DNA of 64,000 nt from Squalus acanthias (Eukaryota), in contig JASTWF010000034.1 in the NCBI GenBank assembly GCA_030390025.1, positions 5,394,001-5,458,000 of the forward strand, given 5' to 3'. This document shows positions 1-64,000 of the stretch, piece after piece (the stretch's first letter is position 1; the number at the start of each line of letters is the position of its first letter). The notes under the pieces are model-generated. The model made no database searches. It was not told the origin of the DNA and was given only the letters and a program-made list of their open reading frames with translations. Position numbers and translations under genes: made by a program.

Positions 1-3000
1 AGTAATCGGACACACCCCGAGATCAGTCAAACCCCTGGGTCTGTAATCGGACACACCCCCAGGACCAGTCAAACCCCCGGCTCTGTGATCGGACACAGCC
101 CCGGGACCAGTAAAACCCCCGGCTCTGTGATCAGACACACCCCCGGGACCAGTCAAACCCCCGGCTCTGTGATCAGACCCACCCCCAGGGCCAGACACAC
201 CCCTGGTTCTGTGATCGGACACACCCCCCAGGAGCAGTCAAACCCCTGGTTCTGTGATCGGACACCCCCCGGAAGCAGTCAAACACCTGGGTCTGTGATC
301 GGACACAACCCCAGGACCAGACAAACCCCTGGGTCTGTGATCGGACACACCCCCGGGACCAGTCAAACATCCGACTCTGTGATAAAACATAGACCCAGGT
401 CGAACAAACCCCCAGCTCAGTGATCAGGCACAGCCACGGGACCAGTCGAACCTCCGACTCTATGATCAGACACAGCCCCGGGACCATTCAAACACCTGGC
501 TCTGTGATCAGACACTCCATCGGGAGCAGTCAAACCCCTGGATCTGTGATCGGAGACAACCCCGGGACCAGTCAAACCCCAGGCTCTGTGATCGGACACA
601 CCCCCAAGAAAAGTCAAACCACCGGTTCTGTGATCGGACACATCCCCGGGACCAGTCAAACCCCCGGCTCTGTGATCAGACACACCCCAGGGATCAGTCA
701 AACCCCCGGGTCTCTGATCGGACACACCCCCGGGACCAGTCAAACCCCTGGGTCAATGATTGGAAACACCTTCGGGGCCAGACCAACCCCTGGGTCAATG
801 ATCAGACACACCCCCCGGGACCAGTCAAAGCCCCAGCACTGTGATCGGACACACCCCCGGGACCAGTCAAACCCCCGGGACTCTGATCGGACACAGCCCC
901 GGGAGCAGTCATACCCCTGGGTCAGTGATCGGACACTCCCCCAGGATCAGTCAAACCCCCGGGTCTCTGATCGGACACAGCCCAGGGACCAGTCAAACCC
1001 CCGGCTCTGTGATCGGACATAGCCACCTGGACCAGTCAATCCCCTGGGTCAGTGATTGGACACAGCCCCGGAACCATTCTTACCCCCGCCTCTGTGATCA
1101 GACACAACCCCGGGACCAGTCAAACCCCCGGCTTTGTGATCGGATACACCCGCAGGACTAGTCAAACCCCTGGGTCTGTGATCGGACACACCCCCGGGAC
1201 CAGTCAAACAACTGGGTCTGTGATCAAACACACCCACGGGACCAGTCAAACCCCCGGCTCTGTGATCGGACACACCCACAGGACCAGTCAAACCCCCGGC
1301 TCTGTGATCGGACACACCCCCGGAACCACACAAACCCCCGGCTCTGTGATCGGACACACCCCGGGACCAGTCAAACCCCCGGCTCTGTGATCAGACACAC
1401 CCCTGGGACCAGTCAAACCCTCGGGTCTGTGATCGGACACACCCCCAGGAGCAGTCAAACCCCTGGGTCTGTGATCGGACACACCCCCAGGAGCAGTCAA
1501 AGCCCTGGGTCTGTGCTCGGACACACCCCCGGGACCAGTCAAACCCTCGGGTCTGTGATCTGACACACCCCTGGGACCAGTCAAACCCCAGGCTCTGTAA
1601 TCGGACACACCCCCGGGATCAGTCAAACCTTTCGGCTTTGTGATCGGACACACCCACAGGAGCAGGCAAACCCCTGGGTCTGTGATCAAACACACCGCCG
1701 GGACCAGTCAACCCCCCGGCTCTGTCATTAGACTCATCCCCGGGATCAGTCAAACCCCTGGGTCAGTGATCGGACACACCCCGGGACCAGTCAAACCCCG
1801 GGTCTGTGATTGGACACAGCCCCGGGACCAGTCAAACCCCTGGGTTAGTGATCAGACACCCGCCCCCCCGACACCAGACAAACCCCTGGGTCCGTAATCG
1901 GACACACCCCCGGGACCAGTCAAAACCCCGTCTCTGTGATCGGACACACCCCGAGATCAGTCAAACACCCGGGTCTGTGATTGGACACAGCCCCGGGACC
2001 AGTCAAACCCCTGGGTTAGTGATCAGACACACCCCCGGGACCAGTCAAAACCCCGTCTCTCTGATCGGACACACCCCGAGATCTGTCAAACCCCTGGGTC
2101 TGTGATCGGACACAGCCCCGGGACTAATCAAACCCCTTGTTCTGTGATCGGACAAACCCCGAGATCAGTCAAATCCCTGGGTCTGTGATCGGACACACCC
2201 CGCAGGACCAGTCAAACCTCCGGCTCAGTGATCAGACACAAACCAGGAGCAGTGAAATCACTGGGTCTGTGATCAAACACACCCCGTGGACGAGTCAAAA
2301 CCCCGGCTCTGTGATCGGACACACCCCTGGGACCTGTCAAAACCCCCGGCTCTGTGATCGCAGACACCCCTGGGACCAGTCAAACCCCAGTCTCTGTGAT
2401 CAAACCCACCCACAGGACCAGTCAAACCCCCGGCTCTGTGATTAGAGACATCCCCGGGACCAGTCAAACCCCCGGCTCTGTGATCGGACATACCCCCGGG
2501 ACGAGACAAACCCGTGGGTCTGTGATCGGACACACCCCCGGGACCAGTCAAACCCCTTGATCTGTAATCGGACACACCCCGAGATCAGTCAAAGCCCTGG
2601 GTCTGTGATCGGACACACCCCCAGGACCAGTCAAACCCCCGGCTCTGTGATCGGACACAGCCCCGGGACCAGTAAAACCCCGGCTCTGTGATCAAACACA
2701 CCCCCGGGACCAGTCAAACCCCCGGCTCTATGATCAGACACACCCCCAGGACCAGACACACGCCTGGTTCTGTGATCGGACACACCCCCCAGGAGCAGTC
2801 AAACCCCTGGGTCTGTGATCGGACACACCCCCAGGACCAGACAAACCCCTGGGTCTGTGATCGGACACACACCCGGGACCAGTCAAACATCCGGCTCTGT
2901 GATAAAACATAGACCCAGGTCAAATAAACCCCCAGCTCAGTGATCAGGCACAGCCCCGGGACCAGTCGAACCTCCGACTCTGTGATCAGACACAGCCCCG

Positions 3001-6000
3001 GGACCATTCAAACCCCCGGCTCTGTGATCAGACACTCCATCGGGAGCAGTCAAACCCCTGGGTCTGTGATCGAACACACCCCCCGGGAGCAGTCAAATCC
3101 CTGGCTCTGTGATCGGACACACCCCCGGGACCAGTCAAACCCCCGGCTCTATGATCAAACACAGCCCCAGGTCAAACAAACCCCCAGCTCAGTGATCAGA
3201 CACAGCCCCGGGACCAGTCAAACCTCCGACTCTGTGATCAAACACAGCCCCAGGACCAGTCAAACACCCGGCTCTGTGATCGGATACACCCCCGCGTCCA
3301 GCTAAACCCCCGGGTCTATGATCAGACACAACCCAAGGACCAGTCAAACCCCTGGGTCTGTAATCGGACACACCCCGAGATCAGTCAAACCCCTGGGTCT
3401 ATGACCGGACACATCTGCAGGACCAGTCATACCCCTGGGTCTGTGATCGGACACCCCCCCCCCCCCGGGACCAGTCAAACCCCCGACTCTGTGATCGGAC
3501 ACACCCCAGGGACCAGTCAAACCCCTGGCTCTGTGATCGTACAGACCGCTGGCAGCAGTACCACCCTTGGCTCTGTGATCTGACACAGTCCCAGGATCAG
3601 TCAATCACCCGGCTCTGTGATCAGCCACACTCCCAGGACCAGTCAAAACCACGGCACTGTGATCAGACACAAACCAGGAGCTGTCAAACCCCTGTGTCTT
3701 TGATCGGACACACCCCCGGGACCAGTCAAACCACTGGGTCTCTGATCAAACGCACCCCGTGGAAGAATCAAACCCCCGGCTCTTTGATCGGACACACCCC
3801 CGGGACCAGTCAAAACCCCGGCTCTGTGATCAAACACACCCCCGGGACCAGTCAAACCCTCGGCTCTGTGATCGGACACACCCCTGGGACCAGTCAAACC
3901 ACAGGCTCTATGATCAAACCCACCAACAGGAACAGTGAAACCCCCGGCTCTGTGATCGGACACACCACCGGGACCAGTCAAACCCCTGGGTTTGTGATCG
4001 GACACACCACCGGAACCTCACAAACCCCCGGCTCTGTGATCGGACACACCCCCGGGACCAGTCGAACCCCCGGCTCTGTGATCGGACAGACCCCCGGGAC
4101 CAGTCAAACCCCTGGGTCACTGATCGGACACACCCCCAGGACCAGTCAAACACCCGGCTCTGTGATCGGACACACCCCCAGGCGCAGTCAAACCCCTGGG
4201 TCTGTTCTCGGACACACCCCCGGGACCAGTCAAACCCTCGGGTCTGTGATCAGACAGACCCCCGGGACCAGTGAAACCCCAGGCTCTGTGATAGGACACA
4301 CCCCCAGGAGCAGGCAAACCCCTGGGTCTGTGATCAAACACACCGCCGGGACCAGTCAACACCCCGGCTCTGTGAACAGACACACCCCCAGGACCAGTCA
4401 AACACCCGGCTCTGTGATTAGACTCATCCCCGGGATCAGTCAAACCCCTGGGTCAGTGATCGGGCACACCCCCGGGACCAGTCAAACCATCGGCTCTATA
4501 ATCGGACACACCCCCGAGACCAGTCAAAACCCCGTCTCTGTGATCGGACACACCCCGAGATCAGTCAAACCCCTGAGTCTGTGATCGGACACTCCCACGG
4601 GACCAGTCAAACCCCTTGTACTGTAATCGGACACAACCCGAGATCAGTCAAACCCCTGGGTCTGTGATCGGACACAGCCCCGGGACAAGTCAAACCACCG
4701 GCTCTGTAATCGGACACACTCCGAGATCAGTCAAACCCCTGGGTCTGTGATCGGACACACCCCCGGGACCAGTCAAAACCCCGGCTCTGTGATCGGACAC
4801 ACCCCGAGATCAGTCAAATCCCTGCGTTTGTGATCGGACACACCCCCCGGGACCAGTCAAAACCCCGGCTCTGTGATCAGACACACCCCCAGGAACAGAA
4901 AAACCCCCGGCTCTGTGATCAAACACACCCCAAAGACCAGTCAAATCCCCGGGTCAGTGGTCGGACACAGCCCCAAGACCAGACAAACCCTCGTCTCTGC
5001 GATCGGACACACACCCCCAGGAACAGTCAAACCCCCTGCTCTGTGATCAGACACTCCAGCGGGAGCAGTCAAACCCCCGGCTCTGTGATCAGACACACCC
5101 CCGGGACAAGTCAAACCCCCGGCTCTGTGATCAAACACACCCCCGGGACAAGTCAAACCCCCGGCTCTGTGATCAAACACAGCCCCAGGATCAGACAATC
5201 CCCCTGCTCTGTGATCAGACACACCCCCGGGACAAGTCAAACCCCCGGCTCTGTGATCAGACACACCCCCGCGACCAGTCAAACCCCGGGCTATGTGATC
5301 AGACACACCCCCGGGACCAGTCAAACCCTCGGCTCTGTGATCAAACACAGCCCCAGGATCAGACAATCCCCCTGCTCTATGATCAGACACACCCCCGGGA
5401 CCAGTCAAACCCCGGGCTCTGTGATCAGACACCCCCCCGGGACCAGTCAAACCCCGGGCTCTGTGATCAGATACACCCCGGGAACAGTCAAACCCCCGGC
5501 TCTGTGATCAGACACACCCCCCAGAACCAGTCAAACTCCCGGCTCTGTGATCGGACACACCCCCCGGACCAGGCAAACCCCTGGGTCTGTATCGGACACA
5601 CCCCCATGGGAGCAGTCAAACCCCTGGGTCTGTGATCAGACACACCCCCGGGACCAGTCAAACCCCGGGCTCTGTGATCAGACACACCTCCGGGACCAGT
5701 CAAAACCCTGGCTCTTTGATCGGGCACACCCCGGGACCAGTCAAACCCCTGGCACTGTGATCAGAGACACCCGCGGGGCCAGTCAAACCCCCGGCTCTGT
5801 GATCGGACACAATCCTGGGACCAGTTAAACACCCGGCTCTGTGATCAGACACACCCCTGGGTCATTGATCAGACACAGCCCCAGGACCAGTCAAATCACC
5901 GGCTCTGTGATCAGACACACCCCCAGGACCAGTCAAACCCCCGGCTATGTGATCAGACACACCCCTATGACCAGTAAAATCCCCGGCTCTGTGATCGGAA

Positions 6001-9000
6001 ACACCCCGGGAACAGTCAAACCCCCGGCTCTGTGATCAGACACACCCCCGGGACCAGCCTAACCCTTGGGTCCGTTATCGGACACACCCCTGGGACCTGT
6101 CAAACACCTGGGACTGTGATCGGACACAGCCCCGGGACCAGTCAAACACCTGGGTCTGTGACCGTACACACCCCCAGTAGCAGCCAAACCCGTGGGTCTG
6201 TGAAAGGAAACACCCCCAGGAGAAGTCAAACCACTGGGTCTGTGATCACACACACCCCTGGGACCAGTCAAACCCCTGGCTCTCTGATCAGACACACACC
6301 CGGGACCAGTCAAATCCCTGGGTCTGTGATCGGACACCGCCCCGGGTCCAATAAGATTCCCTGGGTCAGTGAGCGGACACAGCCCCAGGCCAAGTAAAAC
6401 CCCCGGGTCTGTGATCAGACACACCCCAAGGACCAGTCAAAACCCCGGGGTCTGCGATCAGACACACCTCCAGGACCAGTCAAAACCCCCGGCTCTGTTA
6501 TCGGACACCCCCTGGGACAAGTCAAGCCCCCGGCTCTGTGATCGGACACACCCCCGGGACCAGTCAAACCCCCGGCTCTGTGATCGGACACACCCCCGGA
6601 ACCAGTCAAACCCCGGCTCTCTGATCACACACACCCACGGGACCAGTCAAACCTCCGGCTCTGTGATCGGACACACCCCGGGACCAGTCAAAGCCCTGGG
6701 TCCGTGATTCAGACACACCCCCAGGACCAGTCAAAACCCCGGCTCTGTGATCAGACACACACCCGGGACCAGTCAAATCCCCGGCTCTGTGATCAGATAC
6801 ATTCCCAGGACCAGTCAAACCCCCGGCTCTGTGATCAGACACACCCCCAGGACCAGTCAAACCCCCTGCTCTGTGATCAGACTCACCCCCGGGACCAGTC
6901 AAACCCCCGGCTCTGTGATCGGACACACCCCCACAACCAGTCAAACACCGGGATCTCTGATTGGACACCCCCCGGGATGAGACAAACCACTGGATCTGTG
7001 ATCGGACACACCGCCGGGACCAGCCTAACCCTTGGGTCCTTTATCGGACACTCCCCCGGGACTTGTCAAACCCCCGGCACTGTGATAGGAAACACCCCCA
7101 GGAGAAGTCAAGCCACTGGGTCTGGGATCACACACACCCCCGGGACCAGTTAAACCCCCGGCTCTCTGATCAAACACACCCCTGGGACCAGTCAAATCCC
7201 TGGGTCAGTGATCGGACACAGCCCCGGGCCAAGTAAAACCCCTGGGTCAGTGATCAGACACACCCCCAGGACCAGTCAAAAACCCAGCTCCATGATCGGA
7301 CACCCGCCGGAGCCAGTCAAAACCCCGGCTCTGTGATCGGTCACACCCCCGGGACCAGTCAAACGCCCGGCTCTGTGATCGGACACACCCCGGGGACCAT
7401 TCAAACACCCGGCTCTGTGATCAGACACACCGCCGGGAACAGTCAACCCCCAGATCTGTGATCGGACACAACCCCAGGACCAGTCAAACCCCCGGCTCTG
7501 TGATCAGACTCAGCACCAGGAACAGTCAAACCCACAGCTCTGTGATCAGACACAGCCCCGGGACTAGTCAAACCACCGGCTCTGTTATCGGACACAATCC
7601 CGTTACCAGTCAAACCCCCGGCTCTGTGATCGGACTCACCCCCGGGACCAGTCAACCCCCCGGCTCTGTGATCGGACACACACCCGGGGATCAGTCAAAC
7701 CCCTGGGTCTGTATCGGACAACACCCCGGGACCAGGTAAACCCCTGGGTCAGTGATCGGACGCACTCCCGGGACGAGACAAACCACATGGTCGGTGATCG
7801 AACACACCCCCGGGACCAGCCTAACCCTTGGGTCCGTTATCGGACACACCCCCGGGACCTGTCAAACCCCCGGATCTGTGATAGGAAACACCCCCAGGAG
7901 AAGCGAAACCACTGGGTCTGGGATAACACACACCCCCGGGACCAGTCAAACCCCCGGCTCTCTGATCAGACACACCCCCGGGACCAGTCAAATCCCTGGT
8001 TCTGTGATCGGACACCGCCCTGGGTCCAGTCAAATCCCTGGGTCAGTGATCGGACACAGCCCCGGGCCAAGTAAAACCCCTGGGTCTGTGATCAGACACA
8101 CCCCCAGGGCCAGTCAAAAACTCAGCTCTGTGATTGGACACCCCCCGGGACTGCACAAACACCCGGGACTGTGATCGGACACACCACCGCGCTCAGTCAA
8201 ACCCCGGCTCTGTGATCAGACGCACCCCCGTGACCAGTCACACACCTGGGTCTGTGATCGGACACCCTATGGGATCAGTCAAACCCCCGGCTCTGTGATC
8301 AAACGCACCCCCAGGACCAGTCAGACCCCTGGTTCAGTGATCGATACACACTCCCGGGCTAGTCAAAACACAGGCTCTGTGATCAAACACAGGCTCTGTG
8401 ATCAAACACAGTCCCAGGAACAGTCAAACCCCAGGCTCTGTGATCAGACACACCCCCAGGAGCAGTCAAACCCTCGGATCAGTGATCGGACTCACCCCCG
8501 GGACCAGTCAAACCCCCGGCTCTGTGATTGAACACACCCCTGGGACCAGTCAAACCCCCGGGGCTGTGATCAGACACACCCCCGGGTCCAGACAAAACCC
8601 CGGATCTGTGATCGGACACACCCCAGCGACCAGTCAAAACCTCGGCTCTGTGATCAGAAACAGCCCCAGGACCAGTCAAACCCCCGGCTCTGTGATCGGA
8701 CACACCGCCGGGACCAGTCAAACCCCTGGGTCAGAGATCGGACACACCCCCATTAGCAGTCAAACCCGTTGGTCTGTGATCGGAAACACCCCCAGGAACT
8801 TTCAAAACCCTGGGCCTGGGATCAAACACACCACCGGGACCAGTCAAATCATTGGGTCAGTTATCAGACACCCCCCCCAGGACCAGTCAAACAACTGGCT
8901 CTGTGATCGGACACACCCCCGAACCAGTCTAACCCCTGGATCAGTGATCGGACACAACCCCGGCACCAGTCTAACCTCTGGATCAGTGATCGGACACACC

Positions 9001-9718
9001 CCCGGGACCAGTCAAACCCCTGGGTCTGTGATCAGACACCCCCAGGGACCAGTCAAAGCCCCGGGTCTGTGATCGGACACACCCCCGGCACCAGTCTAAC
9101 CCCTGGATCAGTGATCAAACACAGCCCCAGGGCCAGTCAAACCCAATGCTCTGTGATCAAACACAGCCCCAGCACCAGTCAAACTCCAGGGTCTGTGATC
9201 AGACACACCCCTCCAGGACCAGTCAATCCCCCGGCTCTGTGATCAAACACATGCCCAGGACCAGTCAAACCCCCAGGTCTGTGATCAGACACACCCCCGG
9301 GACCAGTAAAACCCCCGGCTCTGTGATCAGACTCACCCCCAGGAGCACTCAAAACCCCGGCTCTTTGATCGGACACACACCCGGGACCAGTCAAAACCCC
9401 GGCTCTTTGATTGGACACATCCCCAGGACCAATCAATCTCCTGCGACTGATCAGACCCCCGGGATCTGTCATATCCCCGGGTCTTTTAAGGAACGCACAC
9501 CAGGGACTGGTCAAATCCCCGGGATCGGTCAAGTTCTCGGGACTTGTCAATGCCACAGGTCCATGATCGGACACACTCTTGGGAGCGGTCGAACACCCAG
9601 GTCCAGTCAAACCAAAGGATCTGTGATCGGATGCAGCCTGCGTCCAGTCAAACCCCTGGGACAGCTCAAACCCCCGGGTCCATGATCGGACCAACCCCCG
9701 GGACAGGTGTAATTACGA

Positions 9719-9910
9719 GGACCGGTAAAAAAACCCGGGTCTGTGATGGGACACAACCTAAGGACCGGTAAAAAACCCCGGGACTGTGATCGGACACAAC
9801 CTATGGACCGGTAAAAACCCCCGGGAATGTGACCGGACACAACCCAGGGACCGGAAAAAACCCCCGGGACTGTGATCGGACACAACCAAGGGACCGGTAA
9901 AAAACCCCGG
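9719..9910 (+). repeat. 43-bp SatA variant with ACCGGT and an A5-7 tract (5 A-tract units)
   Basis: ACCGG(T/A)AAAAA starts at 9721, 9764, 9807, 9850 and 9893 (43-bp period). The second cassette has 4 units at about 13045-13195. Confidence 0.85.
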
Positions 9911-9984
9911 GTCTGTGATTGGACACCCCAACACGACCGGTCAAACCCCCGGCTCCGTGATCAGACACATCAATGGGACAAGTC

Positions 9985-10270
9985 AAACAGCCGAGTCCAT
10001 GATCAGTCACACCCCGGGGACTGGTCAAACGACCGAGTCCATGATCGGACACACCCAGGGGATTGGTCAAACAGCCGAGTCCATGATCAGTCACACCCCG
10101 GGGACTGGTCAAACGCCCGAGTCCATGATCGGACACACCCAGGGGATTGGTCAAGCAGCCGAGTCCATGATCAGTCACTCGCCGGGGACTGGTGAAACGC
10201 CCGAGTCCATGATCAGTCACTCCCCGGGGACTGTTCAAACGTCCGAGTCCATGATCGGACACAGCCCCGG
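9985..10270 (+). repeat. SatA' variant block (42-bp; AAACGCCCGAGTCCATGATC(A/G)G(T/A)CACACCCCGGGGACTGGTC), 7 copies
   Basis: GAGTCCATGATC occurs at 42-bp spacing from 9993 to 10245. Confidence 0.88.
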
Positions 10271-12745
10271 CACAGATCAAACCCATTGGTCTGGGCGAAA
10301 TCCTGTGTCCGTGATCTGAAACACTCCTGGGACCGGTCAAACCGCCGGATCTTTGATCGGACACAACCCCGAGACAGGTCAAATTAATGGGACTTGTCAA
10401 GCTCCCGTGACCAGTCTAACCACCGGGACCATTCAAACCCCCGGGGGCATGACCAAACACACCCCTGGTACAGGTAAAACCCCAACACGTCAAAACCTCG
10501 GGTCTGTGATCGGACACAGCCCCATGACCAGTCAAACCCCCGGCTCTGTGATCGGACACAACCCCCAGGAACAGTCAAACCCCCGGGTCAGTGATCAGAC
10601 ACACCCCAGGACCAGTCATACCCCTTGGTCTGTGATTGGACACACTCTCCGGTACCAGACAAACCCCCGGCTCTGTGATTGGACACACCCCCGGGACAAG
10701 TCAAACCCCGGCTCTGTGATCAGACACAGCCCCAAGACCAGTCAAACCACCGGCTCTGTGATGAGACACACCCCCGGGACCAGTAAAACTCCGGCTCTGT
10801 AATTGGACACGCACCGGGACAAATCAAACCCCCGGCTCTGTGATCAGACACACCCCAGGACCAGTCAAACCCCCGGATCTGTGATCAGACACAGCACCCG
10901 GGACCAGTCAAACCCCCGGCTCTGTGATTAGACACACCCCCAGGACCAATCAAACCCCTGGGTCTGTGATCGGATACACTCCCCGAGACCAGACAAATCC
11001 CCGCCTCTGTGATCAGACACAACCCCGGGATCAGTCAAACCCCCGGCTCAGTGATCAGTCCCACCCCTGGGACCAGTCAAACACCCGGCTCTGTGATCGG
11101 ACACAACCCCCGGGACCAGACAAACATCGGCTCTGTGATCAGACACACCCCCGGTACCAGTCAAACCCCCGACTCTGTGATCGGACACACCCCCGGGACC
11201 AGTCAAACCCCTGGGTCTGTGATCAAACACACCCCCGGGACTAGTCAAATCCCGGGTCAGTGATTAGACACATCCCCGGGACCAGTCAAACCCCCGCCTC
11301 TGTGATAAGACACCCCCCCGGGACAAGTCAAATCCCCGGCACTGAGATCAAATACAGCCCCAGGACCAGTGAAACCCCCTGCTCTGTGATCAAACACAGC
11401 CCCAGGTCCTATCAAACGCCAGGGTCTGTGATCAGACACCCCCCGGGGACCAGTCAAACCCCAGGGTGTGTGATCGGACACCCCCCTCCAGGACCAGTCA
11501 ATCCCCCGGCTCTGTGTTCAAACACATCCCCAGGACAAGTCAAAACCCCGGCTCTGTAATCAGACACAACCCCAGGAACAGTCAAACCCCCGGGTCTGTG
11601 CACAGACACACCACCGGGACCAGTCAAACACCCGGGTCTGTGATCGGACACTCCCCCAGGACCAGTCAAACACCCGGGTCTGTGATCGGACACTCCCCCA
11701 GGACCAGTCAAAACCTCGGGTCTGCGGTCAGACACACCCCCGGGACTAGACAAACCCCCGGCTCTGTGATCGGACACAGCCCCAGGACAAGTCAAACCCC
11801 CGGCTCTGTGAGCGGACACACCCCCGCGAACAGTCAAACACCCGGGTCTGCGATCAGACACAGCCCCAGGACCAGTCAAAACCCCGGCTCTGAGTTCGGA
11901 CACACCCCCCGGGACCAGTCAAACCCCTGGGTCAGAGAGTGGACACACCCCCAGTAGCAGTCAAACCCGTGGGTCTGTGATCAGAAACACCCCCAGGAGC
12001 AGTCAATCCCCTGGATCTGGGATCAACCACACCCCCGGGACCAGTCAAACACCCGGCTCTGTGATCCAACACACCCCCGGGACCATTCAAATCCCTTGGT
12101 CAGTGATCAGACACACCCCCAGGACCAGTCAAACAAGCGGCTCTGTTATCGGACACACCCCCGGGACCAGTCAAAGCCCCGGCTCTGTGTTTGGACACAC
12201 CCCCGGAACCAGTCTAACCCCTGGATCTGTGATCGGACACAGCCGGGACTAGTCAAAGCCACGGCTCTGTGATCAGACACAGCCCCGTGACCAGTCAAAC
12301 CCCCGGGTCTGTGATCGGACACAACCCCGGGACCATTCAAACCACCGCCTCTGTGATAAGACACACCCCCGGGACAAGTCAAATCACCGGCACTTTGATC
12401 AAACACAGCCCCAGGACAAGTGAAACCCCCTGCTCTGTGATCAAACACAGCCCCAGGACCAGTCAAACTCCAGGGTCTGTGATCAGACACCCCCCCGGGA
12501 CCAGTCAAACACCAGGGTCTGTGATCGGACACCCCCCTCCAGGACCAGTCAAACCCCCGGCTCTGTGATCAAACACACGCCCAGGACCAGTCAAACCCAC
12601 AGGTCTGTGATCAGACACACCCCCGGGACCAGTAAAACCCCCGGCTCTGTGATCAGACTCAACCCCAGGAGCAGTCAAAATCCCGGCTCTTTGATCGGAC
12701 ACACACCCGGGATCAGTCAAAACCCCGGCTCTTTGATTGGAAACA

Positions 12746-13825
12746 TCCCCAGGACCATTCAAACCCCTGTGACTGATCAGACCCCCGGGATCTGTCATAT
12801 CCCCGGGTCTTTTAAGGAACGCACCCCATGGACTGGTCAGATCCCCGGGATCGGTCAAGTTCCCGGGACTTGTCAATGCCCCAGGACCATGATCGGACAC
12901 ACTCCTGGGAGCGGTCGAACACCCAGGTCCAGTCAAATCAAATGATCTGTGATCGGATGCACCCTGCGTCCAGTCAAACCCCTGGGACAGCTCATACCCC
13001 CGGGTCCATAATCGGACCAACCCCCGGGACAGGTGTAATTACCGGGACTGGTAAAAAAACCCGGGTCTGTGATGGGACACAACCTAAGGACCGGTAAAAA
13101 ACCCCGGGACTGTGATCGGACAGAACCTATGGACCGGTAAAAACCCCCGGGACTGTGATTGGACACAACCAACGGACCGGTAAAAATCCCCGGGTCTGTG
13201 ATTGGACACCCCAACACGACCGGTCAAACCCCCGGCTCCGTGATCAGACACATCAATGGGACAAGTCAAATAGCCGAGTCCATGATCAGTCACACCCCGG
13301 GGATTGGTCAAACGCCCGAGTCAATGATCGGACACACCCAGGGGATTGGTCAAACAGCCAAGTCCATGATCAGTCACTCGCCGGGGACTGGTGAAACGCC
13401 CGAGTCCATGATCAGTCACTCCCCGGGGACTGGTCAAACGCCCGAGTCCATGATCAGTCACACCCCGGGGACTGGTCAAACAGTCGAGTCCATGATCAGT
13501 CACACCCCGGGGACTGGTCAAACGCCCGAGTCCATGATCAGACACACCCCGGGGACTGTTCAAACGCCCGAGTCCATGATCGGACACAGCCCCGGCACAG
13601 ATCAAACCCCTTGGTCTGGGCGAAATCCTGTGTCCGTGATCTGAAACACTCCTGGGACCGGTCAAACCGTCGGATCTTTGATCGGACACAACCCCGAGAC
13701 AGGTCAACCTCCTGGGACTTGTCAAACTCCCGTGACCAGTCTCACCACCGGGACCAGTCAAACCCCCGGGGCCATGGCCAAACAGACCCCTGGGACCGGT
13801 AAAACCCCAACACGTCAAAACCTCG
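12746..13825 (+). repeat. Degenerate satellite cassette, copy 2
   Basis: Collinear with 9420-10500 at an offset of 3325-3326 (GTCTTTTAAG at 9481 vs 12807; CTGGGCGAAA at 10291 vs 13616). Confidence 0.9.
13268..13595 (+). repeat. SatA' variant block, 8 copies
   Basis: GAGTCCATGATC-like motif at 42-bp spacing from about 13276 to 13570. Confidence 0.88.
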
Positions 13826-16730
13826 GGTCTGTGATCGGACACAGCTACAGGACCAGTCAAACCCCCGGCTCTGTGATTTGACACAACCCCCAGGACCAGT
13901 CAAACCCCCGGGTCTGTGATCAGACACACCCCAGGACCAGTCATACCCCTTGGTCTGTTATTGGGCACATTCCCCGGGACCAGACAAACCCCCAGCTCTG
14001 TGATTGGACACAGCCCCAAGACCAGTCAAACCACCGGCTCTGTGATCAGACACACCCCCGGGACCAGTAAAACTCCCGCTCTGTGATCGGACACACCCCC
14101 GGGACCAATTAAACAACCGGCTCTGTGATCAGACACACCCCCAGGACCAGTCAAACCCCCGGATCTGTGATCAGACACAGCACCCGGGACCAGTCAAACC
14201 CCCGGCTCTGTGATTAGACACACCCCCAGGACCAGTCAAACCCCTGGGGCTGTGATCGGATACACTCCCCGGGACCAGACAAATCCCCGCCTCTGTGATC
14301 AGACACACCCCCGGGATCAGTCAAACCCCCGGCTCTGTGATCAGACACACCTCTGGGACCAGTCAAACACCCGGCTCTGTGATCGGACACAACCCCCGGG
14401 ACCAGTCAAACACCGGCTCTGTGATCAGACACACCCCCGGGACCAGTCAAACCCCCGACTCTGTAATCGGACACACCCCTGGGACCAGTCAAACCCCTGG
14501 GTCTGTGATCAAACACCCCCCCGGGACCAGTGAAACCCCCGGCTCTGTGATCAGACAAACACCCGGGACCAGTCAAACCGCCGGCTCTGTGATCAGACAC
14601 ACCCCCAGGACCAGTCAAACCCCCGGCTCTGTGATCAGAAACAGCCCCAGGACCAGTCAAACGCCCAGGTCAGTGATCAGACACAACCCCAGGACCATCA
14701 AACCCCGGCTCTGTGTTCAGACACCCCCCCGGGACCAGTCAAACCCCCGGGTCTGTGATCAAACACACCCCCGGGACCAGTCAAACCCCCGGCTCTGTGA
14801 TCAGACACACCCCCAGGACCAGGCAAACACCCGGGTCTGTGATCAGACACACTACCAGGACAAGTCAAACCCCCGGCTCTGTGATTGGACACACCCCAAG
14901 GACCAGTCAAAACCCCAGCTCTGTGATCAGACACACCCCCGGGACAAGTCAAACGCCCGGCTCTGTGATTGGACACACCACCAGGACCAGTCAAACCCCC
15001 GGCTCTGTGATGAGAAACAGCCCCAGGAACAGTCAAACCACAGGGTCTGTCATCAAACACACCCCCGGGACCAGTCAAACCCCTGGCTCTGTGATCGGAC
15101 ACACCCCCGGGACCAGTCAAACCCCCGGGTCAGTGATCAGACACACCCCCAGGACAAGTCAAACCCCCGGCTCTGTGAACGGATACACCCCCAGGACAAG
15201 TCAAACCCCCGGCTCTGTGATCAAACACACCTCCGGGACCAGTCAAACCCCCGGCTCTGTGATCAAACACAGCCCCAGGACCAGTCAAACCCCCGGCTCT
15301 GTGATCAAACACACCTCCGGGACCGGTCAATTCCCCGGCTCTGTGATCAAACACATCCCCGGGACCATTCAAACACCCGGCTCTGTGATCAGACACCCCA
15401 GGGACCAGTCAAAAACCCGGCTCTGTGATCAGAGACACCCCCCGGGACCAGTCAAACCCCCGGCTCTAGGATCGGACACACCCCCAGCACCGTTCAAATC
15501 CCCGGCTCTGTGATCAGACACACCCCAGGACCAGTCAAACTCCCGGCTCTGTGATCAAACACACCCCCAGGACCAGTCAAACAGCCGGCTCTGTGATCAG
15601 ACACAGCCCCAGGACCAGTCAAACCCCCGGGTCAGTGATCAGACACAGCCCCAGGACCAGTCAAACCCCCGGGTCTGTGATCAGACGCACCACCAGGACC
15701 ATTAAACCTCCGGTTCTGTGATCGGACACACCCCCGTTACCAGTCAAACCCGCGGCTCTGTGATCAGACACACCCCCAGGACCAGTAAACCTCCGGCTCT
15801 GTGATCAGACACTCCCCCGGGACATTACAAACCCCCGGCTCTGTGATCGGACACAGCCCCGGGACCAGTCAAACCACCGGGTCTGTGATCAAAAACACCC
15901 CCAGGACCAGACAAACCCCCGGCTCTCTGATCAGACACACCCCCGGGAGCAGTCAAACCCCTGGGTCTGTGATCGGACACACTCCCCGGGAACAGACAAA
16001 CCCCCGGCTCTGTGATCAGACACACTCCCCGGGACCAGACATACCCCCGGCTCTGTGATCGGACACCCCCCCGGGACCAGTCAAACCCCCGGCTACTGTG
16101 ATCAGACACACTCCCCGGGAGCGGACAAACACCAGGCTCTGCGATGGGACACACTCCCCGGGACCAGTCAAACTCCGGCTCTGTGATCGGACACAGCCCC
16201 CAGGACCAGTCAAACCCCCGGCTCTGTGATCGGCCACACCCCACAGGACCAGTCAAACCCCCGGGTCAGTGATCGGACACACCCCCGGGACCAGTGAAAC
16301 CCCCGGCTCTGTGATCAAACACACCTGCGGGACCAGACAAACCCCCGGGTCTGTGATCAGACACACCCCCAGGACCAGTCAAACCCCCGGATCTGTGATT
16401 GGACGCACACCCAGGACCAGTCAAAACCCCGGCTCTGTGATCAGACACACCCCCGGGACCAATCAAACCTCCGGCTCTGTGATCAGACACTCCCTCGGGC
16501 CCATTCAAACCCCCGGCTCTGTGATCGAACACACCCCCCGGGACCAGTCACACCCCCGGCTCTGTGATCAGACACACCCCCGGGACCAATCAAACCTCCG
16601 GCTCTGGGTCATTTATCGGACACAGCCCCGGGACCCGGCAAACCCCTGGTTCAGTGATCAAACACAGCCCCAGGAGCAGTCAAAACACCGGCTCTGTGAT
16701 CGGACACACCCCCATGACCAGTCAAACCCC

Positions 16731-17230
16731 NNNNNNNNNNNNNNNNNNNNNNNNNNNNNNNNNNNNNNNNNNNNNNNNNNNNNNNNNNNNNNNNNNNNNN
16801 NNNNNNNNNNNNNNNNNNNNNNNNNNNNNNNNNNNNNNNNNNNNNNNNNNNNNNNNNNNNNNNNNNNNNNNNNNNNNNNNNNNNNNNNNNNNNNNNNNNN
16901 NNNNNNNNNNNNNNNNNNNNNNNNNNNNNNNNNNNNNNNNNNNNNNNNNNNNNNNNNNNNNNNNNNNNNNNNNNNNNNNNNNNNNNNNNNNNNNNNNNNN
17001 NNNNNNNNNNNNNNNNNNNNNNNNNNNNNNNNNNNNNNNNNNNNNNNNNNNNNNNNNNNNNNNNNNNNNNNNNNNNNNNNNNNNNNNNNNNNNNNNNNNN
17101 NNNNNNNNNNNNNNNNNNNNNNNNNNNNNNNNNNNNNNNNNNNNNNNNNNNNNNNNNNNNNNNNNNNNNNNNNNNNNNNNNNNNNNNNNNNNNNNNNNNN
17201 NNNNNNNNNNNNNNNNNNNNNNNNNNNNNN
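16731..17230. other. Assembly gap (exactly 500 N)
   Basis: Run of N from 16731 to 17230. A round fixed length is typical of a scaffolding placeholder of unknown true size. Confidence 0.99.
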
Positions 17231-20200
17231 GGGGTGTGTCCGATCACAGAGCCGGGGGTTTGACTGGTCCCGGGGGTGTGTCTGATCACAGAGCCGGGGT
17301 TTGACTGGTCCCGGGGGTGTGTCTGATCACAGAGCCGGGGGTTTGTCTGGTCCTGGGGTGTGTCTGATCACAGAGCCGGGGGTTTGACTGGTCCCCGGGG
17401 TGTGTCTGATCACAGAGCCGGGGGTTTGACTGGTCCCGGGGGTGTGTCTGATCACAGAGCCGGGGGTTTGACTGGTCCTGGGGTGTGTCTGATCACAGAG
17501 CCCGGGGGTTTGACTGGTCCCGGGGGTGTGTCTGATCACAGAGCCGGGGGTTTGACTGTCCCGGGGGTGTGTCTGATCACAGAGCCGGGGGTTTGACTGG
17601 TCCCGGGGGTGTGTCTGATCACAGAGCCGGGGGTTTGACTGAGTCCCGGGGGGTGTGTCTGATCACAGAGCCGGGGTTTGACTTGTCCCGGGGGTGTGTG
17701 CGATCACAGAGCCGGGGTTTGACTGGTCCCGGGGGTGTGTCTGATCACAGAGCCGGGGGTTTGACTGGTCCTGGGGGTGTGTCTGATCACAGAGCCGGGG
17801 TTTGACTGGTCCCGGGGGTGTGTCAGATCACAGAGCCGGGGGTTTGACTGGTCCCGGGGGTGTGTCTGATCACAGAGCCGGGGTTTGACTGGTCCCGGGG
17901 TGTGTCGATCACAGAGCCGGGGTTTGACTGGTCCCGGGGGTGTGTCCGATCACAGAGCCGGGGGTTTGACTGGTCCGGGGGTGTGTCTGATCACAGAGCC
18001 GGGGGTTTGACTGGTCCCGGGGGTGTGTCTGATCACAGAGCCGGGGTTTGACTGGTCCCGGGGGTGTGTCTGATCACAGAGCCGGGGGTTTGACTGGTCC
18101 CGGGGGTGTGTCTGATCACAGACCGGGGTTTGACTGGTCCCGGGGGTGTGTCTGATCACAGAGCCGGGGGTTTGACTGGTCCCGGGGGTGTGTCCGATCA
18201 CAGAGCCGGGGTTTGACTGGTCCCGGGGGTGTGTTCGATCACCGACCATGTGGTTTGTCTCGTCCCGGGAGTGCGTCCGATCACTGACCCAGGGGTTTAC
18301 CTGGTCCCGGGGGGGTGTCCGATACAGACCCAGGGGTTTGACTGGTCCCCGGGTGTGTGTCCGATCACAGAGCCGGGGGTTTGACTGGTCCCGGGGGTGA
18401 GTCCGATCATAGAGCCGGGGGTTTCACTGGTAACGGGATTGTGTCCGATAACAGAGCCGGTGGTTTGTCTAGTCGCGGGGCTGTGTCTGATCACAGAGCT
18501 GGGGGTTTGATTGTTCCTGGGGCTGAGTCTGATCACAGAGCCGGTGGTTTGACTGGTCCCGGGGGTGTGTCCGATCACAGAGCCGGGGTTTTGACTGGTC
18601 CCGGCGGGTGTCCGATCATGGAGCTGGGTTTTTGACTGGTCCTGGGGGTGTGTCTGATCACAGACCCAGGGGTTTTACTTGGCCCGGGGCTGTGTCCGAT
18701 CACTGACCCAGGGATTTGACTGGACCCGGGGGTGTGTCCGATCACAGAGCCGGGGGTTTGACTGGTCCTGGGGTGTGTCTGATCACAGAGCCGGGGTTTG
18801 ACTGGTCCCGGGGGTGTGTCCTGATCACAGAGCCGGGGGTTTGACTGTCCAGGGGTGTGTCTGATCACAGACCGGGGGTTTGACTGGTCCCGGGGGTTGT
18901 CCGATCACAGAGCCGGGGGTTTGACTGGTCCCGGGGTGTGTCTGATCACAGAGCCGGGGGTTTGACTGGTCCTGGGGGTGTGTCTGATCACAGAGCCGGG
19001 GGTTTGACTGGTCCCGGGGTGTGTTTGATCACAGAGCCGGTGTTTGACTGGTCCTGGGGTGTGTCTGATCACAGAGCCGGGGGTTTTGACTGTCCCGGGG
19101 GGAGTGTCTGATCACAGAGCCGGGGATTTGACTGGTCCCTGGGGTGTGTCCGATCACAGACCGGGGGTTTGACTGGTCCCGGGGGTGTGTCTGATCACAG
19201 AGCCAGGGGTTTGACTGGTCCGGGGTGTGTCCGATCACAGAGCCGGGGGTTTGACTGGTCCCGGGGGTGTGTCTGATCACAGAGCCGGGGGTTTGACTGG
19301 TCCCGGGGGTGTGTCCGATCACAGAGCCGGGGTTTGACTGGTCCTGGGGGTGTGTCTGATCACAGACCCGGGGGTTTGACTGGTCCCGGGGGTGTGTCTG
19401 ATCACAGAGCCGGGGTTTGACTGGTCCCGGGGGGTGTCTGATCACAGAGCCGGGGTTTGACTGGTCCCGGGGGTGTGTCTGATCACAGAGCCGGGGTTTG
19501 ACTGGTCCCGGGGGTGTGTCTGATCACAGAGCCGGGGGTTTGACTGGTCCGGGGGTGTGTCCGATCACAGAGCCGGGGGTTTGACTGTCCCGGGGGTGTG
19601 TCTGATCACAGAGCCGGGGGTTTGACTGGTCCCTGGGGTGTGTCTGATCACAGAGCCGGGGTTTGACTGGTCCCGGGGTGTGTCTGATCACAGAGCCGGG
19701 GTTTGACTGGTCCCGGGGTGTGTCTGATCACAGAGCCGGGGGTTTGACTGGTCCTGGGGTGTGTCCGATCACAGAGCCGGGGGTTTGACTGGTCCTGGGG
19801 GTGTGTCTGATCACAGAGCCGGGGGTTTGACTGGTCCCGGGGGTGTGTCCGATCACAGAGCCGGGGGTTTGACTGGTCCGGGGGTGTGTCCTGATCACAG
19901 AGCCGGGGGTTTGACTGGTCCTGGGGGTGTGTCTGATCACAGAGCCGGGGTTTGACTGGTCCCGGGGGTGTGTCGATCACAGAGCCGGGGGTTTGACTGG
20001 TCCGGGGTGTGTCTGATCACAGAGCCGGGGTTTGACTGGTCCCGGGGGTGTGTCTGATCACAGAGCCGGGGGTTTGACTGGTCCCGGGGGTGTGTCCGAT
20101 CACAGAGCCGGGGGTTTGACTGGTCCCTGGGGTGTGTCTGATCACAGAGCCGGGGGTTTGACTGGTCCCGGGGGTGTGTCTGATCACAGACCCGGGGGTT

Positions 20201-23200
20201 TGACTGGTCCCGGGGGTGTGTCTGATCACAGACCCGGGGTTTTACTTGGCCTTGGGCTGTGTCCGCTCACTGACCCAGGGAATCTTATTGGACCCGGGGC
20301 GGTGTCCGATCACAGACCCAGGGGTTTGACTGGTCCCAGGGTGTGTCCGATCACAGACCCAGGGGTTTGACTGATCTCGGGGTGTGTCCGATCACAGAGC
20401 CGGGTTTGACTGGTCCCGGGGTGTGTCCGATCACAGACCCAGGGGTTTTACTGATCTCGGGGTGTGTCCGATTAGAGAGCCGGTGGTTTGACTTGTCCCG
20501 GGGCTGTGTCCGATCACAGACCCAGGGGTTTGACTGATCTCGGGTTCTGTCCGATTACAGAACAAGGGGTTTGACTGGTCCCGTGGGAGTGTCCGATCAC
20601 AGACTCAGGGGTTGACTGATCTCGGGATGTGTCCGATAACAGAGACGGGGTTTTGACTGGTCCCGGGGGTGTGTCCGATTACAGAGCCGATGGTTTGACT
20701 GGTCCCGGGGGTGTGCCCGATCACAGACCCGGGGGTTTGACTGGTCCTGGGGGTGTGTCTATCACAGAGCCGGGGGTTTGACTGTCCCGGGGTGTGTCTG
20801 ATCACAGAGCCGGGGGTTTGACTGGTCCGGGGGTGTGTCTGATCACAGAGCCGGGGTTTGACTGGTCCCGGGGTGTGTCTGATCACAGAGCCGGGGGTTT
20901 GACTGTTCCTGGGGGTGTGTCTGATCACAGAGCCGGGGTTTGACTGGTCCGGGGGTGTGTCTGATCACAGAGCCGGGGTTTGACTGGTCCTGGGGTGTGT
21001 CTGATCACAGAGCCGGGGGTTTGACTGGTCCCGGGGCTGTGTCTGATCACAGAGCCGGGGGTTTGACTGGTCCCGGGGGTGTGTCCGATCACAGAGCCCG
21101 GGGGTTTGACTGTCCCGGGGTGTGTCTGATCACAGAGCCGGGGTTTGACTGTCCCGGGGTGTGTCTGATCACAGAGCCCGGGGTTTGACTGGTCCCGGGG
21201 GTGTGTCGGATCACAGAGCCGGGGTTTGACTGGTCCGGGGGTGTGTCTGATCACAGAGCCGGGGGGTTTGACTGGTCCTGGGGGTGTGTCCGATCACAGA
21301 GCCGGGGGTTTGACTGGTCCGGGGGTGTGTCTGATCACAGAGCCGGGGTTTGACTGGTCCTGGGGGTGGTCCGATCACAGAGCCGGGGGTTTGACTGGTC
21401 CCGGGGGTGTGTCTGATCACAGAGCCGGTGTTTGACTGGTCCCGGGGGTGTGTCTGATCACAGAGCCGGGGGTTTGACTGTCCCTGGGGCTGTGTCTGAT
21501 CACAGAGCCGGGGGTTTGACTGGTCCTGGGGGTGTGTCTGATCACAGAGCCGGGGGTTTGACTGGTCCTGGGGGTGTGTCTGATCACAGAGCCGGGGGTT
21601 TGACTGGTCCTGGGGGTGTGTCCGATCACAGAGCCGGGGGTTTGACTGGTCCTGGGGGTGTGTCTGATCACAGAGCCGGGGGTTTGACTGGTCCCGGGGT
21701 GTGTCTGATCACAGAGCCGGGGGTTTGTCTGGTGTCGGGGGGTGCGGGTGTCTGATCACTAACCCAGGGGTTTGACTGGTCCCGGGGCTGTGTCCAATCA
21801 AAGACCCGGGTGTTTGACTGGTCCCGGGGGTGTGTCCGCTCACTGACCCAGGGGTTTGACTGATCCCGGGGATGAGTCTAATGACAGAGCCGGGGGGTTG
21901 ACTGGTCCCGGCGGTGTGTTTCATCACAGACCCAGGGGTTTGCCTGCTCCTGTTGGTGTGTCCGATCACAGATCCGGGGGGTTGACTGGTCCTGGGGGTG
22001 TGTCTGATCACAGAGCCGGGGATTTGACTGGTCCTGGGGCTGTGTCTGATCAAAGACCCAGGGGTGTGTCTGATCACAGAGCCGGGTGTTTAACTGGTCC
22101 CAGGATTGTGTTTGATCACAGAGCCGGGGGTTTGACTGGTCCCATGGGGGTGTGTCCGATCACAGAGCCGGGGTTTGACTGGTCCCGCGGGTGTGTCTGA
22201 TCACAGAGCCAGGGGTTTGACTGGTCCCGGGGGTGTGTCTGATCACAGAGCCAGGGGTTTGACTGGTCCTGGGGGTGTGTCTGATCACAGAGCCGGGGGT
22301 TTGACTGTTCCTGGGGGTGTGTCTGATCACAGAGCGGGGGTTTGACTGGTCCGGGGGTGTGTCTGATCACAGAGCCGGGGGTTTGACTGGTCCCGGGGGT
22401 GTGTCTGATCACAGAGCCCGGGGTTTGACTGGTCCTGGGGCTGTGTCCGATCACAGACCCGGGGGGTTTGACTGGTCCCGGGGTGTGTCTGATCACAGAG
22501 CCTGGGGTTTGACTGTCCTCGGGGGGTGTGTCCGATCACAGACCCTGGGGTTTGACTGGTCCCGGGGGTGTGTCTGATCACAGACCCGGGGTTTGACTGG
22601 TCCCGGGGTGTGTCCTGATCACAGAGCCGGGGTTTGACTGGTCCTGGGGGTGTGTCTGATCACAGACCCGGGTTTGACTGGTCCCGGGGGTGTGTCGATC
22701 ACAGACCCGGGTGTTTGACTGGTCCCGGGGGTGTGTCTGATCACAGACCCGGGGTTTGACTGGTCCCGGGGTGTGTCTGATCACAGACCGGGGGTTTGAC
22801 TGGTCCCTGGGGTGTGTCTGATCACAGAGCCGGGGTTTGACTGGTCCCGGGGATGTGTCTGATCACAGAGCCGGGGGTTTGACTGGTCCGGGGTGTGTCT
22901 GATCACAGAGCCGGGGTTTGACTGGTCCCTGGGGGTGTGTCTGATCACAGAGCCGGGGGTTTGACTGGTCCCGGGGGTGTGTCGATCACAGAGCCGGGGG
23001 TTTGACTGGTCCCGGGGGTGTGTCCGATCACAGAGCCGGGGGTTTGACTGGTCCCGGGGGTGTGTCTGATCACAGAGCCGGGGGTTTGACTGGTCCCGGG
23101 GGTGTGTCTGATCACAGAGCCGGGGGTTTGTCTGGTCCTGGGGGTGTGTCTGATCACAGAGCCGGGGTTTGACTGGTCCCGGGGAGTGTGTCCGATCACA

Positions 23201-26200
23201 GACCCGGGGTTTGACTGGTCCCGGGGGTGTGTCTGATCACAGAGCCGGGGTTTGACTGGTCCCGGGGGTGTGTCTGATCACAGAGCCGGGGTTTGACTGG
23301 TCCCAGGGGTGTGTCTGATCACAGAGCCGGGGTTTGACTGGTCCCGGGGGTGTGTCTGATCACAGAGCCGGGGTTTGACTGGTCCCGGGGGTGTGTCTGA
23401 TCACAGAGCCCGGGGGTTTGACTGGTCCCGGGGGTGTGTCTGATCACAGAGCCGGGGGTTTGACTGGTCCTGGGGCTGTGTCTGATCACAGAGCCGGGGT
23501 TTGACTGGTCCCGGGGGTGGTGTCTATCACAGAGCCGGGGTTTGACTGGTCCTGGGGGTGTGTCTGATCACAGAGCCGGGGGTTTGACTGGTCCCGGGGG
23601 TGTGTCTGATCACAGAGCCGGGGGTTTGACTGGTCCTGGGGGTGTGTCTGATCACAGAGCCGGGGGTTTGACTGGTCCCGCTGGGTGTGTCTGATCACAG
23701 AGCCGGGGGTTTGACTGGTCCTGGGGGCGTGTGTCCGATCGCAGAGACGGGGGTTTGTCTGGTCTTGGGGCTGTGTCCTATCACTGACCCGCGGATTTGA
23801 CTGGTCTTTGGGGTGTGTTTGATCACAGAACCGGGGGTTTTTCTGTTCCTGGGGGTGTGTCTGATCACAGAGCCGGGTTTTGACTGGTCCCGGGGGTGTG
23901 TCCGATCACAGAACCAGGGTTTGACTGATCTCGGGATGTGTCCGATAACAGAGATGGGTTTTGACTGGTCGCGGGGGTGTGTCTGATCACAGACCCGAGG
24001 GTTTGACTGATCCCGGGGATGAGTCTAATCACAGAGCCGGGGGTTTGACTGGTCCTGGGGGTGTGTTTGATCACAGACCCAGGGTTTGCCTGCTCCTGGG
24101 GGTGTGTCCTATCACAGAGCCGGGGGTTTGACTGGTCTCGGGGGTCTGTCTGATCACAGACCCGAGGGTTTGACTGGTCCCTGGGGTGTGTCCGAGAACA
24201 GACCCAGGGGTTTGACTACGCCTGGGGGTGTGTCCGATCACAGAGCCGGGGGTTTGACTGGTCCCGGGGGTGTGTCGATCACAGAGCCGGGGGTTTGACT
24301 GGTCCCGGGGGTGTGTCCGATCACAGAGCCGGGGGTTTGACTGGTCCTGGGGGTGTTCTGATCACAGAGCCGGGGGTTTGACTGGTCCCGGGGGTGTGTC
24401 CGATCACAGAGCCGGGGGTTTGACTGGTCCTGGGGGTGTGTCTGATCACAGAGCCGGGGGTTTGACTGGTCCCGGGGGTGTGTCGATCACAGAGCCGGGG
24501 GTTTGACTGTTCCCGGGGGTGTGTCTGATCACAGAGCCGGGGGTTTGACTGGTCCCGGGGGTGTGTCCGATCACAGAGCCGGGGTTTGACTGGTCCTGGG
24601 GTGTGTCTGATCACAGAGCCGGGGTTTGACTGGTCCTGGGGGTGTGTCTGATCACAGAGCCGGGGGTTTGACTGGTCCTGGGGCTGTGTCCGATCACAGA
24701 GCCGGGGGTTTGACTGGTCCCGGGGGTGTGTCTGATCACAGAGCCGGGGGTTTGACTGGTCCCGGGGGGTGTGTCCGATCACAGACCCGGGGTTTGACTG
24801 TCCTGGGGGTGTGTCTGATCACAGACCCGGGGTTTGACTGGTCCCTGGGGTGTGTCTGATCACAGAGCCGGGGTTTGACTGGTCCCGGGGGTGTGTCCGA
24901 TCACAGACCCAGGGGTTTGACTGTCCCGGGGTGTGTCTGATCACAGAGCCGGGGTTTGACTGGTCCCGGGGCGGTGTCTGATCACAGAGCCGGGGGTTTG
25001 ACTGGTCCTGGGGGTGTGTCTGATCACAGAGCCGGGGTTTGACTGGTCCCGGGGTGTGTCCGATCACAGAGCCAGGGGTTTGACTGGTCCTGGGGTGTGT
25101 CTGATCACAGAGCCGGGGGTTTGACTGGTCCCGGGGGTGTGTCTGATCACAGAGCCGGGGGTTTGACTGGTCCCGGGGGTGTGTCTGATCACAGAGCTGG
25201 GGGTTTGACTGGTCCCGGGGGTGTGTCCGATCACAGAGCCGGGGTTTGACTGGTCCTGGGGGTGTGTCCGATCACAGACCCAGGGGTTTGACTGGTCCCG
25301 GGGTGTGTCCGATCACAGAGCCCACGGGTTTGACTGGTCCCGGGGGTATGTCCGATCACAGAGCCGGGGGATTTGACAGGTCCCGGGGATGTCTCTAGAT
25401 CTCAGAGCCGGGGTTCACTGGTACGGTGGTGGGTTTGGTCACAGAGACTGGGGTTTGACGGGTCCCAGGGGGTGTCTCCGATCACAGAGCCGGGGTTTTG
25501 ACAGGTCCCAGGGTGTGCGTCCGATCACAGAGCCGGGGTTCTGACTGGTCCCGTGGGTGTGTCGCGATCAAGAGCCGGGGTTTTGACTCGTCCACGGGGT
25601 GTGTTTGATCACAGAGCCCAGGGGTTTCACTGCTCCTGGTTTGTGTCTGATCACAGAGCCGGGATTTTGACTGTCCTGCGGGGTGTGTCCGATCACAGAC
25701 CCAGGGATTTGACTGATCTCGGGGTTTGTCCGATCACAGAACAAGGGTTTGACTGGTCCTGGGGGTGTGTCCGATCACAGAGCCGGGGTTTTGACTGGTC
25801 CCGGGGAGTGTGTCCGATCACAGAGCCAGGGGTTTGACTGGTCCCGGGGGTGTGTCCTGATCACAGAGCCGGGGTTTGACTGGTCCCGGGGGTGTGTCTG
25901 ATCACAGAGCCGGGGTTTGACTGGTCCCGGGGGTGTGTCTGATCACAGAGCCGGGGGTTTGACTGGTCCCGGGGGTGTGTCTCATCACAGAGCCGAGGGT
26001 TTGACTGGTCCCGGGGGTGTGTCTGATCACAGAGCCGGGGTTTGACTGGTCCCGGGGTGTGTCTGATCACAGAGCCGGGGTTTGACTGGTCCCGGGGTGT
26101 GTCTGATCACAGAGCGGGGGTTTGACTGGTCCGGGGGTGTGTCGATCACAGAGCCGGGGGTTTGACTGGTCCCGGGGGTGTGTCTGATCACAGACCCGGG

Positions 26201-29200
26201 GTTGACTGGTCCCGGGGTGTGTCTGATCACAGAGCCGGGGTTTCAATGGTCCGGGGGTGTGTCTGATCACAGAGCCGGGGGTTTGACTGGTCCCTGGGGT
26301 GTGTCCGATCACAGAGCCGGGGGTTTGACTGGTCCCGGGGGTGTGTCTATCACAGAGCCGGTGGTTTGACTGGTCCTGGGGGTGTGTCTGATCACAGAGC
26401 GGGTGTTTGACTGGTCCCGGGGGTGTGTCCTGATCACAGAGCCGGGGGTTTGACTGTTCCAGTGGGTGTGTCCGATCACAGAGCCGGGGTTTGACTGGTC
26501 CCGGGGGTGTGTCCGATCACAGAGCCCGGGGGTTTGACTGGTCCCGGGGGTGTGTCCTGATCACAGAGCCGGGGGTTTGACTGGTCCGGGGGTGTGTCCG
26601 ATCACAGAGCCGGGGGTTTGACTGGTCCCTGGGGTGTGTTCTGATCACAGGCGGGGGTTTGACTGTCCCTGGGGTGTGGTCGATCACAGAGCCGGGGGTT
26701 GACTGGTCCTGGGGTGTGTCCTGATCACCGAGCCGGGGTTTGACTGTTCCCGGGGGTGTGTCTGATCACAGAGCCGAGGGTTTGACTGGTCCCCGGGGGT
26801 GTGTCTGATCACAGAGCCGGGGGTTTGACTGGTCCCGGGGTGTGTCCGATCACAGAGCCGGGGGTTTGTCTTGTCCTGGGGTGTTCGATCACAGAGCCGG
26901 GGGTTTGACGGTCCCTGGGGGTGTGTCTGATCACTGAGCCGGGGGGTTTGACTGGTCCCGGGTGTGTGTCTGATCACAGAGCCGGGGGTTTGACTGGTCC
27001 GGGGTGTGTCTGATCACAGAGCCGGGGGTTTGACTGGTCCGGGGGTGTGTCCTGATCACAGAGCCGGGGGTTTTGACTGGTCCCGGGGGTGTGTCTGATC
27101 ACAGAGCCGGGGGTTTTGACTGGTCCTGGGGGTGTCTGATCACAGAGCCGGGGGTTTGACTGTCCGTGGGTGTGTCTGATCACAGAGCCGGGGTTTTGAC
27201 TGGTCCCGGGGGTGTGTCTGATCACAGAGCCGGGGGTTTGACTGGTCCCGGGGGGTATGTCCGATCACAGAGCCGGGGGTTTGACTGGTCCCGGGGATGT
27301 CTCTAATCACAGAGCCGGGGGTTTCACTGGTACGGTGGGTGGGTTTGGTCACAGAGACTGGGGTTTGACTGGTCCCAGGGGTGTCTCCGATCACAGAGCC
27401 GGGGGTTTTGACAGGTCCCAGGGGTGCGTCCGATCACAGAGCCGGGGTTCTGACTGGTCCCGGGGGTGTGTCCGATCAAAGAGCCGGGTTTTTGACTCGT
27501 CCACGGGGTGTGTTTGATCACAGACCCAGTGGTTTCACTGCTCCTGGTTTGTGTCTGATCACAGAGCCGGGGATTTGACTGGTCCTGCGGGGTGTGTCCG
27601 ATCACAGACCCAGGGATTTGACTGATCTCGGGGTTTGTCCGATCACAGAACAAGGGTTTGACTGATCTCGGGGTGTGTCCGATCACTGAGACGGGGTTTT
27701 GACTGGTCCCGGGGGTGTGTCCGATTACGGACCCAGGGTTTGTCTGTGTCCTGGGGGTGTGTCCTGATCACAGAGCCGGGGGTTTGACTGGTCCCAGGGG
27801 TGTGTCTCGATCACAGAGCCGGGGGTTTGACTGGTCCCGGGGGTGTGTCCTATCACAGAGGCGGGGGTTTGACTGGTCCCGGGGGTGTGTCCTGATCACA
27901 GAGCCGGGGGTTTGACTGGTCCCTGGGGTGTGTCTGATCACAGAGCCGGGGGTTTGACTGGTCCCGGGGGTGTGTCCGATCACAGAGCCGGGGGTTTGAC
28001 TGGTCCCGGGGGTGTGTCTGATCACAGAGCCGGGGGTTTTGACTGGTCCCGGGGGTGTGGTCCGATCACAGAGCCGGGGTTTGACTGGTCCCGGGGGTGT
28101 GTCTGATCACAGAGCCGGGGGTTTTGACTGGTCCCGGGGGTGTGTCCTGATCACAGAGCCGGGGTTTGACTGGTCCCGGGGGTGTGTCGATCACAGAGCC
28201 GGGGGTTTGACTGGTCCCGGGGGTGTGTCCGATCACAGACCGGGGGTTTGACTGCCCGGGGGTGTGTCCGATCACAGAGCCGGGGGTTTGACTGGTCCCG
28301 GGGTGTGTCTGATCACAGAGCCGGGGTTTGTCTGGTCCCGGGGTGTGTCGATCACAGAGCCGGGGGTTTGACTGGTCCCGGGGTGTGTCCGATCACAGAC
28401 CCGGGGGTTTGACTGGTCCTGGGGTGTGTCCTGATCACAGAGCCGGGGTTTGACTGGTCCTGGGGTGTGTCTGATCACAGAGCCGGGGGTTTGACTGGTC
28501 CCGGGGGTGTGTCGATCACAGAGCCGGGGGTTTGACTGTCCTGGGGTGTGTCTGATCACAGAGCCGGGGGTTTGACTGGTCCCGGGGGTGTGTCTGATCA
28601 CAGAGCCGGGGGTTTGACTGTCCTGGGGGTGTGTCCTGATCACAGAGCCGGGGTTTGACTGGTCCCTGGGGTGTGTCCGATCACAGAGCCGGGGGTTTGA
28701 CTGGTCCTGGGGGTGTGTCTGATCACAGAGCCGGGGGTTTGACTGGTCCGGGGGTGTGTCTGATCACAGAGCCGGGGTTTGACTGGTCCCGGGGGTGTGT
28801 CTGATCACAGAGCCTGGGGTTTGACTGGTCCCGGGGGTGTGTCTGATCACAGAGCCGGGGGTTTGACTGGTCCCTGGGGTGTGTCGATCACAGAGCCCGG
28901 GGTTTGACTGTCCCGGGGGTGTGTCTGATCACAGAGCCGGGGGTTTGACTGGTCCCGGGGGTGTGTCTGATCACAGAGCCGGGGTTTGACTCGTCCCGGA
29001 GGTGTGTCTGATCACAGAGCCGGGGTTTGACTGTCCCAGGGGGTGTGTCTGATCACAGAGCCGGGGGTTTGACTGGTCCCGGGGGTGTGTCTGATCACAG
29101 AGCCGGGGTTTGACTGGTCCTGGGGGTGTGTCCGATCACAGAGCCGGGGTTTGACTGGTCCCGGGGGGTGTCTGATCACAGAGCCGGGGTTTGACTGTCC

Positions 29201-32200
29201 TGGGGGTGTGTCTGATCACAGACCGGGGTTTGACTGTCCGGGGGTGTGTCCGATCACAGAGCCGGGGGTTTGACTGGTCCTGGGGGTGTGTCGATCACAG
29301 AGCCGGGGGTTTGACTGGTCCGGGGGTGTGTCTGATCACAGAGCCGGGGGTTTGACTGGTCCCGGGGGGTGTGTCTGATCACAGAGCCGGGGGTTTGACT
29401 GGTCCTGGGGTGTGTCTGATCACAGAGCCGGGGTTTGACTGGTCCCGGGGGTGTGTCTGATCACAGAGCCGGGGTTTGACTGGTCCCTGGGGTGTGTCTG
29501 ATCACAGAGCCGGGGTTTGACTGGTCCGGGGGTGTGTCCTGATCACAGAGCCGGGGTTTGACTGGTCCCGGGGGTGTGTCTGATCACAGAGCCGGGGTTT
29601 GACTGGTCCCGGGGTGTGTCCTGATCACAGACCCGGGGTTTGACTGGTCCGGGGGTGTGTCCGATCACAGAGCCGGGGTTTGACTGGTCCCGGGGGTGTG
29701 TCCTGATCACAGAGCCGGGGGTTTGACTGGTCCCGGGGGGATGTGTCGATCACAGAGCCGGGGGTTTGACTGGTCCCGGGGGTGTGTCCGATCACAGAGC
29801 CGGGGGTTTGACTGGTCCCGGGGTGTGTCCGATCACAGAGCCGGGGGTTTGACTGGTCCCGGGGGGTGTGTCTGATCACAGAGCCGGGTGTTTGACTGGT
29901 CCTGGGGTGTGTCCGATCACAGAGCCGGGGGTTTGACTGGTCCCGGGGGTGTGTCTGATCACAGAGCCGGGGGTTTGACTGGTCCCGGGGGTGTGTCTGA
30001 TCACAGAGCCGGGGGTTTGACTGGTCCTGGGGTGTGTCCGATCACAGAGCCGGGGTTTGACTGTCCCGGGGGTGTGTCGATCACAGAGCCGGGGGTTTGA
30101 CTGGTTCCTGGGGGTGTGTCCTGATCACAGAGCCGGGGGTTTGACTGGTCCCGGGGGTGTGTCTGATCACAGAGCCGGGGTTTGACTGGTCCCGGGGGTG
30201 TGTCCTGATCACAGAGCCGGGGGTTTGACTGGTCCCGGGGTGTGTCCGATCACAGAGCCGCGGGTTTTGACTGGTCCCGGGGGTGTGTCTGATTCACAGA
30301 GCCTGGGGTTTGACTGGTCCCGGGGGTGTGTCTGATCACAGAACCGGGGGTTTGACTGGTCCCGGGGGTGTGTCTATCACAGAGCCGGGGGTTTGACTGT
30401 CCCGGGGTGTGTCTGATCACAGAGCCGGGGTTTGACTGGTCCAGGGGGGTGTGTCTGATCACAGACCCGGGGGTTTGACTGGTCCCGGGGGTGTGTCCGA
30501 TCACAGAGACCGGGGGTTTGACTGGTCCCGGGGGTGTGTCTATCACAGAGCCTGGGGGTTTGACTGGTCCCGGGGGTGTGTCTGATCACAGAGCCGGGGG
30601 TTTTGACTGAGCCCGGGGTGTGTCTATCATAGAGCCGGGGGTTTGTCTGGTCCCTGGGGGTGTGTCTGATCACAGAGCCGGGGGTTTGACTGTCCCCGGG
30701 GGTGTGTCTGATCACAGAGCCGGGGGTTTTGACTGGTCCCGGGGGTGTGTCTGATCACAGAGCCGGGGGTTTGACTGGTCCTGGGGGTGTGTCTGATCAC
30801 AGAGCCGGGGTTTGACTGGTCCCGGGGTGTTGTCCGATCACAGAGCCGGGGGTTTGACTGTCCCGGGGGTGTGTCCGATCACAGAGCCGGGTTTGACTGT
30901 CCCGGGGGTGTGTCCTGATCACAGAGCCGGGGGTTTGACTGGTCCCGGGGTGTGTCTGATCACAGAGCCGGGGTTTTGACTGTCCCGGGGGTGTGTCTGA
31001 TCACAGAGCCGGGGGTTTGACTGGTCCCGGGGGTGTGTCTGATCACAGAGCCGGGGTTTGACTGGTCCCGGGGGTGTGTCTGATCACAGAGCCGGGGTTT
31101 GACTGGTCCCGGGGTGTGTCTGATCACAGAGCCGGGGGTTTGACTGGTCCCGGGGTGTGTCTGATCACAGAGCCGGGGTTTGACTGGTCCGGGGGCTGTG
31201 TCTGATCACAGAGCCCGGGGGTTTGACTGGTCCCGGGGGTGTGTCTGATCACAGAGCCGGGTGTTTGACTGGTCCGGGGGGGGGTGTCTGATCACAGAGC
31301 CCGGGTTTGACTGGTCCCGGGGTGTGTCCGATCACAGACCCGGGGTTTGACTGGTCCCGGGGTGAGTCCTGATCACAGAGCCGGGGGTTTGACTGGTCCC
31401 GGGGTGTGTCTGATCACAGAGCCGGGGTTTGACTGGTCCCGGGGTGTGTGTCCGATCACAGAGCCGGGGGTTTGACTGGTCCCGGGGTGTGTCCGATCAC
31501 AGAGCCGGGGGTTTGACTGATCCGGGGGTGTGTCCGATTCACAGAGCCGGGGGTTTGACTGGTCCCGGGGTGTGTCTGATCACAGACCCGGGGTTTGACT
31601 GGTCCCGGGGGTGTGTCCGATCACAGAGCCAGGGGTTTGACTGGTCCCGGGGGGTGTGTCCGATCACAGACCCAGGGGTTTGACTGTCCCTGGGGGTGTG
31701 TCGATCACAGAGCCGGGGGTTTGACTGATCCCGGGGGTGTGTCGATCACAGAGCCGGGGTTTGACTGGTCCCGGGGGTGTGTCTGATCACAGAGCCGGGG
31801 TTTGACTGGTCCGGGGGTGTGTCTGATCACAGAGCCGGGGTTTGACTGGTCCCGGGGGTGTGTCTGATCACAGAGCCGGGGTTTGACTGGTCCCGGGGGT
31901 GTGTCGATCACAGACCCGGGGGTTTGACTGGTCCCGGGGGTGTGTCTGATCACAGAGCCGGGGTTTGACTGGTCCCGGGGGTGTGTCTGATCACAGAGCC
32001 GGGGGTTTGACTGGTCCCGGGGGTGTGTCTGATCACAGAGCCGGGGGTTTGACTGGTCCCGGGGGTGTGTCCGATCACAGAGCCGGGGGTTTGACTGTCC
32101 CGGGGGTGTGTCTGATCACAGAGCCGGGGGTTTGACTGTCCGGGGTGTGTCTGATCACAGAGCCGGGGGTTTGACTGGTCCCGGGGGTGTGTCCGATCAC

Positions 32201-35200
32201 AGAGCCGGGGTTTGACTGGTCCTGGGGTGTGTCTGATCACAGAGCCGGGGTTTGACTGGTCCCGGGGGTGTGTCTGATCACAGAGCCGGGGGTTTGACTG
32301 GTCCCGGGGTGTGTCCGATCACAGAGCCGGGGGTTTGACTGGTCCCGGGGGTGTGTCTGATCACAGAGCCGGGGGTTTGACTGGTCCGGGGGTGTGTCTG
32401 ATCACAGAGCCGGGGGTTTGACTGGTCCCGGGGGTGTGTCTGATCACAGAGCCGGGGGTTTGACTGGTCCCGGGGGTGTGTCTGATCACAGAGCCGGGGG
32501 TTTGACTGGTCCGGGGGTGTGTCCGATCACAGAGCCGGGGGTTTGACTGGTCCCGGGGGTGTGTCTGATCACAGAGCCGGGGGTTTGACTGGTCCCGGGG
32601 GTGTGTCTGATCACAGAGCCGGGGTTTGACTGGTCCTGGGGGTGTGTCTGATCACAGAGCCGGGGTTTGACTGGTCCCGGGGGTGTGTCCGATCACAGAG
32701 CCGGGGTTTGACTGGTCCCGGGGGTGTGTCTGATCACAGAGCCGGGGGTTTGACTGGTCCCGGGGGTGTGTCTGATCACAGACCCGGGGGTTTGACTGGT
32801 CCGGGGGTGTGTCCGATCACAGAGCCGGGGTTTGACTGGTCCTGGGGGTGTGTCTGATCACAGACCCGGGGTTTGACTGGTCCCGGGGGTGTGTCTGATC
32901 ACAGAGCCGGGGGTTTGACTGGTCCTGGGGGTGTGTCTGATCACAGAGCCGGGGGTTTGACTGGTCCCGGGGGTGTGTCGATCACAGAGCCGGGGGTTTG
33001 ACTGGTCCGGGGGTGTGTCTGATCACAGAGCCGGGGGTTTGACTGGTCCTGGGGGTGTGTCCGATCACAGAGCCGGGGTTTGACTGGTCCCGGGGGTGTG
33101 TCCGATCACAGAGCCGGGGTTTGACTGGTCCCGGGGGTGTGTCCGATCACAGAGCCGGGGGTTTGACTGGTCCCGGGGGTGTGTCTGATCACAGAGCCGG
33201 GGGTTTGACTGGTCCCGGGGTGTGTCCGATCACAGAGCCGGGGTTTGACTGTCCGGGGGTGTGTCTGATCACAGAGCCGGGGGTTTGACTGGTCCCGGGG
33301 GCTGTGTCCGATCACAGAGCCGGGGTTTGACTGTCCTGGGGGTGTGTCCGATCACAGACCGGGGTTTGACTGGTCCTGGGGGTGTGTCGATCACAGACCA
33401 GGGGTTTGACTGGTCCTGGGGTGTGTCCTGATCACAGAGCCGGGGTTTGACTGGTCCCGGGGGTGTGTCGATCACAGAGCCGGGGTTTGACTGGTCCCGG
33501 GGGTGTGTCTGATCACAGACCAGGGGTTTGACTGGTCCGGGGTGTGTCCGATCACAGAGCCGGGGGTTTGACTGGTCCTGGGGGTGTGTCTGATCACAGA
33601 GCCGAGGGTTTGACTGTCCCTGGGGGTGTGTCTGATCACAGAGCCGGGGGTTTTGACTGGTCCCGGGGGTGTGTCTGATCACAGACCCAGGGGTTTGACT
33701 GGTCCCGGGGGTGTGTCCGATCACAGAGCCGGGGGTTTGACTGGTCCCGGGGGTGTGTCTGATCACAGAGCCGGGGGTTTGACTGGTCCCGGGGGTGTGT
33801 CTGATCACAGAGCCGGGGGTTTGACTGGTCCGGGGGGTGTGTCTGATCACAGAGCCGGGGGTTTGACTGGTCCTGGGGGTGTGTCCGATCACAGAGCCGG
33901 GGGTTTGACTGTCCTGGGGGTGTGTCCGATCACAGAGCCGGGGTTTGACTGTCCCGGGGTGTGTCTGATCACAGAGCCGGGGGTTTGACTGTCCCGGGGG
34001 TGTGTCTGATCACAGAGCCGGGGTTTGACTGGTCCCGGGGTGTGTCTGATCACAGAGCCGGGGTTTGACTGGTCCCGGGGGTGTGTCTGATCACAGAGCC
34101 GGGGGTTTGACTGGTCCGGGGGGTGTGTCTGATCACAGAGCCGGGGTTTGACTGGTCCCGGGGGTGTGTCTGATCACAGAGCCGGGGTTTGACTGGTCCC
34201 GGGGGGTGTGTCCTGATCACAGAGCCGGGGTTTGACTGGTCCCGGGGGTGTGTCTGATCACAGAGCCGGGGGTTTGACTGGTCCCGGGGGGGTGTGTCTG
34301 ATCACAGACCTGGGGTTTGACTGGTCCCGGGGGTGTGTCCGATCACAGAGCCGGGGTTTGACTTGTCCCGGGGGGGTGTCCGATCACAGAGCCGGGGGTT
34401 TGACTGGTCCCGGGGGTGTGTCTGATCACAGAGCCGGGGTTTGACTGGTCCCTGGGGGTGTGTCTGATCACAGAGCCGGGGGTTTGACTGGTCCGGGGGT
34501 GTGTCTGATCACAGAGCCGGGGGTTTGACTGGTCCCGGGGGTGTGTCCGATCACAGAGCCGGGGGTTTGACTGGTCCGGGGGTGTGTCTGATCACAGACC
34601 CGGGGGTTTGACTGGTCCCTGGGGGGTGTCTGATCACAGAGCCGGGGGTTTTGACTGGTCCCGGGGCTGTGTCTGATCACAGAGCCGGGGGTTTGACTGG
34701 TCCCGGGGGGTGTCTGATCACAGAGCCGGGGTTTGACTTGTCCCGGGGGTGTGTCTGATCACAGAGCCGGGGGTTTGACTGGTCCTGGGGGTGTGTCTGA
34801 TCACAGAGCCGGGGGTTTGACTGGTCCCGGGGGTGTGTCTGATCACAGAGCCGGGGGTTTGACTGGTCCCGGGGGTGTGTCTGATCACAGAGCCGGGGGT
34901 TTGACTGGTCCTGGGGGTGTGTCTGATCACAGAGCCGGGGTTTGACTGGTCCTGGGGGTGTGTCCTGATCACAGAGCCGGGGGTTTGACTGGTCCCGGGG
35001 GTGTGTCTGATCACAGAGCCGGGGTTTGACTGGTCCCGGGGGTGTGTCTGATCACAGAGCCGGGGGTTTGACTGGTCCCGGGGGTGTGTCCGATCACAGA
35101 GCCGGGGTTTGACTGGTCCTGGGGGTGTGTCCTGATCACAGAGCCGGGGTTTGACTGGTCCCGGGGGTGTGTCTGATCACAGAGCCGGGGGTTTGACTGG

Positions 35201-38200
35201 TCCGGGGGTGTGTCTGATCACAGAGCCGGGGGTTTGACTGGTCCCGGGGGTGTGTCTGATCACAGAGCCGGGGTTTGACTGGTCCCGGGGGTGTGTCGAT
35301 CACAGAGCCGGGGGTTTGACTGGTCCCGGGGGTGTGTCTGATCACAGAGCCGGGGGTTTGACTGGTCCCGGGGGGTGTGTCTGATCACAGAGCCGGGGTT
35401 TGACTGTCCCGGGGGTGTGTCTGATCACAGAGCCGGGGGTTTGACTGGTCCCTGGGGTTGTGTCGATCACAGAGCCGGGGGTTTGACTGGTCCCGGGGGT
35501 GTGTCTGATCACAGAGCCGGGGGTTTGACTGTTCCGGGGTGTGTCTGATCACAGAGCCGGGGGTTTGACTGGTCCCGGGGGTGTGTCTGATCACAGAGCC
35601 GGGGGTTTGACTGGTCCCGGGGGGTGTGTCTGATCACAGAGCCGGGGGTTTGACTGGTCCCGGGGGTGTGTCCTGATCACAGAGCCGGGGGTTTGACTGG
35701 TCCCGGGGGTGTGTCCGATCACAGAGCCGGGGGTTTGACTGTCCCGGGGGTGTGTCTGATCACAGAGCCGGGGTTTGACTGGTCCCGGGGGTGTGTCTGA
35801 TCACAGAGCCGGGGTTTGACTGGTCCCTGGGGTGTGTCTGATCACAGAGCCGGGGTTTGACTGGTCCTGGGGGTGTGTCCGATCACAGAGCCGGGGTTTG
35901 ACTGTCCCGGGGGTGTGTCTGATCACAGAGCCGGGGGTTTGACTGGTCCCGGGGGTGTGTCTGATCACAGAGCCGGGGGTTTGACTGGTCCCGGGGTGTG
36001 TCTGATCACAGAGCCGGGGGTTTGACTGGTCCTGGGGTGTGTCTGATCACAGAGCCGGGGGTTTGACTGGTCCCTGGGGGTGTGTCTGATCACAGAGCCG
36101 GGGGTTTGACTGGTCCCGGGGGTGTGTCTGATCACAGAGCCGGGGGTTTGACTGGTCCCGGGGGTGTGTCTGATCACAGAGCCGGGGTTTGACTGGTCCC
36201 GGGGGTGTGTCTGATCACAGAGCCGGGGGTTTGACTGGTCCCGGGGGTGTGTCTGATCACAGAGCCGGGGGTTTGACTGGTCCCGGGGGTGTGTGCGATC
36301 ACAGACCGGGGGTTTGACTGGTCCCGGGGGTGTGTCTGATCACAGAGCCGGGGGTTTGACTGGTCCCGGGGGTGTGTGCGATCACAGACCGGGGTTTGAC
36401 TGGTCCCGGGGGTGTGTCTGATCACAGACCGGGGGTTTGACTGGTCCGGGGGTGTGTCTGATCACAGAGCCGGGGTTTGACTGGTCCCTGGGGCTGTGTC
36501 TGATCACAGAGCCGGGGTTTGACTGGTCCCGGGGGTGTGTCGATCACAGAGCCGGGGGTTTGACTGGTCCTGGGGGTGTGTCTGATCACAGAGCCGGGGG
36601 TTTGACTGGTCCTGGGGTGTGTCTGATCACAGAGCCGGGGGTTTGACTGGTCCCGGGGGTGTGTCTGATCACAGAGCCGGGGGTTTGACTGGTCCGGGGG
36701 TGTGTCTGATCACAGAGCCGGGGTTTGACTGGTCCCGGGGGTGTGTCTGATCACAGAGCCGGGGGTTTGACTCGGTCCCGGGGTGTGTCCGATCAAGAGC
36801 CGGGGGTTTGACTGGTCCCGGGGTGTGTCCTGATCACAGAGCCGGGGTTTGAATGGTCCTGGGGGTGTGTCTGATCACAGAGCCGGGGTTTGACTGGTCC
36901 GGGGGTGTGTCTGATCACAGACCCGGGGGTTTGACTGCTCCCTGGGTTTGTTCCGATCACCGAGCCGGGGTTTGACTGTCCCGGGGGTGTGTCCGATCAC
37001 AGAGCCGGGGGTTTGACTGTCCCGGGGGGTGTTTCTGATCACAGAGCCGGGGGTTTGACTGGTCCCGGGGGTGTGTCCGATCACAGAGCCGGGGTTTGAC
37101 TGGTCCTGGGGTGTGTCTGATCACAGAGCCGGGGTTTGACTGGTCCGTGGGGTGTGTCCTATCACAGTCCCAGTGGTTGACTGGTCCCGGGGGTGTGTGT
37201 CGATCACAGACCAGGTTTTGACTGGTCCCGGGGGTGTGTCTGATCACAGAGCCCGGGGGTTTTGACTGTCCCGGTGTGTGTCTAATCACAGAGCCGGGGG
37301 TTTGACTTGTCCCGGGGGTGTGGTCTGATCACAGACCCGGGAGTTTGACTGGTCCCGGGGGTGTGTCTTTTCACAGAGCCGGGGTTTGACTGGTCCCGGG
37401 GGGTGTGTTTGATCACAGAGCCGGGGTTTGACTGGTCCCGGGGTGTGTCTGATCACAGAGCCGGGGGTTTGACTGGTCCCGGGGGTGTGTCTGATCACAG
37501 AGCCGGGGGTTGACTGTTCCGGGGTTGTGTCTGATCACAGACGCGGGGGTTTGACTGTCCCTGGGGGTGTGTCTGATCACAGAGCCGGGGGTTTTGACTG
37601 TCCCGGGGGTGTGTCCTGATCACAGAGCCGGGGGGTTTGACTGTTCCCGGGGGTGTGTCTGATCACAGAGCCGGGGGTTTGACTGGTCCCGGGGGTGTAT
37701 CTGATCACAGAGCCGGGTTTTGACTAGTCCCGGGGGTGTGTCCGATCACAGAGCCGGGGGTTTGACTGGTCCCGGGGGTGTGTCGATCACAGAGCCGGGG
37801 TTTGACTGGTCCCGGGGGTGTGTCCGATCACAGAGCCGGGGGTTTGACTGGTCCCGGGGGTGTGTCTGATCACAGAGCCGGGGGTTTGACTGGTCCGGGG
37901 GTGTGTCCGATCACAGAGCCGGGGTTTGACTGGTCCCTGGGGGTGTGTCCGATCACAGAGCCGGGGTTTGACTGCTCCTGGGGTGTGTCTGATCACAGAG
38001 CCGGGGGTTTGACTGGTCCCGGGGGTGTGTCCGATCACAGAGCCGGGGGTTTGACTGGTCCCAGGGGGTGTGTCTGATCACAGAGCCGGGGGTTTGACTG
38101 GTCCGGGGGTGTGTCCGATCACAGACCCAGGGGCTTTGACTGGTCCCTGGGGGTGTGTCCGATCACAGAGCCGGGGGTTTGACTGCTCCTGGGGGTGTGT

Positions 38201-41200
38201 CCGATCACAGAGCCGGGGTTTGACTGGTCCCGGGGGTGTGTCTGATCACAGAGCCGGGGGTTTGACTGGTCCTGGGGGTGTGTCTGATCACAGAGCCGGG
38301 GTTTGACTGGTCCCGGGGGTGTGTCTGATCACAGAGCCGGGGGTTTGACTGGTCCCGGGGGTGTGTCTGATCACAGAGCCGGGGTTTGACTGGTCCCGGG
38401 GTGTGTCTGATCACAGAGCCGGGGGTTTGACTGGTCCGGGGGTGTGTCTGATCACAGAGCCGGGGGTTTGACTGGTCCCGGGGGTGTGTCTGATCACAGA
38501 GCCGGGGGTTTGACTGGTCCCGGGGGTGTGTCTGATCACAGAGCCGGGGGTTTGACTGGTCCCGGGGGTGTGTCTGATCACAGAGCCGGGGTTTGACTGG
38601 TCCGGGGGTGTGTCCGATCACAGAGCCGGGGGTTTGACTGGTCCCGGGGGTGTGTCTGATCACAGAGCCGGGGTTTGACTGGTCCTGGGGTGTGTCTGAT
38701 CACAGAGCCGGGGGTTTGACTGGTCCGGGGGTGTGTCTGATCACAGAGCCGGGGTTTGACTGGTCCCGGGGGTGTGTCTGATCACAGAGCCGGGGTTTGA
38801 CTGGTCCCGGGGGTGTGTCTGATCACAGAGCCGGGGGTTTGACTGGTCCCGGGGTGTGTCTGATCACAGAGCCGGGGTTTGACTGGTCCCTGGGGGTGTG
38901 TCTGATCACAGAGCCGGGGGTTTGACTGGTCCCGGGGGTGTGTCTGATCACAGAGCCGGGGTTTGACTGGTCCAGGGGGTGTGTCTGATCACAGAGCCGG
39001 GGGTTTGACTGGTCCGGGGGTGTGTCTGATCACAGAGCCGGGGGTTTGACTGGTCCCGGGGGTGTGTCTGATCACAGAGCCGGGGTTTGACTGGTCCCGG
39101 GGGTGTGTCTGATCACAGAGCCGGGGTTTGACTGGTCCCGGGGGTGTGTCTGATCACAGAGCCGGGGGTTTGACTGGTCCTGGGGGTGTGTCCTGATCAC
39201 AGAGCCGGGGGTTTGACTGGTCCTGGGGGTGTGTCTGATCACAGAGCCGGGGGTTTGACTGGTCCTGGGGTGTGTCTGATCACAGAGCCGGGGTTTGACT
39301 GGTCCCGGGGTGTGTCCTGATCACAGAGCCGGGGGTTTGACTGGTCCCGGGGTGTGTCTGATCACAGAGCCGGGGGTTTGACTGGTCCCGGGGGTGTGTC
39401 TGATCACAGAGCCGGGGGTTTGACTGGTCCCGGGGGTGTGTCCTGATCACAGAGCCGGGGGTTTGACTGGTCCCGGGGGTGTGTCGATCACAGAGCCGGG
39501 GTTTGACTGGTCCCTGGGGTGTGTCTGATCACAGAGCCGGGGTTTGACTGGTCCCTGGGGTGTGTCTGATCACAGAGCCGGGGGTTTGACTGGTCCCGGG
39601 GGTGTGTCTGATCACAGAGCCGGGGTTTGACTGTCCCGGGGGTGTGTCTGATCACAGAGCCGGGGGTTTGACTGGTCCCGGGGGTGTGTCTGATCACAGA
39701 GCCGGGGTTTGACTGGTCCCGGGGGTGTGTCTGATCACAGAGCCAGGGGTTTGACTGGTCCCGGGGGTGTGTCCGATCACAGAGCCGGGGTTTGACTGGT
39801 CCGGGGGTGTGTCTGATCACAGAGCCGGGGGTTTGACTGGTCCCGGGGGTGTGTCCTGATCACAGAGCCGGGGTTTGACTGGTCCCGGGGGTGTGTCCGA
39901 TCACAGAGCCGGGGGTTTGACTGGTCCTGGGGTGTGTCTGATCACAGAGCCGGGGGTTTGACTGGTCCCGGGGGTGTGTCTGATCACAGAGCCGGGGGTT
40001 TGACTGGTCCCGGGGGTGTGTCCGATCACAGAGCCGGGGGTTTGACTGGTCCCGGGGGTGTGTCTGATCACAGAGCCGGGGGTTTGACTGGTCCCGGGGT
40101 GTGTCCGATCACAGAGCCGGGGTTTGACTGGTCCCGGGGGTGTGTCTGATCACAGAGCCGGGGGTTTGACTGTCCCGGGGTGTGTCCGATCACAGACCGG
40201 GGGTTTGACTGGTCCCGGGGGTGTGTCCGATCACAGAGCCGGGGGTTTGACTGGTCCCGGGGCTGTGTCTGATCACAGAGCCGGGGGTTTGACTGGTCCC
40301 GGGGGGTGTGTCTGATCACAGAGCCTGGGGTTTGACTGTTCCCGGGGGTGTGTCTGATCACAGAGCCGGGGGTTGACTGGTCCGGGGGGTTGTCCGATCA
40401 CAGAGCCGGGGTTTGACTGGTCCCGGGGGTGTGTCTGATCACAGAGCCAGGGTTTTGACTGGTCCGGGGTGTGTCTGATCACAGAGCCGGGGTTTGACTG
40501 GTCCTGGGGGTGTGTCTGATCACAGAGCCGGGGGTTTGACTGGTCCGGGGGTGTGTCTGATCACAGAGCCGGGGGTTTGACTGGTCCCGGGGGGTGTGTC
40601 TGATCACAGACCGGGGGGTTTGACTGGTCCGGGGGGGTGTGTCTGATCACAGAGCCGGGGGTTTGACTGGTCCCGGGGGTGGTGTCCGATCACAGAGCCG
40701 GGGGTTTGACTGGTCCCGGGGGTGTCTCTGATCACAGACCCGGGGGTTTGACTGGTCCCGGGGGTGTGTCTGATCACAGACCCGGCGGTTTGACTGGTCC
40801 CGGGGGGGGTGTCTGATCACAGACCGGGTTTTGACTGGTCCCGGGGTGTGTCGATCACAGAGCCGGGGGATTTGACTGGTCCTGGGGGTGTCTCTGATCA
40901 CAGAGCCGGGGTTTGACTGTCCGGGGGGTGGTCTGATCACAGAGCCGGGTTTGACTGGTCCGGGGTGTGTCTGATCACAGAGCCGGAGGTTGACTGGTCC
41001 CGGGGGTGTGTCCGATCACAGACCCGGGGTTTGATCTCGTCCCGGGGTGTGTCGGATCACAGACCCGGGGTTTGACTGTCCCTGGGGGTGTGTTCTGATC
41101 ACAGACCCGGGGGTTTGACTGTCCTGGGGGTGTGTCTGATCACAGAGCCGGGGTTTGACTGGTCCCGGGGTTGTGTCCTGATCACAGAGCCGGGGGTTTG

Positions 41201-44200
41201 ACTGGTCCCGGGGGTGTGTTTTATCACAGAGCCGGGTGTTTGACTGGTCCCGGGGGTCTGTCCGATCATAGACCCAGGGGTTTGTCTGGTCCTGGGGTGT
41301 GTCCGATCACAGACCCAGGGGTTTGTCTGCTCCCGGGGGGTGTCCGATCACAGACCCAGGGGTTTGACTGCTCCTGGGGGGTGTGTCCGATCACAGAACC
41401 AGGGGTGTGTCTGGTCCTGGGGTGTGTCCGATAATTGACCCTGGGTTTTGTTTGACCTGGGTCTATGTTTATCACAGAGCCGGGTGTTTGACTGGTCCCG
41501 GGGGTGTGTCCGATCACAGACCCAGGGGTTTGTCTGATCCTGGGGGGTGTCCGATCACAGACCCAGGGGTTTGACTGGTCCCGGGGGGTGTCCGATCAGA
41601 GACCCGGGGTTTGACTGCTCCCGGGGGTGTGTCCGATCACAGTGCCGGGGCTTTGACTGGTCCCGGGGGGTGTGTCCAATCACAGAGCCGGGGGTTTGAC
41701 TAGTACTGAGGGTGTGTCTGATCACAGAGCCGGGGTTTGACTGGTCCCGGGGGGTGTGTCTGATCACAGAGCCGGGGTTTGACTGGTCCCGGGGGTGTGT
41801 CTGATCACAGAGCCGGGGGTTTGACTGTCCCGGGGGTGTGTCTGATCACAGAGCCGGGGGTTTGACTGGTCCCGGGGGTGTGTCGATCACAGAGCCGGGG
41901 GTTTGACTGGTCCTGGGGGTGTGTCTGATCACAGAGCCGGGGTTTGACTGGTCCGGGGGTGTGTCTGATCACAGAGCCGGGGTTTGACTGGTCCCGGGGT
42001 GTGTCCTGATCACAGAGCCGGGTTTGACTGGTCCCGGGGGTGTGTCTGATCACAGAGCCGGGGTTTGACTGGTCCCGGGGGTGTGTCTGATCACAGAGCC
42101 GGGGGTTTGACTGGTCCGGGGGTGTGTCCGATCACAGAGCCGGGGTTTGACTGGTCCCGGGGGGTGTGTCTGATCACAGAGCCGGGGGTTTGACTGGTCC
42201 CTGGGGGTGTGTCTGATCACAGAGCCGGGGGTTTGACTGGTCCCGGGGGTGTGTCTGATCACAGAGCCGGGGTTTGACTGGTCCCGGGGGTGTGTCTGAT
42301 CACAGAGCCGGGGTTTGACTGGTCCCGGGGGTGTGTCTGATCACAGAGCCGGGGGTTTGACTGTCCCGGGGGTGTGTCTGATCACAGAGCCGGGGGTTTG
42401 ACTGGTCCGGGGGTGTGTCTGATCACAGAGCCGGGGGTTTGACTGGTCCCGGGGGTGTGTCTGATCACAGAGCCGGGGGGTTTGACTGGTCCCGGGGGTG
42501 TGTCTGATCACAGAGCCGGGGTTTGACTGGTCCCGGGGTGTGTCTGATCACAGAGCCGGGGTTTGACTGGTCCTGGGGTGTGTCCGATCACAGAGCCGGG
42601 GTTTGACTGGTCCCGGGGTGTGTCTGATCACAGAGCCGGGGGTTTGACTGGTCCCGGGGGTGTGTCTGATCACAGAGCCGGGGGTTTGACTGTCCCGGGG
42701 GTGTGTCTGATCACAGAGCCGGGGTTTGACTGGGCCCGGGGGTGTGTCTGATCACAGAGCCCGGGGTTTGACTGGTCCTGGGGGTGTGTCTGATCACAGA
42801 GCCGGGGGTTTTGACTGGTCCTGGGGGTGTGTCTGATCACAGAGCCGGGGTTTTGACTGGTCCTGGGGGTGTGTCTGATCACAGAGCCGGGGGTTTGAAT
42901 GGTCCCGGGGGTGTGTCTGATCACAGACCCGGGGTTTGACTGGTCCCGGGGGTGTGTCTGATCACAGAGCCGGGGGTTTGACTGGTCCCGGGGGTGTGTC
43001 TGATCACAGAGCCGGGGTTTGACTGGTCCCGGGGTGTGTCTGATCACAGAGCCGGGGGTTTGACTGGTCCGGGGGGTGTGTCTGATTCACAGAGGCGGGT
43101 TTGACTGGTCCCGGGGGTGTGTCTGATCACAGAGCCGGGGGTTTGACTGGTCCCGGGGGTGTGTCCTATCACAGAGCCCGGGGTTTGGACTGGTCCCGGG
43201 GGGTGTGTCTGATCACAGAGCCGGGGTTTGACTGGTCCCGGGGGTGTGTCTGATCACAGAGCCCGGGGGTTTGACTGGTCCCTGGGGTGTGTCCTGATCA
43301 CAGAGCCGGGGTTTGACTGGTCCCGGGGGTGTGTCTGATCACAGAGCCGGTGTTTGACTGGTCCCGGGGGTGTGTCCGATCACAGAGCCGGGGTTTGACT
43401 GGTCCTGGGGTGTGTCTGATCACAGAGCCGGGGTTTGACTGGTCCCGGGGTGTGTCTGATCACAGAGCCGGGGGTTTGACTGGTCCCGGGGGTGTGTCTG
43501 ATCACAGAGCCGGGGTTTGACTGGTCCTGGGGGGTGTGTCCGATCACAGAGCCGGGGTTTGACTGGTCCCTGGGGTGTGTCCGATCACAGAGCCGGGGTT
43601 TGACTGTCCCGGGGGTGTTCTGATCACAGAGCCGGGGGTTTGACTGGTCCCGGGGGTGTGTCTGATCACAGAGCCGGGGGTTTGACTGGTCCCGGGGGTG
43701 TGTCTGATCACAGAGCCGGGGGTTTGACTGGTCCCGGGGGTGTGTCTGATCACAGACCCGGGGTTTGACTGGTCCCGGGGGTGTGTCCGATCACAGAGCC
43801 GGGGGTTTGACTGGTCCCGGGGGTGTGTCCTGATCACAGAGCCGGGGGTTTGACTGGTCCCGGGGGTGTGTCTGATCACAGAGCCGGGGTTTGACTGGTC
43901 CCGGGGGTGTGTCTGATCACAGAGCCTGGGGTTTGACTGGTCCCGGGGGTGTGTCTGATCACAGAGCCGGGGTTTGACTGGTCCGGGGGTGTGTCCGATC
44001 ACAGAGCCGGGGGTTTGACTGGTCCCGGGGGTGTGTCCTGATCACAGAGCCGGGGGTTTGACTGGTCCTGGGGGTGTGTCTGATCACAGAGCCGGGGTTT
44101 GACTGGTCCGGGGGTGTGTCAGATCACAGAGCCGGGGGTTTGACTGGTCCCGGGGGTGTGTCCTGATCACAGAGCCGGGGTTTGACTGGTCCCGGGGGTG

Positions 44201-47200
44201 TGTCTGATCACAGAGCCCGGGGGTTTGACTGGTCCCGGGGGTGTGTCTGATCACAGAGCCGGGGGTTTGACTGGTCCCGGGGGTGTGTCCGATCACAGAG
44301 CCGGGGTTTGACTGGTCCAGGGGTGTGTCCGATCACAGAGCCGGGGTTTGACTGGTCCCGGGGGTGTGTCTGATCACAGAGCCGGGGGTTTGACTGGTCC
44401 CGGGGGTGTGTCTGATCACAGAGCCGGGGGTTGACTGGTCCCGGGGGTGTGTCTGATCACAGAGCCGGGGGTTTGACTGGTCCCGGGGGTGTGTCTGATC
44501 ACAGAGCCGGGGGTTTGACTGGTCCCGGGGGTGTGTCTGATCACAGAGCCGGGGGTTTGACTGGTCCCGTGGGTGTGTCTGATCACAGAGCCGGGGTTTG
44601 ACTGGTCCGGGGGTGTGTCGATCACAGAGCCGGGGGTTTGACTGGTCCCGGGGGTGTGTCTGATCACAGAGCCGGGGGTTTGACTGGTCCTGGGGGTGTG
44701 TCTGATCACAGAGCCGGGGGTTTGACTGTCCCGGGGGTGTGTCTGATCACAGAGCCGGGGGTTTGACTGGTCCCGGGGGTGTGTCCGATCACAGAGCCGG
44801 GGTTTGACTGGTCCCGGGGGTTGTCTGATCACAGAGCCGGGGTTTGACTGGTCCCGGGGTGTGTCTGATCACAGAGCCGGGGTTTGACTGGTCCGGGGCT
44901 GTGGTCTGATCACAGAGCCGGGGGTTTGACTGGTCCCGGGGTGTGTCTGATCACAGAGCCGGGGTTTGACTGGTCCCGGGGGTGTGTCTGATCACAGAGC
45001 CGGGGGTTTGACTGTCCTGGGGGTGTGTCTGATCACAGAGCCGGGGGTTTGACTGGTCCTGGGGGTGTGTCTGATCACAGAGCCGGGGTTTGACTGGTCC
45101 CGGGGTTGTGTCGATCACAGAGCCGGGGTTTGACTGGTCCCGGGGGTTGGTCTGATCACAGAGCCGGGGTTTGACTGGTCCCAGGGGTGTGTCTGATCAC
45201 AGAGCCGGGTGATTGACTGATCCTGGGACTGTGTTTGATCACAGAGCCGGGGGTTTGACTGGTCCCGGGGGGGTGGGTGTCCGATCATAGACCCAGGGGT
45301 ATGACTGGTCCTGCGGGTGTGTCCGGTCGTAGACCCAGGGGTTTGACTGATCTCGGGGTGTGTCCGATTACAGACCCAGGGGTTTGACTGGTCCCAGCGT
45401 TCTGTCTGATCACAGAGCCGGGGTTTTTACTGGTCCCGGGTGTGTGTCTGATCACAGAGCCCGGGGTTTGACTGGTCCTTGGGTTGTGTCTGATCATAGA
45501 CCCGGGGGTTTAGCTGGACACGGGGGTGTATCCGATCAGAGAGCCGGGTGTTTGACTGGTCCTGGGGCTGTGTTTGATCACACGCCCTGGGGTTTGACTG
45601 CTCCCGGTGGAGTTTCTGATCACAGAGCCGGTGTTTTGACTGGTCCCGGGGCTGTGTCTGATCACAGAGCCGGGGGTTTGACTGGTCCCGGGGGTGTGTC
45701 TGATCACAGAGCCGGGGGTTTGACTGTCCCGGGGTGTGTCCGATCACAGAGCCGGGGGTTTGACTGGTCCCGGGGGTGTGTCTGATCACAGAGCCCGGGG
45801 TTTGACTGGTCCCGGGGGTGTGTCCGATCACAGAGCCGGGGGTTTGACTGTCCCGGGGGTGTGTCGATCACAGAGCCGGGGGTTTGACTGGTCCCGGGGT
45901 GTGTCCGATCACAGAGCCGGGGGTTTGACTGGTCCCGGGGGTGTGTCTCGATCACAGAGCCGGGGGTTTGACTGGTCCCGGGGGTGTTTCTGATCACAGA
46001 GCCTGGGGTTTGACTGTCCCGGGGTGTGTCTGATCACAGAGCCCGGGGTTTGACTGGTCCTGGGGGTGTGTCTGATCACAGAGCCGGGGGTTTGACTGTC
46101 CCGGGGGTGTGTCCGATCACAGAGCCGGGGGTTTGACTGGTCCCGGGGGGTGTGTCTGATCACAGAGGCCGGGGGTTTGACTGTCCTCGGGGTGTGTCTG
46201 ATCACAGAGCCGGGGGTTTGACTGGTCCCGGGGGTGTGTCTGATCACAGAGCCGGGGTTTGACTGGTCCTGGGGGGTGGGTCTGATCACAGAGCCGGGGG
46301 TTTGACTGTCCCTGGGGATGTTGTCTGATCACAGACCCGGGGGGTTTGACTGGTCCCGGGGGGGTGGGTCTGATCACAGAGCCGGGGTTTGACTGGTCCT
46401 GGGGGTGTGTCTGATCACAGAGCCGGGGTTTGACTGGTCCCGGGGTGTGTCCGATCACAGAGCCGGGGGTTTACTGGTCCCTGGTGTGTGTCTGATCACA
46501 GAGGCCGGGGTTTTACAGTCCCTGGGGGTGTGTCCGATCACAGACCCGGGGGTTTGACTGGTCCCGGGGGGGTGTCTGATCACAGAGCCGGGGGTTTGAC
46601 TGGTCCCGGGGGTGTGTCCGATCACAGAGCCGGGGGTTTGACTTGTCCTGGGGTGTCTCTGATCACAGAGCCGGGGGTTTGACTGGTCCCGGGGGGTGTG
46701 TCTGATCACAGAGCCGGGGTTTGACTGGTCCAGGGGGTGTGTCTGATCACAGAGCCGGGGGTTTGACTGGTCCCGGGGGTGTGTCTGATCACAGAGCCGG
46801 GGGTTTGACTGGTCCCGGGGGTGTGTCCTGATCACAGAGCCGGGGTTTGACTGGTCCCGGGGGTGTGTCTGATCACAGAGCCGGGGTTTGACTGGTCCCG
46901 GGGGTGTGTCTGATCACAGAGCCGGGGTTTGACTGGTCCGGGGGTGTGTCTGATCACAGACCCGGGGTTTGACTGGTCCGGGGGTGTGTCTGATCACAGA
47001 GCCGGGGGTTTGACTGGTCCCGGGGTGTGTCTGATCACAGAGCCGGGGGTTTGACTGGTCCCGGGGGGGGTGTCTGATCACAGAGCCGGGGGTTTGACTG
47101 TCCCGGGGGGGGTGTCTGATCACAGAGCCGGGGGTTTGACTGGTCCCGGGGTGTGTCCGATCACAGAGCCGGGGTTTGACTGGTCCCGGGGGTGTGTCTG

Positions 47201-49380
47201 ATCACAGAGCCGGGGTTTGACTGGTCCCGGGGGTGTGTCCGATCACAGAGCCGGGGGTTTGACTGGTCCCGGGGTGTGTCCGATCACAGAGCCGGGGGTT
47301 TGACTGGTCCCGGGGGTGTGTCTGATCACAGAGCCGGGGGTTTGACTGGTCCCTGGGGTGTGTCTGATCACAGAGCCGGGGGTTTGACTGGTCCCGGGGG
47401 TGTGTCCGATCACAGAGCCGGGGGTTTGACTGGTCCCGGGGGTGTGTCCGATCACAGAGCCGGGGTTTGACTGGTCCCGGGGGTGTGTCTGATCACAGAG
47501 CCGGGGGTTTGACTGGTCCCGGGGTGTGTCTGATCACAGAGCCGGGGGTTTGACTGGTCCTGGGGGTGTGTCTGATCACAGAGCCGGGGTTTGACTGGTC
47601 CCGGGGGTGTGTCTGATCACAGAGCCGGGGGTTTGACTGGTCCCGGGGTGTGTCCGATCACAGACCCGGGGGTTTCACTGGTCCTGGGGGTGTGTCCGAT
47701 CACAGAGCCGGGGTTTTGACTGGTCCCGGGGGTGTGTCCGATCACTGACCCAGGGGTTTGACTGGTCTCGGGGGTGTGTCCGATAATTGACCCTGGGGTT
47801 TGACTGGTCCAGGTGGCTATGTCCGATCACAGAGCCGGGGGTTTTACTGGTCCCTGGGCTGTGTCCGATCAGTGACCAGGGGGTTTGACTGATCCTGGGG
47901 GGTGTGTCCAATCACAGAGCCGGGGGTTTGACTAGTCCCGAAGGTGTTTCCATTCATTGACCCAGGGGTTTGACTGGTCCCGGGGGTGTGTCTGATCACT
48001 GACCCAGGGGTTTGACTGGTCCCGGGGGTGTGTCCGATCATTGACCCAGGGGTTTGACTGGTCCCGGGGCTGTGTCCGATCAGAGACCCGGGGGTTTGAC
48101 TGATCCCTGGGGTGTGTCCGATCACAGAGCCGGGGGTTTGACTGGTCCCGGGGGTGTGTCGATCACAGAGCCGGGGGTTTGACTGGTCCTGGGGGTGTGT
48201 CGATCACAGAGCCGGGGTTTGACTGGTCCCGGGGGTGTGTCCGATCACAGAGCCGGGGTTTGACTGTCCCGGGGGTGTGTCGATCACAGAGCCGGGGTTT
48301 GACTGGTCCCGGGGGTGTGTCTGATCACAGAGCCGGGGGTTTGACTGGTCCTGGGGGTGTGTCTGATCACAGAGCCGGGGTTTGACTGGTCCCGGGGGTG
48401 TGTCTGATCACAGAGCCGGGGGTTTGACTGGTCCCGGGGTGTGTCTGATCACAGAGCCGGGGTTTGACTGGTCCCGGGGGTGTGTCTGATCACAGAGCCG
48501 GGGTTTGACTGGTCCTGGGGTGTGTCCTGATCACAGAGCCGGGGGTTTGACTGGTCCCGGGGTGTGTCTGATCACAGAGCCGGGGTTTGACTGGTCCCGG
48601 GGGTGTGTCTGATCACAGACCCAGGGGTTTGACTGGTCCTGGGGTGTGTCCGATCACAGAGCCGGGTGATTGACTGATCCTTGGGCTGTGTCAGATCACA
48701 GAGCCAAGGGTGTGACTGCTGCCAGCGGTCTGTCTGATCACAGAGCTGGGGGTTTGACTGGTCCCGGGGGTGTGTCCGATCACAGACCCAGGGGTTTGAC
48801 TGCTCCTGGTTTGTGTCCGATCACAGACCCAATGGTTTGACTGGTCCCGGGGGTGTGTCCGATCACAGAGCCGGGGGTTTGACCAGTCACGGTGTTGTGT
48901 CTGATCACAGAGCCGGGGGTTTGACTGGTCCCGGGGGTGTGTCCGATCACAGAGCCGCGGTTTTGACCAGTCACGGGGTTCTGTCTGATCACAGAGCCGG
49001 GGGTTTGACTGGTACCCGGGGTGTGTCTGATCACAGAGCCGGTTGTTTGTCTGGTCCCGGGTGTGTGTCCGATCAGAGACCCAGGGAATTTGTATGTTCC
49101 CGGGGGTTGTGACCAATCACAGACCCGTAGGTTTGACTGGTCCCAGCGGTCTGTCTGTTCATGGACCGGGGTTGTAACTGGTCCTGGGGCTGTGTCTGAT
49201 CACAGACCCAGGGTTTTGACTGGTCCCGGGAGGTGTGTCTGATCACAGAGCCGCGGGTTTGACTGGTCCTGAGGCTGTGGATGATCACAGAGCCGGGGGT
49301 TTGACAGCTCCTAAGGCTGTGTCTGATCACAGACCCAGGGTTTTGACTGGCCCTGGGGATGTGTCTGATCAGAGAGCCCG
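17231..49380 (-). repeat. SatA 42-bp satellite array in reverse orientation (G-rich strand on +)
   Basis: Repeated TTTGACTGGTCCCGGGGGTGTGTCTGATCACAGAGCCGGGGG is the reverse complement of the SatA monomer. It is mostly near-consensus with frequent +/-1 homopolymer indels. Confidence 0.97.
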
Positions 49381-49560
49381 TGTTTTTGACGTCCTAATCG
49401 TTTTACCGTTCCCAGGGGTGTCTTTGATCTTGCCCCGGGGCATTGACTGGTTCCGGTGTTTAGACTGTTCACGGGAGTTTGACCAGTCCCAGGAGTTTGA
49501 CCTGGAGAGTTTCAGATCACGGACTCGTGATTTCGTTCAGACCATGGTGTTTGATTCGTG
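49381..49560 (-). repeat. Cassette exit flank (diverged homolog of ~10270-10500) forming the SatA/SatB junction
   Basis: The reverse complement reads CACGAATCAAACACCATGGTCTGAACGAAATCACGAGTCCGTGATCTGAAAC...CTCCCGTGAACAGTCTAAACACCGG...ACGTCAAAA. This matches CACAGATCAAACCCATTGGTCTGGGCGAAATCCTGTGTCCGTGATCTGAAAC...CTCCCGTGACCAGTCTAACCACCGG...ACGTCAAAA on the left. Confidence 0.85.
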
Positions 49561-52500
49561 ATGGGCTCCTCTTCTCTGGTCTAACAGTGTGTGTGTGGGA
49601 GTCTAAATGGGCTCTTGGTCTCTGATCTAACAGTGTGTGTGAGAATCTGAATGAGCTCCTGGTCTCAGATCTAGCATTGTGTGTCTGGGATTCTGAATGA
49701 GCTCCTGGTCTCTTATCTAACAGTGTGTGTCTGGGAGTCTGAATTGGCTCTTGGTCTCTGATCCAACAGTATTTGCTTGAAAGTCTGAATGAGCTCCTGG
49801 TCTCTGATCTAACAGTGTGTGTGTGGGAGGCAGAATGAGCTCCTGGTCTCTAATCTAACAGTATGTGTTTGGGAGTATGTATGGGTTCCTGGTCCCTGAT
49901 CAAACAGTATATGTGTGGGCGTCTGAATGGGCTCCTGGTCTCTGATCTAACAGTGTGTGTATGGGAGTCTGTATTGGCTCCGGGTCTCTGATCCAACAGT
50001 AGGTGCGTGGAAGTGTGAATGAGCTCGTGGTGTCTGATCTAACAGTGTGTGTGAGAGTCTGAATGAGCTCCTGGTCTCTGATCTAACAATCTGTGTCTGG
50101 CAGTCTGAATGAGCTCCTGGTCTCTGATCCAACAGTGTGTGTGTGGGAGTCAGAATGAGCTCCTGGTCTCTGATCTAACAATGGGTGTCTGGGTGTCTGA
50201 ATGAGCTCCTGGTCTCTGATCTAACAGTGTGTGTGAGAGTGTGAATGAGCTCCTGGTCTCTTATCTGACAGTGTGTGTGAGAGTCTGAATGAGCTCCTGG
50301 TCTCTGATCTAACAGTGTGTGTGAGAGTCTGAATGAGCTCCTGGTCTCTGATCTAGCAGTGTGTGTGGGAGTCAGAATGAGCTCCTGGTCTCTGATCTAA
50401 CATTGTGTGTGTTGGAGTCTGAATGGAATCCTAGTCTCTGATCTAACAGTGTGTGTGTGGGACTCTGAATGGGCTCCTGGTCTCTGCTCTAACACTGCGT
50501 GTCTGGGAGTCAGATTGAGCTCCTGGTCTCTGATCTAACAGTGAGTGTGTGGATGCCTGAATCGACTCCTGGTCTCTGCTCTAACAGTGTGTTTGTGCGA
50601 TTCTGAATTGTCATCTGGTCTCTGCTCTAACAGTGTTTGTGTGTGAGTCAGAATGAGCTCCTGGTCTCTGAACTAACTGTGTGTGTTTTGGAGTCTGAGT
50701 GGGCTCCTGGTATCTGATCCAACAGTGTGTGTATGGAAGTCTGAATTGGCTCCTGGTCTCTGGTACAACAGTATGTGCTTGGAAGTCTGAATGAACTCCT
50801 GGTCTCTGATCTAACAGTTGTGTGTGCGGGAGTCTGAATTAGCTCCTGCTCTCTGATCTAACAGTGTGTGTGTGAGTCTGAATGTGCTCCTGGTCCCTGA
50901 TCTAACAGTGTGTGTATGGGAGTCTGAAATCGCAGTTTGTCTCTGATCCAACAGTGTGTGTCTGGGAGTCTGAATAAACTCCTGGTCTCTGATCTAACAC
51001 TGTCTGTGATAGTCTGAATGAACTCCTGGTCTCTGATCTATCAATGAGTGTATGGGTGTCTGAATGAGCTCTTGGTCTCTAATCTAACAGTGTATGAGGC
51101 TGTCTGAATGAGCTCCTGGCCTCTGATCTAACACTGATCGCGTAGGAGTCTGAATGAACTCCTGGTGTCTGATCTAACAGTGTGTGCATGGGAGTCTGAA
51201 TGGGCTCCTGGTGTCTGATCTAACAGTGTGTGTATGGGAGTCTGAAATGGATCCTGGTCTCTGATGAAACAGTAGGTGCGTTGAAGTCTGAATGAGCTCC
51301 TGGTGTCTGATGTAACAGTGTGTGTATGGGAGTCTGAATGGGCTCCTGGTCTCTGATCTAACAATGTGTGTGTGGGAGTCTGAATGGGCTCCTGGTCTCT
51401 GATCTTACGGTGTGTGTGTGGGAGTCCGAATGAGCTCCTGGCCTCTGATCTAACAGTGTGTGTGTGGGAGTCTGAATGGGCTCCTCGTCTCTGATCTAAC
51501 AATGTGTGTGTGGGAGTCTGAATGGGCTCCTGGTCTCTGATCTAACAGTGTGTGTGTCGGTGTCTGAATGGGCTCCTGGTCTCTGATCTGACAGTGTCTG
51601 TGCGGGAGCCTGAATGGGCTCATGGTCTCTGATCTAACAGTGTGAATGTGGGAGTCTGAATGGGCTCTTGCTCTCTGATCTAACAGTGTGTTTGTGGGAG
51701 TCTGAATGAGCTCCTGGTCTCTGATCTAATAGTGTGTGTGTGTGAGTCTGAATGGGCTCCTGGTCTCTGATCTTACAGTGTGTGTGTGGGAGTCTGAATG
51801 GGCTCCTCGTCTCTGATCTAACAATGTGTGTGTGGGAGTCTGAATGGGCTCCTGGTCTCTGATCTTACAGTGTGTGTGTCGGTGTCTGAATGGGCTCCTG
51901 GTCTCTGATCTGACAGTGTCTGTGCGGGAGCCTGAATGGGCTCATGGTCTCTGATCTAACAGTGTGAATGTGGGAGTCTGAATGGGCTCTTGCACTCTGA
52001 TCTAACAGTGAGTGTTTGGGAGACCGAAAGGGCTCCTGGTCTCTGATCTAACAATGTGTGTGTGGGAGTCTGAAACAGCTCCTGGTATCTGATCTAACAG
52101 TGTCTGAGTGGGAGTCTGAATGGGCTCCTGGTCTCTGATCTAACAGTGTGATTGCGGGAGTCTGAATGGGCTACTTGTCACTGATGTAAAAGTGTGTGAG
52201 TGGGACTCTGAATGGGGTCCTGTTCTCTGATCTAACAATGTGTTTGTGGGAGTTTGAATGAGCTCCTGATCTCTGATCTAAAATTGTGAGTGTGGGAGTC
52301 TGAATGGGCTCCTGGTCTCTGATCTAACAGTGAGTGTGTGGTAGTCGGAATGAGCTCCTGGTCTCTGATCTAACAGTGTGATTGCGGGAGTTTGAATGGG
52401 CTACTTGTCACTGATGTAAAAGTGTGTGAGTGGGACTCTGAATGAGCTCCTGTTCTCTGATCTAACAATGTGTTTGTGGGAGTTTGAATGAGCTCCTGAT

Positions 52501-55500
52501 CTCTGATCTAAAATTGTGAGTGTGGGAGTCTGAATGGGCTCCTGGTCTCTGATCTAACAGTGTGTGTGTGGGAGTCTGAATGGGTTCCTGGTCTCTGATC
52601 TAACAGTGTGCGTATGGGAGTCAGTGTTGGCTCCTGGTCTCTGATTCAACAGTATGTGCTTGGAAGTCTGAATGAGCTCCTGGTCTCTGATCTAACAGTG
52701 TGTGTGTGGGAGTCAGAATGAGCTCCTGGTCTCTGATCTAACAGTGTCTGTGTGGGAGTCTGATTGTGTCCGTGGTCTCCGATCTAAGAGTTTGTGTATG
52801 GGAGTCTGAATTGGCTCCTGGTCTCTGATCCAAAAGTGTGTGTCTGGGAGTCTGAAATAACTCCTGGTCTCTGATCTAACACTGTGTGTGATAGTCTGAA
52901 TGAGCTCCTTGTCGCTGATCTAACAATGAGTGTCTGGGTTTCTGAATGAGCTCCTGGTCTCTGATCTAACAGTGTGTGTGAGAGTCTGAATGAGCTCCTG
53001 GTCTCTGATCTACCACTGTGTGTGTGGGAGTCTGAATGGGCTCTTGTTCTCTGATCCAACAGTATTTGCTTGAAAGTCTGAATGAGCTCCTGGTCTCTGA
53101 TCTAACAGTGTGTGTGTGGGAGTCAGTATGAGCTCCTGGTCTCTGATCTAACAGTGTGTGTGTGGGAGACAGAATGATCACCTGGTCTCTAATCTAACAG
53201 TATGTGTTTGGGCGTCTGAATGGGTTCCTGGTCCCTGATCAAATAGTATATGTGTGGGCGTCTGAATGGGCTCCTGGTCTCTGATCTAACAGTGTGTGTA
53301 TGGGAGTCTGAATTGGCTCCGGGTCTCTGATCGAACAGTAGGTGCGTGGAAGTCTGAATGAGCTCGTGGTGTCTGATCTAACAGTGAGTGTGTGGTAGTC
53401 GGAATGAGCTCCTGGTCTCTGACCTAACAGTGTGTGTGTAAGAGTCGGAATGAGCTCCTGGTCTCTGATTTAACAGTGTGTGTGTGAGAGTCTGAATGAG
53501 CTCCTGGTCTCTGATCTAATATTGTGTGTGTGGGAGTCAGAATGAGCTCCTGGTCTCTGATCTAACAATGGGTGTCTGGGTGTCTGAATGAGCTCATGGT
53601 CTCTTATCTAACAGTGTGTGTGAGAGTCTGAATGAGCTCCTGGTCTCTGATCTAACAGTGTGTGTGAGAGTCTGAATGAGCTCCTGGTCTCTCATCTAAC
53701 ATTGTGTGTGTTGGAGTCTGAATGGAATCCTAGTCTCTGATCTAACAGTGTGTGTGTGGGACTCTGAATGGGCTCCTGGTCTCTGCTCTAACACTGTGTG
53801 TCTGGGAGTCAGATTGAGCTCCTGGTCTCTGATCTAACAGTGAGTGTGTGGATACCTGAACCGACTCCTGGTCTCTGCTCTAACAGTGTGTTTGTGCGAT
53901 TCTGAATTGTCATCTGGTCTCTGGTCTAACAGTGTTTGTGTGTGAGTCAGAATGATCTCCTGGTCTCTGAACTAACTGTGTTTGTTTTGGAGTCTGAGTG
54001 AGCTCCTGGTATCTGATCCAACAGTGTGTGTATGGAAGTCTGAATTGGCTCCTGGTCTCTGGTACAATAGTATGTGCTTGGAAGTCTGAATGAACTCCTG
54101 GTCTCTGATCTAACAGTTGTGTGTGCGGGAGTCTGAATGAGCTCCTGCTCTCTGATCTATCAGTGTGTGTGTGGGAGTCTGAATGTGCTCCTGGTCTCTG
54201 TTGTAAGAGAGTGTGTGTGGGAGTCTGAATGAGCTCCTGGCCTCTGATCTAACAGTGTGTGTGTGGGAGTCTGAATGGGCTTCTGGTCTCTGATCTGACG
54301 GTGTGTGTGTGGGAGTTTGAATGGGCTCCTTGTCTCTGATCTAACAGTGTGTGTGTGGGAGTCTGAATGAGCTCCTGGTCTCTGATCTAACAGTGTGTGT
54401 GTGTGAGTCTGAATGGGCTCCTGGTCTCTGATCTTACAGTGTGTGTGTGGGAGTCTGAATGGGCTCCTCGTCTCTGATCTAACAATGTGTGTGTGGGAGT
54501 CTGAAACAGCACCTGGTCTCTGATCTAACAGTGTCTGAGTGGGAGTCTGCATGGGCTCCTGGTCTCTGATCTAACAGTGTGATTGCGGGAGTCTGAATGG
54601 GCTACTTGTCACTGATGTAAAAGTGTGTGCGTGGGAGTCTAAATGGGCTCCTGTTCTCTGATCTAACAATGTGTTTGTGGGAGTTTGAATGAGCTCCTGA
54701 TCTCTGATCTAACATTGTGAGTGTTGGAGTCTAAATGGGCTCCTGTTCTCTGATCTAACAATGTGTTTGTGGGAGTTTGAATGAGCTCCTGGTCTCTGAT
54801 CTAACAGTGTGTGTGTGGGAGACAGAATGATCACCTGGTCTCTAATCTAACAGTATGTGTTTGGGCGTCTGAATGGGTTCCTGGTCCCTGATCAAATAGT
54901 ATATGTGTGGGCGTCTGAATGGGCTCCTGGTCTCTGATCTAACAGTGTGTGTATGGGAGTCTGAATTGGCTCCGGGTCTCTGATCGAACAGTAGGTGCGT
55001 GGAAGTCTGAATGAGCTCGTGGTGTCTGATCTAACAGTGAGTGTGTGGTAGTCGGAATGAGCTCCTGGTCTCTGACCTAACAGTGTGTGTGTGAGAGTCG
55101 GAATGAGCTCCTGGTCTCTGATTTAACAGTGTGTGTGTGAGAGTCTGAATGAGCTCCTGGTCTCTGATCTAATATTGTGTGTGTGGGAGTCAGAATGAGC
55201 TCCTGGTCTCTGATCTAACAATGGGTGTCTGGGTGTCTGAATGAGCTCATGGTCTCTTATCTAACAGTGTGTGTGAGAGTCTGAATGAGCTCCTGGTCTC
55301 TGATCTAACAGTGTGTGTGAGAGTCTGAATGAGCTCCTGGTCTCTCATCTAACATTGTGTGTGTTGGAGTCTGAATGGAATCCTAGTCTCTGATCTAACA
55401 GTGTGTGTGTGGGACTCTGAATGGGCTCCTGGTCTCTGCTCTAACACTGTGTGTCTGGGAGTCAGATTGAGCTCCTGGTCTCTGATCTAACAGTGAGTGT

Positions 55501-58500
55501 GTGGATACCTGAACCGACTCCTGGTCTCTGCTCTAACAGTGTGTTTGTGCGATTCTGAATTGTCATCTGGTCTCTGGTCTAACAGTGTTTGTGTGTGAGT
55601 CAGAATGATCTCCTGGTCTCTGAACTAACTGTGTTTGTTTTGGAGTCTGAGTGAGCTCCTGGTATCTGATCCAACAGTGTGTGTATGGAAGTCTGAATTG
55701 GCTCCTGGTCTCTGGTACAATAGTATGTGCTTGGAAGTCTGAATGAACTCCTGGTCTCTGATCTAACAGTTGTGTGTGCGGGAGTCTGAATGAGCTCCTG
55801 CTCTCTGATCTATCAGTGTGTGTGTGGGAGTCTGAATGTGCTCCTGGTCTCTGTTGTAAGAGAGTGTGTGTGGGAGTCTGAATGAGCTCCTGGCCTCTGA
55901 TCTAACAGTGTGTGTGTGGGAGTCTGAATGGGCTTCTGGTCTCTGATCTGACGGTGTGTGTGTGGGAGTTTGAATGGGCTCCTTGTCTCTGATCTAACAG
56001 TGTGTGTGTGGGAGTCTGAATGAGCTCCTGGTCTCTGATCTAACAGTGTGTGTGTGTGAGTCTGAATGGGCTCCTGGTCTCTGATCTTACAGTGTGTGTG
56101 TGGGAGTCTGAATGGGCTCCTCGTCTCTGATCTAACAATGTGTGTGTGGGAGTCTGAAACAGCACCTGGTCTCTGATCTAACAGTGTCTGAGTGGGAGTC
56201 TGCATGGGCTCCTGGTCTCTGATCTAACAGTGTGATTGCGGGAGTCTGAATGGGCTACTTGTCACTGATGTAAAAGTGTGTGCGTGGGAGTCTAAATGGG
56301 CTCCTGTTCTCTGATCTAACAATGTGTTTGTGGGAGTTTGAATGAGCTCCTGATCTCTGATCTAACATTGTGAGTGTTGGAGTCTAAATGGGCTCCTGTT
56401 CTCTGATCTAACAATGTGTTTGTGGGAGTTTGAATGAGCTCCTGGTCTCTGATCTAACAGTGTGTGTGTGGGAGTCTGAATGGGTTCCTGGTCTCTGATC
56501 TAACAGTGTGTGTGTGAGAGACTGAATGGGTTCCTGGTCTCTGATCTAACAGTGTGTGTGTGGGAGTCTGAATGCGTTCCTGGTCTCTGATCTAACAGTG
56601 TGTGTGTGGGAGTCTGAATGGGTTCCTGGTCTCTGATCTAACAGTGTGTGTGTGAGAGACTGAATGGGTTCCTGGTCTCTGATTTAACAGTGTGTGTGTG
56701 AGAGACTGAATGGGTTCCTGGTCTCTGATCTCACAGTGTGTGTTTGGGAGTCTGAGTGGGCTCCTGGTCTCTGATCTAACAGTGTGCGTATGGGAGTCAG
56801 TGTTGGCTCCTGGTCTCTGATTCAACAGTATGTGCTTGGAAGTCTGAATGAGCTCCTGGTCTCTGATCTAACAGTGTGTGTGTGGGAGTCAGAATGAGCT
56901 CCTGGTCTCTGATCTAACAGTGTGTGTCTTGGTGTCTGAATGAGCTCCTGGTCTCTGATCTAACAGTGTGTGTGTGGATGTCTGAATGAGCTCCTGGTGT
57001 CTGATCTAACAGTGTGTGTACGGAAGTCTGAATGGGCTCCTGGTCTCTTGACTAACTGTGTGTGTTTTGGAGTCTGAATGGGCTCCTGGTATCTGATCCA
57101 ACAGTGTGTGTATGGAAGTCTGAATGGGCTCCTGGTCTCTGATCTAACAGTGTGTGTGTGGGAGTCAGAATGAGCTCCTGGTCTCTGATCTAACAATGTG
57201 AGTATGGGAGTCTGTATGGGTTCCTGGTCTCCGATATAACAGTATGTGTTTGGGAGTCTGAATGGGCTCCTGGTCTCTGATCTAACAGTGTGTATGGGAG
57301 ATTGAATGAACTCCTGGTCTCTGATCTAACACTGTGTGTGATAGTCTGAATGAACTCCTGGTGTCTGATTTAACACTGTGTGTGATAGTCTGAATGAGCC
57401 CCTGGTCTCTGATATAATAGTGTGTGTGTGGGAGACTGAATGGGCTCCCGGTCTCTGCTCTAACAGTGTGTTTATGCGATTCTGAATTGTCATCTGGTCA
57501 CTGCTCTAACAGTGTGTGTGTGGGAACTCTAAGGGTTCCTGGTCTCTGATATAACAGTGTGTGTGTGTGAGTCAGAATGAGCTCCTGGTCTCTGAACTAA
57601 CTGTGTGTGTTTTGGAGTCTGAATGGGCTCCTGGTCTCTGATCCAACAGTGTGTGTATGGAAGTCTGAATGGGCTCCTGCTCTCTGATCTAACAGTGTGT
57701 GAGTGGGAGTCAGATTGAGCTCCTGGTCTCTGAACTAACTGTGTGTGTTTTGGAGTCTGACTGAACTCCTGGTCTCTGATCTAACACTGTTTGTCTGGGT
57801 GTCTGAATGAGCTCTTGCTCTCTGATCTAACAGTGTGTGTGGGTGTCTGAATGAGTTCCTGGTCTCTGATCTAACAGTGTGTGTGTGGGTGTCTGAATGA
57901 GCTCCTGATCTCTGATCTAACACTGCGTGTGTGGGTGTCTGAATGAGCTCTTGCTCTCTGATCTAACAGTGTGTGTGGGTGTCTGAATGAGTTCCTGGTC
58001 TCTGATCTAACAGTGTGGGTGTGGGAGTCTGATTGGGCTCCTGGTCTCTGATCTAACACTGTGTGTGTGGGAGTCTGAATGGGCTCCTGGTCTCTGATCT
58101 AACAGTGTGTGTGTGGGAGTCTGAATGAGCTCCTGATCTCTGATCTAACATTGTGTGTGTGGGTGTCTGAATGAGCTCCTGGTCCCTGATCTAACAGTGT
58201 GTGTGTGGGAGTCTGAATGAGCTCCTGATCTCTGATCTAACATTGTGTGTGTGGGTGTCTGAATGGGCTCCTGGTCTCTGATCTAACAGTGTGGGTGTGG
58301 GAGTCTGATTGGCTCGTGGTCTCTGATCCAACAGTGTGTGTCTGGGAGTCTGACTGAACTCCTGGTCTCTGATCTAACACTGTGTGTCTGGGTGTCTGAA
58401 TGAGCTCTTGGTGTCTGATCTGACAGTGTGTGTGAGAGTCTAAAGGCGCTCTAGTTTCTGATCTAACAGTGTGTGTGTGGGAGTCTGAATGAGCTCCTGG

Positions 58501-60650
58501 TCTCTGATCTAATAGTGTGTGTGAGACTCTGAATGTGCTCCTGGTCTCTGATCTAACAGTGTGTGTGTGGGCGTCTGAATGAGCTCCTGGTCTCTGATCT
58601 AATAGTGTGTGTGAGACTCTGAATGTGCTCCTGGTCTCTGATCAAACAGTGTGTGTGTGGGAGTCTGAATGAGCTCCTGGTCTCTGATCTAATAGTGTTT
58701 GTGAGACTCTGAATGTGCTCCTTGTCTCTGATCAAACAGTGTGTGTGTGGGAGTCTGAATGGGATCCTGGTCTCTGATCTAACAGTGTGTGTGTGGATGC
58801 CTGAATCGGCTCCTGGTCTCTGATTTAACAGTGTGTGTCAGAATCTGAATGAGCTCCTGGTCTCAGATCTAACATTGTGTGTCTGGGATTCTGAATGAGC
58901 TCCTGGTCTCTTATCTAACAGTGTGTGTCTGGGAGTCTGAATTGGCTCTTGGTCTCTGATCCAACAGTATTTGCTTGAAAGTCTGAATGAGCTCCTGGTC
59001 TCTGATCTAACAGTGTGTGTGTGGGAGGCTGAATGAGCTCCTGGTCTCTAATCTAACAGTAGGTGCGTTGAAGTCTGAATGAGCTCGTGGTGTCTGATCT
59101 AACAGTGTGTGTATGGGAGTCTGAATTGGCTCCGGGTCTCTGATCCAACAGTAGGTGCGTTGAAGTCTGAATGAGCTCGTGGTGTCTGATCTAACAGTGT
59201 GTGTGGGAATGTGAATGAGCTCCTGGACTCTGATCTAACAGTGTGTGTGTGGGAGTCTGAATGAGCTCCTGGTCTCTGATCTAATAGTGTGTGTGAGACT
59301 CTGAATGTGCTCCTGGTCTCTGATCAAACAGTGTGTGTGTGGGAGTCTGAATGAGCTCCTGGTCTCTGATCTAATAGTGTCTGTGAGACTCTGAATGTGC
59401 TCCTTGTCTCTGATCAAACAGTGTGTGTGTGGGAGTCTGAATGGGATCCTGGTCTCTGATCTAACTGTGTGTGTGGGGGATTCTGAATGGGCTCCTGGGC
59501 TCTGATTTAACAGTGTGTGTGTGGATGCCTGAATCGGCTCCTGGTCTCTGATCTAACAGTGTGTGTGAGTCAGAATGAGCTCCTGGTCTCTGAACTAACT
59601 GTGTGTGTTTTGGAGTCTGAGTGTGCTCCTGGTATCTGATCCAACAGTGTGTGTATGGAAGTCTGAATCGGCTCCTGGCCTCTGGTACAACAGTATGTGC
59701 TTGGAAGTCTGAATGAACTCCTGGTCTCTGATCTAACAGTTGTGTGTGGGAGTCAGAATGAGCTCCTGCTCTCTGATCTAACAGTGTGTGTGTGGGAGAA
59801 TGTATGGGTTCCTGGTCTCCGATCTAACAATATGTGTGTGGGAGTCTGAATGTGCTCCTGGTCTCTGATCTAACAGTGTGTGTGTGGGAGTCTGATTGAG
59901 CTCCTTGTCTCTCATCTAGCAGTATGTGTGTGGGAGTCTGAATGTGCTCCTGGTCTCTGATCTAACAGTGTGTGTCTGGGAGTCTGAATAAACTCCTGGT
60001 CTCTGATCTAACACTGTGTGTGATAGTCTGAATTAACTCCTGGTCTCTGATCTATCAATGAGTGTGTGGGTGTCTGAATGAGCTCTTGGTCTCTGATCTA
60101 ACAGTGTATGTGGCTGCCTGAATGAGCTCCTGGTCTCTGATCTAACATTGATCGCGTAGGAGTCTGAATGAGCTCCTGGTCTCTGATCAAACACTGATCG
60201 CGTAGGAGTCTGAATGAGCTCCTGGTCTCTGATTTAACAGTGTGTGTGTGGGAGACTCCATGGGCTCCTGGTGTCTGATCTAACAGTGTGTGTGTGTGGG
60301 AGTCTGAAATGGCTCTGGGTCTCTGATCCAACAGTAGGTGCGTTGAAGTCTGAATGAGCTCCTGGTGTCTGATCTAACAGTGTGTGGGAATCTGAGTGAG
60401 CTCCTGGTCTCTGATCTAACAGTGTGTGTGTGGGAGTCGGAATGAGCTCCTGGTCTCTGATCTAACAGTGTGTGTCTGGGAGTCTGAATGAACTCCTGGT
60501 CTCTGATCTAACAGTATGTGTGATAGTCTGAAGCAACTCCTAGTTTCTGATGTGACAGTGTGTATGTGGGTGTCTGAATGAACCCCTGGTCTCTGATCTA
60601 ACAGTGTGTGTGTCGGAGACTGATTGGGCTCCTGGTCTCTAATATAACAG
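49561..60650. repeat. Tandem satellite array 'SatB', 46-bp monomer (44-bp variants), about 240 copies
   Basis: Consensus CTCTGATCTAACAGTGTGTGTGTGGGAGTCTGAATG(A/G)GCTCCTGGT. Length variation comes from the internal (GT)n tract. Confidence 0.97.
53128..56433. repeat. Near-perfect 1653-bp tandem duplication within SatB
   Basis: Identical translated ORFs at 54160-54552 and 55813-56205 (offset 1653). The rare variant GACAGAATGATCACCTGG occurs at about 53168 and 54821. Confidence 0.92.
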
Positions 60651-61380
60651 TCCCCGGGGTGTGTCCGATCATGGACTCGGGCGTTTGGCCAGTCCCCGGG
60701 TCTGTGTCCGATCATGGCCTCCGGCGTTTGACCAGTCCCCGGGGTGTTTCCGATCATGGACTCGTGCGTTTTACCAGTCGCCGGGGTGTGTCCGATCATG
60801 GCCTCCGGCGTTTGACCAGTCCCCGGGGTGTGTCGGATCATGGACTCGGGCGTTTGACCAGTGTCCGGAGCTGTGTCCGATCATGGACTCGGGCGTTTCA
60901 CCATACCCGGGGTGCATCCAATCATGGACTCGGCTGTTTGACCAGTCCCCAGAGTGTGTCCGATCATGGAGTCCGGCGTTTGACCAGTCCCCTGTGTGTC
61001 TGATCATGGACTCGGGCGTTTGTCCAGTCCCCTGTGTGTCTGATCATGGACTCGGGCGTTTGACCAGTCCCCTGTGTGTCTGATCATGGACTCGGGCGTT
61101 TGACCAGTCCCCTGTGTGTCTGATCATGGACTCGGGCGTTTGACCAGTCCCCTGTGTGTCTGATCATGGACTCGGGCGTTTGACCAGTCCCCTGTGTGTC
61201 CGATCATGGACTCGGGCGTTTGACCAGTCCCCTGTGTGTCCGATCATGGACTCGGGCGTTTGACCAGTCCCCTGTGTGTCTGATCATGGACTCGGGCGTT
61301 TGACCAATCCTCGGTGTGTCCGATCATGGACTCGGGCGTTTGACCAGTCCCCAGGATGTGTCTGATCATGGACTCAGCCG
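60651..61380 (-). repeat. SatA' block (minus strand), including a 40-bp minisatellite
   Basis: Repeated GATCATGGACTCGGGCGTTTGACCAGTCCCC is the reverse complement of SatA'. Confidence 0.9.
60981..61340 (-). repeat. 40-bp near-perfect minisatellite (TGACCAGTCCCCTGTGTGTCTGATCATGGACTCGGGCGTT) x9
   Basis: Exact 40-bp phase from 60981 to 61340. It is a 2-bp-shorter derivative of SatA'. Confidence 0.92.
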
Positions 61381-61950
61381 TTTGACTTGTCCCAGTGATG
61401 TGTCTGAAGACGGAGCCGTGGGTTTGACCGGTCGTGCTGGTGTGTCCATTCACAGACCCGGGGTTTGACCAGTCCCGGGAGTTTGACCTGTCTCGGGGTT
61501 GTGTCCGATTACGGACACGGGTGTTTGAGCGGTCCCAGTGTATTTGTCCGGTCGCAGGACCTGGGTGTTGGACCGGTCCGAGGAGTGTGTCCGATCATGG
61601 TTCCAGTGGCTGACCAGGCCCGCGGGTTAAACTGGTCCCGGTGGTTTGACCGTTTCCGCGGTGTGTCCGTTCAAGGAACCGGTGGTTTAACTGGACCCAG
61701 GGGTGTTTTCGATCATGGACCCAGGAGTTTGAACAGTCCTGGGGGTTTGACCAGTCACAGGAGTTTCAACGCTCCCAGGGGTGTGTCTGATCACAGACCC
61801 GCAGGTTTGACCGGTCCCAGGAACGGGTCTGATTAGCGACATGCAGGTTTGACCAGTCCCGGGGGTTTGGCGTATACCAGGGTTCTAAGCAGTCCCAGGG
61901 ATGTGACCGATCACAGACCCGGGGGCTTGAACGGTTCCAGGTGATTAAAT
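61381..61950 (-). repeat. Degenerate SatA-derived cassette upstream/entry flank (18-bp modules)
   Basis: The reverse complement contains CACGACCGGTCAAACCCACGGCTCCG...CACATCACTGGGACAAGTCAAA (cf. 9930-9990) and CCATGATCGGACACACTCCTCGGACCGGTCCAACACCCAGGTCC (cf. 9561-9604). Confidence 0.8.
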
Positions 61951-63228
61951 TGTGTGTGTAGGTGTCTGAATGTGCTCCTGCTCTCTGATTTAACAGTGTG
62001 TGTGTGGAAGTCTGAATGGGCGCCTGTTCTCTGATCTAACAGTGTGTTTGTGGGAGTCTGAATGAGTTCCTGGTCTCTGATCTAACAGTGCGTGTGTTGG
62101 AGTCTGAATGGGCTCCTGGTCTCTGATCTAACAGTGTCTTTGTGGGAGTCTGAATGGGCTCCTGGTCTCTGATTTAACAGTGGGTGTGTGGGAGTCTGAA
62201 TTAGCTCCTGATCTCTGTTCTAACATTGTGTGTGTGGGAGTCTGAATTAGCTCATGGTCTCTGATCTAACAGAGTGTGTGTGGGAATCTGAATGGGCTCC
62301 TGGTCTCTGATCTAACAGTGTGTTTGTGGGAGTCTGAATGAGCTCCTTTTCTCTCATCTAACAGTATGTGTGTGGGAGTCTGAATGTGCTCCTGGTCTCT
62401 GATCTAACAGTGTGTGTCTGGGAGTCTGAATAAACTCCTGGTCTCTGATCTAACACTGTGTGTGATAGTCTGAATTAACTCCTGGTCTCTGATCTATCAA
62501 TGACTGTGTGGGTGTCTGAATGAGCTCTTGGTCTCTGATCTAACAGTGTATGTGGCTGCCTGAATGAGCTCCTGGTCTCTGATCTAACATTGATCGCGTA
62601 GGAGTCTGAATGAGCTCCTGGTCTCTGATCTAACACTGATCGCGTAGGAGTCTGAATGAGCTCCTGGTCTCTGATTTAACAGTGTGTGTGTGGGAGACTG
62701 CATGGGCTCCTGGTGTCTGATCTAACAGTGTGTGTGTGTGGGAGTCTGAAATGGCTCCGGGTCTCTGATCCAACAGTAGGTGCGTTGAAGTCTGAATGAG
62801 CTCCTGGTGTCTGATCTAACAGTGTCTGGGAATCTGAGTGAGCTCCTGGTCTCTGATCTAACAGTGTGTGTGTGGGAGTCGGAATGAGCTCCTGGTCTCT
62901 GATCTAACAGTGTGTGTCTGGGAGTCTGAATGAACTCCTGGTCTCTGATCTAACAGTATGTGTGATAGTCTGAATGAGCTCCTGGTCTCTGATCTAACAA
63001 TGTGTGTCTGGGAGTCTGAATGAACTCCTGGTCTCTGATCTAACAGTATGTGTGAGAGTCTGAAGGAGCTCCTAGTTTCTGATCTGACAGTGTGTATGTG
63101 GGTGTCTGAATGAACCCCTGGTCTCTGATCTAACAGTATGTGTGTGGGAGTCTGAATGGGCTCCTTGTCTCTGATCTAACAGTGTGTGTGTCGGAGACTG
63201 ATTGGGCTCCTGGTCTCTGATCTAACAG
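61951..63228. repeat. Second SatB block (46/44-bp monomers)
   Basis: Same consensus as 49561-60650. The portion from about 62300 to 63228 duplicates about 59860-60650. Confidence 0.95.
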
Positions 63229-64000
63229 TCCCCGGGGTGTGTCCGATCTTGGACTCGGGCGTTTGGCCAGTCCCCGGGTCTGTGTCCGATCATGGCCTCC
63301 GGCGTTTGACCAGTCCCCGGGGTGTTTCCGATCATGGACTCGTGCGTTTTACCAGTCCCCGGGGTGTGTCCGATCATGGCCTCCGGCGTTTGACAAGTCC
63401 CCGGGGTGTGTCGGATCATGGACTCGGGCGTTTGACCAGTGTCCGGAGCTGTGTCCGATCATTGACTCGGGCGTTTCACCATACCCGGGGTGCATCCAAT
63501 CATGGACTCGGCTGTTTGACCAGTCCCCAGAGTGTCTCCGATCATGGAGTCCGGCGTTTGACCAGTCCCCTGTGTGTCTGATCATGGACTCGGGCGTTTG
63601 ACCAGTCCCCTGTGTGTCTGATCATGGACTCGGGCGTTTGACCAGTCCCCTGTGTGTCTGATCATGGACTCGGGCGTTTGCCCAGTCCCCTGTGTGTCCG
63701 ATCATGGACTCGGGCGTTTGACCAGTCCCCAGGATGTGTCTGATCATGGACTCAGCCGTTTGACTTGTCCCAGTGATGTGTCTGATCACGGAGCCGTGGG
63801 TTTGACCGGTCGTGCTGGTGTGTCCATTCACAGACCCGGGGTTTGACCAGTCCCGGGAGTTTGACCTGTCTCGGGGTTGTGTCCGATTACGGACACGGGT
63901 GTTTGAGCGGTCCCAGTGTATTTGTCCGGTCGCAGGACCTGGGTGTTGGACCGGTCCGAGGAGTGTGTCCGATCATGGTACCAGTGGCTGACCAGGCCCG
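63229..64000 (-). repeat. SatA' block (four 40-bp units at 63559-63718) plus cassette entry flank; runs off the window end
   Basis: Near-identical to 60651-61620 apart from the 40-bp copy number. Confidence 0.9.

Follow-up and report, generated by a model that had tools for sequence, protein, structure and literature searches.

How does an 11-kb array of one satellite come to lie inside a short cassette of another? The question is raised by a window of Squalus acanthias DNA (the whole stretch of 64,000 nucleotides analysed here), in which an array of SatB monomers is bracketed on one side by an entry flank and a run of SatA′ monomers and on the other by an exit flank and the bulk SatA array. 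The minus-strand order entry, SatA′, SatB, exit, SatA had been given in a preliminary description of this DNA, and we could confirm it, together with the short words quoted there and the starts of the two exit flanks in the left part of the window at 10271 and 13596. On the whole that observation proved largely real and was partly confirmed, and its interpretation, a filled/empty-site pair recording the insertion or in situ expansion of one satellite within another, was partly supported.

Organization of the window

Table 1. Satellite arrays, cassettes and junctions in the window (E, empty cassettes; F, filled copies).
Feature	Position	Strand	Remarks
Left SatA array (42-bp)	1..16730	+	More diverged; 0.79–0.91 identity to consensus per 2 kb
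E1 cassette	9430..10497	+	Includes degenerate monomers
E1 43-bp run	9718–9926	+	
E1 entry	9909–9983	+	
E1 SatA′	9984–10270	+	
E1 exit	10271–10497	+	
E2 cassette	12756..13822	+	3.3-kb duplicate of E1, 94–95% identical
E2 entry	13192–13266	+	
E2 SatA′	13267–13595	+	
E2 exit	13596–13822	+	
35 bp of terminal SatA′ monomer	10236..10270 (E1), 13561–13595 (E2)	+	Missing from filled copy
Scaffold gap	16731..17230		500 N; SatA orientation flips across gap
Right SatA array	17231..49380	-	More homogeneous; 0.90–0.97 identity to consensus per 2 kb
F1 exit flank	49381..49560	-	81–83% identical to E exits; 48-bp deletion
F1 SatB array	49561..60645	-	~46-bp monomers, 242 plus 22-bp partial; 17.8% mean pairwise divergence
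Tandem duplication within SatB	53146..56451	-	1,653 bp; 1 mismatch in 1,653
F1 5′ junction	60646..60651	-	6-bp microhomology ACTGTT, common to E-type penultimate SatA′ monomer and SatB consensus
F1 SatA′ run	60646..61384	-	18 monomers, 9 of 18 a 40-bp variant
F1 entry flank	61385..61460	-	91% identical to E entries
Degenerate SatA-family block	61461..61950	-	Adjoins F2 SatB; not collinear with E upstream block
F2 SatB array	61951..63223	-	28 monomers; 3′ junction unlike that of F1
F2 SatA′ run	63224..63762	-	13 monomers; ends in same ACTGTT junction as F1 (63229–63224)
F2 entry flank and upstream block	63763..64000	-	98.7% identical to F1; runs beyond window end

The left and right SatA arrays (Table 1) do not form one clean inverted duplication, a reading that we considered and rejected: just scattered blocks match, at 6–8% divergence. 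Both empty cassettes are housed in the left array. The preliminary description overlooked a second filled copy, F2 (61951–64000), and SatB adjoins the upstream block at 61950 as well. A weak search of shark and elasmobranch satellite literature, PMC11406177 included, found neither repeat described, and metagenome scans with an exit-flank motif and with a SatB word gave 0 loci each.

The filled copy and its empty counterparts

Of the 152 window loci on which the 180-bp exit flank of F1 was scored, E1 and E2 give 192.5 and 176.5, and the remaining 150 reach 96 at most; the 96-bp proximal entry gives 145.5 and 141.5 on the two cassettes, and at most 113 on the remaining 210 of its 212 loci. Judged by these alignment scores, the match of the F1 flanks to the left cassettes is position-specific. 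With SatB excised in silico the F1 flanks are collinear with E2, as the preliminary description had expected of both cassettes; against E1 a global aligner misplaced the first 56 bp of the exit, which a multiple alignment places correctly. Collinearity fades upstream of the entry, where 61620–61470 scores 157 and 141 on the left cassettes (background maximum 139.5) and 61950–61620 scores best on bulk SatA; an attempt to align the latter segment with the E upstream block found no collinearity. The left cassettes have 7 and 8 SatA′ monomers, against 18 in F1. SatB does stand in the end of the SatA′ run, as first described, and the length it replaces is 35 bp.

The two sides of the cassette have diverged unequally: over 78 aligned bp the proximal entry of F1 is 91–94% identical to those of E1 and E2, the exit just 81–83%, and differences in the exit outnumber those in the entry (31/181 vs 5/78, p=0.03, in one comparison; 35/181 vs 7/78, p=0.04, in the other) within boundaries that were set after viewing the alignment. 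Because their exit flanks are this distant from that of F1 and are further set apart by the 48-bp deletion, E1 and E2 are, on sequence grounds, to be regarded as older paralogues, a sister lineage with the ancestral layout, and not as the pre-insertion allele. They count as one witness, since both belong to one 3.3-kb duplication, and they owe their place here to scaffolding, for they lie on the strand opposite to the filled copy and on the far side of the 500-N gap. The earlier claim of an empty site kept twice thus holds in so far as both cassettes match the flanks, but not as two independent records, and the filled/empty pair stands at the level of old paralogues whose exit flanks differ by 17–19%.

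Junctions and the second filled copy

A 6-bp overlap such as that at the 5′ junction is seen by chance in 0.56% of 200,000 random SatA′/SatB breakpoint pairs; the TT of ACTGTT possibly comes from SatB alone, which would leave a 4-bp overlap, reached by chance in 2.3%. The word GGACTGTT occurs at just five places, namely in the penultimate monomer of each E cassette, at each of the two filled junctions and at 61732, and the junction monomer F1.18 has one difference from E2.7. Since the E terminal monomer is nearly equidistant from F1.13 (5.5–6.5) and F1.18 (5–6), the 5′ breakpoint could lie ~200 bp further upstream. The 3′ junction (49560/49561) displays no clean exact microhomology, and the insertion is accompanied by a 35-bp loss and no target duplication, the longest word common to the end and the start being 2 bp. 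The insert consists of SatB monomers end to end, and this monomer decomposition shows no transposon ends or coding sequence around it. Signs of reintegration from a circle are equivocal: in F1, SatB starts at monomer position 41/1 and ends at 22, and the partials do not make up one whole monomer, and in F2 it ends at position 41, in register, with the SatA′ continuation absent; later expansion can erase such a sign.

F1 and F2 are adjacent duplicates, and in both of these two filled copies the 5′ junction is alike, carrying separate differences (3 in 101), and the 3′ end is different. The first ~20 SatB monomers of F2 correspond to the head of F1 (98.6%), and for the last ~8 F1 offers no near counterpart. 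The data fall short of proving a single insertion event, since F2 combines the 5′ junction of F1 with another 3′ end and the divergences of the flanks differ.

Makeup and relationships of SatB

All SatB segments lie on one strand, with no inversion point within the nested array. Blocks of four monomers have their nearest neighbours at 0–11% (10th–90th percentile), against the mean pairwise divergence of 17.8%, and the internal duplications are of many ages. When SatB was compared with SatA, SatA′ and the 43-bp unit, 21–248 of 300 dinucleotide shuffles reached the observed score across 10 comparisons; in the control comparison of SatA′ with SatA, 0 of 300 did. At the level of sequence no relationship of SatB to SatA can be detected, although the two might have had a common origin very long ago. 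Given this lack of detectable likeness and its abundance in four public runs, SatB was probably imported from elsewhere and not born at F1.

Copies in public sequencing runs

Those four runs (X1, X2, X6 and X7, of the 11 designated X1–X11) were compared with the sequence around the 49560 junction. Near-identical copies of the F1 exit flank were found in X1, X2 and X6, in which SatB has a depth of 10^4–10^5 vs 4–148 where the exit flank is unique, depth not being the same as copy number; the same three runs have extra depth at 49515–49553. SatB is deep in X7 too and is abundant in runs from three organisms; most of the exit flank is without cover in X7, which is uninformative as absence. Runs X7–X11 contain small shares (0.05–0.14) of 60400–62200. 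One contig in X1 (1 difference in 137) and one in X2 (9 differences in 241) match the exit flank and stop exactly at 49560, with 69 and 68 unplaced letters beyond. Against that stretch a tail of E type scores 11–13 and would stay unplaced, and SatB 69-mers would be placed (minimum 21 of 300). Such stops would fit a sister copy that is truly empty and nearly identical in its flank; were such a copy confirmed, the event could be dated and typed across individuals. Among the pieces listed for the four runs, none bridges 49560/49561.

Origin of the nested array

We favour, with a probability of roughly 0.6, an origin in which SatB was copied into SatA′ by break repair at the 6-base word, replacing 35 bp, and then underwent local tandem growth and duplication. 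Repair of a break in the SatA′ run would have led onto SatB, either by end joining or by a template switch at the microhomology, with an existing SatB array as the source of the patch; the return to the exit flank would have cost the 35 bp; unequal exchange would then have enlarged SatB to 11 kb; and a unit of entry, SatA′ and SatB head would have been duplicated ~1.4% divergence ago. Several features speak for insertion followed by local expansion, which was one half of the earlier interpretation: flanks that are collinear, the 6-bp microhomology, the missing 35 bp and the duplications within SatB. The other half, an origin in situ from a SatA′ monomer, was not borne out, given the shuffle comparisons (62–248 of 300 shuffles attaining the real score) and the abundance of SatB in all four runs.

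It is unlikely, if far from negligible, that the SatA′–SatB and SatB–exit joints derive from different paralogous cassettes or times and were united by unequal exchange within SatB, in which case the entry and SatA′ block may be an island in a larger SatB domain continuing beyond 64000. An exchange between two SatB arrays predicts just such an F1-like head with an unmatched tail as F2 displays, and the higher identity of the entry than of the exit, the fact that SatB flanks the F1 entry block to either side, and the departure of the near-identical X1 and X2 exit flanks from the window sequence at 49560 point the same way. However, the two joints fall within 35 bp in a ~1.07-kb cassette, as independent events would seldom do, and orientation is concordant throughout. 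The departure of two independent samples exactly at 49560, with no bridging piece among those listed, in a region containing the 500-N gap and the 1,653-bp near-perfect duplication, might also be taken for an assembly misjoin of a SatB array onto the exit flank of an empty cassette. This we consider improbable: the joint lies where the E cassettes predict it, 35 bp from the other, with no overlap at 49560 for an assembler to mis-merge, and Logan contigs drop rare links; the 5′ joint at least, being present twice with separate differences, is no one-off error.

A filled ancestral state, with the empty cassettes arising by loss of SatB, would accord with the similarity of the inter-monomer divergence of SatB (17.8%) to the E/F exit divergence, and SatB may have left the TT of the penultimate E monomer as a scar. 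Yet the 35 bp between the E breakpoints is ordinary in-register SatA′, so that a deletion would need a second event, and segment calling assigned nothing in E1 or E2 to the SatB class, making such a loss very improbable. As for birth in place, by which a single SatA′ monomer would have mutated and been amplified, SatB and SatA do have in common a strand bias and short words such as GATCAGA, but their likeness does not rise above the shuffles in 10 of 10 comparisons, no intermediate monomers lie at the junction, and SatB is abundant in three organisms; we give this scarcely any credence.

We also raise, as a tentative and rather doubtful possibility, that the SatA′–SatB junction is a unit that duplicates and moves whole and that the 11–14-kb SatB block is young, near-identical filled and empty cassettes coexisting in living animals. 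If so, a vertebrate would here offer a satellite-in-satellite insertion that can be dated and may be segregating even now. No function is implied for the nested arrays, for which neutral satellite turnover is enough.

Comparison with known systems

The locus offers a base-resolved case of one satellite entering another and growing there; 64 kb suffice to show the ancestral layout together with the junction word and a duplication that came later. The mechanism is already described in flies and humans, and because it has been published for Drosophila and for human centromeres, and nothing points to function, the value of the present case is illustrative. In cactophilic Drosophila, the junctions of the non-homologous satellites pBuM and DBC-150 are likewise ascribed to illegitimate recombination (Kuhn et al. 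2009, cited in PMC5555486), but the two are finely interspersed, in contrast to the one long nested array seen here. In Tribolium madens, TmSat2 "cassettes" are embedded in TmSat1 (PMC13081366), again a minor within a major satellite, in which the transition zones recur and the inner repeats vary in number. Those two satellites share an origin, however, and feature cassette inversion and thousands of conserved transitions, whereas SatB is one-stranded, lacks detectable likeness to SatA, and has one repeated and two different junctions.

A vertebrate parallel is provided by human chromosomes 3 and 4, where HSat1A entered active alpha-satellite arrays and expanded there (Altemose et al., bioRxiv 10.1101/2021.07.12.452052): there too the array is nested between flanks of concordant orientation and read as insertion plus expansion. 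Those arrays are centromeric, of megabase scale and present in all haplotypes examined (32/32 and 33/33); SatB of F1 sits in a degenerate landmark of 1 kb that has empty paralogues. The closest likeness is to the Drosophila simulans clade, in which Rsp-like was inserted into 1.688 clusters (Sproul et al. 2020, PMC7403614). The Drosophila hybrid junction is found at many X loci, whereas here there are two adjacent tandem duplicates within a 64-kb window, and the present array measures 11 kb and sits inside a long satellite domain. In both cases, two unrelated satellites meet, one of their junctions displays microhomology (6 bp here, 7 and 4 bp in Drosophila), and the host has lost a comparable length (35 bp here, 36 bp in the Drosophila type 3). 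The Drosophila clusters have one common junction and a variable other end, a pattern that the adjacent duplicates F1 and F2 resemble, and insertion there is followed by local expansion and by movement as higher-order units, as would probably be the case here.

Layout of the satellite window

Satellite DNA of the eukaryotic type fills the window end to end, as judged by TRF and a sliding classification, and consists mainly of the 42-bp satellite SatA and the 46-bp satellite SatB, with SatA-family variant monomers (SatA′) in cassettes that either lack SatB (E1, E2) or contain it (F1, F2).

Satellite features of the window, with strand and basis of assignment
Feature	Position	Strand	Basis or placement
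SatA, 42 bp	1-16730	+	TRF + sliding classification
E1, degenerate cassette	~9430-10497	+	inside left SatA
E2, degenerate cassette	~12756-13822	+	inside left SatA
500-N scaffold gap	16731-17230		
SatA	17231-49380	-	TRF + sliding classification
F1 exit flank	49381-49560	-	
F1 SatB array, 46 bp	49561-60645	-	
F1 SatA′	60646-61384	-	
F1 entry + degenerate block	61385-61950	-	
F2 SatB array	61951-63223	-	
F2 SatA′	63224-63762	-	
F2 entry sequence	63763-64000 (window end)	-	

SatA orientation flips across the scaffold gap, and the left block may have been misoriented or misplaced by scaffolding; the two sides share scattered matching blocks at 6-8% divergence and differ in homogeneity (identity to consensus 0.79-0.91 left, 0.90-0.97 right). 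TRF output shows an 18+24 substructure in SatA (1-49380). The tandem consensus of the right block has stop-free frames (2/3 on one strand, 1/3 on the other), as expected when a repeat unit is short and GC-rich; they do not point to a gene. A run of a 43-bp variant with longer A tracts is seen at 9718-9926 and 13045-13209, in E1 and E2 only.

Filled and empty cassettes

The 11-kb SatB array is truly nested in a SatA cassette, and paralogous cassettes show the empty layout. The words quoted in the preliminary description all lie where it placed them. The F1 exit flank scores 192.5 on E2 and 176.5 on E1, with no score above 96 among the remaining 150 of 152 window loci; likewise, the proximal F1 entry scores 145.5 and 141.5 on the E cassettes, with none above 113 among the remaining 210 of 212. 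These matches are specific, beyond general SatA resemblance. With SatB excised in the script, the flanks are collinear with E2; on E1 the multiple alignment places the exit correctly, but the global aligner misplaced its first 56 bp. SatB sits where it had been proposed to replace about one SatA′ monomer; E1 and E2 have there 35 bp that belong to their terminal SatA′ monomer.

The empty site had been described as preserved twice. However, E1 and E2 (528/553 and 342/363 bases identical) represent a single 3.3-kb duplication, placed across the scaffold gap and on the opposite strand from F1/F2, and hence count once. Moreover, the divergence of the flanks makes them old paralogues of F1: the entry is 91-94% identical over 78 aligned bases, and the exit 81-83% with a 48-bp deletion. 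Collinearity between F1 and E is weak at 61620-61470, and none was found with the E upstream block at 61950-61620. The SatA′ runs comprise 18, 13, 7 and 8 monomers in F1, F2, E1 and E2, respectively. Upstream of the F entry (61503-61482) sits a 22-bp word that the E cassettes carry in their exit flank (10362-10383; 13687-13707), mostly within the stretch deleted in the F1 exit; the degenerate blocks look like old monomers, reshuffled.

We also uncovered a second filled copy, F2 (61951-64000), overlooked earlier. Its entry, 3′ SatA′ portion and SatB head match those of F1 at 98.6-98.7% identity; it has the 5′ junction in common with F1 and a different junction at its other end. A 40-bp SatA′ variant is present in 9 copies in F1 (60983-61342) and 4 in F2 (63561-63720), a copy change after the F1/F2 duplication. 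F2 continues past the window end, and additional copies or a further SatB array may lie beyond.

Junction anatomy and public runs

At the 5′ junction (SatA′ to SatB; F1 60646, F2 63224) the filled copies match E through GGGGACTGTT, and the SatB consensus ends in the same final six bases; an overlap of at least 6 bp occurs at 0.56% of 200,000 random breakpoint pairs. The TT variant is rare: of the five occurrences of GGACTGTT in the window, two are in the E penultimate monomers, two at the junctions and one at 61732. The SatA′ monomers F1.18 and E2.7 are one base apart. Two points tell against this reading. TT possibly came from SatB alone, giving an overlap of 4 bp (chance 2.3%). In addition, F1.13 resembles the E terminal monomer almost as closely as F1.18 does, so that the true breakpoint may be some 200 bp further upstream. 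The support for this junction is its two diverged copies, both within the window. At the F1 3′ junction (49560/49561) SatB is cut at position 22; a clean overlap was sought there and none found, nor was a target duplication found around the insert.

The segment 60400-62200 is partly present in 11 public runs of 5 studies (shares 0.05-0.43), and contigs of 4 of the 11 were compared over 49320-49700. The F-type exit flank with the deletion occurs in X1 and X2 (organism A, two samples) and partly in X6 (organism B). Two contigs, record 3 of X1 (1 difference in 137) and record 9 of X2 (9 differences in 241), end exactly at 49560, with 69 and 68 further letters, respectively, unaligned in those pieces. 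An E-type tail there would begin with a mismatch and fail to align (scores 11 and 13), and 300/300 SatB 69-mers score at least 21. Thus, 49560 marks the point where alternative structures diverge. The contig ends fit a near-identical empty copy, or they may carry short filler and then SatB; a bolder reading, less likely than not, has filled and empty copies of near-identical sequence existing side by side and the hybrid junction moving as one unit. No piece bridging 49560 was found among those listed for the four runs; Logan contigs lose rare links, and these runs weigh neither for nor against the junction. At 49515-49553 depth in X1, X2 and X6 exceeds that of the listed contigs, with no letter differences listed; the excess possibly comes from E-type flanks. 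At 49342-49452, X1 has two exit-flank versions (depth 39.1 with 4 differences; 11.5 with 1), X2 only the first of these kinds and X6 a third. Probably, the F-type exit is either polymorphic or present in several copies.

Probable origin and growth of SatB

In 10 comparisons, each against 300 of its own shuffles, the likeness of the SatB consensus to SatA, SatA′ or the 43-bp unit did not exceed that of the shuffles (21-248/300), with 0/300 for the SatA′-SatA control. Summed SatB depth peaks at ~2.6x10^4 to 3.9x10^5 in four runs from three organisms, and unique parts of the exit flank reach 4-148 in X1, X2 and X6, depth not being copy number in either case. Given the lack of likeness to the SatA family above shuffles and the high SatB depth, SatB is most likely an abundant family already existing elsewhere. 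The F1 monomers diverge by 17.8% on average, and yet nearest-neighbour 4-monomer blocks differ by 0-11% (10th to 90th percentile), with only 1 mismatch in a tandem copy of 1,653 bp (53146-56451); hence, the array probably grew in place from a multi-monomer seed. The 1,653-bp duplication is either very young or an assembly duplication.

Mechanism and alternatives

The best explanation, to which we assign a probability of about 0.6, is that repair of a break in the SatA′ run would have switched to a SatB template at the 6-base word, with return to the exit flank and loss of 35 bp; the array would then have enlarged through unequal exchange, and the entry-SatA′-SatB-head unit been duplicated later. 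We infer the repair and exchange steps from the observed anatomy and established repair biology. The main rival, a chimera assembled in two steps, is distinctly less probable. In its favour, divergence is higher in the exit than in the entry (p=0.03-0.04, with boundaries picked after the fact), F2 resembles an F1 head joined to a foreign tail, and SatB adjoins the entry block on both sides; against it, both joints fall 35 bp apart on the E cassette.

An assembly misjoin at 49560 is improbable. Slightly more so is a filled ancestor with SatB lost from the now empty cassettes, and birth of SatB in place, given its unlikeness to the SatA family, is the least credible.

Comparison with known systems

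Neither SatA nor SatB was found described in the shark/elasmobranch satellite literature searched or in the passages of PMC11406177 consulted, although supplementary satellite catalogues could include them. That paper's FISH probe, a Y-linked shark satellite of 46 bp, has the unit length of SatB and a short stretch similar by eye. Elsewhere, the sections consulted report HSat1A inserted and expanded inside human alpha-satellite arrays (Altemose et al., bioRxiv 10.1101/2021.07.12.452052) and, in Tribolium madens (PMC13081366), cassettes of a minor satellite lying within the major one and having an internal inversion, unlike the SatB array; Kuhn et al. 2009, as cited in PMC5555486, is a further case. 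The closest parallel, in the relevant sections of Sproul et al. 2020 (PMC7403614), is Drosophila Rsp-like, inserted in clusters of 1.688, a satellite to which it is unrelated. Microhomology there is 4-7 bp, one junction is shared and the other varies, one type has lost 36 bp of host sequence, and the inserts have moved as higher-order units. Dispersal aside, the nested SatB array probably works like these insertions.
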